64,000 nucleotides of DNA from Selaginella moellendorffii (taxonomy: Eukaryota > Plantae > Lycopodiophyta): the NCBI RefSeq assembly GCF_000143415.4, contig NW_003314274.1, positions 1-64,000 on the forward strand, in the 5' to 3' direction. Of this stretch, positions 1 through 64,000 are shown in pieces. Below the pieces are notes generated by a model that did not search any database, was not told the DNA's origin, and saw nothing but the letters and a program-made list of their open reading frames with translations. The position numbers and the translations under genes were made by a program. Each line of letters starts with the position of its first letter. Position 1 is the first letter of the stretch.

Positions 1-19
1 ACAGCGCTCTAGTTGGTGC

Positions 20-1166
20 ATGGATCTCTGGTTTTGGCTGGTGTTCATTATGATCGTGGCGCCGACCGTTCCAGGTTCCGGTACAGGCTTATCGCAAGTT
101 TCCATGGCTGATGTCGTAACGCTTTGCTCCAGCTGCAGGGACTGTGGGTGTTAACTATGGCCGCTTAGCCTCAAAGCTTCCTTCGCCTGGGGAGGTTGTC
201 GAGCTTGTTCGATCTCTCGGGGTGACAAAAGTTAGGATCTACGACACTGATGCGACCGTTTTGCAGGCCTTCGCCAACACAAGCATCGAACTGACAGTCT
301 CGGTTCCTAACAACGATATACCGGCTCTTGCTACAAACATCAGCACGGCCCAGAACTGGGTGAACAGCTCCATATTATTGTTTTATCCGCAGACGAAGGT
401 CACAACTATCTTGGTTGGCTACGAGGTGTTAACGGCTGGACAGCATATTATGCCATATCTCCTTACTGCTATGGAGAACATACATTCGGCTCTTGCTACT
501 CTAAAAATCGACTCACAGGTGAAGGTCTCTACTACTCACTCGCTAAACATTCTCAACATGACTTCTCCGCCGTCGCTATGCTCCTTCGACCATGAAGCAA
601 TCGTCAGACCTTTGTTACAGTTTCTATCGAAAACGGGTGCTCCCTTTATGGTTAACATTTACACTTTCTCGACGTTTCAGCAGGACAAGGGTCGGAACTT
701 TCCCGAGTCATTTGCGTTGCTGAAACCCACTGGCTTCGTGGTTGTCGATCCCATTTCCAGGCTACGGTACGAGAATTTGTTCTTGGCTCAGCTGGACGCG
801 GTTTACTCGGCAATTGATAATTTCGGTTTCAGTGACATACAGGTGACTGACTCCTTACGGTTTGCAAATCGTCTAAACTTGTGACAGTCCTTGTTCCAGG
901 TGGCTGTCTCCGAGACTGGGTGGCCGTTCACTGGAAAAAGTGGAGCAAGCGTTCGCAAGTCAAGGTCTTACAATCAACACGTTGCAAGGCTTTGTCTGTC
1001 GGGTGCGGGGACCCCTCTGGTCCGTGACAGACCGATCGAAGTGTTTATCTACTCGCTGTTCAACGAGGATTTGCAGCCGTCATCACTGGGTACTTTCGGG
1101 CTTTACTTCACCAACAAGTCGAGGGTGTTTGACTTCGATACTCGCACCTTGCAGCCCTCGAAGTAA
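20..1166 (+). CDS. Glucan endo-1,3-beta-glucosidase (GH17), secreted, 3 exons
   Basis: ATG at 20 gives signal peptide MDLWFWLVFIMIVAPTVP. Phase-1 intron (75 or 81)..132, then GVNYGRLASKLPSP and KVRIYD. Intron 843..899, then VAVSETGWP (nucleophile Glu) and YSLFNED. Confidence 0.9.
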
Positions 1167-1440
1167 GTTCTATGATCAAATTTCTTTTTTAGGCGTCTTC
1201 TCTGTTGAATGAAGACTCGAGGCTTTTATTGTCAGCTGAAAAACGTCATAGTGACTTCGAGAATGCTAAATTGTCTCGGTTGGTTTGCTTCATGCCATCG
1301 ATCTGTCAGTGACTCATACGCGGAATGTCTGCGTGTTTCCTTGACAAGGATCATCATCCAAATGCGACTTAAACTCCGGCATAGGCGGTTCGAGGCACAT
1401 ATATCGATAAGCTCTGGCATATCTTTCAGTCGAACAAGCA

Positions 1441-2085
1441 ATGGCCTCCGGATCACCCATCATCAGCTTTTTCCTGCTATCACTGGCTCTCGTGGCAAAC
1501 GCAGCTGATCCAGATCCAGTTCTCGACTTCTGCGTCGCCAACAACAGCAGCAGCGGCTCCTCGGGATCATGCAGAAATCCTTCGGCAGTCACCGGCCAGG
1601 ACTTCGTGTCCGAGATCCTCAGGAACATGAACAACACGCAGGGTCCAAACACCTTCAACGCAACTCTGGCGTCAGTTTCAACGTTTCCGGGCCTCAACAC
1701 GATGGGTCTCTCGATCGCGAGGGTCGACTTTGGCGTCGGGGGTGTGGTTCCGACTCACGTCCATCCCAGAGCATCGGAGCTCGTCTACGTCGCGGAGGGG
1801 ACAATCTCGGCCGGATTCGTGGACACCAACAACGTTTTGTTTGCTCGGACGCTCCAGAGAGGTGACTTGATCATCATTCCCAGGGGTCTGCTCCACTACC
1901 TGTACAACGTTGGCAGTGAGCCTGCTATTGCGTTTGTGGTGTATAACAGCCAGGAGGCTGGACTCCAGCTGCTGGGGCCGAGCTTGTTTGGATCAGAGAT
2001 CCCCACTCCAGTTCTTGCGTCGTCGCTGTCTCTCAATGAGAGCACCATCGCTGCCTTGCGAGGAATCTATGCTCCTTCCTCTTGA
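1441..2085 (+). CDS. Germin-like protein (cupin), intronless, secreted
   Basis: Signal peptide, ADPDPVLDFCVA N-terminus, FPGLNTMGLS, germin box 1 HVHPRASE and box 2 PRGLLHY. Confidence 0.95.
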   Translation: MASGSPIISFFLLSLALVANAADPDPVLDFCVANNSSSGSSGSCRNPSAVTGQDFVSEILRNMNNTQGPNTFNATLASVSTFPGLNTMGLSIARVDFGVGGVVPTHVHPRASELVYVAEGTISAGFVDTNNVLFARTLQRGDLIIIPRGLLHYLYNVGSEPAIAFVVYNSQEAGLQLLGPSLFGSEIPTPVLASSLSLNESTIAALRGIYAPSS

Positions 2086-2384
2086 ATTTGTTCGTAAACA
2101 TGCGTTGAGTAAAGATTCGCTGCTGCATTTGTGCTTTAAGTTTCTTTGTTTAAACTCTTAAATTGCACTAGATTTTCATTGATTCGTTTTATCTATAAAT
2201 AACACGGCACATACGTATGGTCCATATGATCGTTTGTTTTCAATTGAGTACTATTGCACAATCTGTGTTCCTTCCGTTTGAACGAAAGCGGAGATTGCAG
2301 AAAACATCGGCTGGGTACGGTGCGTTCTTGTGAGACCTATGAATTACAAAGTCCACCAAAATGGTTAGACTTCCAGGAAATCCC

Positions 2385-2722
2385 TCTAGGGGGTTCCAAC
2401 GTTCATATGTTGTGCTCCAGATCCAAGGCGCGCCAACAAAGCCACCCGAAACTGCTATTCAAACTTCAAGGAATCTCAAGCGATGCCGTCTGGCTGTGCA
2501 AATGGATATCCTAGATCGGGTTACCAGCAGTGGTCCTAGTGACAAGGCCCTTGCTTGGCAAGCTTCTGTCAGTGCTCCAGCACCACGCGATTCTAGCAGC
2601 GCTAGGCCAAAATTTATGCAATCCGTGGCCTGGTACAAGCATGCATTTGTCACCAATCCAGTGAATGATTATGACAATGCAGAGAATGCTTTTTGACTAC
2701 TGGTGCTATGAAATGGAGGCTT
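2385..2722 (+). pseudogene. Decayed, internally deleted copy of the 5' part of the aladin gene
   Basis: RDSSSARPKFMQSVAWYKH here versus RDSSSARPKFLQSMAWHKH at ~5878. PKLLFK, QMDI and the leader sequence aacgttcat(a/g)tgttg are shared in colinear order with gaps and frameshifts. Confidence 0.85.
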
Positions 2723-4122
2723 CTAGAAATTCTTTGTTGGCTTATGATTAATTTTAAGTACTATTTGTAATCCTAACCTTAACCATTTAAGAATCTATTG
2801 CATTCTGTTTATTTATCACTCCACATACTACTTTTTCTCTTTGATGGATTTCTATTCTTTTCTTGATTTTTAGGTTTACAAAGTATCATCACTACTTTAT
2901 AAGCTTTAAATATTGTTGTCTTTGATTGAACTATGATTTCTCTTAACTTCAAAGTCCAATGTGTAATTATGGTGAATTAATTAATGGTTTAGAGTAGCTT
3001 GATTTATAAATCTTTCTTACTTTTTAATATATCAAACATAGGATAAATTATATGATCGATATCATCTAATAATTAGCAGTCTTCCATAGAGAAAACACCA
3101 AATGACAATTAGAAAATGAAGTTAGATGATGCTAATAAAATACTACATTTTTATTTTTCTTCTTGCTCTTTCAGTATAACTATTAGTTACACTATGTTTA
3201 AGTACATTACACTATTATAAATTTATTATATTTTTAAAAAATTTATTTTACTATTTATGCAAGAAAACCATTTTTAAAATATGTATAAATAAACTTTTTA
3301 AACTTTATATTAGCACACAGTTACATTAAAATGTTATTTGTTTGCCTAGGTTGTTGCCTTTAAAAAGGAAACAAAAGATTTTTTCATAATACAATAAGTA
3401 AATTAATTTTAAATAAAATTAAAAAAATTTAATAAAATTTTAATTCATAATGAAATAATTTAATAGTATTATATTTTATATGCTCAAAGAAACCTTCAAA
3501 TGACCAACTATTCCATCTATAATCACTTTTTGTTATATTTTTTGCTGGACCTTGAAAAATTAAAATTTGATATGCCTCATCATTTATATAAAATGTTATA
3601 TTTTTTATAATGCTGTTATCTCTTTAAATAATAAATATATTTTAAATATGCAACCCTAAAACCTAAACCCTAAACCTTTCTATATTTACTAACATTCATA
3701 AGATCTTTACTTAAACAAATATCAAAGAAAAATCATTAAAAAATATTAAAATTAAAATATATACACCATACTATTAACACTATTAACTAGTTTTCTATAA
3801 AAATAATATAAATTTAAGAAATAAACTACTTACACAAAATGAAACTATGGATAGATTAAAAATGAAAAATGTTATCGTGTGAGCTATTGTTGCTAGCTCA
3901 AAGGCTATTAGCAACTTAGCATGTGAGGTTTAACTATGCCGAGAATATTTTAAAGATGTTCTTTTTGTCTGAAAACTTAAATCACGTGAGACATTGGTCT
4001 CATACCGAGACTCGAACTTGGGCTCTTGTCTTTTTATCTCCAGGGAATCGAACTAGGTCCGATGTAGTGGTTCTTCCCCCCCAATAAAATGGAGATGCTT
4101 CCACGCGTTTCCCCTTGTAATC

Positions 4123-4660
4123 TTAGTGGTCTCCTACCTCATTTCTGATATAGCACGTCTGCTTTGCCATGCCCTCAGCCGTTGCTGCGTCACTGTTTAG
4201 CATCCTAGCTGCCCGAATCAATGCTGCCCAGTACTGTTGCATGGACTCGCCTCTCTTGAATTTGTGATCCCTCATCGTGAGGAAGGCACGTTCAGCAGGC
4301 TGTCCAAGCTGGAAGAGGCAGCGGCCACGTTGAATTGCCTCCTCCCAAGATTCCTCTTCAACTCCACTCCGATGGGCCATAAAAAGTCGTTGTGCTTCCC
4401 CTTCCAGAGCCATGCATAATCTCTCTCCCTGCCACTTTGTTGTTGTGTGCTGCACACTTGAAAATCTCCAGATAGAGCTCAAAGTCTTCTCCCATTTTGT
4501 ATATAGGATACTTGACGTGAGCCAATGACGAAACTTCTGGGCAGAAAAGCTCCTTTCTCGTTGTAGCATTTCCCGCTACTACTAATCGCCATGTGACCTG
4601 GGGGTCCTTCAAGAGTGCAACGTCAGCATTCTCCAGCAGCCTCTTAGTGGTTGCCTCCAC
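4123..4660 (-). mobile_element. Frameshifted retrotransposon gag-like remnant
   Basis: Two overlapping frames give PIYKMGEDFELYLEIF and ALEGEAQ...KFKRGESMQQYWAALIRAARML, resembling the Ty3/gypsy capsid major-homology region. No pol seen. Confidence 0.55.
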
Positions 4661-4846
4661 TCTTGGTTCCTTAGACAGCCGGTCAGACGCATCCTCCCTT
4701 TCCCTGAGCGGAGTGGAGCATTCGAGTCCCCTTCGTGGCCAGATGCCAATCCTCGTGTCAGCGGAGATGCCATGCTTTCAGTTCATGCCAGACGAGAAAG
4801 GCGCCATGGCCCAAGCACGTCACTAGCACCAAGGGTAGATCACCAA

Positions 4847-4931
4847 GATCCCCCCACCACTGGCCGCCTCGGCTCAGCTCATTCCTCATCACTTGATCCC
4901 CCCACCACTGGCCTCCTCGGCTCAGCTCATT
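4847..4931. repeat. 48-bp-period tandem repeat (~1.8 copies)
   Basis: gatccccccaccactggcc(g/t)cctcggctcagctcatt at 4847 and 4895. Confidence 0.9.
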
Positions 4932-5496
4932 TCTCAGCCCTGGTTGGATGTATGGTGGCTCCAACTTTTGGATGCCATGCCTTGTGACCAAACCTCTTGG
5001 TCACACTGGCTGTCCTAGCCAGGAAAGTCCTTTTGGCCATGCGTGTCCTCCACACAAGCATGTTACTGCGCAAGCCCTCATGCTCAAAATTTTAGTCATG
5101 CCAGAAATGGAATTGAAAAAGGAAAATTCATATAGACCCAGCCCATATTTGATGAGGTGCCCCTCACCTCCACCATATGGGCGTACGAGGCTTACTAGAG
5201 TCCACACTAGGTCAAAGCCCTTACTGTGCTCAGATCTTGATCACCCTTGCTTGTCACACCATTCCCAAGCCAATCCTCCTTCCAACCCTAGCTCCCACCA
5301 TGTCCTTTATCGCTGCCCTGCTGCATCCCAAGAAGTCCGCTGCTGATCTGCCGCCCGATCCTCTCCCTGCCACGTCAGATCTCCTTGCTGAGTCATCCCT
5401 CCACGTGTTTTGCCTCACTTTGTTATACGGGCTCGTTATTGGCCGCTACACCGATGCTAGGGTTCTAACGTTCATGTGTTGGGCTCTCGACGAACA

Positions 5497-6924
5497 ATGC
5501 CGAGCGTCCCGTCCATTGCTGAGGAGACCGTCTGCGAGATCAATCGCGATTTCCTCACTCGCGCCCAGCAGCAGCAGCCGCAGCAGCAGGGCGGCGATGT
5601 TTCATCCAAGGCGCATGAGCAGTACAACAAGGTCCTCAACAGAGTCTTCCCCAAGCTGCTGTTCAAGGTTGGAACGATCCCGATCGCCGACGACAATGGC
5701 AGCAATGGGATTGCTGCGCAGATGGATATTTCGGCGCCAGGAGGATCTCTCGAGGGGGAGGAAGAGGATCTGGTTAGGGCGACTGCAGCAGCGGTGGAAG
5801 AAACCCTAGACGAGGCCCTTGGCGAGCCTCTGTCGGCGCTCCAGCGCCTCGGATCTCTCTTCTACAGGGGCGAGAAGCGCGATTCCAGCAGCGCCAGGCC
5901 GAAATTTCTCCAGTCCATGGCCTGGCACAAGCACAAGCTCCTCCTCGCATTCGTCGCCAATCCAGCGCACGTCCTAGTGGTGGATTACGACGACGCCGAC
6001 GCCAAGAATCCCTTTCTTCTTGGCCATGAAACCCAGCAGCGCGGCGTGGAAGCGATCGAGTGGAGACCAAACTCGGGCTCGATTCTGGCCGTTGGATGCC
6101 GCGGTGGAGTTTGCCTGTGGACGGCATCCGGTGCCACGCCACCTTTGAGGACCGGGGCTGTGGTGCCTCTCGTCTCAGCGGCTACGAAATGGAGCCTGGT
6201 GGATTTTCTGCGCTGGGGGATCGATATGCCCGTCTCGGCTCTCTCGTGGAGCCCCTGTGGAAGGCTCTTGGCGTGTGGATCGAGCGAGACGCCGACTTTC
6301 GCAGTGTGGGACGTCTCTCTCGGGGAGAGCACGCCTCTGCGACGAGGAATGGCCGGCGTCCAGTTCATGAAGTGGTCGCCGCTGGGGGACTACTTGCTCA
6401 CGGCCAAAGTTGACGCGTCGTTTCATCTCTGGGAGACCATGACTTGGACGTCCGAGCCGTGGGCCTCGGCTGGTGGAGCTCTCGTGGGCGCGGCGTGGAG
6501 TCCCGATGGCCGGATGATCATGGGTGCTTTTGATCAGAGCAGCACGCTCGGGACTTTACACTTTGCTGGGAAGCCTCCGTCGCTGGAGGTGCATTTGCTG
6601 CCTTTGGGACTCTCGGAGATAGAAGCGATTTGTGGACCCGGAGGAAGCATTGAGAGGATGGCTTGGGATGGAACAGGGGAAAGGTTGGCGGTGTCGTATA
6701 CAGGTGGTGATGCTGTATACTCTGGTTTGATCGCCATCTACGACACGAGGAGAACACCGATCATATCAGCCTCGTTGCTGGGATTTGTGAGAGGTCCAGG
6801 CGCTGGTGCGAAGCCTCTGGCTTTCGCGTTTCATGATAAGCTCCGGCAGGGAGCTTTACTGGGCGTTTGCTGGAGCACGGGCTTCATCTGCGTCTATCCT
6901 ATGCTCTTCAGGACGGGCATGTAG
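5497..6924 (+). CDS. AAAS: Aladin (WD40 nucleoporin), intronless
   Basis: N-terminus MPSVP...TVCEINRD, WD repeats (EWRPNSG, SWSPCGRLLA, KWSPLGDY) and C-terminal CWSTGFICVYPMLFR match plant aladin. Confidence 0.9.
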   Translation: MPSVPSIAEETVCEINRDFLTRAQQQQPQQQGGDVSSKAHEQYNKVLNRVFPKLLFKVGTIPIADDNGSNGIAAQMDISAPGGSLEGEEEDLVRATAAAVEETLDEALGEPLSALQRLGSLFYRGEKRDSSSARPKFLQSMAWHKHKLLLAFVANPAHVLVVDYDDADAKNPFLLGHETQQRGVEAIEWRPNSGSILAVGCRGGVCLWTASGATPPLRTGAVVPLVSAATKWSLVDFLRWGIDMPVSALSWSPCGRLLACGSSETPTFAVWDVSLGESTPLRRGMAGVQFMKWSPLGDYLLTAKVDASFHLWETMTWTSEPWASAGGALVGAAWSPDGRMIMGAFDQSSTLGTLHFAGKPPSLEVHLLPLGLSEIEAICGPGGSIERMAWDGTGERLAVSYTGGDAVYSGLIAIYDTRRTPIISASLLGFVRGPGAGAKPLAFAFHDKLRQGALLGVCWSTGFICVYPMLFRTGM

Positions 6925-7012
6925 AGTCGTATATCATCGAGCGAAGATATGAAGGGAGGTGAGCATTCGTTTTTACTGTTTGCATTCGAAACATTTTTGA
7001 AATGAGCATTTT

Positions 7013-9010
7013 TCAGTCCTCGTCATTCTCGTCTCCGGTTTGCCGTGCCTGGTGCTTGTCTAACTGTTCCTGCAGATTAGCAATCGTGTCTACCAGCTTT
7101 GCATACTCCTCATGAGTATGTTTTCTGGCCGTTTCCTTGATTTTCTCCCAGATAGCTTCGTCGTAAGGGACTTCTTTTGCAGCTATCTCCGTTCGCAGCA
7201 GGGTCACGGCTCCCTGAAGATCTTCCAGCTGCTGCTGTAAGGCCATTTGTTCCCGTTGAGATTGCTGATTCTGTTTGTTTGCTTCTGCAGCCTCGGCTCG
7301 AGCCCTTCGCAGTAACTCGTTCTTCTCTGTCAACTTTAGCCTGGCATCCTCGACTTGCTTCTTTATGTCCTGGAAGTTGTCCTCTACCGCGTGTAGCTTG
7401 GACGTTACTGCCTCGCATTCTTGTTGAAGCTTGGTCAGGCCTTCCTGGTGCTCCATCACCATGGAACCGTAGCTCTCGATGTCGTCCTCTAAGTCTTTTT
7501 TTACTCTTTCAATCTTTTCTAGTGCTTCTTTCATCTGGCTCTCGGATTTCTCCATCTGCGTGATCTTTATGTGTGCGATTGTCACCTCCGTCTTGTACTG
7601 GTCCCTGAGCTTTCTGGCTTCCTTGAGATCTTCCTCGGTGCGTTCTCTTATCATCCTTTCAAAGTTAAGCTGGCCAGTCGTCGCGTTTAGCATCTGGTTC
7701 ACTCTCTTTTGCACTTCCTCCTCGGTATAGAGCTCACCCAACGCTTTTGTTGCTTCAGAGAGCAGAGAGGAGATCTTTGCTTTGGGATTTATCCCGTAGA
7801 ACATCTTGGTGAATGGAGAGCCGATGGAGTTTTCAGAAGGAGGCGGTGGCGTTGGTGGCGGACATAGCTGAGGTGGCGGCGCTGGCGGCGGCGGTACTGG
7901 TGCACTAAACGCGCTCTTTACTGTCGGTGCGAACAGCGGAGCAGTGGCTGGTCTGGCCAACTTCGGAGAGCTGACGTTGGTGACGACGGACGAGGGATTC
8001 AAGTCGATTGCGTCGAGAGCACATTTCACGTCCACCTTCTCGCAGGTACTGATTGGAATCGCCACTGGTCTTTCCGCTGACGTCTGGATCGCTGATGGAA
8101 TGGCAGTAGCAACCTCCAGGACATAACTCCGTGGAACCGGAGCTATGGTCGGAACGGGGCTCTTGACGACCAGAGGCTCCGCCGGATTCACCTCTTGGTC
8201 TTGCAAGGCATCGAAGATATGGGTGATGAGAGGGCCAGCACCGAAGACAACAGTGTTGTTCGCCTTCTGCTTCATCCTCCGCAGCTCCTTGAGGATGTTC
8301 TGGAACATATACTCGGACCAGTTCACCTTGAATCCTTGCAAGCCTTGGGCGATGATCTCGACCAAGTTCCGGGACGTGTAGCCGGAGCTCACTCTCAGCT
8401 GTATCACCTCCGCGATCAACGAGAAGATTGGTGCCAGCGAAGGGTCCACCAGCTTGTCGTGCCTGTATCCCAAGTCCTTTTGGTAAGCGCCTTCCTTGAA
8501 GAGCATCACCTGGTCGCTGTTCTCAAACGATCGCTTGAAGCTCAGGACGCCCTCGTAGGAGAGCTTGAAGCGCTGGGAGATGAGGTTTGCAGTGAAACAC
8601 ACTCGTTTCCCCTTGACCACCGTCTGGTTTGTTTTCAGGTTGTAGTTGGCCACGAACTCCCGGACGAGCGAGACGCAGGTGACGTTCCACTTGACATCCG
8701 CGAGGCTGTGGAGGCCGAGAGTGGTGAGGAAGTCCATCCGGGGGCAGCCTTGCTCGAGCCAGTAGGAGGCGGCAATGTAAGTCCGGAACTTCAGATTTTT
8801 AGCTACTGCGTACCCAATGACATCGGCAGAAGTGGAAGAAGAAGAAGACGGTGGTGGTGTGGCCGTGAGTGTGGGAGCCGCCGCCGGCAGCGGAAGAACT
8901 AGAACTCCCCTCGTCCTGAGCTTCTTCTTGGCGGCGCCGTCTTCCTCCTCATCGCTGGCGGCGCTGGCGGCAAGCGGCGGCGGCGGCGGCGGCGGTCGCT
9001 TTGGAGCCAT
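7013..9010 (-). CDS. Uncharacterised intronless protein: transposon accessory/env-like domain, Pro-rich linker, long coiled coil
   Basis: 665-codon open frame from ATG 9010 (MAPKRPPP, basic NLS-like KKKLRTR). LVREFVANY..T.VKGKRV.F..NLIS..F.L and KVNWSEYMF resemble the putative plant transposon protein domain. E/K/Q-rich heptads form the C-terminal third. Confidence 0.75.
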   Translation of the reverse strand: MAPKRPPPPPPPLAASAASDEEEDGAAKKKLRTRGVLVLPLPAAAPTLTATPPPSSSSSTSADVIGYAVAKNLKFRTYIAASYWLEQGCPRMDFLTTLGLHSLADVKWNVTCVSLVREFVANYNLKTNQTVVKGKRVCFTANLISQRFKLSYEGVLSFKRSFENSDQVMLFKEGAYQKDLGYRHDKLVDPSLAPIFSLIAEVIQLRVSSGYTSRNLVEIIAQGLQGFKVNWSEYMFQNILKELRRMKQKANNTVVFGAGPLITHIFDALQDQEVNPAEPLVVKSPVPTIAPVPRSYVLEVATAIPSAIQTSAERPVAIPISTCEKVDVKCALDAIDLNPSSVVTNVSSPKLARPATAPLFAPTVKSAFSAPVPPPPAPPPQLCPPPTPPPPSENSIGSPFTKMFYGINPKAKISSLLSEATKALGELYTEEEVQKRVNQMLNATTGQLNFERMIRERTEEDLKEARKLRDQYKTEVTIAHIKITQMEKSESQMKEALEKIERVKKDLEDDIESYGSMVMEHQEGLTKLQQECEAVTSKLHAVEDNFQDIKKQVEDARLKLTEKNELLRRARAEAAEANKQNQQSQREQMALQQQLEDLQGAVTLLRTEIAAKEVPYDEAIWEKIKETARKHTHEEYAKLVDTIANLQEQLDKHQARQTGDENDED

Positions 9011-9014
9011 GGTA

Positions 9015-9191
9015 TGTGGATTCCTTGAAAAACTCGTGCTGCGAATCTCACCACTTGGATTCCAGGAAACAAGGATGTGAACGGAGGAAGCCACTCACTC
9101 GCAAACAAGCTATGGATGTGGATTCCTTGAAAAGCTCTTGCGGCGAATCAACGATGTGAGCCGAGGAAGCTACTCACTCGCAAACAAGCTA
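9015..9191. repeat. Imperfect direct duplication in the 5' leader/promoter of the 7013-9010 gene
   Basis: atgtggattccttgaaaa at ~9015 and ~9116; gaggaagc(c/t)actcactcgcaaacaagcta at ~9084 and ~9163. Confidence 0.85.
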
Positions 9192-9612
9192 CCGCTCAAA
9201 GATCTACATCCTCAGAGCATTGTAATAATTTCTTTTCCCAGGAAACAAGGAGACTTCCTTCCAGGGACAGGGAATCTTAAAGAAGGCCGAGCTCCTTGCT
9301 TCCAGGCCCAGACCCTCCCAAGAAATGGATATACTCAAGGAAGACAAGTGCTATAGCGGTGGAGATGCCATGCGACGGGATCTTGGTGGAATATGCCCGT
9401 GACAGAGGCAGGGGATCTTTTTCTTGTGCAAGGCAAACGATTCCCCGCCGGATGCTCGCCACGTGCTCGGTGCGGATGCGTCGCGGCATCACGCGTTTGA
9501 GTCTGCGGATATGCCACGTCCGCGGCATCTCGCATTTAATGATCTTCTAACCGTACGATTCCCAGGGGATATTCTTGATTCAAACGAAGATTCTATTTAA
9601 AATGGACAAACT

Positions 9613-12600
9613 TTACGAGAACTCGAGGAGCTTCTGGACTTTGAGCTGGGCGTTTTTTAAGTCATTGTCCGCAAGATCCCGGTGTTGTAGCAATGAATAA
9701 ACTTCCTCGAGTAGATTTTGCTTTTCCCGTGAATTTGACGAATGCCGAGAGCTCATCTCATCTTCAAATGCGGCAGCCTTTTCCGCGGCACGAGCCACGC
9801 ATGATTCTGGAACCTGGATTGCAAGAAAGAGGAGCAATCTAGAATGAACAAGAGAAAACGAGCATACCTTTGCCAATCGAGCAACGTTTATGCCAAAGCT
9901 TCTGCTCGCTGCGCCGGGCTGGAGCTTGTAGAGGAACGTCACCTTTTGTGCCGCTTCTTGCACGGAGCTTTTGTCAAGGTCTCCTTCCGGGCTCTCCGCA
10001 AGATATGACATATGGTATGCTTGAACCCGGCCGGGAAAGAGCTTCACCACCTCCGTGACGTTCAAGTAGTGAGTAACGAAGAGCGTGAAGCATTGGACCT
10101 CTTGGAGAAGGTGATGGAGCGTCGCATACGCGATGGCGACGCCGTCGTGCGTGCTGGTTCCTCTTCCCAGCTCGTCGATGACTACCAGGGAGCGAGAAGT
10201 TGCCTTGTGGAGAATAGTTGAAGCTTCGCTCAGCTCCTCGAAAAACGTACTGGAGCCCCTCTGGATTCTGTCCATCGCCCCCATTCTCGTAAACACGGCA
10301 TCGAATACATGCAGTTTGGCTGTCGCGGCTGGAACATACGATCCTATCTGCACGATAACAAAACATACGGAGTGAAAAGAAATAAAGATAGCTGCGAACC
10401 TGGGACATGATTGTGATTAGAGCAACTTGACGGATGTAGCAACTTTTACCACCCATGTTTGGACCAGTGATTATTTGCGATCGTTCACCCTCACCGGAAA
10501 GAACTGTGTCATTTGGTACAAATGCATCTTGCAGAGTCGAATCTAGGACCTGCTCATGGAAAGAAATTTCAGTAAAAATATTAAACGACAAGAGCAAAAG
10601 AAACAAACCGGATGTCGACCACCTTCTATCTTCAAAAGGCACGCTTCATCCACGAACTCCGGTCGAACATACCCCTGAAGCACATTTTTCATTCAGATAA
10701 GCGTTGAAAAACACAAGGAGACAGACCTGATTGCACGAGACAACAGCAAGGGAATAAAGACAGTCGAGAGCTGCTAGTGCCTGTACTGCAGCCCGGAACT
10801 CCATGTGATAGGAGGTAAAGTCAGTCAGGAACATGTCCCATGCTTTGGCGCAAGATATATTTAATTGCTCCTTTGCAAGTGCCATTCTTTCCGATGCTTC
10901 CAAGACCTCCGGAGGATGATAGCGGTTTGCCTTTTTCGTACTGTTTATTTTAACCCAATCTGCAGGTACACGCTGCACACATGGAACCTGAAACTACAAG
11001 CTTTTAGCAATCAAATAACTGAATTGAGAAAAAGAAAGTACCTCGACCAAAAACGACGTTCCCGAGACGCTCAAGTATTCCAGATTTGAACACTTCAACA
11101 GTTTCCGATAACTGGGAAGAAAACTTTCGAGATCCTCCTCAATACTTTTTATGTTCTCTTTGCACTCGTCTACCTGAAACACGACTTAAACGAAGTCTGG
11201 GAAACGATAACAAAACCTCGGGAAACTGGCCGGCAACAAACAAGTTAATCTTATCCCCGGCAGCTGCTGCCTCTGCATTCAAACTTGTCACAAGCTTGTT
11301 TGCGTGATCTATCACTGAAGTTGAAGTCACTGCGGAGATTAGCCTGCTGAGGAGCGCAGACCTGGCGTCGCGAACCCGTTGAAACTGGGACGCTGCTTTC
11401 ATAATCGCATTAATCACGTTAATGAACTGCAGCAAACATTACGGTCAGAAAAGAATAACAAACAGGATTACAGAAAAGCAAAGGTACCTCATACGTTGTT
11501 GCTGTTTTGTGATAAATTCTTGTGATACCACGCTCAAGATCAGGCAATTTTCCCAGCAGCAACAACGTTGAAGCTAAAGTTGCAACTGTTGTACCTCTGC
11601 CTTTATCTCCAATGGATTCGGCAATTTCCGCAACGGCGTCTAAACGTTGAGAAATAAGCATGCGGTCTCTTAACGGATGGGTCACCTGAAAATAGACATG
11701 AATGAAAAAACGAAAAATCCAAGATTGTGACTGAGACCAAACTCCTTACCCAATACTTAAGCAGCCTCGCGCCAAAAGCAGTTTTTGTGTGGTTCATAAG
11801 CCAGAATAAAGATCCGTTTTCAGTACCATCAGTTTGGTTATGTAGAATCTAGAAAGAAAAAACTTGTTACTGCGTAAGTAAACGTCGCATTCAGTGATTA
11901 CCTCAAGCTGGCGGATGGTATTGGGCGAGAGCGTCATCTCTTGCTGCCCGGCAAATGGTCGGAAAAGAGCTCCTAAGCGCAATACATTTTCCAGATTAAA
12001 CTGCTTCAGGTAAGCAAATATATGCGCAAACGCAGCAACCACGATTTCTGGCATCGTCATCAACGCCTGCAAACTTCAATTCTCATCCGATAGTGTAATC
12101 AAGACAACTAGAAAATTACCTCTAACCCTGCATCAACCTTCTCGTCCAGACAGCCTTTCTTAGAAGACGCCAAGCTCCCATAGAAGTCCGCAAGAGCAGC
12201 AACAGTACCGCCATTTTCAAACGAGTTCTCAGGCGTCTTCTCGACTCGAACATCCGCTGCGACTGCATAGTCCATCAACAACTATAGAAAAATCACCATC
12301 ATTCATATACAACCCGATCAGAGAAAAGAAAACAGCTTACCTTCTTTGTAGAAGCGGACAAGGACGCAGATAAAAGAAGTTCTGCGGGAGCACACGCAAG
12401 CAACCGTGATTCCAGTTCCGTCCTGGTGACAGTGTCCATAAAGTGACCGTACATCACGTCTCCGGTCGAGGTTTCCACGGCCACCACCCCAAATCTAGCA
12501 TCAAAACTTCCCCTCACTTCATCCTTTCCAGCGTTGGCCTTGTGCTCGGTGATTGCCTCCTCCACAACACACATGATATAGCTGCTAAGACGAATAGGTC

Positions 12601-13333
12601 CATCCCTTTCCCCGCTCTCTTCTCCCCCAAGAAACTCCCCGGCCTCGAGCGTGGCCTTGGTATATAGCGCCGAGAGATCTCTCGAGAACGGGCCAGCCTT
12701 GTTCGTCCCGTGAGCTTTGATAGCCGCTGTCTCGGTCTGCTTGACAACGCCAACTTTGTAGCCAGCTTCCACAAGCCTTCTCACATGTACGTGCAGCCGG
12801 AACGTTGGAACGCTGGCAGTGAGAAAGTTGTGGCTGTAGTAAGCAACGATTCCCAAAACATTGGCTGCTTTCTCCGCATCCTCTCCGAAAAATCGAAACT
12901 TGTATCCCACCTCGACCATGAGAAGGACGTCTGGGAATTTCTTCTTGAGCTCCACAATCTGCTGCTCCAGAGGAGTAAGCTTCTCCTTCCTTGACGGCGG
13001 CTTTCCATAAAAGGAGGGATTTCCACCACCGCCATCCCTGTCCCCCTCTCCAAGAAGAACATCTACAAACTTTCTACGCCTGTCTTTAATCGCTTCCCCC
13101 GATACTCCGCAATCGGCCTTCCCATCGCCCGACCCGGCGTCTACATCTAAATTCAAGCACCGTTTCTTACTCGCGCTGGCCGCATTCTCGGCTGATCGCC
13201 TGAGATGATACGGCGATGGCCACACAAGTGTGGGAGCCCGCGATGCATCGGTCTCACCTCGCTTGAAGAAGCTGGGGATGATCGCCTGGCCCTTGGCGGC
13301 GGCAGCGCCCTCGTCCTTCTTTCTCTTTCCCAT
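9613..13333 (-). CDS. MSH3: DNA mismatch repair protein MSH3 (MutS family), multi-exon
   Basis: [35 protein letters not shown] is MSH3-type domain I. Also Walker [17 protein letters not shown] and DELGRGTST, with short GT-AG introns between the ORF pieces. Confidence 0.95.
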
Positions 13334-13345
13334 TCAAAAACTTAT

Positions 13346-13354
13346 AAACCCTAA
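13346..13354. promoter_or_regulatory. Telo-box (AAACCCTAA) just upstream of the MSH3 ATG
   Basis: Exact motif 12 bp from the start codon. Similar motifs lie near the 5' ends at ~33332, ~41464 and ~59686. Confidence 0.55.
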
Positions 13355-13360
13355 GATTCT

Positions 13361-16300
13361 TCTATATTATCAATAAATAATTTATTTTGATAAATTGTTA
13401 ATGTCCAAATTCCATGATCAATTTTTCCATTACGTCACAGCCACATATTTTCCTTTATTCTGCACACAATTAAATCTTTTTTAGTACTTAATTCATCATT
13501 TTTACTAGTAATAGTTTTATATATAGTTTCAAAAACATTCTTAAATATATGCATATAATCCTTTAAAAATGCTACTGGCAACTTATAAAAAATGGAAGTT
13601 GATAAAATGTGAATATAATCATTTTTTATCATTAGATAATGATATTTGATCTTCTTGTCTAACCAAATAATAATATGTTGCCTATTGTTTTGGAGTCATC
13701 TATCCTAGTATTGGTCAAATATAATTATGGCCATTAAATAAACTAATTAAAATTAGAATTTAATTTATGTTTTAGAAATAATAACTAAAATCTTACATTC
13801 TATTAGTAGACCTAAATAGATGATCCATAGGTAAAAAACACCAATGACTAATATATATGCATTTTTATAAACTTTGTGACTATATTCCAAGAATCTAGAT
13901 CCACAGTCTAGGTAAAAGTATTTTCCCATTAATTTGAAGTCCTGAACAAAATCATAATCCAGGAAAATCATGAATAAACTATCACATTGCTTCTCTAAAC
14001 TTTAAAACCTGTTGACCTTTTGGCTTAGAATTATCTTTCCATGGCACTTCATCCTATAATTGTTTCAACTCTTCCAAAAATAATGACCAATAAATATTAG
14101 GTACTAGGAAGTTTTAGGCCTAGAAAAATTATAAATAGAAATATTTCATTTTATTTTAAACTAATACCTGGTTTAATCATAATAAGAAATATAAATGAAG
14201 GCTTAATTGCTAAAGTTGGTGGTATATTATTATTAACTGCAACAATTGCCTAACATGAATATATTTTTGCCATTAATTTTATTGGAGAAAGATCATTTGT
14301 AGCCATAGCAAGATGTATATCTCTTGGATTTACTACAAATTTTTTTAAGATGAACCATCTGCAGACATTCTCATTATTCCATTAATGGATTGATGATAAA
14401 ATGATAAGCTAAATATTGTGTTATTTCTCTACATTGAAATTATTATTGAAGTCAAGGTATAATAGAGATAAAATAAAATTATTAATAAATTTAAATAATA
14501 AATTAATAAAAATTAATTACCTTTCAAAATGATCTGTTTCTTTTCTTAATATTCCAGTAATAACTTGCACATCTAGAATCCTTAAACAAGCCAACAAAAT
14601 AGAAACACTTGCCCCTTTATAAATAAGTAATAAATTGCCTTCATTTCCATGTAAGCCAATAAATGATCCATAGGTAAGAAACACCAATGACCATTATATA
14701 TGCATTTTTATAAATTTCATGACTATACTCCAAGAATCCAAGTCCACAGTCTAGGTAAAAGTATTTTCCCATTATTTTGAAGTCTTGAACAAAATTATAA
14801 ATGAATAAACTATCATATTGCTTCTCTAAGCTTTAAAAACTATTGACCCTTTAGCTTAGAATTATTTTTTAATGGCACTCCATCCCTTAATTGTTTCAAC
14901 TCTTCCTAAAATAATAACTAATAAATATTAAATTTTTGGACCTAGAAAAATTATAAATGTAAATATTTCATTTTAGTTTATAAACTAATACCTGGTATAA
15001 TCATAATAAGAAATATAAATGAAGGCTTAATTGCTAGAGTTGGTGGTATATTATTATTAACTGCAACAATTTCCTATATTTTTGCTATTAATTTTGTTAG
15101 AGAAAGATCATTTGCAACCATAGTAAGATGTATATTTCTTGGATTTACTGCAAAATTTGGGTAATCATCTTCAATTTTTTTTAAGTTGAACCATTTGCAG
15201 GCATTCTCATTATTCCATTAGTGGATTGATGATAAAATGATAAGTTATATATTGTGCTATTTCTCTACATTGAAATTATTATTGAAATCAAGGTATAATA
15301 GAGAAATAGTGCATTATTGTCTCAGGTATATAATTGCTAAAATCTTTGTGCTTGCTAGGAATAGAAATTTGACAAAATTGAAGGTCCTTATTCTCCTTAT
15401 GAAATAACATGAAATCATTGATGCATGAATCAATCTTTTTATAGGTAAGTCCATTATGTTAAGCGATATTTACCACTTCCTTATAATTATTTGAAAACTT
15501 TTATTTGTAGGCAACATTTTTTTAAAGAGCCTTTATCCAAATAATTAAAAATTCAATACTAAATAATAAATAAAAATTAATTACCTTACAAAATGATCTA
15601 TTGCTTGGCTTGATATTCCGATAATAACTTTCAGATGTAGAATCCTTAAACAAGCCAACAAAATAGAAGCACTTGCCCCTTTATAAATAGGTAATAAATT
15701 GTCTTCATTTCCATGTAAGCAATTTTAAAAATAATTAAATATATTATCATTCTCAAAATCATCATTGCCACTACCATTACCACCACTCAAATTAATATAA
15801 CAATCATCTGGAACTATAGGGCTTTTATCAATTTCAAAAAATTGTTATACTAAAGTAGTAGATCTGCATAATCTAATCCCTTGAATATCTTCCATTGAAA
15901 ACCATGCATCATGTGGTGCTAAAGGATGTTTACCATAAAGACGAATATGATTTATGATAATTTGTATAAGGTAAATATAATTACTTCTACACCTTAAACA
16001 CTAACATGCAACTCTCATTCCTAAATCCTAAACAAAAAACTTAATACAGATCTGAGGAAGAAAACAAAGTTGTTTTATTAGGAAATTATGTGCTAAAAGT
16101 GGGTACTATTAGTAATTTAGTTGATGTAAATATTGCTGAAATTTATGACTAAAACTTTTGGAAAACTTACATTTTAGTCACAGTTTAAAAGTTGTAAATT
16201 GCAACTCTAATTAGCAACATATATGAGCTTATCTAGCTTTAAAGAATATGTTACTACAAATTATGATTTATATTTTAGTTGTAAAGGACAACTATAATTT

Positions 16301-16455
16301 CCAACTTAAATTTGAGTAACTATAAAGCTATCACAAATTACAACTTAAAATTTGTAATAAAGCCAATTTGCTACTAACATTTAAGTTGAGTTGATTACAA
16401 CTTAAGATTTCCAACAAACACAAAAAATTTGTTGGAAAAACATATCATTATAATG
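13361..16455 (-). mobile_element. Decayed CACTA/En-Spm element (TnpD transposase remnant), copy 1
   Basis: Minus-strand relics: LPIYKGASASILLACLRILHLK, NPRDIHLAMATNDLSP...YSC...NIPPTLAIKPSFIFLIMI.PG, FLEELKQL, and SIFYKLP...DYMHIFKNVFETI...KDL. tt(g/a/c)caact repeats at 16180-16430 look subterminal, and ttataatg at 16448-16455 may be a decayed ttgtagtg end. Confidence 0.8.
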
Positions 16456-16473
16456 CTTTTACGGACTGGCAGA

Positions 16474-16633
16474 AGTCAAGTCTACGTCTTGACCTGTCGA
16501 AGTCCACAAAAAATCACCACAAAAAAAAATTGTACAAAAATCTATGTTATATAATATAGTTGATAGCCCAGTATACCAATGGCAAATCTCAAGTCCCCCA
16601 CTTTATTGACTACCTCAATTGACTCGAAGTCAA
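16474..16633. promoter_or_regulatory. W-box cluster (5 x TTGACY) upstream of RLP copy 1
   Basis: AGTCAA 16474, TTGACC 16489, TTGACT 16606 and 16619, AGTCAA 16628. Confidence 0.6.
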
Positions 16634-16729
16634 GTGTGCCAAGAATTGGTTATCAAATGTGCGTGTAAACTCTGCAAAAAGAAGAACCTCATCTTTCATG
16701 ATAGCGTTCACTCTTTGATGTTCTGATCC

Positions 16730-18871
16730 ATGGCCATGTCTCTCGCGGATTTGCTGCTGCCTTTGTTTCTACTCGTCTTTCTCACAAGATCCCGGTCACA
16801 GTGCCCCACAAATCCATCCGCAATCGTGAACGACACACAGGTTCTTCTCTCTCTCCGTGACAGGCTTGGCATCAAAGTGTGGAACGAGACTGCCAATCCA
16901 AGAGCATGGCGGGGAGTGGAGTGGAGCTCGGACAACCAAGTGGAGGGCCTCGCTCTGTCCAGGTTTAATCTCTCGGGAGTTTTTCCTGCCACCTGGGCCG
17001 AGCTTCCATCGCTGGCTCGCCTGGACCTCTCGCAAAACGGCCTCTCCTCGCTGGAAGTCCCTTGCAAAAATACGCAGCTCAACCTCCTCAACTTGAGCTC
17101 CAATTCCCTGCAAGAGTTCCCTGGAAATCTCTCCAGCCTCGAGAGTTTGGAAAGCCTGGACCTCAGTGGGAACTTCTTAACAGTGGCCGGACTCCCAAAG
17201 TTTAGCTTGACGCTGCGATCGCTCAACCTGTCCATCAACAACTTAACTGGGAGCTTTTCCATTGGTGGTAACCTGGGACTGGAGGCACTGGAACTCTCGG
17301 ACAACGGACTCAGCGGCTCCATTCCAGAAACTTTCGGGGAGATGACGAACTTGACGCGCCTGGACATATCGTATAACAGGTTTACAGGAGATCTACCCGA
17401 TATTTGGAGCAAGAACTTGGAGCTCAGGTACATGGGTATCTCCAACAATTCGCTCCAGGGTGGTTTGCCACCGAGCTTGAGAAGGCTACGCAAGCTCTCG
17501 GATTTACGCGCTGCATACAACTCTCTCTCCGGGCCACTGGAGCTGGAAGATGGCGACTTTGCAAGCATCGAGGTTTTGAACCTCGGGCTAAACTGGTTTA
17601 GCGGAACGATCCCGGCTACGCTGGGAGGCTTGAGGAACTTGAAGATCCTGGTTCTCACGGGGAATCGTTTTAGTGGCACCATCCCAGGCGAGCTCTCGAA
17701 GCTCTCGCATCTCCAGCTGCTGGTTCTCACGGGGAATCGTTTTAGTGGTGCCATACCTCCGGAGCTTGGAAACTGTTCGAACATCAGAGGGATACGCCTC
17801 GACAGCAATTACTTGACTGGAACAATCCCAGGCGAGCTCTCGAAGCTCTCACATCTCCAGCAGCTAGTTCTCAGCAGCAACGACATCGGCGGGGAGCTCC
17901 CTTCCGGACTCTCCAACTGCACCGTGCTCGTCGTTCTCTGGCTGGGAAAGAACAAGTTCTCTGGAAATCTCCCTGAGAGCTTCGGGGATTTGAGCCGCCT
18001 GCTCATTCTGGAGCTTTCCAGCAACGATCTTGTCGGTTCAATCCCGGCCATGTTGCAAAACATGTCGGCTCTGCAGTTCCTCATCCTCGAAAACAACAGA
18101 TTCAGTGGCTCCATACCGGACTGGCTTCCCAGGCTCACGAACTTACGAGCCATGGACTTCTCGGTTAACAGGTTCTCTGGGGAGATGCCGGAAAGCATTG
18201 GCCGACTGTTTGCCAACGTCCAGCTTTACAACAAGAGCAAACGGCATATGATGATTCAAACCGGAGGACTCGTCTACAACGGCTTCGCCTTCCCGACCTT
18301 CATAGACTTCTCCTTCAACCAGCTGACTGGAAGCATTCCAGCCGCCATTGGCGACCTCTACAAGCTCCAGGTGCTGGACCTGAGACACAACCAGCTAACA
18401 GGTCCCATTCCCGAGTCCCTGGGGAAGGCAAGGAATCTCTCCAAGGTGTGGCTCGCGGGGAATCGTCTCAATGGCTCCATACCATCGTCCGTGGCGGACC
18501 TCTCGTTTCTCACCATCTTCGACGTCTCCAACAACAGCCTGGTGGGACGGATACCTGACAGCCCGCAACTCTCGTCCATGGACGCGGCTCTCTTCGCTGG
18601 GAATCAGCTCTGTGGCTTGCCACTGACCAACACCTGTTCGAGCACTGCTATGCCGCCACATAAGCTTAGAACAGAGGGACAAGGTGGTAGCGAACAGGAC
18701 CAAAGAGAGGTGATAACACTTGTCAGCGTTGCGATCTTCGTGGCAGCCTTCTTCAACGCGTTCTTCTGGACCTACTTTGCGGCAAACCACAGAGCTCATT
18801 CCCATGCTGGCAATCAAATCTCTAGCTCGTCCACCATGTTGCTGCCGTCCTTTCTACCTTCCAGTTCGTAA
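16730..18871 (+). CDS. LRR receptor-like protein, copy 1 (713 aa, no kinase domain)
   Basis: Signal peptide, LRRNT-like WRGVEW, plant extracellular LRRs LxxLxLxxNxLxGxIP, island domain, FAGNQLCGLPL cap, single TM helix and short tail. Intronless. Confidence 0.93.
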   Translation: MAMSLADLLLPLFLLVFLTRSRSQCPTNPSAIVNDTQVLLSLRDRLGIKVWNETANPRAWRGVEWSSDNQVEGLALSRFNLSGVFPATWAELPSLARLDLSQNGLSSLEVPCKNTQLNLLNLSSNSLQEFPGNLSSLESLESLDLSGNFLTVAGLPKFSLTLRSLNLSINNLTGSFSIGGNLGLEALELSDNGLSGSIPETFGEMTNLTRLDISYNRFTGDLPDIWSKNLELRYMGISNNSLQGGLPPSLRRLRKLSDLRAAYNSLSGPLELEDGDFASIEVLNLGLNWFSGTIPATLGGLRNLKILVLTGNRFSGTIPGELSKLSHLQLLVLTGNRFSGAIPPELGNCSNIRGIRLDSNYLTGTIPGELSKLSHLQQLVLSSNDIGGELPSGLSNCTVLVVLWLGKNKFSGNLPESFGDLSRLLILELSSNDLVGSIPAMLQNMSALQFLILENNRFSGSIPDWLPRLTNLRAMDFSVNRFSGEMPESIGRLFANVQLYNKSKRHMMIQTGGLVYNGFAFPTFIDFSFNQLTGSIPAAIGDLYKLQVLDLRHNQLTGPIPESLGKARNLSKVWLAGNRLNGSIPSSVADLSFLTIFDVSNNSLVGRIPDSPQLSSMDAALFAGNQLCGLPLTNTCSSTAMPPHKLRTEGQGGSEQDQREVITLVSVAIFVAAFFNAFFWTYFAANHRAHSHAGNQISSSSTMLLPSFLPSSS

Positions 18872-18875
18872 TCCA

Positions 18876-20949
18876 TCACCATCGTGTGACCGCTTGATGA
18901 AGTGAACTCTTCTTATCTGCTTTCAAGGCCGCCTCCTGTATAGTTTTGAGCTTATCATGATCCTCCCACAGCCCCGCGCTCCGGTAGATGCTCGCCATCA
19001 GAACGTACGCAGCCGAGTCATTCTCGTCGATCTTCGTCAGTGCCTCGAACGCAATCCTCCCCACTTCCACTTACGGCAGGCCCTCCTCCAAACCACAGCA
19101 TCCGCTCTCAAAGGCATGCTCTCGAGGACTTTCAAGGCCTCTTCCAGTCGGTTACGAGATCCACCAAGCTGCTGTAGTGATGAATCCCGCAAACAATGCC
19201 AGAGTCCGGGTCCATTGCCTGGAAAAACTCCCTGCCTCGTTCAACTATGCCGCCGTGGCTGCAAGCAGTGATGACCGAGACAAATGTGATTGCGTTTGCT
19301 CGCACGCCATCTTCTCGCATCTCGCGAAAGGCTTCGAACACGCGCGACGTGTCACCCTGTTGGCCGAATCCCGTGATCAGTGCATTCCAGGCGACGATAT
19401 CTCGGACTGCCAGAGATCCAAACAAGTGCTCGGCCGCACTCATAACTCCGCACTTCCTGTAGAAGTTTACTCCCCACAACTTGATCGTCTTCCAGCCCAC
19501 GCCTGTAAAGCTCAGCCTGGATTCCTTCCAGCTAGGCCGTAAGTGCTACAAGAGTCCGAGAGTTTGGAGCACAGTCCACTCCAAGAGTTCCAGCCCGAGC
19601 TCACTCTCACCGTTGTCTATATATCCCTGTATCGAGCTCGTCCAAACGACAACGTCCCGGCTAGGCATGCGTTTGAAAACTGCTCGAGCTTTCACCATAT
19701 CTCCACACTTGGCATACATGTCCACCAAGCTGCTCCCGACAAATCTGTGCTCGCAGCGTCCAAACTTCGCGGCGAGAGAATGAATCTCCATCCCCTTTTC
19801 TAGGCTCTGGATTCGCACTAGCTTTCCATCTTCTCGCGGAACAGGTGGCTCGGACGCTGAAAGGTGGACGCAGGCCATGAGCGCAGCAACAAACGTTCTC
19901 TCGTCCGGATCGTCCTCCCGAGCCATGCCGAAGAACAGCTCCAAGGCCAGCTTGCTGTCTCCACTTACATCGGCCAGCCATGCCATCGAAGACCTTGCGA
20001 GCTTCCTCTAGCTTCTCACACTTCGCGTACATATCGATCAGAGTGTTCCCCACGAACACGTCCCCACAGCACCTGTTGTTTGAAGCTTCACCGTGGATAG
20101 CCACCCCGGTTTCCAAGCTCTTTCTCTTCACGAGTTGCCGAGCTCGCACAGGCGGCAAGCGCAGTAACACACGTCCGAGAGCTTGGACAGCACCCAGATA
20201 GCTTCATATCTTCGAAGAACACGAGAGCCAGCTCGCTTTCCCCGTTGTCCACAAAGCCTTGTATCAAGCTCGTCCAGAGCACGACATCACGACGAGGCAT
20301 GCTCTCGAAAACCATCCGCGCGTCGACCATGCTCCCACACTTTGAGTACATGTCACTTGGCTGCTCCCCACGAAGATATCTCCACAGCAGTGGCTTTTCA
20401 CAGCTCCATCGTGAACAGCGAGCCCCTTTTCCAGGCTCTTCGTCTTCACCATCTTTTGGTGGCCTCCTCTTTCACTTCTAGATTCGCACAGGCCTTGGCA
20501 GCAGCAACGAAAGTCCAAGACTTTGGCGAGCAGTCCATTTTCCCAAAGAACTCGAGAGCGACCTCGCTTTCTCCATTCTCTACGTAGCCCAGTATCAACG
20601 CGTTCCAGGAGACCACGTCTCACTGTGACATCTCATCGAAGACCGATCGAGCATCGAGCATGATGCCGCACTTAGCTCGAGAGGAAAACGTCTTCGCTGC
20701 AAGACGGTCCCATCTGCTTGGCTTGAGAATGGATGCCTCTGCCGGTCTCGAGACTAGCCTCCTTGACGAGCTTCCCATCGACCAAAACAGCGTCTTCCTT
20801 CGCCGCGAGGCTGCTACAAGCCTTTGCCGCGTCCTGGAGTTTGGCTTGCAGCCCGACCGCCTGGCTTGCATCCTCTCGAAGAGATCCAGAGCCACATCGC
20901 TCTCGCCATTGGACACGTAGCCCAGCATCAAGGACATCACGTTTGGGTG
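18876..20949 (-). pseudogene. PLS-E class PPR pseudogene, copy 1
   Basis: Repeated LVDMYAKCG..ARAVF..MP.RDVV.W motifs across several frames, terminal E motif AAYVLMASIYRSAGLWE, and many frameshifts. Confidence 0.9.
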
Positions 20950-21290
20950 CCATCCTACTCGGGCCTGAAAGTAAACATGCAACGCCAGGAGGCCTAAGCT
21001 TGTCAAAACTGTGTTTACCAATGCGATGGTGCTCTGTGCCTGTAAAGCTTTTCCAAAAATTTCTCACACTCGGAAACCAAAAAAAAATCCAACTTTGAGC
21101 GTTCCAGTAGTTGTAGAGAGTGTCATACAAGCAGAAGTTTATCGCAAGCGTTGGGCCTATGGCAGGAGTCAAGTCTGTGGCATTTGGCAGGGAGGAAAAC
21201 CAATACCAAAAGCATTGGTCAGAGTTCCTTATAAAGGCTAAGAAAGCTCTCCTGTTGATGGATTGTGGAAAGCGTGTGATAGATGCAGAC
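20950..21290 (-). pseudogene. Mitochondrial carrier (SLC25) fragment, copy 1
   Basis: HTLSTIHQQESFLSLYKEL*PMLL and AIGPTLAINFCLYDTL resemble carrier motifs EG..GLYKG and GP..AI.F..Y.TL, with stops. Confidence 0.7.
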
Positions 21291-21299
21291 GCACGGCAA

Positions 21300-23200
21300 C
21301 ATCTACACGCAAGAGCACAAAAGCTGTCAAGGGAACAACCAACAACAAAGATCACAAAGCTCAAGGTGAGGAAATTTAGGAGAAGACTTAGGAACAAGAT
21401 CCTGAACATGTAACCACCTTGCAGGTTCCAAACTTACAGTCGTCAATCTAGAGTGTAATGTGAACATGACCCAGCAGGAGCAGTCTCCAGCATCTCCACT
21501 GCACACAGCAACACCAACACAACCAGCTCTCAATGCCGACACCAACAACATGCTACATCACCGCAAACACCACAGTTGAGAGCATCCCAAGCAGGAGTGA
21601 TGCTGCAAGCCTGAGCTCACACTGGATCTTAAGTTTGGCATTTCTCCAGTTTGTGGACAAAATGCAGTGTCTCCAGTCAACACCATAGATGCCGATACCA
21701 GCAGATTTTGCGAGGTTTTTTCACAACAAGCAGATGAGCATTTTCATGCGAGACAGAGTCCAATCAACACCTTTGTCTACCAGCCCCTAGATGTGAAGCT
21801 CACGAAGATCCAGAACCATATTCTCCAGCTCAAGAGGAGCATTTGAGGTACAACTTTCTAGGGATCTGTATGCACAAAAACTTAGCGCATGAACAAGGAA
21901 CTCCCCAAGGAGAATGCAGAGCTTCGCAATGAGATCCGACAGCTCAAGGTGAAGCAACTGTAGTGTGCTACAACAGAAGAACAAGTTCAAGAATGAGCTC
22001 TCTGGAGTCATAGCAACAATAAAACAGCTTAATGCCATGGAGAAGTGAGAGCTTCAAGATGAAACTCAACTCAGTTGCAGGAGAAAAGTGGAGCATAGAA
22101 AATCAACTTTATATTTAGAAACATCATCCTAAGGCTTGAAATTTAAACTTTGAGACTCAAGAATAGGAATGAATGGCAATTGCCCCATGTAGAACTAATT
22201 AAGGGGGTGAGTTAACACTCAAACTTTATCCCTTTCTTTTGTATTCTAGCCTTCCATCATTAATGCATGTTTATTTGCTCAAACCTAGAATACTCAAGCA
22301 ATGCCAAGTTTATCTTTGCTCATGACTTCAACAAAAGCCTTCATGGGGATTGAAGGACTCAAATCATTCCTTTTTTACTTTTTATATATTTATTTGTGTC
22401 TAGCTGAAGCAAATGCAAAATTAAATCAAACAAGTGTAGTAGTAAATATCCACTCTACTCTCACCTTCTTTTCTCTTTCACTCTTATTTTCTTTTCCTCT
22501 TTCTTTCTTTTGTAATATAAGCTTTTAGCATATAAATTTTTACCCAAGTTTCTAGGAATGACTTGTTTTGACCTTTAAAGAAATGATTGAGAAATACATG
22601 AACTTTTAGCATTTAGATTGGGATGGATATTTGTCATTTCTTTGGTATATATATATATCATAGGGTATAAAGTTCCATTGGTGCTTCACCTTATAAATTT
22701 CTATATGGTCATTATTTGATATTGCTAATGGAGTTGAGTTTTGCTATAAGTTGCTAATACTAAGTCTTGGGATCAATATTTGATAAGTGTTCTTCCACTC
22801 ATTCAAGTGGAATTTATTGAGCACTTAGGCTGTGTATAAGTGGGATAATAACAACACAACAAGTTCCATCATTGTTCACTAGTGGAGTATAAAGTGGATG
22901 ATTTAATGTTAATCCATTTTCCTAATGTTATAGTATATGGTTTCTCTAAGGGGCTCTTTATTCAGTGGAAGGGACCATATTAAGTATTGTGGTAAGTTAA
23001 ACTACACATTTATAAAGTTTGGCAAAACATTCAACAAACTAATCCTCCAGAAATTACACATATGCAATAACTTAAACACTTTGTATAAAGGGATCAGGCC
23101 CCACCTATAGATCCACCAATGCCTCCTCTTATCTTGTTAATCTGAAAACCTTAACTACTTTTCATCCTTTTAAAAGAATAGGATGATATGAGGTCTGTAT
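21300..23200 (+). mobile_element. Decayed Ty3/gypsy retrotransposon remnant, copy 1
   Basis: Integrase relics at ~22550-23110: LKEMIEKY...HLDWDGYLSFLWY, SSIGASPYKFLYG, and the GPY/F motif QWKGPY...LKHF. Assignment of 21300-22500 to the same element is tentative. Confidence 0.65.
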
Positions 23201-23944
23201 GATGTTGTATTTAAATATTAGTATAATTTTTAGTATTAGTATAATTTTATTTTAAAATTTTTGAATTCAGCTTTATCAAGCTATGTATATATTGGATTTT
23301 ACTTAATTAATCTTCTGTTTTTTCTTGATGTTGGTTTAAATAAATATATTAGTAACTGTTCATTATATAAATGGGAAGAAACTATATTTTGTTGTTTAAA
23401 TTTTTATTACAATAACTTGAAACACCTTATTACAAAAATTTGAAATTTCTATAATAGGATTTGGATCAGTTAACTCTTTGAATAATAAGTTTATTTTATA
23501 AATAAAATGATTTACCATATAATCTTGAATAAAATCTAATGAATAATTAAATAATATATTAACTATTTATTTTCAAAAAGACTTTTTACTTGAAAGAACT
23601 CTTGTTTTTTTCCTTTTATATTGAAGTGTATATGCAATATTTCTTGTTTTATTTAAAGCCTTCTTCTTTTTGTTGCCATATCTCTTTGGAAAATTAAATC
23701 ATAAAATTATTTTCAGAAATTTTAAACTAACTTCTAATCCCAATCTTCTAATAATAGTGCTAAATCTATGCAATTTATCGTGCTAATGCCATCCTAATCA
23801 CGATATTAATGGCTTCCTAATTGCAGTCCTAATCCATGTAATCAGTATTAATTATACTCCTAATTGCAAGGTAGTGGCACAAACCTAATCACATCCTCTC
23901 AAGGATTCAAGGTTTTTTTGATTCAAGCTTTTTGTTCTTTCAAT

Positions 23945-24016
23945 CAAGCATTGCTGAGAGTTGGAATTCGAGGAATAACGGTGAGCAATGTTCGTGGTTT
24001 AGGCACTCAAGGTGGA
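23945..24016 (+). pseudogene. Isolated fragment of a PII nitrogen-regulatory protein gene
   Basis: QALLRVGIRGITVSNVRGLGTQGG matches the plant PII segment ALL.IGIRGVTVSDVRGFGAQGG. No other PII sequence is recognisable nearby. Confidence 0.75.
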
Positions 24017-24529
24017 GCTGTGTTTTCTCTCTTTTTTCCCTGTGGAGAACAAAAGCTTCCAGGAGAAAAGAAACCAGTTCTTACCCTTGATACTTGGGAG
24101 TCTCCAAGGTCTAGAAAAAAAGGAGAGAGAAGCAAAGAAATTGGTATCACTGCGTTACCAGTCAGATCTGAGCTCCAAAGACATCCTCTATCCTCAGCAA
24201 TCCAAAAGAAAAGAGAAAGAAAGCTCAAACCTTTCTGCAGCATGTTAAGATCCTTGAGCCCTCCAAGAGCGGTGCATCTATCCCTGCCCTCTCCAAATCC
24301 TGGCGCCTACCACACCCAATGGTGTGTGGGACGAGGCTATTGCCACTGGCCAGCATCGCTCGGTACAGAATCTCGCCTTAGCGGCCAAGAAGATTTCCCA
24401 TTTAGCCCTAAATTCTGACACCTCTTCATCTGGCAATTGGATGATTTTATCTGACTCATTCATTTTGACAGCATTTAATGAGCCAGCTGAGGCAAATGAT
24501 ATACACTTCTAGGAGTCACTGAGGTATAG

Positions 24530-24730
24530 AAGTATCTGTGCTGATATCCTTGATCACAGAACTTTGGATATCTAAAACTATTCCCATCCAAAAGTTTTAC
24601 TTGATCAATCACCATGGATAGCATATGATTTTCCTCTCCTTCCTTAATATTGAACCACTGAACTTTAAAAATAATTCTCTTGAATGATCTAAAGTTTACC
24701 TCATAAATATAAAAGGTATCTATAATAATA
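24530..24730 (-). mobile_element. CACTA transposase C-terminal (DUF4216-like) relic
   Basis: IYEVNFRSFKRIIFKVQWF resembles the I.EL.Y....V.LFKC.W signature. Same strand as, and downstream of, the 26200-28944 TnpD relic. Confidence 0.6.
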
Positions 24731-25722
24731 AGAACGAAGAACCCAGACCCCTGCAGCCGTCTGGGGCAGCCTCGGAAGCCATGGTTCTCAGCAAGGGGAG
24801 GCCAGCTTAGGCTTGGGCCAGGGCCGGTGGCCATGGTTAGCGGGAATATTGGCTCAATGTTGTGGCGGCCAATGGGTGGGATGCATGCGTGGCGGGGAAG
24901 GGAAGAGGGCGTGGTGACATGTGTTATGCCATGCACTCCTAGGGCTCCATGGCTGCTCTGGTCGGACACGGTTGTGTGGGCATTTCCGTGAGAGCCTGTG
25001 CATGGTAAGTAACAGGGGCGGGTAGAATGGTAGTCGGGCACACAATCCAGGCTCCTCTCGGGATCAACTCAGGACTGTGAGAGGCAAATTGGCTCATCTC
25101 CAACTCAGCAAAGCTTTGATCCCTGTTTGCCATTGCCTCACGAGCTCTTTGGCCTGTAGGAAAGCAATTATCAAGGACACTCCCTCTTCATCCCCGGATT
25201 CTCTCGAGGAATCCCTTGTTGCTGGGCCTGGTGAGGGATTGTTGTTTCAGCACATGCTCGGGATCAACTCCGTTTGTAGGAACCTGTTTTGAGTTGACGT
25301 AGGGCTGTCGAGTGGCTGTGCCAGCCAACACTGCTCCTGAAGTTTTGGAAATCTGACATGGCACTGATGTCTGGGTTCTCTCGAAAGAGAAGGAGAGAAG
25401 CAGAAGGTGCCACCGCAAGCATCCCGCCAACTGTTGGGAAAGGATGGGAAAGCTGGCATCAATCGATTTGTTGCAGTAGCCCATGGATAAAACTGTAGTC
25501 CATGGATAGATGTATGACATTATAGTCAGCATTCCAGAATCAATCCTAAGATAAATTTGTTTAGTATGATCATGTTAAACTAACAAAATTCACCTACATT
25601 GTCTGGAGTTCAGTCAAGCCTACAAATGATGGAACTGGCTGAGGAGAAAAGGAGTTGTTTCCAATGCTTCTGTTATGCATACACATGCATCAGGTAAACT
25701 CCAAGTTAAGACGAAATATTAC

Positions 25723-26130
25723 ATTAGTTGGAGAGCTTTCAACCTGCTTAGATCAGGTAACGTTCCAGTAAAAGCATTATCATTGATGTGTCTGTAAATG
25801 AAACAAAACTTGAGTGCAAAGTAGTTACCATATTAGCTATTTACATTTCAAAGAGGGTTGATATCCGCCCCAAACTGCTCGGCAATGATCCAGCAAATCG
25901 ATTTTTGTCAAGTCTCCTGAAAATACACTATTACACGAGATTGTATTCTAGCCATCAATGACTTACATGATGGTCAGCTTGGAAAAGTTTCCAATTTCAT
26001 TGGGAACTTCTCCAGAGAAGCAGTTATTGTCCAGTAACCTGAAGGACAACAGGTCCAAAAACCTCCAAGAAAATGAGAAAAATACGTACAAGTGCTTGAG
26101 TTCAGGTAAGAAATATATTTCTGGTGCGTC
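25723..26130 (-). pseudogene. Internal fragment of an LRR receptor kinase gene (4 LRR exons with introns)
   Basis: Phase-2 exons with GT-AG borders: partial PEIYFLPELKHL, 26038-25967 (72 nt, LLDNNCFSGEVPNEIGNFSKLTI), 25916-25845 (72 nt, RLDKNRFAGSLPSSLGRISTLFE) and 25791-25723 (69 nt, HINDNAFTGTLPDLSRLKALQL). No start, TM or kinase exons. Confidence 0.85.
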
Positions 26131-26199
26131 CACCTCTTTGTAAACCACCCAGCATTTGCTGGGCAAGTACTCGTAAAAAACTAAGATAGATCAAAATAC

Positions 26200-28944
26200 A
26201 TACCTGGAAAATCAATATGAGGTTGTTGTGGATTCCTTAACGTAATTATAATGCTGTCCATTGTTTTCTTATTTGCATCAATTTGAGAAACTCTAAAATG
26301 CTTTCCATTAATCTAATATACTGTATAACTCATGGCCTAAAATTTAAAACTAATTAATGATTAATTAATGTTAATTATGACTTTGCATCCATTACCCAAA
26401 TCCTTAAAAACATTTGATACTGATTCACCTCTTTGAATAGTATATTGTATGATTTCATATATAATAGCCATAATAGGTAATAGTGGTAGCTATTTTAAAT
26501 TTTCAGGAATCTATTGGTTTGGATGGTCAATAACATATTGCATTCTTGCATTATCTCTTTCAATTCTTGCTTGTTGATACTTTTGAAGGATAAGCTGCAT
26601 TTCCTCTTCATTAAAGTAAATATATAGAGAAATATTTTCATATGCTTCTTAACTAAGTTGAATTTGTTTTCCTAGATGCTACAATCAAATACTACTATAA
26701 TCAAATGGAGATATAAACTATGAAATACTTAAGCAAATTAGAACTAAAATATTATGCATATAAAAACTCTTTCTTAATAGCAGACCTTCAGCTATAAATC
26801 TTCAAGTTTTACTTTTTGTCTTACCAAAGATTTTAAAACCCTTAAATAACACTCAATAAAAAATATATTTCAGCTAGTTCTAGGACCAACCATCTTTAAC
26901 TCATCAATTAACTATACTAATAAATGAACTTGTGTTGTCATAGCTGTTGTAAATAATGTTGCTTCCAATAAACACACATAAATGATAGACTTTTCTTTCA
27001 TAATAGGTTTCAAAGATCTATCTACTTCTTGAGCAGTTTAAAATCTAATTAAAATTAAAATTAATTAAATTAAAAAAATTAAATCAATTATTACCATACA
27101 ACTTCTCCAAGAAAATATATTGCATCCTGTAATTGAGGTGTTGTGTTTCCCATTATAAAAATGAGATAAAAATCCTACTAAATATGTTAATTTACGTTTT
27201 AGTAAATTTAGAAACTTATTTATAGTAAATGAAGCCAATTATTTTCATACCTATTAAATTACCTTTCTCATCGACACAATTTGAAAATTCAGTTCCATAT
27301 GTTTTAAGCACTTTAAAAGCCTCTATATTATCAATAAATAATTTATTTTAATAATTTGTTAATATCAAAATTCCATGCTTAATTTTTCCATCACATCACA
27401 ACCATATGTTTTACTTTATTCTGCGCATAACTAAGTCTTTTCTAGTACTTAATTCATCAATTTTACCAGTAATAGTTTTATATATAGTTTGAAAAATATT
27501 CTTAAATATATGCATGTAATCCTTTAAAAATGCTACTGGCAACTTATAAAAATATAGAAGTTGATAAAATGTGAATATAACCATTTCATACTATTAGGTA
27601 ACAATATTTGATCTTCTTGTCTAACCAAATAATAATATGTTGCCTAACGTTTTGGAGTCATTTGTCCTAGTATTGGTCAAATATAATTATGACCATTAAA
27701 TAAACTAATTAAAATTTAATTTTAATTTATGTTTTAGAAATAATAACTAAAATCTTATATTCTATTAGTAGACCTAAATGGATGATCCATAGGTAAGAAA
27801 CACCAATATCCAATATATATATGCATTTTTATAAACTTCGTGACTATATTCCAAGGATCTAGGTCCACAGTTTAGGTAAAAGTATTTTCCTATTAATTTG
27901 AACTCCTGAATAAAATCATAATCCAAGAAAATTATGAATAAACTATCACATTGCTTCTCTAAGCTTAAAAAACTATTAACCCTCTGACTTAGAATTATCT
28001 TTGCATGGCACTCCATCCCATAATTGTTTCAACTCTTCCAAAAATAATAACCAATAAATATTAGGTACCTTAGGAAGTTTTGGACCTAGAAAAATTATAA
28101 ATATAAATATTTCATTTGAGTTTTTAATCTAATATCTGGTATAATCATAATAAGAAATATAAATGAAGGCTTAATTGCTAGAGTTGGTGGTATATTATTA
28201 TTAATTGCACCAATTGCCTAACATGAATATACTTTTGCCATTAATTTTGTTGGAGAAAGATCATTTGCAGCCATAGTAAAATATATATTTTTTGGATCTA
28301 CTGCAAAATTTGGGTAATCATCTTTGAATTTTTTTTTAAGTTGAACCATCTGCAGGCATTTTCATTATTCCATTACTGGATTGATGATCAAATGATAAAT
28401 GATATATTGTTTTATTTCTCTACATTGAAATTATTATTGAAGTCAAGGTATAATAGAGAAATAATGCATTATTTTCTCAGGTATATAATTGTTAAAATCT
28501 GTGTGCTTGCTAGCAATAGAAATTTGACAAAATTAAAGGTCCATATTCTCCTTATGAAATAACATAAAGTCATTGATGCATAAATCAATCTTTTTATAGG
28601 TAAGTCCATTATGTTTAGTGATATTTACCACTTCCTTATATATATTTGAAAATGTTTATTTGTAGGAAACATTTTAGTAACAGTTTAAAAGTTGTAAATT
28701 GCAACTCTAATTAGCAACATATATGAGCTTATCTAACTTTAAAGAATATGTTACTACAAATTATTATTTATATTTTAGTTGTAAAGGACAACTATAATTT
28801 CCAACTTAAATTTGAGTAACTATAAAGCTATCACTTAAATTTTGTAACTAAAGCCAATTTGCTACTAACATTAAATTGAGTTGATTACAACTTAGATTTC
28901 CAACAAACACAAAAAAATTGTTGGAAAAACATATCATTATAATG
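26200..28944 (-). mobile_element. Decayed CACTA/En-Spm element, copy 2 (retains more of TnpD)
   Basis: Homologous to 13361-16455, plus a DUF4218-like relic HLLV*LIDELKMVGPRTS*NIFFIECYLRVLKSLVRQK at ~26790-26930. Confidence 0.8.
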
Positions 28945-28962
28945 CTTTTACGGACTGGCAGA

Positions 28963-29230
28963 AGTCAAGTCTAAGTCTTCACCTGTCGAAGTCCACATTC
29001 TATCCACCGTGGCCAAAAAATCACCACAAAAAAAAATTGTGCAAAAATCTATGTTATGTAATATAGTTGATAGTCCAGTATACCAATGGCAAATCCCAAG
29101 TCCCCCATTTATTGACTAGCAAGGCTTTCATCAAGGCCCTTTGCTAGTCAATAAAGTCAATAAAGTATTTTTACAATGGTAAATCCCAAGTCCCCCACTT
29201 TATTGACTAGCTCAATTGACTCGAAGTCAA
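28963..29230. promoter_or_regulatory. Expanded W-box cluster (7 x TTGACT) upstream of RLP copy 2
   Basis: Sites at 28963, 29112, 29146, 29155, 29203, 29216 and 29225. Confidence 0.6.
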
Positions 29231-29317
29231 GTGTGCCAGGAATTGATTAGCAAATGTGCGTGTAAACTCTGCAAAAAAAACCTCATCTCGCACGTTCACT
29301 CTTTGATGTTCTGATCC

Positions 29318-31855
29318 ATGGCCATGTCTCTCGCGGATTTGCTGCTGCCTTTGTTTCTACTCGTCTTTCTCACAAGATCCCGGTCACAGTGCCCCACAAA
29401 TCCATCCGCAATCGTGAACGACACACAGGTTCTTCTCTCTCTCCGTGACAGGCTTGGCATCAAAGTGTGGATCGAGACTGCCAATCCAAGAGCATGGCGG
29501 GGAGTGGAGTGGAGCTCGGACAACCAAGTGGAGGGCCTCGCTCTGTCCAGGTTTAATCTCTCGGGAGTTTTTCCTGCCACCTGGGCCGAGCTTCCATCGC
29601 TGGCTCGCCTGGACCTCTCGCAAAACGGCCTCTCCTCGCTGGAAGTCCCTTGCAAAAATATGCAGCTCAACCTCCTCAACTTGAGCTCCAATTCCCTGCA
29701 AGAGTTCCCCGGAAATCTCTCCAGCCTCGAGAGTTTGGAAAGCCTGGACCTCAGTGGGAACTTCTTAACAGTGGCCGGACTCCCAAAGTTTAGCTTGACG
29801 CTGCGATCGCTCAACCTGTCCATCAACAACTTAACTGGGAGCTTTTCCATTGGTGGTAACCTGGGACTGGAGGCACTGGAACTCTCGCACAACGGCCTCA
29901 GCGGCTCCATTCCAGAAACTTTCGGGGAGATGACGAACTTGACGCGCCTGGACATATCGTATAACAGGTTTAGAGGAGATCTACCCGATATTTGGAGCAA
30001 GAACTTGGAGCTCAGGTACATGCGTATCTCCAAAAATTCGCTCCAGGGTGGTTTGCCACCGAGCTTGAGAAGGCTACGCAAGCTCTCGGTTTTACACGCT
30101 GCCTACAACTCTCTCTCCGGGCCACTGGAGCTGGAAGATGGCGACTTTGCAAGCATCGAGGTTTTGAACCTCGGGCTAAACGGGTTTAGCGGAACGATCC
30201 CGGCTACTCTGGGAGGCTTGAGGAACATCAGAGAGATATGGCTCGACAGCAATAACTTGACTGGAACAATCCCAGGCGAGCTCTCGAAGCTCTCGCATCT
30301 CCAGAAGCTGGTTCTCAGGGGGAATCGTTTTAGTGGCGCCATACCTCTGGAGCTTGGAAACTGCTCGAACATCAGAGAGATATGGCTCGGCAGCAATAAC
30401 TTGACTGGAACAATCCCAGGCGAGCTCTCGAAGCTCTCGCATCTCCAGCTGCTGGTTCTCACGGGGAATCGTTTTAGTGGCGCCATACCTCCAGAGCTTG
30501 GAAACTGGTCGAACATCAGAGAGATATGGCTCGACAGCAATAACTTGACTGGAACAATCCCAGGCGAGCTCTCGAAGCTCTCGCATCTCCAGAAGCTGGT
30601 TCTCACGGGGAATCGTTTTAGTGGCGCCATACCTCCGGAGCTTGGAAACTGGTCGAACATCAGAGAGATATGGCTCGACAGCAATAACTTGACTGGAACA
30701 ATCCCAGGCGAGCTCTCGAAGCTCTCGCATCTCCAGATGCTGGTTCTCACGGGGAATCGGTTTAGTGGCACCATACCTCCGGAGCTTGGAAACTGGTCGA
30801 ACATCAGAGAGATATGGCTCGGCAGCAATAACTTGACTGGAACAATCCCAGGCGAGCTCTCGAAGCTCTCGCATCTCCAGATGCTGGTTCTCAACAGGAA
30901 CGACATGGGCGGGGAGCTCCCTTCCGGACTCTCCAACTGCACCGAGCTCGTTAGTCTCTGGCTGGACCAGAACAAGTTCTCTGGAAATCTCCCTGACAGC
31001 TTCGGGAATTTGAGCCGCCTGCTCGCTCTGGGGCTTTCCAGCAACGATCTTGTCGGTTCAATCCCGGCCATGTTGCAAAACATGTCGTCTCTGCAGTTCC
31101 TCATCCTCGAAAACAACAGATTCAGTGGCTCCATACCGGACTGGCTTCCCAGGCTCACGAACTTACGAGCCATGGACTTCTCGGGTAACAGGTTCTCTGG
31201 GGAGATGCCGGAAAGCATTGGCCGACTGTTTGCCAACGTCCAGCTTTACAACCAGAACAAACGGTCTGTGATGATTCAAACCACGCGAGGACTCCTCTAC
31301 AACGGCTTCGCCTACCCGACCTCCATAGACTTCTCCTTCAACCAGCTGACTGGAAGCATTCCAGCTGCCATTGGCGACCTCTACAAGCTCCAGGTGCTGG
31401 ACCTGAGCCACAACCAGCTAACAGGTCCCATTCCCGAGTCCCTGGGGAAGGCAAGGAATCTCTCCGAGGTGGCGCTTGCGAGCAATCGTCTCAATGGCTC
31501 CATACCATCGTCCGTGGCGGACCTCTCGTTTCTCACCATCTTCGACGTCTCCAACAACAGCCTGGTGGGACGGATACCTGACAGCCCGCAACTCTCGTCC
31601 ATGGACGCGGCTCTCTTCGCTGGGAATCAGCTCTGTGGCTTGCCACTGACCAACACCTGTTCGAGCACTGCTATGCTGCCACATAAGCCTAGAACAGAGG
31701 GACAAGGTGGTAGCGAACAGGACCAAAGAGAAGTGACAATTGTCAGCGTTGCCATCTTCGTGGCAGCCTTCTTCAACGCGTTCTTCTGGACCTACTTTGC
31801 GGCAAACCACAGAGCTCATTCCCAGCTCTGTGGATGCTGGCAATCAAATCTCTAG
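29318..31855 (+). CDS. LRR receptor-like protein, copy 2 (845 aa)
   Basis: Near-identical to 16730-18871, with six extra LRRs and a different cytoplasmic tail. Open frame intact. Confidence 0.93.
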   Translation: MAMSLADLLLPLFLLVFLTRSRSQCPTNPSAIVNDTQVLLSLRDRLGIKVWIETANPRAWRGVEWSSDNQVEGLALSRFNLSGVFPATWAELPSLARLDLSQNGLSSLEVPCKNMQLNLLNLSSNSLQEFPGNLSSLESLESLDLSGNFLTVAGLPKFSLTLRSLNLSINNLTGSFSIGGNLGLEALELSHNGLSGSIPETFGEMTNLTRLDISYNRFRGDLPDIWSKNLELRYMRISKNSLQGGLPPSLRRLRKLSVLHAAYNSLSGPLELEDGDFASIEVLNLGLNGFSGTIPATLGGLRNIREIWLDSNNLTGTIPGELSKLSHLQKLVLRGNRFSGAIPLELGNCSNIREIWLGSNNLTGTIPGELSKLSHLQLLVLTGNRFSGAIPPELGNWSNIREIWLDSNNLTGTIPGELSKLSHLQKLVLTGNRFSGAIPPELGNWSNIREIWLDSNNLTGTIPGELSKLSHLQMLVLTGNRFSGTIPPELGNWSNIREIWLGSNNLTGTIPGELSKLSHLQMLVLNRNDMGGELPSGLSNCTELVSLWLDQNKFSGNLPDSFGNLSRLLALGLSSNDLVGSIPAMLQNMSSLQFLILENNRFSGSIPDWLPRLTNLRAMDFSGNRFSGEMPESIGRLFANVQLYNQNKRSVMIQTTRGLLYNGFAYPTSIDFSFNQLTGSIPAAIGDLYKLQVLDLSHNQLTGPIPESLGKARNLSEVALASNRLNGSIPSSVADLSFLTIFDVSNNSLVGRIPDSPQLSSMDAALFAGNQLCGLPLTNTCSSTAMLPHKPRTEGQGGSEQDQREVTIVSVAIFVAAFFNAFFWTYFAANHRAHSQLCGCWQSNL
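30224..30893 (+). repeat. 144-bp (two-LRR) tandem repeat, ~4.6 copies, inside RLP copy 2
   Basis: NIREIWL(D/G)SNNLTGTIPGELSKLSHLQxLVL(T/R)GNRFSG(A/T)IPxELGNxS repeated with very few nucleotide differences. Confidence 0.97.
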
Positions 31856-33320
31856 CTCGTCCACCATGTTGCTGCCGTCCTTTCTACCTTTCAGTTTGTA
31901 ATCGACCGCTTGATGAAGTGAACTCTTCTTATCCGCTTTCAAGGCCGCCTCCTGTATAGTCTTGAGCTTATCATGATCCTCCCACAGCCCCGCGCTCCGG
32001 TAGATGCTCGCCATCAGAACGTACGCAGCCGAGTCATTCTCGTCGATCTTCGTCAGTGCCTCGAACGCAATCCTCCCCACTTCCACTTACGGCAGGCCCC
32101 GAGGACGCTCCTCCAAACCGCAGCATCCGCTCTCAAAGGCATGCTCTCGAGGACTTTCAAGGCCTCTTCCACTCGGTTACGAGATCCACCAAGCTGCTGT
32201 AGTGATGAATCCCGCAAACAATGCCAGAGTCCGGGTCCATTGCCTGGAAAAACTCCCTGCCTCGTTCAACTAGGCCGCCGTGGCTGCAAGCAGTGATGAC
32301 CGAGACAAACGTGATTGCGTTTGCTCGCACGCCATCTTCTCGCCTCTCGCGAAAGGCTTGGAACACGCGCGACGTGTCACCTTGTTGGCCGAATCCCGTG
32401 ATCAGTGCATTCCAGGCGACGATATCTCGGACTGCCAGAGATCCAAACAAGTGCTCGGCCGCACTCATAACTCCGCATTTCCTGTAGAAGTTTACTCCCC
32501 ACAACTTGATCGTCCTCCAGCCCACGCTCACTCTCACCGTTGTCTATATATCTCTGTATCAAGTTCGTCCAAACGACAACGTCCCGTCTAGGCATGCGTT
32601 TGAAAACTGCTCGAGCTTTCACCATATCTCCACACTTGGCATACATGTCCACCAAGCTGCTCCCGACAAATCTGTGCTCGCAGCGTCCAAACTTTGCGGC
32701 GAGAGAATGAATCTCCATCCCCTTTTCTAGGCTCTGGATTCGCCCTATCTTTCCATCTTCTCGCGGAACAGGTGGCTCGGACGCTGAAAGGTGGACGCAG
32801 GCCATGAGCGCAGCAACAAACGTTCTCTCGTCCGGATCGTTCTCCCGAGACATACCGAAGAACAGCTCCAAGGCCAGCTTGCTGTCTCCACTTACATCGG
32901 CCAGCCATGCCATCGAAGACCTTGCGAGCTTCCTCGTACCTTCTCACACTTCGCGTACATATCGATCAGAGTGTTCCCCACGAACACGTCCTCTCGAAGA
33001 GATCCAGAGCCACATCGCTCTCGCCATTGGAGACGTAGCCCAGCATCAAGGACATCACGTTTGGGTGAAGAATGCTGTCGAACACGCGGCGGGAATCCTC
33101 CATGCTGCCGCATTTCTCGTCCACCAGCGCATTGACAACATGGATCCCCAGCTGCTTGCTCTCCGCCGCCTGGGCGTGGATCGCGCAGGCGCAAATTGCC
33201 CTTGCGCAAATCCCTTGTGACCTTCAACGCCGACACCTGCTGATCGGGCGCCCGCGGCGGCGCTGCCGAAGGAGCGAATGCTGGTGCGGCGCATCGAATC
33301 GCTGCCGTCGCCAAGTCTCA
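31844..33320 (-). pseudogene. PLS-E class PPR pseudogene, copy 2
   Basis: Homologous to 18876-20949. Retains the 5' end (MATAAIRC..., NALVDEKCGSMEDSRRVFD) but has internal deletions and frameshifts. Confidence 0.9.
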
Positions 33321-33399
33321 TCCATCGCAAGAACCCTAAACATTTGCTGGAAATTCAACCAAGGCCGTCGATTCAAGAATATCTGACGGTTGGAAATGA

Positions 33400-34000
33400 A
33401 TCGGGGACCGGAAAAACCTTGAGGTACTCAGGAAAAATCGCCCTGTACAACCCAGCGTAGCCTTGGGTGCGAACAATGTGCCTCGGCGCGCTCGCAATCC
33501 CAGGCTTGTAAGCCGGTGTCCATCTCCGGTCGCCCTCGAGTTAAGTCGATTGGAAACACCGCTGAAAACAGGAACTATGGCGATCAAGCGTAATCGCTCT
33601 TAAGACTCTTACCTGTTGAGGCAGCGATTCCTGCTACTCCACCGGAGATCAAGCTCGTCACCATCCTACTTGGGCCTGAAAGTAAACATGCAACGCCAGG
33701 AGGCCTAAGCTTGTCAAAACTGTGTTTACCAATGCGATGGTGCTCTGTGCCTGTAAAGCTTTTCCAAAAATTTCTCACACTCTGAAACAAAAAAAAATCC
33801 AACTTTGAGCGTTCCAGTAGTTGTAGAGAGTGTCATACAAGCAGAAGTTTATCGCAAGCGTTGGGCCTATGGCAGGAGTCAAGTCTGTGGCATTTGGCAG
33901 GGAGGAAAACCAATACCAAAAGCATCGGTCAGAGTTCCTTATAAAGGCTAAGAAAGCTCTCCTGTTGATGGATTGTGGAAAGCGTGTGATAGATGCAGAC
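33400..34000 (-). pseudogene. Mitochondrial carrier (SLC25) pseudogene, copy 2, longer
   Basis: Adds VTSLISGGVAGIAAST, VFPIDL and HIVRTQGYAGLYRAIFPEYLKVFP (third carrier repeat) with intron relics. Confidence 0.8.
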
Positions 34001-34009
34001 GCACGGCAA

Positions 34010-35920
34010 CATCTACACGCAAGAGCACAAAAGCTGTCAAGGGAACAACCAACAACAAAGATCACAAAGCTCAAGGTGAGGAAATTTAGGAGAAGACTTA
34101 GGAACAAGATCCTGAACATGTAACCACCTTGCAGGTTCCAAACTTACAGTCGTCAATCTAGAGTGTAATGTGAACATGACCCAGCAGGAGCAGTCTCCAG
34201 CATCTCCACCGCACACAGCAACACCAACACAACCAGCTCTCAACACCGACACCGACAACATGCTGCATCACTGCGAACACCACAGTTGAGAGCATCCTGA
34301 GCAGGAGTGATGCTCGCAAGCCTGAGCTTACACTGGATCTTAAGCTTGGCATTTCTCCAGTTTGTGGACAAAATGCAGTGTCTCCAGCCAACGCCACAGA
34401 TGCTGATACCAGCAAATTTTGCAAGGCTTTTCCACGACAAGCAGATGAGCATTTTCATGCGAGACAGAGTCTAATCAACACCATTGTCTACCAGCCCCTA
34501 GATGTGAAGCTCACAAAGATCCAGAACCATATTCTCCAGCTCAAAAGGAGCATTCGAGGTACAACTTTCTAGGGATTTGTATGGCAAAGATTTAGTGCAT
34601 GAACAAGGAACTCCCCAAGGAGAATGCAGAGCTTTGCAATGAGATCCAACAACTCAAGGTGAAGCAGTTGTATAGATAGGTGCACTACAACAGAAGAACA
34701 AGTTCAAGAATGAGCTCTCTAGAGTCATAGCAGCAACAAAACAGCCCAATGCCATGGAGAAGTGAGAGCTTCATGATGAAACTCAACTCAGTCATGGGAG
34801 AAAAGTGGAGTATAAAAAATCAACCTTATATATAGAAACATCATCCTGAGTCTTGAGATTCAAACCTTGAGACTCGAGAACAGGAATAAATGGCAATTGC
34901 CCCATGTAGAACTAATTAAAGGGGTGAGTTAACACTCAAACTCTATTCCTTTCTTTTGTATTTTAGCCTTCTGTTATCAATGCACATCCATATGCTTAAA
35001 ATCTAAAGTACTTATGTGATGTTAAGTTTATCTTTGCTCACAACCTTGACAAAAACTTTCATAAAGATTGAAGGACTTAAGTTATTCCCTTTTTACTTTT
35101 TATGTGTTTATTTATGTCTAACTGAAGTAAAATGCAAAATCAAGTCAAAAAAGTGTAAGCAAACATCCACTCCCCTTCTTTTCTCTTTCACTTTTATTTT
35201 CTTTTCCTCTTTTTTTCTTTTCTAGTCATATAGACTTTTATCCAAGTTTCTGGGAATGACTTGTTTTAACCTTCAAATGGATAATTGCAAAACACATTAA
35301 CTTTCAACATTTAGATTGGGATAGATATTTGCTATCTCTTTGGTATATGTATATCACAGAGATAAAAAGTTTTATTGGTGCTTCACTATATAAATTCCTA
35401 TATGATTATTATTTAATATTGTCAACAAAGTTGAGTTTACCTTTGTGATTGCTATAAGCTGTCAATACTAGGTCTTAGGATTAGTATTTGATGAACATTC
35501 TTCCACTTGTTTGAGTGGAGTTTATTGAGCACTTAGGCTATGTACAAGTGGGATAATAACAACACAATAACTTCCATCATTATTTATTAGTGGAATATAA
35601 AGTGGATGACTTAATGTTAATCAATTTTCCCAAATGTTACAATATATGGTTTGTCTAAAGGACTCTTTATTCAATGGAAGGGGTTATATTAAGTGTTGTG
35701 ATAAGTTATATTGCATGTTTAAGGTTTGGCAAAACATTCAATAAACCAATTCTCCAGAAATTATACATGTGCAGTAACTTAAATGCTTTATATAAAGGGA
35801 TTAGGCACCACCTACAGATCCACTAATGCCTCCTTTTGATATTCCTTTAGATCTTAGCCTGTCAACCTTAAAACCTTAACTACCTTTCATCTTTCTAAAA
35901 GAATAGGATGATATGAGGTC
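34010..35920 (+). mobile_element. Decayed Ty3/gypsy remnant, copy 2
   Basis: Colinear with 21300-23200. Integrase relic at ~35240-35830. Confidence 0.6.
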
Positions 35921-36649
35921 TACGTGTATGGCTATGGTGTTATATATAAATATTAGTATAGTGGTATTTTGATAGTCATTGAATTGATTACAATTTAGAC
36001 CACTCACTTTTGTATATAAACTATGGCTTTTGGGCTAATTAAAATGCACATTTTTATATGCACTAAGAGTGCTACTTAAACTATAAATGAGGCTAGAAAA
36101 TAAACCCTTTTAATGGCATCTTTCTCAATATTAGATCAAGAAAGTAATAAACAACTCAATGAAGTTATTAGTCTTTATACTTTTTCTTATTAATACTATA
36201 TACTTAATATACATATTCAATCAATAAAATTCATTGGGAGTAGGTAAAAATACCATAATATAGCTAGTAAATTTTATAAATATAATAAATTTACTTTTAA
36301 ATAGGACAGAAAAAAAATATAGTTAAATAGAGTATGGATAAAAGCTAAAATACAAGTGATAGAGAAGAAACTATTGATATTTTATCCACTTGAAAAGTTC
36401 TTCACCATTTAAGAAATAATAAGCTTAAATAGAATATTAATTATATAGTATTTTAATTCCTTTAGAAAAATTAAATATCCCTGAATTTTATAAGGTGAGA
36501 AATTAAAAAGCAGTTGAGGTTACCAAATGGTAAAAAACAAACAAGGATATTCCTAGGGGTGCTTTTCCTCCTTTCTCCTTTCCTCTATTAGTGCTTGAAT
36601 TTCTTCCCATCAATTTTCTTGTAGATTCAATGTTACCCATTTGGCTCTT

Positions 36650-36963
36650 CCTGTAGCCTCTTGAGATGCAAAGACATCTATTGCCCTATGCACAAAGTGG
36701 TAATCGGCTCCATTGAAATAGTTGTGCCCAAACATGGATCTACCATCATGTTATATGGGTGACCATATAAGATTAATGTCTATCCATGCTAAATAGAAAT
36801 TATGCCCAACATCCACTTCTATCAAATCTGCAGAGATCCCCAACTCATACAGCTTGTAGAGCCCCATGTTGGTGGAGAATGGCACTAGCATAATGTTGTC
36901 ATTGGCATCGGAGAAAGCCATATTTTGCAAGAATTGGTTGAAGAGCATTATATTGCCATGCAT
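36650..36963 (-). pseudogene. Fragment of a plant SAM-dependent methyltransferase (Methyltransf_24-like)
   Basis: QFLQNM...VPFST...ADLIEVDVGHNF..AW.DIN...*...MFGHNYF..AD...V.RA...FA resembles DLIEVDAGHDF..AW.DIN and GG..FGHDYF. In-frame stop, no 5' part. Confidence 0.7.
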
Positions 36964-37701
36964 TTGGAAAAATTATAAGTTGATATGGCTTTTTGTTTTA
37001 CAGTAAATAAGGAACCATATTAGCTTATAGTTTTTTTAAGTTCAACAAAATATGTAACAAAAGGTAATTATGGATGAAATAATTAGTCATTTGAAGGGTT
37101 TTTTAGCATGTAAATCATACTTTTATTGAATTCTTTCGTTATAAAGAAAAATTTAAATAATATGTACTTATTTTTATTATATTTAAATGGGATTTTTGAT
37201 AATTCATACAAATCTAAACCTTAATTAAATTGTATTAAAAAATTCACATTGATGTTAATCATATTAGTCAAACAACAGTACTTAAGTAATCTAATTTAAC
37301 AAAATTTAATTAATTTATACACTGTCATTAGTGTAACTAAAAGAACAAACAAAAAGAACTTGTCTCAAAAAAAAAAACCTGTTCTTTACTTTTGTCTTTA
37401 AGTAATAGCTTCTAAAGTGACACTTTGAGGAGTAGTGACTTATGTTGTGTAGCCTCCTAGATATCAAGAATATTTAAGATCCTATAATATTCTATTGCAG
37501 TAAGAAAGAATAGGGAGTGAGAGAGCACAGGATAAGGACATGATCTGTAGAAAGGTGCTTGCTCACCACCTTTCTGAATTATTAAAAATAGCAGATTAAG
37601 ATTCTTCTACCTAATCAGACATCCATTACAAACCATGGTCAGCACTCAGACTCAAGAGTGTATGGAGCGAATATACTTGATGGGCCGCCCTAATCACGCG
37701 A

Positions 37702-39134
37702 ATGGCGAGGTCCGTGCTCGTGATCAACTCTGGCAGCTCATCGATCAAGTGAGTAAAGATTTTTGTGAAGAAAGAGTTCCTCTAGAGGGTCAATGTATCG
37801 CAGGTATGCCCTGTATCATCTGGGAAGAGTGGCTTCTTGCATTTTCCAGGGCAGTGTGGAAGGCATTGGAACTTCCAAGAGCTCCATCTCCCACAAGAGC
37901 ATCTCCACTGCCCAAGATCTAAAAATCATGGTATTTGTGTTCCAGCAATCTTAAAGCCTTTGTACATGGATAGCTGGGTTGCTAATAGTTTTTTGGTTTT
38001 CTTCCAGGGAAAATGTATTGGAGACCACGAAGCTGGTCTCAAGAAAGTGATGGATTTGCTCCAGCAGCCGCAAAACGTTTGCGCTGTCGGGCACCGAGTC
38101 GTTCACGGCGGCGAGCAATTTAGCAAACCAACGCATATAACTCAAGAGGTGAAGAAAGCAATCGAGAGGGCTGTTCCTCTAGCTCCACTTCACAATCCAG
38201 CAAACTTGGAGGTAACAAATCTTAACTTTCTTTATTCCAAAAGGAAAAATCCATTTTTTTGTCCCATTTTTTCTCCATTAAAAAGATCACAAAAAATTTC
38301 CAGGGAATTCGAGTTGCTGAGGAGCTCTTCCACTGCCCCCACGTAGCCGTCTTTGACACAGCCTTCCACTCCACCATCCCCCGGCCGTCGTACACGTACG
38401 GAATCCCCTGGAAGCTGTACGAAGAGCTGGGCGTACGGCGCTATGGCTTCCACGGGACGAGCTACCAGTTTCTTCTTGGCGAGGCCTCCCGCGCCCTTGG
38501 AAGGCCAGCGCTGGAACTTAATCTCATCGCCTTCCATCTCGGCGCTGGAGCGAGCATGTGTGCGATCAAGCACGGGCAATCGATCGACACAAGCATGGGA
38601 ATGACTCCACTCGAAGGTTTAGTGATGGCTACTCGGAGTGGCGACGTTGATCCGGCGATCTGGCCCTTCCTCGCAGCGCACAGATCCATGGGCTTGGCCG
38701 AGATCGATGCTTTGCTCAACAAGGAGAGTGGGATCTACGGGCTTTGCGGAGACAAAGATATGAAAGAAGTTGTGCAAGCCGCGGATAGTTCCGACAAGCA
38801 CAGGCTAGCGCTGGAGGTGTACGTCCACCGTATAAGGAAGTATCTGGGAGCGTACATGGTTGATCTCGAGGGGAAAGTTGACGCGCTGGTGTTTAGCGGT
38901 GGCGTTGGCGAGAGGTCGGCTAAAATCCGGTCCATGGTTTGCGAGAGGCTGGAGGCTTTTGGAATCCAGGTTGACGAGGAGAAAAATGGTAAAAGCTTGA
39001 GAGAGATCCACAAGGATGGTTCGAGGATCAAGGTTTTGGTGATACCGACCGACGAGCAGCTTTGTATTGCGCAGCAAACTCGCGAGGTTTTGGAGAGTTT
39101 GGAAGCTCCGGTTTGTGAGAAGAGTGGGGGATAG
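37702..39134 (+). CDS. ACK: Acetate kinase, 4 exons
   Basis: Exons 37702-37748, 37804-37930, 38008-38211 and 38304-39134 join in frame through GT-AG introns. Motifs [66 protein letters not shown] and IPTDE. Confidence 0.95.
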
Positions 39135-39442
39135 GATTCACTAGAAAACTTTGGATGAGCTTGGTTGTAAATAGAATGGATTGATCGAGGTTATAAGAGA
39201 ACAAAAGTTATCGCTACATGGTCTTTTAAGTAAAACTACTGAAAGCCATACACCTCTACTATAGCTTGATCTCTTCGCTTCGAATCGCAATCATCGACGA
39301 ATTGGCAAGGAGAACACTGGATTCTTTGATCTTCTCGAGCACCACATCAGCTGCAAGAACCAAGTTGATAAGTTCTTTACGACAAGTTTATGACGTGAGA
39401 CTGATAGACAGGACTTACACATGATTTGTCTTAGCTGAGTTA

Positions 39443-41422
39443 TCACCATCTGTATAGATCACAAGAACACGGTTGAGATAAAGCAAAGCGATGAACAAAT
39501 GCCACTTACGGATTTCCAGGAGGGCCTTGTTGTTGTTGTTGCTGCTGCGGCTGCTGCTGTGCCGGATTGTAGCCTCCAGGATTGCTTCCTCCGCCTGGGT
39601 TGTATCCATTGTTGTTCCCAGTGTTATATCCGCTTCCCGGATTAAAACCTCCACCTCCGGCACCCGAGGAAGGATTGCTAAAACCTCCCTGGTTTGGATT
39701 GTTAAATCCTCCTGGACTGCTTCCTGGACCACCACTATTGCTTCCCGGATTGTTGAAGCCTCCCGTACTATTGCCTGGACCACCACTGTTGCTTCCAGAC
39801 GGAGTGTTGAATCCTCCTGGACTATTTCCTGGACCACCACTGTTGCTTCCCGGATTGTTGAATCCTCCGGGATTGTTACCCCCGGAGCTAAATCCAGTCG
39901 AAGAGTTTCCAGCACCAAACCCGCCAGGATTACTTCCATAGCCTCCACCCGCATTTCCTCCTGGACTAGGAGACCACCCCGGATTTCTACCTTGTGCACT
40001 AAAACCACCTGGACCGTTTCCGGGATTCGAGCCAGGACCCGAGTTGAATCCCCCTGGACCGCTCCCAGGATTGGAGTTGAATCCGCCAGGAGCGCTTCCG
40101 GCATTTGGATTAAATCCTGGATTGTAGCTGCCACCTCCTGGAGCTGGACTTCCAGCATTCATCGCTCCAGCCGGTGCTGCTCCAACAGCCGCTCCCACTG
40201 GTGCTCCAACCGGCGCTCCAAACGGAGATCCACCGGGTGGAGGATTCACCGGAGGCAGCGGCTTAACATTTGGATTCGGCCAAGTTCTTCTGCTAGCTCG
40301 ACTCCCACCAGCAAACTCGGGACCAACCGGAGGTCCCTTGTAGTTTGGATTCGGCCAGACTTTGCCACCTTTCTTCCCAATGCCTGCGAACTCCGGACCG
40401 ACTGGGGGACCCTTGTAGTTTGGATTCGGCCATACTTTCCCCTTGGGAGTCTCGTAGATCGGTGGAGGACCTTTGTAGTTTGGATTCGGCCATGTCTTGC
40501 CACTGCCTTTGCCACCGCCGCCCCAGACGTACTTTGGATCGTCACCCTTGTAGTTTGGGTTCGGCCACACTTTTCCAGTCCCTCCTTTGCCAGTGCCGCT
40601 CACGAAAGGCTTGTCCCCGGGCTTTGGCTTGTAGTTTGGATTCGGCCACACTTTTCCACTGCCTTTGGTGAAGGTCACAAAGTTGTCCTTGCCATCTTCC
40701 GGGGGCTTGTAGTTTGGATTCGGCCAAGTTTTCCCACTGCCATACTTGCTGAAAGACGAGCCTCCAGTCGACCACACGTAGTTGTCACCAGGCTTGGGCT
40801 TATAGTTTGGATTGGGCCAAACTTTCCCGACTCCTTTGCCACCTTTGAAAGATCCACAGCCAAATGGCTCGTCCGAGACTTTGTACTCGGGATCCATGAG
40901 AGGATGAGGCCAGCCATCTCCGTCCCTGTAAATCTTCTGGTTTGGATCGATTCCACCACCAGTGTTCTCGGTCTTTGCCGCTCCATCGGTGCCTGCTGGA
41001 GATGGAACTACATCTACCACAGCGCTGGAAGCTGGCGTGGTAGAGCCAAAAAGCCCACCGGGACCCCATAGACTAGAAGAGCTGGAGTTTCCACCGCTGC
41101 TAGTGCTGCTATTGCTGGAACTCTCCCACGGCAATGCGCTCGAGGACGAGGAGGAGCTAGAAGAAGGATTCCAAGAGCTCCCAAGATCACTGCCAGATGC
41201 GGCCTCCGGTGCCCTGAGCAGCCGAAATCGCGTCCTGGAGAGCTCTCCTCCAGGCCCTAATCGCTGGACCCTAAGACCGCTGCTGCTGGAATGCCGCGAG
41301 AGGAGATCCTTGTCGACGCCATTGCCGATTCCAGCCGCGGGCGCTGAAGAAGAGGAGGATGATCGCGCTAGCGGCGGCAGCGGCACGCTCACTACCTGCG
41401 CCGCCATAGCACTCACCAGCAT
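39443..41422 (-). CDS. Uncharacterised low-complexity protein with 8 WPNPN(Y/V)K motifs, Gly/Asn/Pro/Phe repeats and poly-Q; possible plastid transit peptide
   Basis: Open frame of ~640 codons from ATG 41422 (or 41407). Its apparent stop lies inside a GTAAGT donor at 39509, and a 60-nt intron (39509-39450) gives the C-terminus GNPW*. Synonymous variation among the motif copies supports this frame. Confidence 0.8.
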
Positions 41423-43900
41423 TCCTTGCGCATCCACACAGCTCCCACGAAGAAAAATCCCTCTAGGGTTTTGGATAAGGGTTTAACAAGAAAAATATCT
41501 AAAAGCAGTATATTCGTGTAGTGTTAGAGGATATTCTAATTGGAGAATATATTCTTTAAAGGAGTGAGCTTAAAATAATGATTTCTTGAAGTACGTTTTT
41601 GAAGTGTTTTGCCAGAGTTTATGTCTAAATGAGAAAGGACAATCTTTTGGTGTTCAATGGCATCCTTTCTCTCACATTTGTATATAACTACCTGTCATAT
41701 CCATAAAACAGTAGTAGTATCTACTAATGGTGGACAGACTAGAACATATCTCACTTGAGAGACTATTTTCTTAGACATTTTGTTAGGGCAATTTGATTGC
41801 AATCTATGGTATATGTTCTTTCATGCCTTATATCCATCAATTCAGAGCCCTCACTCACCAAAGCATGGGTTTCCAAAAACCATAATCTGTGTTTTGGATG
41901 TATCCTGGCATCCTCACAAAATAGTGTGTCAAAAAGCACTAAAGTGTTTATGGCATAAAGGAGTAAATAGAGGTATAGGCTATCGATTTGGTTTCTCCTC
42001 TCACTTTATATAGTAAAGAGAGTGAGAGAGAGTATTACACCTATATTTGAACATGATTATTATTGAAGATAAATTTGCAGGTTGATAATTTTTGCAGCTT
42101 GACTAACTTGTAAATTTTCACAATTATTTTTCTTGATGAAAATTAGTACATTATCAGGGTATCCATTTTCCAAGAGATCTATAACTAATTGTTGCTAAGG
42201 TGAATTATTGTTGGAGGAAATGTGTCAAATGCTTTAATAGAGATATGGTAGTCAATACAGGTCAAAACATGCATAGTTTATAGGACATACCTAGTTTATA
42301 AGACCATAGTTTATAGTTTATGGAGCAAAACTTATATTTTAAGGCTTTGGGCCACTAAACTAAAAGATAGACCAATAGAATAGTCTTATAATATCCAAAA
42401 TTCTAATGCTAAAACTAATACATAAAATAAACTCAAATGGAATTTGGCACTTTTCCAACATATGAGTGATTTAATTTGACAATGTGGTATTTCACCAACT
42501 AATATGATATGGAATTTGGGCTTAGATTTAAACTAAAGGTAAAATAAAGAGCAATAGATAAGCTAAACAGTATCTCAAGTGGTAAATTTGACTTTATTTA
42601 ACTTCATTTTGTGTGTTGATTTGGCTTTAGGATTCTGAATACTCTAAGATTTTATTCACTTTGAAAGTCAGGTATACATGTTTAAGGGTTAGGTTTTGTT
42701 TTATGGTTATCCTATAGAGTAAAAAATATATGTGTTAACACTTTGATAAATAAAATCAAGAGGAAGAAATTACAACTAAGTTATATATAATTTGATAACA
42801 CTATAAAGAATGAAAAAATAATAAAACATTTTTCACCTTATATATTGCTTTTTGGTTTGCTTAAGCAAACCTGTAAGGGGATTGGGATGGTAGTGGATAT
42901 ACCTAGAATATACTTGGATATCTAGGATATTCTACCATCTAACGGTTGTTATTCATTTAGATTAATTTTGTATTTATAATTTAAAAACTTTCTTAAACAC
43001 TTTCTAGTATATTCTTTTTTATTTTATCATCTAATGGTTGATATACAATAAGATTAATCTTGTATTTATAAATTACAAACATGCATATAATTATAAACTT
43101 TTTTGATCAATTGGATTAATAAGTAAAAATAACACTATTATTAAGAAAACCAAGTGTTGCTACATACAAGGTGTAGCAATTTATTTAAGGTTTGAGGTTT
43201 AAAGTTTTATTTTGTTATATAAATATGTTAATTAATTAAGTATTTTTATAAGTAAAATAGCATTTTTTCTCTTTCATATTAAGTAGTATATATAAGAATG
43301 ACTTATGTACATGATAATTTGTAAGCAAAGAATTTAACAGTAATATGATTTACATAAAGTAAACAAACTTTTAATCCTTTATACACTATAGTTATTGTTA
43401 ATTAGTATGCACTTATAATAACAACTAATACTATATTTATTATTATACTGTCTACAAGAGAAAGAATAGACAATTAAGTGAGAGAGTATGAGTATGTTGC
43501 CACTAGAAAAAGGTAAACGAGGGCCACTGCTGTTGCCATTACTTCTCACAACTCATAAGCCACATGGACCCCTCAGATTTATTGCCACACCAAAGGGTGC
43601 CTCTCTTTTATTATTACCTACTTTCTAATCATAGATTCAACCATAGCAAGGGTTGAATGCTGTTATAGCTCTTTCCAATCCCAAAAAGAAAAGCTCTAGT
43701 CTAGTTGCTTCACCTTAGAAGTGAAGCAAGTTGGCAAATAGAACCATAGTTACAAACATGAATATGAAATATGAATATGAGCCTTAGATTTTAGGAACCT
43801 GACCATAGAACACAATCATGGCTCACAAATATTCTAAGAATTTTCTATTTTTAATTCTAGGAAATACTAATTTTTATTATATATAAACTATTCAAACATC

Positions 43901-44880
43901 CTACAAATCATTGTTATCTTCAACCTCACAATCTTTGACATTGTCTCCATCTTCCTCTTCCTCTCCTGACTCAAGTTTGTCTTTTGAATGAGGAATTGTT
44001 TTTAGTACTTTGTAGTTCACAAACTTGTCATAATTATAGTCATTTTTGTAGGTTAACAACTTGCTATTACAAGCCATGAAAACCAAATCTACTGTTTTGT
44101 CCACAATAAGTCTATTCCTTTTCTTTGAAGACATATGCTCAAAAGTTTTGAATAATCTCTCTACAAAGGATGACAAGCATGCCTGATTTTGAACTTGAAT
44201 GGCCAACTTTTGAAGAGCTGGAATTTCATAACTATAATCTCCCACCAACATATAGCTCCCTTCTTAGTGTGATCAACCTTACCATCAATCAAGTTGAAAA
44301 TGCCTCCTATCCTCCTATAAATTTAAAGCTCACCCTATATCACATCCCTCTCATTGGATGTAAACATGGCCAATATATAAGCATTCTAATCCTTCATGAC
44401 TTCTTTGTTGACATGTTTTTCATGCTTTTGAAACTCAAGGTCTAGCATATATGCCATTGAGTGTATAAATGAGTGATACTTATACCACCAGTTAAACATG
44501 ATTTGATGAAGTTCCCTATACTTGCCATAATCTGACTATCCTTTCTCTAAATTTGCATCCAACCTATTCATACACTCATATATTTTTCCAATCATAGGTA
44601 TATCATCGTCCACAAGATGAAGTAGCAACATAACATCCTCACCCACTTGTCTGTGTATATGGTTACACTTGTTTGCTCCCATTGCTTCCTTATGGATGCC
44701 ATCTTAACATCAATGAATCTTTTCTCTTTCAACAAAAACTTCTCCCAAAGATCATCATATTTTGGTGGTGCATAATGCAAACAATGCCTAGCAACTTCTT
44801 GGATCATGTTGAGGAAGTAAGAGGACTAAACCTTCACAAATGGAATCATTGTTCATTCTAGAAAAATTGCCATATCAACT
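43901..44880 (-). mobile_element. Decayed hAT transposase
   Basis: C-terminal dimerisation domain PALQKLAI...Q.C.SS..ER....FE...SKKRNRL......DLVF...N..L, and DUF659-like YAPPKYDDL...W....VTIYTDKW. Frameshifted. Confidence 0.88.
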
Positions 44881-44950
44881 TGGGGATTTTGATATTTATT
44901 GGATTAGTTTCAATCTGAATATAAGTTATTTCCTTATTTCATGCACTCAC

Positions 44951-45156
44951 TATATATATACATATATGTATATATGTATATGTATGTATATATGTATATA
45001 TGTATATATATGTATGTATGTATGTATGTATATATGTATATATGTATATATGTATGTATGTATGTATGTATATATGTATGTATGTATGTATGTATATGTA
45101 TATATATATGTATGTATGTATATATATGTATATATGTATGTATGTATATATGTATA
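44951..45156. repeat. Compound (TA)n/(TATG)n microsatellite
   Basis: ~205 bp made almost entirely of TA, TATG and TATATG units. Confidence 0.97.
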
Positions 45157-47335
45157 GTGAGATCAAGGTGTACATCTACAATGCTATATAAGCATAGTGG
45201 GATTTTAATAGCCATTAAATTAGTTTCAATTTAAACCACTCACTCTTATATATAAACTAGGGTTTTTGGGTAAATTGAATATGCATATTCTATTTCTATA
45301 TTTTATGCACTCTGGTGAAAGTGAGTGGCAATTTTGATTATCCTTAAGGACTTCCTAGATTTATGTTTTTTATTTAGATTTAACTTTTGCATTATTTAGA
45401 TCTCTCTTGTTCCTATAAATTTTTCATTTTTTTGTTTTTGCTTTTTCAATTTTCTTTTTGTTCATTTACAATGTACTTTTTCTTTAACTCTAGAGCTATA
45501 TGTTATATCTGACTAATCAAACTTAATTGATAGTGATGTTTATGGCACATGTTGCAACTCCTCCTATTCTTGCAAAACAATAAATAGAATGATATTAAAC
45601 AACTTAAATTAAAAACTTGGAACTTCAAAATGCCATCATTGTGTTCTATTATCACTTGAACTCATATGAACAATTGAGATATAGAGAAGTTTTGCATGTA
45701 TGTTTGAAGAATCTTGAGCAATGAGGTTTTTATCAAACAGCCTAAGCTCAACTCTCCAAACCCTAAAAACTTTAAATAACATGAGTGAGGATCATGTTTG
45801 TGGAAAGAGTCCCAGCTTTGAGGAAAAGTCATGAATGCAAAAGCCCCAAACTTGATCCATGTCCTAAACTTTAATCTCCTAGATCTCACTCTTGAGCTAT
45901 TGATCACAAAATTAGAGTCTCATTAACTGATAAAATTGAACCCAAGACCTAAGGAGAATATTCACCAACAAATTAATGGAAATGTATATGCCAATAATTT
46001 ATCTAATTGCAGTCCAGAGAGAGGCTTGGTGGTCAGGAAAATGTTTGTCAATGTTTGCACAGCCAATCAATGTGCGCACACTCAAAGAATGCCACTGGTT
46101 ATGAGAGGGAGGACCACATCATGACAGCTGTAGAAGTAAAATTCCATTACGTGGCCATGCCAGAAGATTTTGAAAACTCATTGCACATACAAGCTGTGAC
46201 TGAAAGCTAAATCACACACATAGTTTGATCCTCAAGTCATATCTGGTAAAATTAAAAGTAGAAGACTAAGCCATCTCAGCAAAAAAAGTGACGTCATTCA
46301 ATGTATAGTGGACCTAAACATTCCTCTGTGCAATTTCCACTGTTGTGTTACACTAGATAGCCAATCCCTGCCAAAAGATCTTTCTCTGTGATGCTTGGTT
46401 TCAACACCCAATCTGCTTTAGAATTGAGATCAGGTGCCATGAAACAGTAGCTACAATGTGACAAAAACTTCCATTAGTTTTTGCTGGAGAAAAGTACTTG
46501 CTCCCTCTAGTATTCTAACAGCTGCAATGAAAATGGTGTGAGCTCTTGCCGTCGGCTTGCACTTGCAAGGCCAAAAGTCCATTAGAGAAGAGTGAGAGAG
46601 GAGGAAAATATATCACATGTGTTCATGGATGTGTCAAGTGCACATAACACACGGATCACACACACAAGCATTCACTGTAAGTTTCACGAATTTGAGGCAA
46701 ACTTTGAGATGTTTGGGACAGAATCTGCTCAAGAACTTAGCAGCAGCAACGTTTATGAGCAGATAGTCGTGGGCGAGTTTGAGAGGGAGCTTCTTGAGCT
46801 TCTCAGGATGAACGTAGAAAAGAGGAAAGAGGGAGAGTGAGAGAAAACAGTCAGGAGAGAGAGAAGAAAAAAAGCAACTACACATAATAAGGGCTCAATG
46901 ACAAAGTCGTGGGCATTTGGATTTCAAGTGAAGTTAATTGTGTGGCAAGACGCAAGCATCTAGGAAATCACGTTGAAAAGAAGTTCCAACTTGCCTCAGT
47001 GCTGCCCTGGATTCCAAGGTAAGGAGGTGCACTCTTTTATTGATTTTAGATTTAAGGTTGTTCCTAAAAGAATCTAAAGACATTGCTAAAGGTTTTCTTC
47101 ATTATTTAAAAAGGTGTGCGCATTGCCCATTAGCTAGGCAGATTACTAATCCCACATATATAACAATATATATTAAGACATGCTAGGCCAATCACCTACA
47201 ACATTTATATATGAAACGCATTATGTTGATTTGTTACGTGTACAATAAATTCCTTTGCAAGAAGAAATTTTTTGAATGGAATTACCACCTGGGAAGCAAA
47301 TTAGATTGGCTAGTCCGTGAGCCTATAGCAATACC

Positions 47336-48517
47336 TTATGCCAGAGGATCCAGCAAACCACGACGTTGTAGTTTTGTACAAGTGGGACAGTACCACTTGG
47401 CCTTAAATCTCGTCTCGGAGCTCAAGCCAACGCACTGATAATGGAACCATTCCCCTCCTGTGCACTGAAAGAAAACCAGCAATTCTAAGTTATGATCGCG
47501 GGATCATGTCATCCGTAAGTTATGTCACGTTACGATCACAAGATCGAGGGATGGAAAACTTACGTTCTCGTTATCGCAAGCGATCATGTCCCCAAACGAA
47601 ACCTGCGAGGAAGAACACCAAACATATGGACAGGAAAAAACATGAAAACAATACCTGACCACAGATACAATACGTTTCTTCGTTGGGATCCACGGGTTGA
47701 TCCAAGTCGGGAGCTGGAAGGCTTCTCTTCCTGTAGTTGCCAGGAGGTGGCATGAGCTCGGTGTCCCGATCGCGTTCCCAGTCCTTGAGTTCTAGTCTCT
47801 TTCCTGGCGGGACAAAGAAGCTAGACTTCCTTTTCTCGTCGCGCAATGGCAGCATTGGAAGGATCGCAGGCTCGTCTGGTGATATCTTCCCCTCTATAAG
47901 AAAAGCAAAGCTTAAGAACAGAAAGAACAACGAAAAGGAGAAAAAATTTCTCATACCAAGCTTGAGATCCTCCGCGAACTGGTTTAAATCCTCGTCTAGT
48001 CTCTTCATCTGGCTATCGATCTGACCAAATCATGCTCGTAAGAGAGAACAAAACAGGGAATCTTAGCAGTAGAAGTTTGAAGCTACTTACTTACCAAGTC
48101 GTAAGCTTGCTGTGCTAGCAAAACTTTCTCCGTGCAAAGGCTCCGGATATTGTCGTGGTTTGCTTCGATCTCCTTCTTTAGCCTCTCGAATTCTTCCTGC
48201 TCTGGCGATGGCTTCTTGATCTGCTGCGTGGGAAGGAACAGGCAAGTCTTCGTGTCCTCGCGTGTTTGTAGCATCATATCTGTGAATCACGCATCATAAG
48301 CCGAGAACAAGAGCGATCAAGCACTTAACTGTGTGCTCGCACATCGAGCTCCGTCATTGTGGAGAGATGGCGCTGGACTTCGGCGTGGAGAGAGCTCGAA
48401 TCTGTGGATCCATCCAATGCCAATGCCGGCGATGAGCTCCGCTGCTATAGGCGATAGAGATTCCAACTTACATTCTAGATAATCGTCCACAAAGACGCCG
48501 GTTCTAGCGATCGCCAT
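47336..48517 (-). CDS. ING2: PHD finger protein ING2, multi-exon
   Basis: [15 protein letters not shown] start, [25 protein letters not shown] and [11 protein letters not shown]...KWYCPTC. Stop at 47336-47338. Confidence 0.93.
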
Positions 48518-48591
48518 AGCTGTCTCCTCTGTTTGAAGAGCCCTAAAAACTTGGCAGGGGTTTTATTTCGCATTTCTATTTCATAGGGCAA

Positions 48592-49954
48592 ATGGCGCTC
48601 TCGGCGCATTCTCTCCATGGCGCGGCGCTCGGCGCTCCATCCAGAATGCTCGAAGTTCGATCGAGAATCCATGCTCTTCCGAGGTAAACTTCCTCCTAGC
48701 CGTTGTTGTTCTCCCACATGTTCTTCCCGGATGGCCTTTAGCTCGATATATTTCAAAAGAACAAAGCTTTCGAGGCTTGCGACGTGCAATGCTGCCGATA
48801 TGTCTGCGGGATTAGGATCGGGCGCCGAGGAGAATCCTTACGAGGTACTTGGCTGCGATTGTGAAAAATCGCTCACAGTTTTCCTTCTTCCAGGTTCTTG
48901 GCGTAAATCCGCTCGAGAGTTTTGATAAGATCAAAGTGCTTTACTCGAGGAAGCACAAGGACGCTGAAAAAAGTGGCAATGAGGCTGCCGCTGCTCGAGT
49001 ACGTCCTGCCATTCTACTCTTTGCTTGATCTTCTTGCGTTCTTCGCGCAGTTGGAGAGAGCGTATGATAAGATTATGATGTCTCAACTCTCCAAGAGAAA
49101 GAAGGGATTGACGTTTGGAGCCGTCGAGGTATGTCGTTGTTTGTTCTTCTCGTTTAAAAATCCTTTCAAAAGGTCTCGAAGAACATCAAATATGCAGACA
49201 AGCAACCGCTACTTCCATGGGGTCCAAAGTATTCATCAGCCTTTCACTTGTTTCGGTGTGCTAGTCTAACGCAAATCATGAATTTGATAGAAAAGCTCGC
49301 TCCATCAAGAGAGATATCATGATCAACGTTGGCATTTCAGTAGCAATGGTGAGTTTGTGGCTGTATTTCCCAGTCTCTTTCAAAGTTTTGACATAAACTT
49401 GTTTGCGCAGTCTGTTTGGGTTGTGATATCAGAGGGTATGGCTGACTGGAAACCTTTGCAAGTGCTTATCTTTGGCTACGTCTTTCAGTTGTTCAATAAG
49501 CTCAAGCAGTACGAACCTCCTGATGTCACAGTCTATGTAAGTGATGGTTTTCGAGCTTTACTACTTCGCAAAATATCATAACCAAACACGAACAATCTGT
49601 TTCAGGATGAAGAGGATCACAACAAAAACGTTGCAAAGAGTGGAAAGAGACTCCTTCGCACGTTTGGACTTGTTTTCGGGTGCGTCACTGTTGCCTCATT
49701 GGTAAGCCATGTTTTTTCCTTCTTTCGTTTTTCGTTTCATGAACGTCGTACCACTGGATCATCAGGTGTTTACTGGTATTCTGAATGGCATCGAGATTAT
49801 AGGAGCTTCCATTCCTCGCGCCCTGTACAATAGCCAGGTAAGACTTCTTTCACAGTGGTTTCTTGAGAGATACTTTCCTCTTTTTGTCCAGGAAACATTC
49901 GTGACCATCGTCTCGGCTGTCCTTATGTTCTTCGTGGGATCATTCTACAGGTAG
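48592..49954 (+). CDS. CPP1/CDF1-like (DUF3353) plastid J-like membrane protein, multi-exon
   Basis: Transit-peptide-like first exon from ATG 48592. Spliced NPYEVLGVNPLESFDKIK...LERAYDKIMMSQLSKRKKG...IKYADKQPLLPWGP and C-terminal TM segments ending GSFYR. Confidence 0.85.
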
Positions 49955-51259
49955 CATCTAGACAAAGACATGTTTGATTCTGCCGGTTTGAGTGATCGAT
50001 GATCGATGGTGGTGTTACTGCCAAAATCATTTTTGTGGAATGCCCAGCAAGGAAGAAAGTGTGCTCGCTTTGCCGAGAGTGCTTTGGTGAACTGGAGATT
50101 CCAATAGTGGGATAGAAATCGAAGCTTTGGTGTTTGGAGGAGCACCAAACAATGCGATATTCGTTCGCCTTTGGGCTGACATAAAGTGAGACGATCATTG
50201 TGAAGCCCCACTTACCATTTTTCTAGATAATCCTTTGTGTCGCATTTACCGTGAAGATCTAACGTCGACCAATGCGGTATAGATTAATTTCGTGGCCTTT
50301 CGAGGACGCTAGATGTGGTGGTCAAAGTGATAGAGATTCCATTCGGGAAGTCGATTCGCCCCACAAGAAGCTCGATTGCGATCAATTTACAAAGAAAAAC
50401 AAAGGTGGTGGTGGCACATTATAGATTCCCCCAAATATTCCAGCGCCATGATCATGGCCGCTCCCACTAACTCAAAGCACGCGCTTTTTGCCGCTCAAAC
50501 ACGAAAGAATGAGAACGATAAAAGAATCAAGAAAAAGAGGAAGGGTATCATGTTTAAAAGTTTTTAAGGGCTCGGCATTCTTTCTTCTCTGGCGTGGAAG
50601 AGAGAGCGCGCCTTGGCGCAGGCACGAAATATTTCGATCCGGACGGCACGTCGATCGCGATGCTGCGGCGGAGCTGATCGATCGATCCATTCCGGTAAGC
50701 GCGCTTGTCCAATCCCATCCGGTTTCGTCTCTTGATTTCATGTCCATCGACGCGATCGTTGCATTGCCCTGCCTTCCCTCGCGTCGTCTTGTTCTTCCGG
50801 TCGATCCACGGACGCAATGCTGCTTTCTTCTCTTCTTCCTCGAGCGTTACCCTAATTGTAGCTTTCGTTTCCCTCTTTTCGGTTGTTTTTGATTCCCTGA
50901 GTGAGGAATGCCGTGCCCGGATTTCTTGTCCGTGGCCGAGAGATGCATGACTTACGGAGTGGACATTCTTGGTACAAGATAGCTCCACTGATGGATCGTT
51001 TGCTCGTGTACGCCATTCTCTTTGGTACTACACACGGTAGTACAGCCAGCTTGTCTCTAGAGACTTTATGCACGAGCGCTTGTGCTTCCTGGTTTAATGC
51101 AGCGATTTCTTTTCTTTTCTTCTCTGCCAGAATTCTGAAACTTACAACAAAGAAGAGATAGAGTCTGATGCCACAAGTTTTCAAGTTCCTGCGTTCTAGA
51201 TATCTTCCACCCGGGTTTTATGATCGGCTCCAGCAGCAGTGTCTAGCTCCAGGCATGAT

Positions 51260-54200
51260 ATGGCAGTCCTGGAGGTCCGGAATTTGCAGAATGGGAACTG
51301 CTCGGCTTCTAGCAAGCAAAGCAAATCTAAGCTTCTGCTCATGTCTATGTTGCCTCGTTACCCTTCCATGCCGACTTATCCCCCCTCTCCACCTCGAAGG
51401 GACATCGATGCTTCAGAGGTTCGTGATGTTACATTCAAGGTGGAGGGTATGGAATGTGCTGCTTGTGCAGGCTCGATTGAAAAGGCAATCAAACGCCTTC
51501 CCGGGATAAAAAATGCAGCTGTTGCTGCTCTCCATGCAAGAGCACAGGTCATCTATCATCCGGCCTTCGTTGCTGTAAGTCTTGCTTGTTGATGTTTGAA
51601 CCGTGGCTGACAAAAGCTGTGCTTCTGCAGGAAGAAGCTATTCGTGAAGCTATCCAGGATGCTGGATTTCAGGCTTCGGTCATCGAAGACCATAGCCACC
51701 AGAATGAGAGCAACATTTGCCGGGTTCGCATCAAAGGCATGACGTGCACAGCATGCTCCACTTCTATCGAGTCTGCTCTTCGGAAGATGGCGGGGGTTAA
51801 GAGGGCCGTGGTTGCTCTTGCAACGGAAGAGTCCGAGATACACTACGATCCCAAAGTTGTGAGTCACGGGCTGCTGATGGCAGCCATTGACGACGCCGGG
51901 TTCGAAACAGAACTGATTAGCGCGGGAGAGGACAGGAACAGAGTTTACTTGCGTCTTCAAGGGGTTCACTCACAGGAAGCTCTGAAGGTTATCGAGATCT
52001 CTCTCATGGCTCTACCGGGCGTGAAGTCAGTTGAATTCAACGCCATTGAGGAGCGCTTGATGGTTTCATATGATCCCGACTTAACCGGTCCAAGGTGCTT
52101 CATCGAGGTGATCGAGCAGACCAGTCCGACTCCGAATCTATACAGAGCGTCTTTGTACATGAATCCGGGGGAAGGATGCCCGGACAGAGTCGAAGAAGTC
52201 AGACGGTACCAGAAGCTTTTCTTGTGGAGCAGTGTATTCAGCGTGCCGGTCTTTTTCCTCTCGATGGTCTTCATGTACATTCCAGTTATCAAAAAGTGGC
52301 TGGACATGAAGCTGGTGATGGTGCTGACTGTTGGAGAAGTTTTGAGGTGGGCATTATCAACGCCAGTCCAGTTCGTTATCGGCTGGAGGTTCTACGTCGG
52401 TGCTTACAAGGCTTTACAGCATGGATCAGCTAACATGGACGTTCTGGTCGCCATGGGGACAAACTCGGCTTACTTCTATTCGGTCTATACAGTCGTGCGT
52501 GCCGCGACTTGCCAACACTTTCGGGGGACAGATTTCTTCGAGACAAGTGCCATGCTTATTTCATTTATTCTACTCGGGAAGTACCTGGAGGTTCTCGCCA
52601 AAGGAAAGATGTCCGAGGCTATAGCGAAGCTCATGAACCTGGCACCTGATGTTGCTGTGCTGCTTTCGGTTGACAGCAATGGGAACGTCGTTTCGGAACG
52701 CGAAATCAGCACCCAGCTCATACAACGTAACGACATCATCAAAGTCGGGCCCGGTTCCAAAGTTCCTACAGATGGAGTGGTCGTGTGGGGACAGAGCCAC
52801 GTCAATGAAAGCATGATCACCGGTGAAGCTCGGCCTGTGACAAAACGTTTGGATGACAAACTTATAGGTGGCACTATGAACGAAAACGGTGCTCTACGGA
52901 TGCGTGCAACTCACGTCGGCTCGGAGACTGCACTTTCTCAGATTGTGAGGCTTGTCAAAGCTGCTCAGATGGCGAAAGCGCCAGTGCAGAAATTCGCCGA
53001 CAAAATCTCTCAGTTCTTTGTTCCGATGGTAAGTATTTGATTTTCCTATCTTACTCGCGCTTACCTTAACTCTGCCTTTGCAGGTGGTAGTAACAGCTTT
53101 CTCGACTTGGATGGTATGGTATACCGCTGGCAGAGCTCGAACTTATCCAAGGTCTTGGATTCCGTCGTCCATGGACGAGTTTGAGCTGGCACTCCAGTTT
53201 GGAATATCGGTACTGGTGATTGCTTGCCCCTGTGCTCTGGGCTTAGCTACTCCTACTGCTGTTATGGTCGCCACTGGAAAAGGTGCAGCCCAAGGTGTTC
53301 TAATCAAAGGTGGCAATGCATTAGAGAGTGCACAGAAGGTGGTTATTCACAGACATTCTTTCTTCTTTCGAGGGAAAAACTGAAACCACAGGCTAGTAAT
53401 ACACATTGCTGGGTTTTCTTCTTTGTTGTTCCTCTTGCTTCTTCTTTTTCGTTTTCTTTTTCTCTCTGCACTTTGCTTGAAACTAAGACTAATACTTGTT
53501 TGTGATGCTTCAGGTGAAGTACATCGTCTTTGACAAGACCGGAACACTCACCAGCGGAGAGCCTGTCGTGGTTGGCACCAAGCTTTTCCAAAACGTGGCT
53601 CTCAAGGTCTTTTTTGATTTGGTAGCTTCCGCCGAGGTACTCTTATCATACTTTCTTATATCTCTCACGTATATATCTCGTTACAAAACAGGTGAACAGC
53701 GAGCATCCTCTTGCGAAAGCCATCATCGAGTACGCCAAGTCGCTGCAAGGCACGGGCTGCAAAGACCTCCTTTGGCTTCCAGAAGTGAAGGACTTCAAAT
53801 CCATTGCGGGACAAGGAGTAACGGGAGAAGTGTCCGGGAAGCGCATCTGCGTGGGAAACACGAGGTTGATGGCCGAAAACGGGATCATGGTCTCTCTAGA
53901 CGTAGCCGAGCAGCTCAAAGAGACCGAAGTCATGGCAAGAACAGGGGTCCTGGGAGCTATAGGCGGGGAAATCGTCGGACTCATCTCCATCGCGGATCCA
54001 GTAAAGCCAGAGGCAGCAGCAGTCATCTCCTACTTGAAGTCGATGGGAATCCACAGCTTGATGGTCACTGGCGACAACTGGGGGACAGCCAGAGCCATCG
54101 CTCGCGAGATTGGGATCGACAACGTGATCGCTGAAGCACAGCCCAGCGTCAAAGCCGAGAAGATCAAAGAGCTCCAGGTAAAAGTTCTTTGCATTTTTGG

Positions 54201-54619
54201 AGAAGAAACTCTGGATCTCTTGCTCGTTCCAGGCGACAGGGATGGCAGTAGCGATGGTGGGCGATGGTATCAACGATTCCCCGGCGCTGGTGGCCGCGGA
54301 CGTGGGCATGGCGATTGGAGCCGGGACCGACATCGCGGTGGAAGCGGCGGACATCGTTTTGATGAAGAACAACCTCGAGGACGTGGTGACCGCCATCGAT
54401 CTCTCGCGGAAGACTTTCACGAGGATCCGGCTGAATTACCTGTGGGCTCTCGGCTACAACGTCTTGGGGATTCCCATCGCCGCGGGAGTGCTCTTCCCGT
54501 GGACGGGGTTTCGCCTCCCTCCATGGATCGCCGGCGCTGCCATGGCCGCTTCCTCGGTCAGCGTCGTGTGCTCGTCGCTGCTACTCAAGAACTACAAGCG
54601 CCCAAGAAAGCTTGGCTGA
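51260..54619 (+). CDS. HMA5: Copper-transporting P1B-1 ATPase (HMA5-like), multi-exon
   Basis: Metal-binding GMECAAC and [37 protein letters not shown] and MAASS Cu(I) signatures. The start is the first in-frame ATG after a stop. Confidence 0.92.
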
Positions 54620-54729
54620 CTTTAAAGAAATTTTTAAATTGCCGAATATTCTTATATACCTTTTTCTCTAGAATCTTTTATGCTTTGAATCATTCTTTGG
54701 GCAAATATTTCTAGGGTTCTTCGTCCACC

Positions 54730-56969
54730 ATGGACGTGGCGAGCAGCAATGCCGCGCTCATGCGGCGGATCGTGCAGCTAGAGAGTGGTAATCTCTTGTA
54801 ATTTCACACCTTTCTTCTGATGGATTGAGCGTAGAGCGCGATGAGCTGCGGCGGGATGTGGAGGCCCTGTGCATGCAGCAATCTGGAGAGCGCTCCGGCG
54901 GTGATTTTATGTCTCGGTTGCAAGCTCGCAGGTCAGATTTCCTCTTCTTGTTGTCTCTCTCATTCAATTGATCCCTGAGATTTTTCCTGGCCAGGCTTGC
55001 TGGATTGGAGCAGGAATTGGAAGCTTACAAGAACAAAGTGTCGGCGTACAAGCGAGAGAATGAGAATTTGCAAGAAGAGCTCTCCGAGCTGTACAAGATC
55101 AAGGTTTATCGATTTTTTTTGTCTGGATTTTGTGTACGGCTTTTTTAGACTTTCGTTCTTTTGATTCTTCCGTAGAGTCAAGTGTCGGAGCTTTACAAGA
55201 ACGAAAGCGAAAAGGTAAATGTTTTGGAATTTTGTTGGTAAATGACATCAATGTTCGTTGGCAGCACAAGAAGCTGGAGCAAGAAATAAAGTTTTTCCAA
55301 AACAACATGGCCTCCTCAATTAGTGAAAGGGACAAGCTTCTTCTTGAGGTATGTGCTGAATTTTTATGGTTATGCATTAGGAAACTATTGACGCAGATAG
55401 AAAGAATTCAAAATCACGGACAATCACTTGAAGAAGATCTTAAGGCTTTTCGCCGCAGGCAAGTCTCCTGGTTCTTTTCGTCTTCTTCATGCACCGTTGT
55501 TTTCCAGGCAGAAGGAAATGTTGCAGGAAAACGAATTAAAAAGCGCCCGTTTGGAAGAAATGGAGGAAAATATGGAGAAACTGAATGCTCAACTGCACGT
55601 CTATCACCAGGTTCAGCATGGTGAAAGTGTTGTCTTTGTGACGTAAAGAAGTACTTGACTGCTGAGTTAACTAACAGGTTGTCCACAAATTCTGGCGCCT
55701 TCGATCTTCAAGTGAGATGGCGGAAGACACAGACGCGCTTGAGCAGGCGAAATCTCTCGTATCGGATGTAGACGGATCGTGGAGTTTTGGTGAAGTCGCT
55801 GAACTGGAAAAGCAACTACGGCACAAAGTTGAAAGCCTTGAAACCACCAATGTAAGCTTTTACCTTGTCTACTTAACGTCTCAGACTAACGTTTTAACTG
55901 TCAGGTCTCGTTGGAAAAAGATTTAGCCTCTGTAAAAGCTGAAGCTGACCACTTACGAGATGCTAAAGCAAAGGCGGAGTCCTCCGTTGTCGATCTTGAG
56001 ATGCGCCTGGTAAAAATGGATGTCGTGATTACCTCAGGGATTTAACTTTGATTTTCCAGTTGAAATTTGGAGTATACCTTGGTAGCGCTATGCAAGAGCT
56101 TTACATGTGTCACAGAAGGTTGAAGAATGATGTTTCTACTATGTTTAAGGCCGAAAAGACCTTCCTCGAGGCTACTTTGACTTCTTTTCAAGAGATTGCA
56201 GATAAAATCAAGACAGCTGAGACCAGTTGTTCTACAACAGGAAGCCGAATCACGTCGGATACGAGCGACACGGGAACAAGCAGTGAGGTGAAACGAGTTT
56301 CTGTTTTTATTTTTCTTTTCAACAGAGAGATTCATTGCAGGTTCAAGAAAACAAAAGTGCGCAACCGGTTGTTAGCCAGGACGCTTTTTTGCAAGCATTA
56401 CAGGACAAGGTATATAGTTCATCGTTTTTTTGTACTGCCACATAAACGCCTGATAAAATCGTGAACTTTGCTTTAGGTGTCAGCCTTAATGTTGCTCTCG
56501 CAGGAAGAAGAGAGGCGTCACCTGGAATGCAAGACAACGGGAGCCTTGGAATATCAGATAGAACAGCTCAACGAGACATTATCCCAGGTTCGAGCTCTAG
56601 ACTCAATTCTCCAGCCTATGATTAACTTGTTTAAACATGTAGGTGACACTGGAAAAAGTGGACGCTTTGATGCAAGTCGCGCGGCTTAAGTACGAGTGCG
56701 ACGAGTTGAAAGATCGCGAAAGGTTTATCCCTTTTTTTTTCACTCCATTAAAAAAACTGCTCTTTTTCTCTTGCAGGGATTTATTGAAACGTCTTGAGAA
56801 GCCGTCTAGCTCAAACACCGGTGGGAGATTACTACCAGCTAGCTGGGCTGCAACCACAGAGCCTATAGACGTCGTCGAGGAGGAGATTACACAAGAAAAA
56901 AAGCAGCCATCGACGACATCGACGAGTTATCTCAAGTCCTGGTTGAGGGGTGGCGGCGGCGGAGAGTAG
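54730..56969 (+). CDS. Conserved plant coiled-coil (myosin-heavy-chain-related) protein, multi-exon
   Basis: Spliced RIVQLESERDELRRDVEALCMQQSG...AGLEQE, LEQEIKFFQNNMASSISERDK and SALMLLSQEEERRHLE. The 3' end is uncertain. Confidence 0.75.
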
Positions 56970-57108
56970 AACCACACTTTGTCAAATTTTCTTGTACGCA
57001 TGGAGTTCTCCAGGTAGAGTTTCTTTTTTAAGATCGTATTGTTCTTCACAGGTAGCTAAGAATGTATGTTTCTTTCCAGCGTTTGTGGGAAAAAGTTAAG
57101 AATTTCGT

Positions 57109-59061
57109 TTACTCCCACTCGACAGTAGCGGGAGGTTTCGAAGTGAAATCATAAGCCACACGATTGACTCCTCTAACAGTGTTGCAAATCTTTCCAGTGA
57201 CGTCTTTCACAAACTTGTTCTTGAATTCATACCTGCAGCCACCAACAAAACAATCGTGAGTTTCAGAGTCTACTGATCGATCAAAGCTCTCGGCTTACGT
57301 GTCAGCAGTCATGCCATCTTCGCTCGTTATGGCTCTCAAGATGACGGGATAGGCATGCGTCCTCCTGTCTCCTTGGACTCCCACGGTCTTGACGGGAATC
57401 AGAACAGCGAAAGCTTGCCAGATCTCGTCGTAGAGACCCGCCTCTTTTATACTGTTCACGAAGATCTCGTCCGCCTAAATCTCAAAACGTCAAGTCGTCG
57501 CTCGAGGGAATACATTTCTTTTACCTGTCTCAGCATCTCCAAGTGGCTTTCCGTGACTTCTCCAAGGATACGCACAGCCAAGCCGGGGCCAGGAAAAGGA
57601 TGCCTCTTGAGAAAGCTCTCTGGAACTCCAAGTAGTTTTCCAAGCTTCCTCACCTGGAAGGTAGAAGCATATAAATCACAGTACTAAGAAATGGAATAGA
57701 AAAAAAAACCAAACCTCGTCCTTGAAGAGCCATTTTAGCGGCTCCAAGAGCTTCAACTTCATCACTTCAGGGAGGCCTCCAACGTTATGGTGACTTTTGA
57801 TCGTGTGCGAGTGACCCTTTCCACTTCCAGGCGGCGGACACGACTCGATCACGTCGGGGTAGAGCGTTCCCTGGACCAGAAAGGTTGCCGTCTTGCCGAG
57901 TTCTTCCTCGAGGTGGCTAGCAAACTTGTCAAACACGGAGATAAACTGTGCTCCGATGATCTTGCGCTTCTGCTCTGGATCGGTGACGCCACGCAGACGT
58001 GAAAGAAAATCCGTGCTTGCGTCCACGCAGACAACAGGGAGGTGTAACTCACGCTTGAAGGTTTCCATTACTCGCTCTTGCTCTTTATATCTGCCGTGAC
58101 ACCACTTTAGACAATCTTTTGCCATTAGAAAGCCATAACTTACCTGAGAAGGCCATTGTCCACGAAGACGCAGTGGAGGCGATCTCCAAGAGCTTTGTGT
58201 ACGAGCGTCGCTGCGACGCTGGAATCCACCCCTCCGGACAGAGCACAGATTGCGTGCTCGTCGGGTCCTACTGCCGATTTGATCAGCTCGATCTGTTCTT
58301 CCAAAAGGTCCTGGAGTTTCCAGTCGTCCACCACGCCACCAATGTCGAAGAGAATGCGTCGTAGAGTCTGGATTCCCTTGGGTGTATGAGTAACCTGGAT
58401 CAAACAAAAACAATGTAAGTAGAAAAACCAAAGAGAGAACGTCAAAGAGAGAAAAAAACTAGTTCTATCCATCAAGAAACAAAAGAGAGAACAAGTACTC
58501 TACCTCGGGATGATATTGCAATCCAAAAATTCCCAGCTCGGTGTTTTCGATCGCCGTGATCGTTCCCTGGACACTCTTTGCCACCACGTTAAATCCCGGA
58601 GGAAGCGTCACAGCTTCGTCGCCATGGCTCATCCACACCGCCTGCGTCATCATCGCTGGATCGTCCCCATAGAGCTTAGATCCCAGACTAGCACGAATTT
58701 CCGTGCTCCCATACTCCTGGCTATCGGCGGGCCTGACCACTCCCCCGAGTTCCTTGACAATCAGCTGGAGCCCATAGCAAATCCCCAGCACCAAGACCTT
58801 CTTCTCCCTAACGTAATCAAAGAATCCATCGGGCACGGTGGGAGCGCCTGGCTCGTGGACGGAATGCGGTCCACCGGAGAGGATTACGATCGAGGGCGTG
58901 AGCTTGGCGATGGCGTCGAGCGATGCGCCGGCGGAGAGGCAGAAGGAGCACACACCTAGCTGGCGGACGCGGCGCGTGATGAGATGCGTGTACTGCGATC
59001 CAAAATCCATCACCAGCACCACATTGTGCCGCGACGCCTCCTCCTCCATCGCCATTGCCAT
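57109..59061 (-). CDS. GMPS: GMP synthase (glutamine-hydrolysing), multi-exon
   Basis: [62 protein letters not shown] and C-terminal [10 protein letters not shown]. Confidence 0.97.
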
Positions 59062-60034
59062 CGCGCCGCGAAAGAAAAAATGCCCAAGGGTTTAGGGCTT
59101 TAGAGTAGATTATAGCCGTCAGATTTCTCCATGTCGGTTCATGGCCGTCCGATTTTACACGTCATGCACCACTTGCCATGTCCGATTTCCGTGCCACGTC
59201 ACAGGACATAAAAACACGACATGTGGCGTTTTGTTGCCACGCAAGCGCAACGTCGCGATGGTTGGGCCGTCGGATCACTGACGTGGCGAATCGAACGGTC
59301 ACCGCAGCGTTTCGCGCCGGAATGGTTTTTAACTTATTCTTGCCGCGCATTCTACTCTCATAGCGCGATGGCTCGCCCGAGAAGCACGCGGACTCCTCCC
59401 TCTCTTATGCGAAGGCGCCGCAGGCGTAGAAGAGGAGTAAGTGATCGATCGATCGACCACAACTTCTAATTCCTCTCTTCTTTCCCTTTTGTGATCGCAG
59501 AAACGCAGAAGAAGAAGAAGCCACCGAAGAAGATCCGCGGCCACCAATCCCGACACCAATCTCCTCGACGACTAAGCCGATCGATCGAATGCCTCTCCTT
59601 AGAATCCAAAATCTTGTGACAACACCCATCCATCTCCGGATGCGCCACTGTGAATAAAAATTTCCCCCCCATTCGATTCCACATTTTAGGGTTTATGGGG
59701 TTTTGCGAGCGATGGCTATGGCGCACCTCGCCAAGAAAGTGCCATTCCTCTGCCGGCGGTCAAGAAGGGCATTTTTCACACAAATTTTCCAAAGGACGCA
59801 GGGTATCACTTCCGGATTTGCGCTCTTCCAGGTCTGTTTCTAGAGTTCATCTATCAAGATCAACCATGGTGTGAGTTCTTGCGCGACGCTTCGATCGCTT
59901 CTTTCTAGAATTTTATTTTTTCTTCTCAGACATTTTCGCGGCTTTTCAGGTGTTTTCGAGTTCGATCGGACAATTTCTTGGAGGAAGTTGCTCTTCATGC
60001 AAGTTCTTCGAGGAGCATTTGGAGCGATCTTTCT

Positions 60035-61014
60035 CTAGAACTGTGCAGCGGTCGTGAAGGTTTGTCCGAATTTCCAATTTTGCGGCACTGCGTCGAGAGC
60101 TATCCTACTCTCGCCATCGCTGGTACTCACAACGAAAGACAGGCCTTGCTCTAGCATCGACCGGTTGGAAATATGCCAGTTCTGGCCCCAAGCGCGAGTC
60201 GCCGGCGTCCACGGAGATCGTGATCCTTTGACAACCACGCTCCGGACATCTCCAGCTCCACCTACGTTGGAGATCATCACCAAGATGAACCATTTGTTCC
60301 CACGCATCGTGAAACGAATGCCACCCTGCCTCTTGCACTCGACTCTACACAAGATCATCGTAAGTCAGTGTGATTTCATGACTTATGGTGTGCTACCTTG
60401 TGTAGATGACTGGGATGATTCCTGCGGTCCTGTTCGCGAGGTGAACGAAGGCCGGCATGGAAAGATCGAAGTGTTGCTGTGGATAGTTGCACCATCCTCC
60501 TCGGTAGCTCTTGCGAGCGGGATTTGGAGGGCAGAAGTTCGTGGCGGTGACGGTGATGGAGAGATTGCCGGGACGGCACCACTTTGGATCCTGATGGCAC
60601 TTGAGCTCGTAGCAAGCTCCACAGGAAGCTCCGTTCTGGAACAAGACGGTGCTCAGAGCGGTGGTCTCCACTCCAAAGCCTTCGTGGTACATGTTGCCAT
60701 AGCCGCAAGCTCCTCCTGCGAGAGAAGATCGAGCCAAGAAGACACACGCATCACGGTCAGTTCTTCTCTTCGCTCTCCTTTGTTTTCGTTCTTTCTTTCC
60801 CAGAGATCTTGTGGAGGAAGTCTTTACGAATCGATGGCTCTTGGCAGGAAAGACGAAGCGAAAGTTTACCCATTGTTCCCGACGCGTCCGAGCCGCCATA
60901 GTACGTTGCGTGAGCTAAAGTCCAGCCCTCTGGAATAGCTTGCTTCTCGCGTTCTTGCGCTACTGCGAGAGAGAGGAAGAAGAGAGGAAGAAGAACACAA
61001 GAAGCCATCTCCAT
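60035..61014 (-). CDS. Alpha-expansin, 3 exons
   Basis: Signal peptide, [50 protein letters not shown] and WKFGQTF. Confidence 0.97.
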
Positions 61015-61256
61015 CTCTAAAAACTCTTGCAAGAAACTCAAATAGAAAGATTAACGGGTAAGAAATCTATAACGGTTTTCATATACTTTAAAATATTATG
61101 GTTTAGTACTAAACCTAAATTGTCAAATCAAGAATTAGCATGCTTATATTTAGTGGAAATTAATTTTGATTGTTGCTTTTATTTTTTAGTAAACTTAAAT
61201 TTAAGCAGGAATTCTCACTATATAAACATGGTTAGTTGGATGATAATTATAAAAAA

Positions 61257-61548
61257 ATGGGTTTAGAGAAAAAGTTTTTTGTGTTTCTGCTAGTGACAAT
61301 TTTGATTGTTAATACGCATTGTGCTAGTCCTGCTCCCTCAAATCCAGATGCTCCTCACGTGGTTAAATTGACAGATGAAGATTCACGTAAATATAATGCC
61401 AAAAGATTTAATTTTTTTCTTAACTTTTTAAATTTTCTTTTTCTCAGACAATGTGAAATGTTGGAGGAGGTGTATTGAGAAACCAAAGCACTGGTGCTGG
61501 TATTGGGGATGTTGTTATATTCCACCTGCATCTCCCTCACCCTCTTAA
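61257..61548 (+). CDS. Small secreted Cys/Trp-rich peptide precursor (76 aa), 2 exons
   Basis: TATA-like ctatataaac at 61218. Exon 61257-61386, GT-AG intron 61387-61447, exon 61448-61548 give MGLEKKFFVFLLVTILIVNTHCASPAPSNPDAPHVVKLTDEDSHNVKCWRRCIEKPKHWCWYWGCCYIPPASPSPS. Confidence 0.72.
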
Positions 61549-61787
61549 AAAGAAGATTTACCATATTCTAATCTAATTTTTCACACCAACACCTCAAATT
61601 TACTGTATTGTGAATTCTTACCATTCATTTCTACCATCCTGATATTCACCTCTTTGTTAAACATTTGACGTTGTTCAATTAAAAAACACTCACACTTGGA
61701 ATCTTCCCTCTGTCGCGAAAATTTTAAAAATCTCTTTTTGGAGCATTTTGGGCATACTTCCTAGACTTTAGGGCTCATCCATCCGCA

Positions 61788-64000
61788 ATGAATCGGTCCT
61801 TTGCGGGAATGGGCGAGGAGTGGAGGATGAATTTGGGGTTGTCGAGGCTCATTGGCGAGGCCATGGCGGTTCCAGCGTGGGAGTATGCCATTCTCTCCAC
61901 TCTCATTGCGATTGTGCTCCTCTACCATGTCCTGGATTTCCATTTCGTCGGCGACCTCCTCACGGGGCTCAGGGGCGATAAGGTGGAGCTCGTTTATAGC
62001 CCTTTCTCTCGAATTGCGGGGCAAATTCTCGCCAAATCCCAGTTCTTCAATCGCAGGTTTGTGAGTGATTTCTTTCGTGTCGATTTGGATGTGAAAACTT
62101 TTGTGGTTTCTTCGATTTGTTAGATATTGGCCAACGCCATGGCTTTGTAGTCCACACCTCCAAACAGCGTTTGTGCATTTCCATGGACGGCCACCAAAGG
62201 TGACTTACAGGAGGTGAGACGTCATTCTCGCATCTCTTTCGCGTTTTTTCACAAGGATGTATCAGAGAGCTTTTCGTCGCGCCAGATGGAGGCACGACTG
62301 CTCTCGACTGGCTCGATCCAGGTTTGTCAAAAACTAAAAAACAAATCTATAAGAGCTTGACTAATATCGTGTCCTTTGCTAGAGTCATCTGGGAGTATCT
62401 CTATACAAGAGACTCCTATAGTGATCATCGTGCCGGGACTAAGCAGTGAATCGAGCAACGCTGTAAGCGTGAAATGTTTCCACAGTTGAAGAACTGGACT
62501 TTCTCTTCATGCAGTATATGAAGCATTTGGCCCATGGAATGGTAAATCAAGGCTGGAGAGCCGTCGTCATAAACCACAGAGGCCTCGGAGGCGTGACTCT
62601 CACCGTAAGCTTTGCGTGAACAGCTTTCTCTTCCTTCCATTTCATTTCTTACTGTATTGTTTAGTCGGAGCGATTCTATCACGCAGGATGGACGAGCGAT
62701 TTGAGATGGTTTATCCAGGATTTACACAAGCAATTTCCTAAGGCACTTCTTCTAGCAGTTGGCACCAGCCTCGGTGCTAATATCCTGGTACCTTAAGATC
62801 TGTGTTTTCTAGTTCTTTTAACGTTGTCATTGGGATTTTAGGTGAAGTATCTAGGTGAAGAAGGCGAGAACACTTTACTTGGTGGTGCAGTCTCTATCTG
62901 TAATCCCTGGGATCTTGTGGTGCGTCTGTGTGGAAAAGCTTTATTTCTCATTCTTTCTTCTTTTTTCTTTTTACTTTGCAGGTTTGCGACAGATTTATAG
63001 CTCGGAAACCTGTCCAAAAGCTCTATGATAAAGCAGTAGCAACGGGACTTACTGACTTTGTGCACAGGTAAGTCGTTGTTTTCGATGCTGTGAATTTTGG
63101 CTACAACTTGGTTTTCCTTTGTGTGAGCAGGCATTCGACCGTGCTGTCAAGTATGGACAACTGGAACTTTATCAGGAAGGTAAACACTTGACGGCTTTCT
63201 GATTTTTCATGTTTCTTTTTTTTTTCTCTCCTGCAGTCACGCTCTATACGAACTTTCGATCATCTTTTCACGATAACAGTCGGCAAGTTTGAGGTGAAAC
63301 ACATCTTACTTCTCTCGAACGATTTTCATGAAACTGCATGAAATTCTCTCGTTTGCAGACAGTGGATGATTACTATCGACGGTCCAGCAGTGCTCACCTC
63401 GTTGGCTCGGTCGCCGTGCCCCTCCTTGCTGTTAACTCTCGCGACGATCCCTTGTGCACAAAAGAAGCTATTCCATGGGACGAATGCAGGTAAATCGTCG
63501 TCCATATTTTCCACTAAACGTTGAATTTGATGGCAACTCCTTTCCAGGCTCAATCCTAATGTCCTACTTGCAGTGACACGGCACGGTGGCCACCTTGCGT
63601 ACTTTGAAGGCTTGACTGCCAAAAGCATTTGGTAAAATCCGTTTTTTTCGTAGACTTGTTTCTTGATTTATTCTTCTCTATGCATTCCAGGTGGGTTCGT
63701 GCTATTGAGGAGTTTTTCCAAGTTATAGTTTCGAGTTCTCCGGTGCCAGTTTCAGAGGTTTGAAAAACGAGAAAAGTTTCATTATAACTTAACGCAAGTT
63801 TTTTGTTTGAGCGCTGTAGGATCCTAGTCCCCAGCCAGTCTCAGAACCTTTGCCAGTAGTAGCAGCAGCGGAAGAGCCCTCCACCTCTTGTACAACTGTG
63901 GAGCCGGACGTTGCTGAAACGATGGTGCTGAACGAGGAAGAGATCTTTTCCGAGGAATCTAGTCGGGAACTGGAGTTCCAGCCTCGAACGGCTGCTGCAG
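61788..64000 (+). CDS. Alpha/beta hydrolase, EMB8/ABHD1-3-like, multi-exon, truncated by the window end
   Basis: Spliced PTPWLCSPHLQT, GTTALDW, IVPGLSSES, FYHAGWTSD, nucleophile GTSLGAN, RDDPL and HGGHLAYFEG. The exact start ATG is uncertain. Confidence 0.9.

Follow-up and report, generated by a model that had tools for sequence, protein, structure and literature searches.

A transcribed and spliced WPNPNYK-repeat gene of Selaginella moellendorffii and its candidate role as a multivalent scaffold

We found that the S. moellendorffii window analyzed here (a stretch of 64,000 nucleotides, or 64 kb) contains a real, expressed, protein-coding gene on its minus strand, the WPNPNYK-repeat gene. Its product is perhaps best explained as a lineage-specific disordered multivalent scaffold. 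We hold this reading tentatively, at somewhat short of even confidence, and it is so generic that many low-complexity proteins would fit it; disorder in vivo, self-association, partner and compartment are all features that we infer.

Gene structure and expression

The open reading frame spans 39506–41437(-). The gene was found in contigs of seven studies, and each of the three RNA-like runs inspected confirmed spliced forms. The locus is thus transcribed and spliced, since contigs from three studies carry two minus-strand GT..AG introns. The original prediction had named a missing transcript as evidence against itself; spliced contigs exist. All features given here are on the minus strand. A short 5′ leader (41423..41457) is delimited by contigs from three runs that end at 41452–41457. 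It contains an upstream ATG at 41434, out of frame and in weak context, which opens a 6-codon frame (MRKECW-stop) that ends at 41414 and overlaps the main ATG. The first ATG of the main frame is at 41422, and a second in-frame ATG, at 41407, is in better context. Coding exon 1 (39510..41422), defined by the ORF and by the splice donor GT at 39509, comprises 637 codons plus 2 nt (a 638-codon exon). Intron 1 (39450..39509, 60 nt, GT..AG), whose joints were seen in the sequence and in contigs of X1, X5 and X7, contains the stop codon of the unspliced ORF. Exon 2 (39419..39449, 31 nt), taken from spliced contigs and the sequence, completes a Pro codon and adds one Trp before TGA (39443–39445), and the spliced product of 639 residues (pI about 9.7) ends in ...GPPGNPW. 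Intron 2 (39351..39418, 68 nt, GT..AG; joints in X1 and X5 and in the sequence) is located in the 3′ UTR, 24 nt past the stop. Exon 3 (39179..39350), also 3′ UTR, is drawn to the end of the X1 contig at 39179, and the X5 contig continues from exon 3 into the convergent neighboring gene.

Motif array and spacers

The eight predicted motifs, seven WPNPNYK and one WPNPNVK, were present at 40262–40825. By translation, composition and motif count they belong to an array of eight units (40262..40870), each 20–31 residues long and closing with (K/R)(V/T)WPNPN(Y/V)K. WPNPN starts at ORF residues 207, 238, 264, 291, 316, 336, 361 and 386 (40268–40819 of the window), and Lys or Arg followed by Val or Thr precedes every one of the eight. 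The NPNY part of the motif has the same form as the NPxY and NPNA beta-turn motifs. Residues 201–395 around the array have a net charge of +19. Translation and composition also delimit a short mixed-charge Gly/Asp/Lys-rich segment (40871..40987), which holds a degenerate copy of the motif (DGWPHPLMDPEYK) directly followed by the only Cys of the protein. At the nucleotide level, the 21-nt core TGGCCGAATCCAAACTACAAG had 7 occurrences at ≤3 mismatches, compared with 0.00 expected from shuffles. Fifteen Trp are found in the protein, eight of them as (V/T)W-P after Lys or Arg and only three as GW or WG. A GW/WG Argonaute-hook platform, in which Trp recurs next to small residues such as Gly and Ser in a disordered setting, was rejected on these counts.

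The spacers between the motifs had been described as variable. They do differ in length, but they do not vary freely: a common pattern, P-x-x-G-(D/P)-x-(F/Y)-(V/A)...G-x-G-K, is shared, and one spacer is unchanged in a paralogous fragment. Comparison of window unit 2 with this fragment revealed 20 identical residues, with 10 synonymous and 0 non-synonymous differences. This pattern shows purifying selection on the unit 2 peptide, including its spacer. The spacers are thus not inert, because one of them is protein-identical between paralogues despite about ten synonymous changes. Together, the conserved spacer and the shared pattern argue that a simple sticker–spacer picture would be incomplete.

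N-terminal region and aromatic tail

By composition, residues 1–145 (40988..41422) form a Ser-rich N-terminal region (S 30%, G 11%, L 10%, A 10%, R 6%; net charge +2). The opening ~30 residues, none of them acidic, are either uncharged or hydroxylated, and the Ser/Ala-rich N-terminus contains Arg. It may resemble an organellar presequence and is compatible with a transit peptide. The Ser and Arg content proposed originally for this region was found, and plastid targeting is compatible with the sequence, no more. A hydrophobic stretch recognized by eye is broken by Ser and Gln and lacks a Leu-rich core, and use of the better-context ATG would drop part of it.

The opposite end of exon 1 encodes an uncharged Gly/Pro/Asn/Ser tail of 243 residues (39510..40237), defined by composition and aromatic spacing, with one basic and zero acidic residues. 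Its 19 Phe/Tyr/Trp residues occur mostly in GG(F/Y)N.P; none are adjacent, and no gap is ≤2. The coefficient of variation of the aromatic gaps was 0.51 versus 0.89 in shuffles (P=0.003). The tail also contains a 51-nt tandem repeat (39696–39872) and a polyQ run (about 39527–39559), and the protein has three GYNP-type sites.

Homology and predicted fold

The only match found, by word search among 5.8 billion proteins and among 1.84 billion representatives, was a one-unit fragment in an S. moellendorffii model. Exact look-up of the 638- and 633-residue products showed both to be absent from the protein collection. Three sub-regions of the protein had no Pfam match at E≤10, the PDB sequence search returned only chance-level hits (E~0.7–1; Phl p 2 hairpin and bL28), and neither a PDB search with the unit profile nor an Atlas feature search gave a match or usable neighbor. 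Metagenome scans for the paired motif and the K-x-WPNPNYK pattern gave 0 matches, and string searches of the literature found no paper containing WPNPNYK, WPNPN or the 15-nt core. Bacterial relatives were considered and rejected: 10 paired WPNPN-coding loci were Pro-Asn simple repeats or out-of-frame coincidences, lacking the Tyr-Lys end. Judging from these searches, the gene family is small, Selaginella-restricted and missing from public protein sets.

No characterized family was thus recovered from Pfam, PDB, Atlas or the protein searches, and the view that the protein has no recognizable folded domain held up; AlphaFold2, run without a real alignment, modeled the whole protein with a mean pLDDT of 35.5. 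For a nine-row alignment of the units it reached 58.6, with no secondary structure. Isolated beta bridges were seen just before several Trp in the whole-protein model. Beta-hairpin units were considered and are unsupported, as AlphaFold2 gave no confident structure for either the whole protein or the unit alignment; a small fold of this kind could have been missed because the program ran without a real alignment.

A possible multivalent scaffold

The architecture is the one originally proposed: a basic protein, predicted to be disordered and lacking any recognizable domain, that presents conserved aromatic motifs in multivalent form. Under the scaffold reading, three modules would cooperate: the Ser-rich N-terminus as a possible organellar presequence, the basic Lys/Pro/Gly-rich motif region, and the uncharged aromatic tail. 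The eight K(V/T)WPNPNYK units, each a rigid Trp...Tyr element, would make weak, repeated contacts of the aromatic and cation-pi kind with an oligomeric or polymeric partner, for which a protein pocket, RNA and an acidic polymer are candidates. Self-association of the tail would rely on its aromatic stickers, and units and tail together may tie the partner into a cross-linked condensate or gel, in the manner of diatom PYCO1 and mussel foot proteins. If so, the protein would be a vascular-plant condensate or gel former with two sticker types (Trp and Tyr/Phe) that arose independently of PYCO1, and KVWPNPNYK would offer a compact natural motif for work on multivalent assembly in plant cells, including its engineering. 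The gene is also an example of how expressed, selected genes are still absent from the annotation of a model lycophyte.

Nucleotide-level conservation of the motif core

The original prediction held that the motif is conserved in amino acids despite synonymous changes. The peptide is indeed conserved, but this wording understated how nearly frozen its codons are: the eight cores have 47 degenerate codons (for Pro, Asn, Pro, Asn, Tyr and Lys) and only 5 synonymous changes among them, whereas third positions are saturated in the codon immediately preceding W and in the one following K. Synonymous-site identity was 0.76 within the core and 0.25–0.35 at third positions of the flanks, for which the random expectation is 0.26. 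The frozen block is exactly 21 nt, with saturated fourfold sites adjacent to it, and both Pro codons, and both Asn codons, differ from each other identically in all copies. Similarly, the paralogous fragment keeps 20 of the 21 core nucleotides, whereas of the 13 flanking codons for an unchanged residue, 9 differ. The motif is thus conserved at the nucleotide level too, since the core shows few synonymous changes while the adjoining codons are saturated, and its conservation may in part not be caused by the protein. Codon bias was rejected as the cause, because codon usage is even outside the motif and motif codons are nearly fixed. An antisense ORF at 39491–41071(+), which reads LVVWIRP at each motif, was considered as another cause but is probably an artefact, since its composition leads one to expect the frame to be open (P~0.04).

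One explanation is that the 21-nt cores are RNA-level elements, either small-RNA targets or sites for RNA-binding proteins, which would be compatible with a protein function. In its fullest form, the cores would be doubly constrained as protein stickers and as RNA-level sites, most plausibly 21-nt small-RNA targets; a fitting candidate would be a 5′-U small RNA complementary to the block from base 3 of the preceding codon to base 2 of the Lys codon. Both the general and the doubly constrained form seem unlikely. The complement of the core was absent from the 64 kb window even with G:U pairs permitted, no Rfam family matched, and the core string is absent from the literature searched. Moreover, the contrast between core and flank reaches only about P=0.01–0.07 by a parsimony count (our estimate). 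Gene conversion is argued against by the saturated V/T codon between the conserved Lys and Trp codons, but concerted evolution on a micro-scale could be involved, terminal copies 1 and 8 being the most diverged. If true, one mRNA and its paralogues would have the same target site eight or nine times over within a coding repeat, and conservation of the peptide repeat could not mean protein-level selection alone.

Alternative functions

A secreted structural, adhesive or mineralizing wall protein, comparable to PRPs, GRPs, sorghum Siliplant1 or mussel foot proteins, has a small chance of being the right explanation. In that case the Tyr and Lys of NYK(P/G) would serve for cross-linking or for binding polyanions or silica. 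The protein is basic, with Lys, Pro and Tyr prominent in its repeats and Gly in its tail, and the Ser-rich stretch could bear O-glycans. Wall PRPs carry PVYKPP, which PNYKPKP here resembles, and the authors of the PYCO1 work themselves point to a likeness to mussel foot protein. However, no convincing signal peptide is evident by eye, given that the hydrophobic stretch is interrupted and would be shortened from the better-context ATG. SPPPP and PPVYK are absent, no Pfam wall family matched at E≤10, and only Gly-rich composition is common to this protein and the plant wall PRP/HRGP/GRP families. Basic Lys/Pro/Tyr-rich repeats (x-Y-K-P) are common to wall PRPs, mussel foot protein 1 and the Selaginella protein; in contrast to both, Trp is central to its motif, PPVYK and AKPSYPPTYK repeats are lacking, and a signal peptide is not evident.

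The gene could also be young and lineage-specific, its low-complexity transcript tolerated and its protein having no specific function. The failure to find relatives outside Selaginella and the low-complexity composition would agree with this, as would the contig polymorphisms, which are 6 synonymous and 5 non-synonymous across the gene. Within the repeat region, however, the sole polymorphism is synonymous. The absence of any non-synonymous difference against ten synonymous ones in one unit between paralogues, the eight intact motif copies, and the occurrence in contigs of seven studies with confirmed splicing leave this explanation a slim chance.

That the protein is a multi-core precursor, from which eight Lys-flanked (V/T)WPNPNY cores would be released either by plain cleavage or with cyclization by a BURP-type enzyme encoded separately, as originally offered in the form of a RiPP precursor, now appears very improbable. 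Split burpitide precursors have this form, with repeated, highly conserved aromatic cores that end in Tyr and have conserved flanks, and in Selaginella kraussiana SkrBURP yields a burpitide from VLFYPSY cores (PMC11253845); the present protein is like both in its repeated Trp/Tyr cores. It differs in being far larger, in its selected spacers, and in lacking a BURP domain, both in cis and elsewhere in the window. The earlier remark that no BURP domain is visible proved accurate: the CH-x-CH-x-CH pattern was absent from all six frames of the 64 kb window, and Pfam scans of its large ORFs detected no BURP domain, fused or adjacent. Nor is a convincing signal peptide evident by eye. In addition, the 145-residue Ser-rich head and 243-residue prion-like tail are untypical of such precursors, and the inter-core segment is itself under purifying selection.

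The other original proposal, an EPYC1-like plastid Rubisco or pyrenoid linker whose Trp motifs bind and condense Rubisco as in EPYC1, CsLinker or PYCO1, is hardly credible: PYCO1-like architecture (basic, with W- and Y-stickers and a prion-like region) and a transit-peptide-compatible N-terminus speak for it, but it is unsupported because the host has no known pyrenoid (a literature search for a Selaginella pyrenoid gave no supporting paper), no sequence similarity to any linker was found, and the motifs are Pro-rich and non-helical.

Comparison with known systems

Returning to the scaffold reading, the tail is polar, uncharged and of low complexity, its aromatics being evenly spaced and never adjacent, and prion-like domains of the FUS and hnRNPA1 type are likewise uncharged, Gly/Asn/Ser-rich and evenly spaced in this way. 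Martin et al. reportedly described, in 2020, such low-complexity domains with evenly patterned aromatic stickers. In contrast to that type, the Selaginella tail is 16% Pro, favors Phe over Tyr and is not joined to an RNA-binding domain. EPYC1 of Chlamydomonas, CsLinker of Chlorella and the Selaginella protein share a basic, disordered character and multivalency, their conserved motifs recurring at regular intervals. However, EPYC1 and CsLinker have alpha-helical stickers and spacers of about 50 residues, while the Selaginella spacing is half as long (20–31 residues), its motif cannot be helical because of its two Pro, and its long uncharged aromatic tail sets it apart.

On our best reading, the closest architectural analogue is not EPYC1 but diatom PYCO1. 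This Rubisco linker of Phaeodactylum tricornutum is positively charged and combines prion-like domains with KWSPRGGS and GTGYNP stickers; its phase separation is driven by W and Y residues (PMC10288592, PMC13655443). Both proteins have basic tandem repeats, prion-like regions, two classes of short aromatic stickers and an N-terminal targeting-like sequence, and neither has a folded domain. The Lys-Trp-x-Pro sticker is KWSPRGGS in PYCO1 and K(V/T)WPNPNYK in the Selaginella protein; the Gly-Tyr-Asn-Pro sticker is GTGYNP in the former and G(S/G)YNP and GGFN.P in the latter. The two show no detectable homology, and their layout differs, the stickers being interleaved within each repeat in PYCO1 and arranged in two separate blocks in the Selaginella protein.

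Gene structure and transcription

The minus-strand gene with eight WPNPN(Y/V)K motifs is a real, expressed and unannotated orphan gene, and its architecture was confirmed. Its ORF spans 39506-41437(-), with 643 codons counted from a GTG and the first ATG at 41422, and translation of this ORF showed that the original prediction had placed and counted the motifs correctly. WPNPN is found at ORF residues 207, 238, 264, 291, 316, 336, 361 and 386, is preceded in every copy by K/R and then V/T, and continues with YK in seven copies and with VK in the last. The 21-nt core coding for the motif (TGGCCGAATCCAAACTACAAG) occurred seven times at ≤3 mismatches and never in shuffles, and no additional motif copy was found elsewhere in the window in any frame.

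Approximately 80% of the words sampled from 39300-41700 were present in twenty public runs from seven studies, a share equal to the ORF's fraction of this region. Contigs from four runs were placed on 38300-42800. In three RNA-like runs, which came from three studies and carried two organism labels, contigs of the repeat gene ended at 41452-41457. Contigs of RNA-like runs skipped 60 nt at 39450-39509(-) (intron 1) and 68 nt at 39351-39418(-) (intron 2), each with GT..AG borders (CT..AC on the plus strand), whereas a DNA-like run covered both skipped parts with no joint. Thus, the gene is transcribed from the minus strand and spliced, and the transcript on which the original prediction depended was present as spliced contigs in three RNA-like runs. 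The last codon of exon 1, a Pro codon, is cut after its second base; exon 2 (31 nt) finishes this codon and adds one Trp before TGA at 39443-39445, such that the 639-residue spliced product from ATG 41422 differs from the unspliced ORF only by its terminal Trp. Intron 2 lies within the 3' UTR, 24 nt past the stop. The ATG at 41407, also in frame, lies in a better context than that at 41422, and a six-codon uORF (MRKECW-stop, 41414-41434(-)), opened by a weak-context, out-of-frame ATG at 41434, overlaps the main ATG. Besides, a short contig from one of the runs with splice joints (X5) matched no more than one motif with its upstream flank before diverging, which is consistent with an expressed paralogue. 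At the polyQ run (CAG/CAA, 39527-39559), a simple repeat common across this transcriptome, every run showed a depth spike of many short contigs derived from other transcripts. Comparison of contigs with the window gave 11 coding differences, of which 6 were synonymous and 5 non-synonymous, a sample too small for a test; the repeat region had a single polymorphism, which was synonymous, and the cores had none.

Genomic neighborhood

Large ORFs around the repeat gene are plant genes, including LRR receptor-like, heavy-metal P-type ATPase, Aladin, MutS domain, PPR and plant transposase genes. Two LRR receptor-like ORFs (16730-18871(+) and 29318-31855(+)), located ~12.6 kb apart, differ in LRR unit number; their N-termini are near-identical, indicative of a recent tandem duplication. 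Both had S. moellendorffii models as best database matches, at ~66% overall identity, so both copies appear to be unannotated; the next best match, from Diphasiastrum, had only 35% identity. The host genus is thereby confirmed as Selaginella, and S. moellendorffii is the likely species, with neither LRR ORF identical to an annotated protein. Other features are a plant transposon protein at 7013-9094(-) (Transposase_32, with a coiled-coil tail), a MutS domain I/II exon at 12299-13333(-), and a heavy-metal P-type ATPase with HMA, E1-E2 and hydrolase domains at 51586-54714(+). Convergent to the repeat gene is the final exon of an acetate kinase family gene (38226-39131(+); Pfam PF00871, E 3e-102), and in one run a single contig linked the two transcripts. 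Acetate kinase is unusual in land plants. With regard to base composition, gene islands are GC-rich, and the intergenic DNA between them has 26-31% GC.

Protein organization and relatives

The protein has a pI of ~9.7. Its N-terminal region (residues 1-145) contains 30% Ser, plus Gly, Leu, Ala and Arg, with a net charge of +2. The start is uncharged and hydroxylated, with the first acidic residue only after ~30 residues, and is compatible with an organellar presequence; a signal peptide was not evident in this region because Ser and Gln interrupt the hydrophobic stretch. A short mixed-charge segment (residues 146-184) carries a degenerate motif copy, GWPHP...EYK, immediately followed by the sole Cys. 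The array itself (residues 185-387) consists of eight units of 20-31 residues, each ending in the motif and sharing the additional pattern P-x-x-G-(D/P)-x-(F/Y)-(V/A)...G-x-G-K; residues 201-395 have a net charge of +19. The tail (residues 396-638) is composed of 32% Gly, 16% Pro, 16% Asn and 13% Ser, with one charged residue and a polyQ run at its end. Its 19 aromatic residues, chiefly in GG(F/Y)N.P context and none adjacent, lie at more regular intervals than in shuffles (CV 0.51 vs 0.89, P=0.003).

Pfam yielded no match, not even for sub-regions at E≤10; in the PDB, searches by sequence and by profile gave chance-level matches or none; and there was no usable Atlas neighbour. Mean pLDDT in AlphaFold2 was 35.5 over the full protein and 58.6 for one unit with a nine-row alignment, with no secondary structure in either; given the lack of real orthologues, this is a weak test. 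Isolated beta bridges directly before several Trp residues in the whole-protein model make small hairpin units possible. The gene's own product was absent from a 15-billion protein collection. A single match, the S. moellendorffii model SELMODRAFT_424337, was obtained in a word search of 5.8 billion proteins and also in an exhaustive HMMER search of 1.84 billion representatives. This annotated 483-residue model (GL377631.1, 6001-8268), whose ORF looks poorly predicted, has just one and a half in-frame WPNPNYK units within an otherwise unrelated ORF, and may represent a chimeric or truncated member of the family instead of a dead fragment. Degenerate DNA patterns of the motif found nothing real in bacterial genomes and zero matches in metagenomes, and no paper containing the motif string was found.

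Conservation of the repeats

Unit 2 and the SELMODRAFT_424337 fragment share 20 identical residues, GGSSFSKYGSGKTWPNPNYK, and all ten differences in the underlying DNA are synonymous. The segment that follows has conservative differences only (DNFVTFTKGSGKV vs DNFASFSKGSGKI), and the Pro-rich linker right after YK is replaced. These substitutions reveal purifying selection acting on the peptide of unit 2, and the repeat gene therefore codes for a functional protein. The "spacer" upstream of the motif likewise shows constraint, and the short Pro-rich linker after it is the only part that looks free. The original prediction expected motifs more conserved than spacers; the motifs are conserved, but because the spacer before them is also constrained, a pure sticker-spacer model is weakened on the prediction's own terms.

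The cores are also conserved at the nucleotide level. Motif codons are nearly fixed (first Pro CCG in 7/8 copies, second CCA in 8/8; first Asn AAT in 7/8, second AAC in 7/8; Tyr TAC in 6/7; Lys AAG in 7/8), and codon use outside the motifs is even (Pro 22/12/19/25, Asn 26/21, Lys 12/13), which rules out codon bias as the source. The codon preceding Trp varies (GTT, ACT, GTG, GTG, ACA, GTA, GTC and ACT), and that following the motif Lys is as scrambled. Inside the core, copies have a synonymous-site identity of 0.76, compared with a third-position identity of 0.25-0.35 in the 21 nt on each side (random 0.26). Four copies have an identical 21-mer with flanks only 36-52% identical (62% in one pair). 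The SELMODRAFT_424337 fragment keeps 20/21 core nucleotides, whereas 9/13 same-residue flanking codons differ (one-sided Fisher P=0.05). Very local concerted evolution is one candidate cause, in line with the terminal copies being the most diverged. A small-RNA or RNA-binding-protein site is another; however, there was no complementary sequence in the window, no matching Rfam family and no paper containing the core string. A third candidate is antisense coding by a codon-aligned plus-strand ORF of 526 codons (39491-41071(+)) that places LVVWIRP opposite each motif, but such an open frame is expected from composition (P~0.04), since the sense strand is Leu-poor and TCA-poor there. Ordinary gene conversion is an unlikely cause, given the saturated codon between the conserved Lys codon and that for Trp and an identical tract of only 21 nt. 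As the core-versus-flank contrast reached only about P=0.01-0.07 by our estimate from a conservative parsimony count, we regard this freeze as unexplained rather than shown.

Possible function

The evidence best supports reading the product as a multivalent scaffold that is intrinsically disordered and specific to its lineage. Its eight Lys-flanked Trp...Tyr turn motifs would form a first sticker class, with NPNY shaped like the NPxY and NPNA beta-turn motifs, and the 19 evenly spaced Phe/Tyr/Trp of the uncharged tail might act as a second, self-associating class. Should the N-terminus be a weak signal peptide, the product could instead be a secreted wall or adhesive protein. The RiPP precursor of the original prediction retains just the form of repeated, Tyr-ended cores and is otherwise not supported: no BURP signature was found in the window, a signal peptide was not evident, and such a precursor would be unusually large, with inter-core segments under selection. 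The Rubisco linker suggested there is without support; old light-microscope accounts in classical textbooks reportedly describe "pyrenoid-like bodies" in Selaginella chloroplasts. The interest of the gene rests on a convergent two-sticker architecture in a vascular plant, together with the unexplained synonymous freeze of the 21-nt cores. The closest known analogue is diatom PYCO1, which is basic and built of repeats and contains prion-like domains; its KWSPRGGS and GTGYNP motifs are responsible for both Rubisco binding and homotypic phase separation, and its authors likened it to mussel foot proteins (PMC10288592, PMC13655443). The repeat protein resembles PYCO1 in architecture only, without homology.

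What the first reader, a model, noticed from the sequence alone, without database searches (positions are those of the whole stretch)
61218..61548. Hidden two-exon gene for a secreted Cys/Trp-rich cationic peptide
Seen: TATA-like box, signal peptide, Pro-rich and acidic pro-like segment, a 61-nt phase-1 intron, then KCWRRCIEKPKHWCWYWGCCY (5 Cys, 4 Trp, spacing C-x3-C-x7-C-x4-CC) and a Pro/Ser tail. The ORF track misses the mature domain. The spacing fits neither defensin, thionin nor hevein patterns as I know them, and only loosely recalls alpha-hairpinins. Inference: a new antimicrobial or signalling peptide family. The gene is AT-rich and divergent from expansin across 242 bp.
Basis: partly seen in the sequence, partly recalled or inferred. 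Interest (0 to 1): 0.75.

Follow-up and report, generated by a model that had tools for sequence, protein, structure and literature searches.

The report
Unproven orphan Cys/Trp peptide ORF
The two-exon reading frame for a small secreted cysteine- and tryptophan-rich peptide is in the DNA as described, but it sits in an ordinary AT-rich promoter spacer between two plant genes, has no relative anywhere, and could not be shown to be a gene, so it is more likely a chance frame than a new peptide family.

Summary

The "new family" claim has no support. There is no paralogue in the window, no Pfam, PDB or fold match, and no true hit among 1.84 billion protein representatives. No database protein of 40-128 aa shares exon 1.

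The frame lies in a 773-bp, 32% GC spacer between an alpha-expansin gene (minus strand) and a plus-strand gene. I estimate about 0.05 composites of this kind per window by chance.

- **For a real gene:** an intron-like GC dip (38.5/18/44.6%), one workable in-frame donor/acceptor pair, and a strong signal-peptide-like start.
- **Against:** GC3 of 33% where neighbours show 50-68%, 38 nt from TATA to ATG, five cysteines, and a 276-nt ATG-free leader-like stretch of the next gene that begins inside exon 2.

Odds: chance frame about 0.5, real orphan secreted-peptide gene about 0.27, non-coding spliced exons about 0.1.

The joined protein was never searched; the exons were searched apart. The scan holds one other note on this same stretch and none on other DNA.

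The parts
60035..61014 (-). Alpha-expansin gene (three exons, ATG at 61014 or 61008), the upstream divergent neighbour
   Evidence: Pfam DPBB_1 E=1.7e-22 and Expansin_C E=2.1e-24; sequence read
61219..61226 (.). TATA-like box, palindromic, matching on both strands. It lies 38 nt before the peptide ATG and about 205 nt before the expansin ATG.
   Evidence: plus-strand matches at 61219, 61221 and 61248; minus-strand match at 61224
61257..61386 (+). Putative exon 1: ATG, signal-peptide-like 22 codons (61257-61322), then a Pro/Ser/Ala-rich and acidic segment; 38.5% GC
   Evidence: It is the only strict signal-peptide-like ATG ORF in 19 kb of low-GC DNA, but 0.5-1.6 are expected by chance.
61387..61447 (+). 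Putative 61-nt phase-1 intron: GTAAAT donor, pyrimidine tract plus CAG acceptor, 18% GC, 51% T
   Evidence: The GC contrast with its flanks is in the top 0.03% of placements in low-GC DNA. It is one of 5 loci in the window with a contrast of at least 0.25.
61448..61548 (+). Putative exon 2 with stop codon: Cys/Trp-rich cationic core (61459-61518) and Pro/Ser tail; 44.6% GC; no tandem repeat
61512..61787 (+). 276-nt ATG-free, G-poor, C/T-rich stretch running to the next gene's ATG. It is probably that gene's leader and core promoter, and it overlaps the last 37 nt of exon 2.
   Evidence: longer than any of 765 ATG-to-ATG gaps in other low-GC DNA (maximum 241); P(0 ATG)=0.023 given its own composition
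61788..62056 (+). First coding exon of the downstream gene, probably of the alpha/beta-hydrolase fold, followed by a 67-nt intron (62057-62123)
   Evidence: Only a weak Hydrolase_4 hint (E=0.11) on a later exon piece; the family name is my reading.

Best explanation
The stretch is most likely ordinary intergenic DNA: the 773-bp AT-rich spacer that carries the promoters and leaders of two divergent genes. These are an alpha-expansin on the minus strand and a probable alpha/beta-hydrolase on the plus strand.

On this reading, three unrelated things in the spacer can be joined by one GT..AG pair into a 76-codon frame that looks like a secreted cysteine-rich peptide:
- a T-rich ATG-initiated frame, which reads as a signal peptide because T-rich codons encode Phe, Leu, Ile and Val;
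- a non-repetitive GT-rich tract, which reads as Cys/Trp;
- the start of the C/T-rich leader of the downstream gene, which reads as Pro/Ser.

No peptide is made on this reading. Shown: the anatomy, the lack of relatives, and the chance rates. Inferred: that the spacer is not separately transcribed and spliced.
For: - **Composition.** 31% of the window is low-GC DNA of this kind, and the spacer is typical of it.
- **Long open frames are common there.** 122 stop-free frames of at least 40 codons in 18 kb. A 73-codon ATG ORF appears in 8.5% of shuffles.
- **Cys/Trp-rich readings arise at other loci.** Four other places in the window, two of them copies of one duplicated segment, all from GT- or TGC-rich tracts.
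- **Composite chance rate.** About 2 strict signal-peptide-like frames per window, times 2.3% joinable to an exon with at least 5 Cys, gives about 0.05 per window. That is on the order of a hundred or more across the roughly 3,700 windows of this genome.
- **No relatives.**
- **Codon-position composition.** Not different from null frames: GC1-GC3 P=0.26, G1 P=0.10. GC3 is 0.33, against 0.50-0.68 in most coding frames of the window.
- **The neighbour's leader.** A 276-nt ATG-free C/T-rich stretch starts inside exon 2 and runs to the next gene's ATG. The peptide's tail and any 3' UTR would therefore lie on that gene's leader or promoter.
- **TATA box.** It is 38 nt from the ATG and is palindromic, so it may serve the expansin gene.
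- **Protein language model.** Recognition score 1833, below the 2300 that 91% of known-family proteins reach (weak evidence).
Against: - **Exon/intron GC contrast.** The proposed exons have 38.5% and 44.6% GC and the proposed intron 18%. This contrast is reached by 0.03% of placements in other low-GC DNA and by 4 of 4,892 two-exon ORF models in the reversed window. It is one of only five such loci in the window; one of the others is a real acetate-kinase intron.
- **Splice sites.** Only one acceptor, and one donor with a good consensus (two poorer GT sites also keep the frame), put the two frames in register. The intron length matches real introns here, which are 51-155 nt.
- **Signal peptide and start context.** The signal-peptide-like start is of high quality and the ATG context is good.
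- **Exon 2 is not a simple repeat**.
- **AT-rich genes exist here.** A real-looking gene with about 40% GC lies at 55-57 kb.
- **Earlier notes of this scan.** They report several real, unannotated small genes in this genome (I did not check them).
Confidence: 0.5

Rival explanations
1. It is a real, unannotated, lineage-specific two-exon gene.

- A signal peptide of about 22 residues sends a 54-residue product into the secretory pathway.
- A Pro/Ser/Ala-rich, acidic spacer acts as a pro-region or as a site for hydroxyproline glycosylation.
- The cationic core (net about +4) folds as a short CxxxC helix packed on a Trp-rich hairpin, held by two disulfides, with one cysteine free or paired with another chain.
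- The peptide binds microbial membranes or wall polymers outside the cell.

It would be transcribed from the TATA box at 61219 with a very short leader, and would end over the neighbour's promoter.
For: - Strict signal-peptide-like start with a good ATG context.
- One workable in-frame pairing: a single acceptor and a single good-consensus donor.
- Intron-like AT dip, and a length typical of local introns.
- A non-repetitive core that is dense in Cys.
- ASPAPS- and ASPSPS-type motifs in both exons.
- The AlphaFold single-sequence model of exon 2 has mean pLDDT 72.9, with a helix over residues 2-10 that covers the CxxxC motif.
- The TATA position predicts a transcription start that skips the upstream ATGs at 61228 and 61240.
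- Earlier notes report real unannotated small genes in this genome (unchecked).
Against: - No relative or paralogue of any kind.
- An odd number of cysteines.
- GC3 of 0.33, and no codon-position signal.
- A leader of only about 3-13 nt.
- Only 240 nt to the next gene's ATG, all of it ATG-free and leader-like.
- An expected chance rate high enough to give many such composites per genome.
Confidence: 0.27
2. The two GC-richer blocks are real exons but non-coding. They would be a spliced upstream transcript, or an alternative long leader of the downstream plus-strand gene that starts near the TATA box. The 76-codon frame would then be at most an upstream ORF that dampens translation of that gene.
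For: - Same strand as the downstream gene.
- No other TATA-like box between 61549 and 61787.
- Exon/intron-like composition and good splice sites.
Against: - The putative leader would carry six spliced-in ATGs between 61257 and 61509, and then none for 276 nt. This pattern suggests the usual start of that gene lies after 61509.
- A 76-codon upstream ORF in a good context would almost abolish translation of the main frame.
Confidence: 0.1

Closest known systems
Alpha-hairpinin plant defence peptides (motif C-X3-C-X4-20-C-X3-C, helix-loop-helix; PMC4695807, PMC11591084)
   Same: Lys/Arg-rich and short. There is a first CxxxC that the model places in a helix, followed by a 7-residue loop before the next Cys.
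   Different: The second half is C-x4-CC, not C-x3-C. There are five Cys. The model gives one helix plus short strands, not two antiparallel helices. There is no sequence match.
Ib-AMP peptides of Impatiens balsamina (20-residue basic peptides with a CC and a CXXXC motif and two disulfides; PMC4695807)
   Same: The core is about 20 residues, basic and Trp/Arg-containing, and holds both a CC and a CXXXC motif.
   Different: From my memory of Ib-AMP1, the motif order is reversed. There is a fifth Cys. This is a single-copy precursor rather than a multi-peptide one. There is no sequence similarity, and the plant lineage is unrelated.
Selaginella secreted Trp/Cys hairpin-repeat peptides reported by earlier notes of this scan (14-residue unit C-x2-G-W-x-W-x4-C)
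   Same: Same genome, unannotated, small, with a signal peptide, cationic, rich in Cys and Trp, and with a W-Y-W triplet.
   Different: No C-x10-C unit and no repeat. It is a singleton rather than a cluster, and shows no sign of transcription in the data I could reach.
Chance reading frames in AT-rich plant promoter spacers
   Same: Composition, position between two divergent genes, lack of any relative, and a chance rate of the same order as the observation.
   Different: The sharp AT dip bounded by good GT and AG sites is unusual for plain spacer DNA.

Membership tests
Alpha-hairpinin | Cys motif C1-X3-C2-X4-20-C3-X3-C4 | tested here: not met
   Exon 2 has Cys at residues 4, 8, 16, 21 and 22. 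C-x3-C and the 7-residue loop fit, but the second pair is C-x4-C-C. Motif as given in PMC11591084 and PMC4695807.
Alpha-hairpinin | Helix-loop-helix fold with two disulfides | tested here: inconclusive
   The single-sequence AlphaFold model has one helix (residues 2-10) and two 2-residue strands, at pLDDT 72.9. No PDB match by Foldseek or VIA-align.
Ib-AMP | 20-residue basic peptide with four Cys in a CC plus CXXXC arrangement, released from a multi-copy precursor | tested here: not met
   Both motifs are present, but there are five Cys and a single-copy precursor. No sequence hit in the exhaustive search.
Selaginella Trp/Cys hairpin-repeat peptides (earlier notes of this scan) | One to several 14-residue units C-x2-G-W-x-W-x4-C (C-x10-C) | tested here: not met
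   No pair of Cys in exon 2 is ten residues apart, and there is no G-W-x-W unit. No alignment was possible.
Defensin, thionin, hevein, knottin, snakin, LTP, RALF, EPF and other curated families | Match to the family profile | tested here: not met
   Pfam scan of exon 1, exon 2 and the unspliced frame: nothing below E=0.03 and nothing relevant. PDB sequence search: 0 hits at E up to 10.
Plant secreted cysteine-rich peptide (generic class) | N-terminal signal peptide and a small mature part with at least 4 Cys | tested here: inconclusive
   Heuristic signal-peptide criteria are met, and there are 5 Cys in 33 residues. SignalP was not available, and the Cys count is odd.
Expressed protein-coding gene | Spliced transcript across 61386/61448 | not testable with these tools
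A metagenome scan for an exon-2 word found nothing, as expected. The unspliced frames of the real neighbouring genes are also absent from the protein collection, so absence there is uninformative.
Expressed protein-coding gene | Conservation of the frame in relatives or in the second haplotype | tested here: not met
   No relative in 1.84 billion representatives, nor by word search.

The most novel reading that the evidence does not exclude
A young, lineage-specific (possibly de novo born) Selaginella gene is nested in the shared promoter of an expansin gene and a hydrolase gene. It would encode a secreted, cationic Cys/Trp peptide with a cysteine pattern (C-x3-C-x7-C-x4-CC) found in no described plant peptide family. 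Its transcript would overlap the leader of the next gene.
Probability: 0.25. Interest if true: 0.5.

Novelty: not a real feature. Interest (0 to 1): 0.22.

Why it matters
**If the frame is real.** It would add one orphan member to the large and loosely defined class of plant secreted cysteine-rich peptides. It would also be a tidy example of a tiny gene squeezed into a bidirectional promoter in a very compact plant genome. That would interest people who study peptide discovery and gene birth, but it would not change any major view.

**If it is chance, as I think somewhat more likely.** The useful lesson is methodological. In this genome's AT-rich spacers, T-rich frames mimic signal peptides, GT-rich tracts mimic Cys/Trp-rich peptides, and C/T-rich leaders mimic Pro/Ser tails. 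About 2% of any ORFs can be spliced in silico onto a Cys-dense exon. Such calls therefore need transcript or conservation evidence before they are counted.

Tried and rejected
**Searches that found nothing**
- tblastn of each exon against the window: no paralogue.
- Pfam on both exons and on the unspliced frame: nothing.
- Word search with the 73-residue unspliced frame: no candidate at all.
- Exhaustive phmmer of exon 2: three hits, all repeat artefacts or WD40 repeats.
- PDB sequence search, Foldseek and VIA-align on the exon-2 model: nothing.
- ESM Atlas: weak gallidermin look-alikes at 0.83, below the level that means anything.
- Rfam, repeats and tandem repeats on the spacer: nothing, so it is not an RNA gene, a transposon copy or a microsatellite.
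- Metagenome scan for a 27-nt exon-2 word: nothing.
- This scan's notes searched by sequence: blank.
- The supplement of the 1KP cysteine-rich peptide paper looked too small to hold peptide sequences, so I did not open it.

**Checks that turned out uninformative**
- Exact look-up of the unspliced frames, including those of the real neighbouring genes: all absent, so absence tells nothing.
- An unsupervised search for real introns, meant to build a splice-site model, gave 9,518 candidates and was dropped.

**Not available, or left out on purpose**
- The spliced (joined) protein was never built or submitted to any search or fold. Relatives longer than 128 residues that share only exon 1 were therefore not searched.

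Full report
**What is there**

The window is plant nuclear DNA. Earlier notes of this scan assign the genome to the spikemoss Selaginella moellendorffii. I did not verify that name. Short introns (51-155 nt), dense genes and land-plant gene families fit it.

The finding lies in a 773-bp spacer of 32% GC. On one side is the ATG of an alpha-expansin gene on the minus strand (61014; Pfam DPBB_1 and Expansin_C). On the other is the ATG of a plus-strand gene at 61788. That gene is probably of the alpha/beta-hydrolase fold, but this rests on a weak Pfam hint and my own reading.

- a TATA-like box at 61219-61226;
- an ATG at 61257, with A at -3 and G at +4;
- a 43-codon first exon, with a basic n-region, a 12-residue hydrophobic core, a small-residue cleavage-type site, and then a Pro/Ser/Ala-rich and acidic segment;
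- a donor CAC|GTAAAT at 61387 and an acceptor with a long pyrimidine tract and CAG at 61447, giving a 61-nt phase-1 intron;
- a second exon that reads exactly as quoted, with Cys spacing C-x3-C-x7-C-x4-CC, four Trp, a Pro/Ser tail and a stop at 61546-61548.

The distance to the expansin ATG is 242 bp, as stated.

**Is it more than chance?**

About 31% of the window is low-GC DNA like this spacer, and most of the listed features are common in such DNA.
- A 73-codon ATG frame appears in 8.5% of dinucleotide shuffles of the spacer.
- The other 18 kb of low-GC DNA holds 122 stop-free frames of at least 40 codons.
- Four other loci in the window translate to at least 9 Cys+Trp in 20 residues. Two of them are copies of one duplicated segment, and all come from GT-rich or TGC-type tracts.
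- A strict signal-peptide-like start on an ATG frame occurs 5 times in the window, and at least 3 of those look like real genes. It occurs twice in the reversed window, and 0.5-1.6 times per 19 kb of shuffled low-GC DNA.
- Of all ATG frames of 25-120 codons, 2.3-2.5% can be joined by some GT..AG pair of 45-150 nt to a terminal exon with at least 5 Cys within 25 residues. The rate is the same in real and in reversed sequence.

Together these give about 0.05 such composites per 64-kb window by chance. That is on the order of a hundred or more across the roughly 3,700 windows of this genome.

Codon-position composition does not separate the frame from null frames (GC1-GC3 P=0.26, G at position 1 P=0.10). 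Its GC3 is 0.33, against 0.50-0.68 for most coding frames in the window. One real-looking coiled-coil gene at 55-57 kb is similarly AT-rich.

**What speaks for a gene**

The proposed exons have 38.5% and 44.6% GC, while the proposed intron has 18% and the upstream DNA 24%.
- That contrast is reached by 0.03% of placements in other low-GC DNA.
- It is reached by 4 of 4,892 two-exon ORF models in the reversed window, and by none of the 149 models with at least 4 Cys.
- Only five loci in the window show a GT..AG-bounded dip of this depth. One of the others is a genuine intron of an acetate-kinase gene.

Part of the contrast follows automatically from choosing a Cys/Trp/Pro-rich exon 2, so I count it as moderate evidence, not strong.

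Only one acceptor can open the Cys/Trp frame, and only one donor with a good consensus fits it. Two poorer GT sites further upstream also keep the frame. The intron's length and T content are typical of local introns. Exon 2 is not a tandem repeat. A single-sequence AlphaFold model of exon 2 reaches mean pLDDT 72.9, with a helix over the CxxxC motif and a short hairpin; this says little about whether the gene is real.

**What speaks against**

No relatives turned up anywhere.
- There is no paralogue in the window and no Pfam match.
- No candidate of 40-128 residues shares exon-1 words among 5.8 billion clusters.
- An exhaustive search of 1.84 billion representatives with exon 2 gave only three hits. 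Two are translated tandem repeats and one is a WD40 protein.
- PDB by sequence and by fold gave nothing. The language-model recognition score is low.

The product has an odd number of cysteines. A cleavage two residues earlier would keep Cys22 and give six; that is untested.

The TATA box is only 38 nt from the ATG, which implies a leader of a few nucleotides. The box is also palindromic and could serve the expansin gene.

Most telling is the stretch 61512-61787. It begins inside exon 2 and runs to the next gene's ATG. It contains no ATG at all, has 10% G, and is C/T-rich. At 276 nt it is longer than any of 765 ATG-to-ATG gaps in the other low-GC DNA, where the maximum is 241. That is what a plant 5' leader and core promoter look like. 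The peptide's Pro/Ser tail, and all of its would-be 3' UTR, would therefore lie on the neighbour's leader or promoter.

**What could not be tested**

A look-up showed that even the unspliced frames of the real neighbouring genes are absent from the protein collection, so the absence of this frame there means nothing.

The joined protein was never built, searched or folded. Relatives longer than 128 residues that share only exon 1 were not covered.

**Verdict**

I put about 0.5 on a chance frame in an ordinary divergent promoter spacer. I put about 0.27 on a real orphan gene for a secreted Cys/Trp-rich peptide. I put about 0.1 on real but non-coding spliced exons; the switch from many ATGs to none after 61509 argues against that last reading. 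The rest is unassigned.

If the gene is real, the most likely mechanism has four steps:
1. Co-translational secretion.
2. Removal of a signal peptide of about 22 residues.
3. Possible hydroxyproline glycosylation of the SP/AP motifs.
4. A cationic helix-plus-hairpin core, stapled by two disulfides, that binds microbial membranes or wall polymers.

All four steps are inference.

**Comparison with known families**

The core fails the defining motif of alpha-hairpinins, because its second half is C-x4-CC rather than C-x3-C (PMC11591084, PMC4695807). It shares only the presence of CC and CXXXC motifs with the Ib-AMP peptides. It also lacks the C-x10-C hairpin unit of the Selaginella Trp/Cys repeat peptides described in earlier notes of this scan.

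The scan holds one other note on this same stretch with the same reading (s1-375081), and none on other DNA.

Noticed in passing
window 16700-21700 and 29300-34400: A direct duplication about 12.6-13 kb apart. It carries near-identical long ORFs with the same signal-peptide-type start (714 and 846 stop-free codons, LRR-kinase-like by eye), and further shared ORFs on the minus strand.
   Followed up: no
window 61512-61787: A 276-nt ATG-free, G-poor (10% G), C/T-rich stretch directly before the ATG of the downstream gene. It is longer than any ATG-to-ATG gap in 18 kb of other low-GC DNA and is probably that gene's 5' leader.
   Followed up: partly
window 47574-47954, minus strand: A 127-codon ORF with a strict signal-peptide-like start, 47% GC and GC3 of 0.54, with no Pfam match. 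It may be an unannotated secreted or membrane protein exon.
   Followed up: partly
window about 55000-57000, plus strand: A multi-exon gene that looks like a coiled-coil protein, with only about 40% GC and GC3 of 0.31-0.44. It shows that real genes in this genome can be AT-rich.
   Followed up: no
window 39510 (+), 21546 and 34256 (-), 5624 (-): GT-rich or TGC-type tracts that translate into stop-free stretches with 9-10 Cys+Trp in 20 residues. They are a recurrent source of false cysteine-rich peptide calls.
   Followed up: partly
window 45010-45130, plus strand: A microsatellite-like tract that reads as a Met/Tyr/Val/Cys/Ile repeat in one frame.
   Followed up: no
window 38212-38303, plus strand: A 92-nt intron of an acetate-kinase-like gene, with 26% GC against 46-60% in its flanks. 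I used it here as a yardstick for real intron composition.
   Followed up: partly
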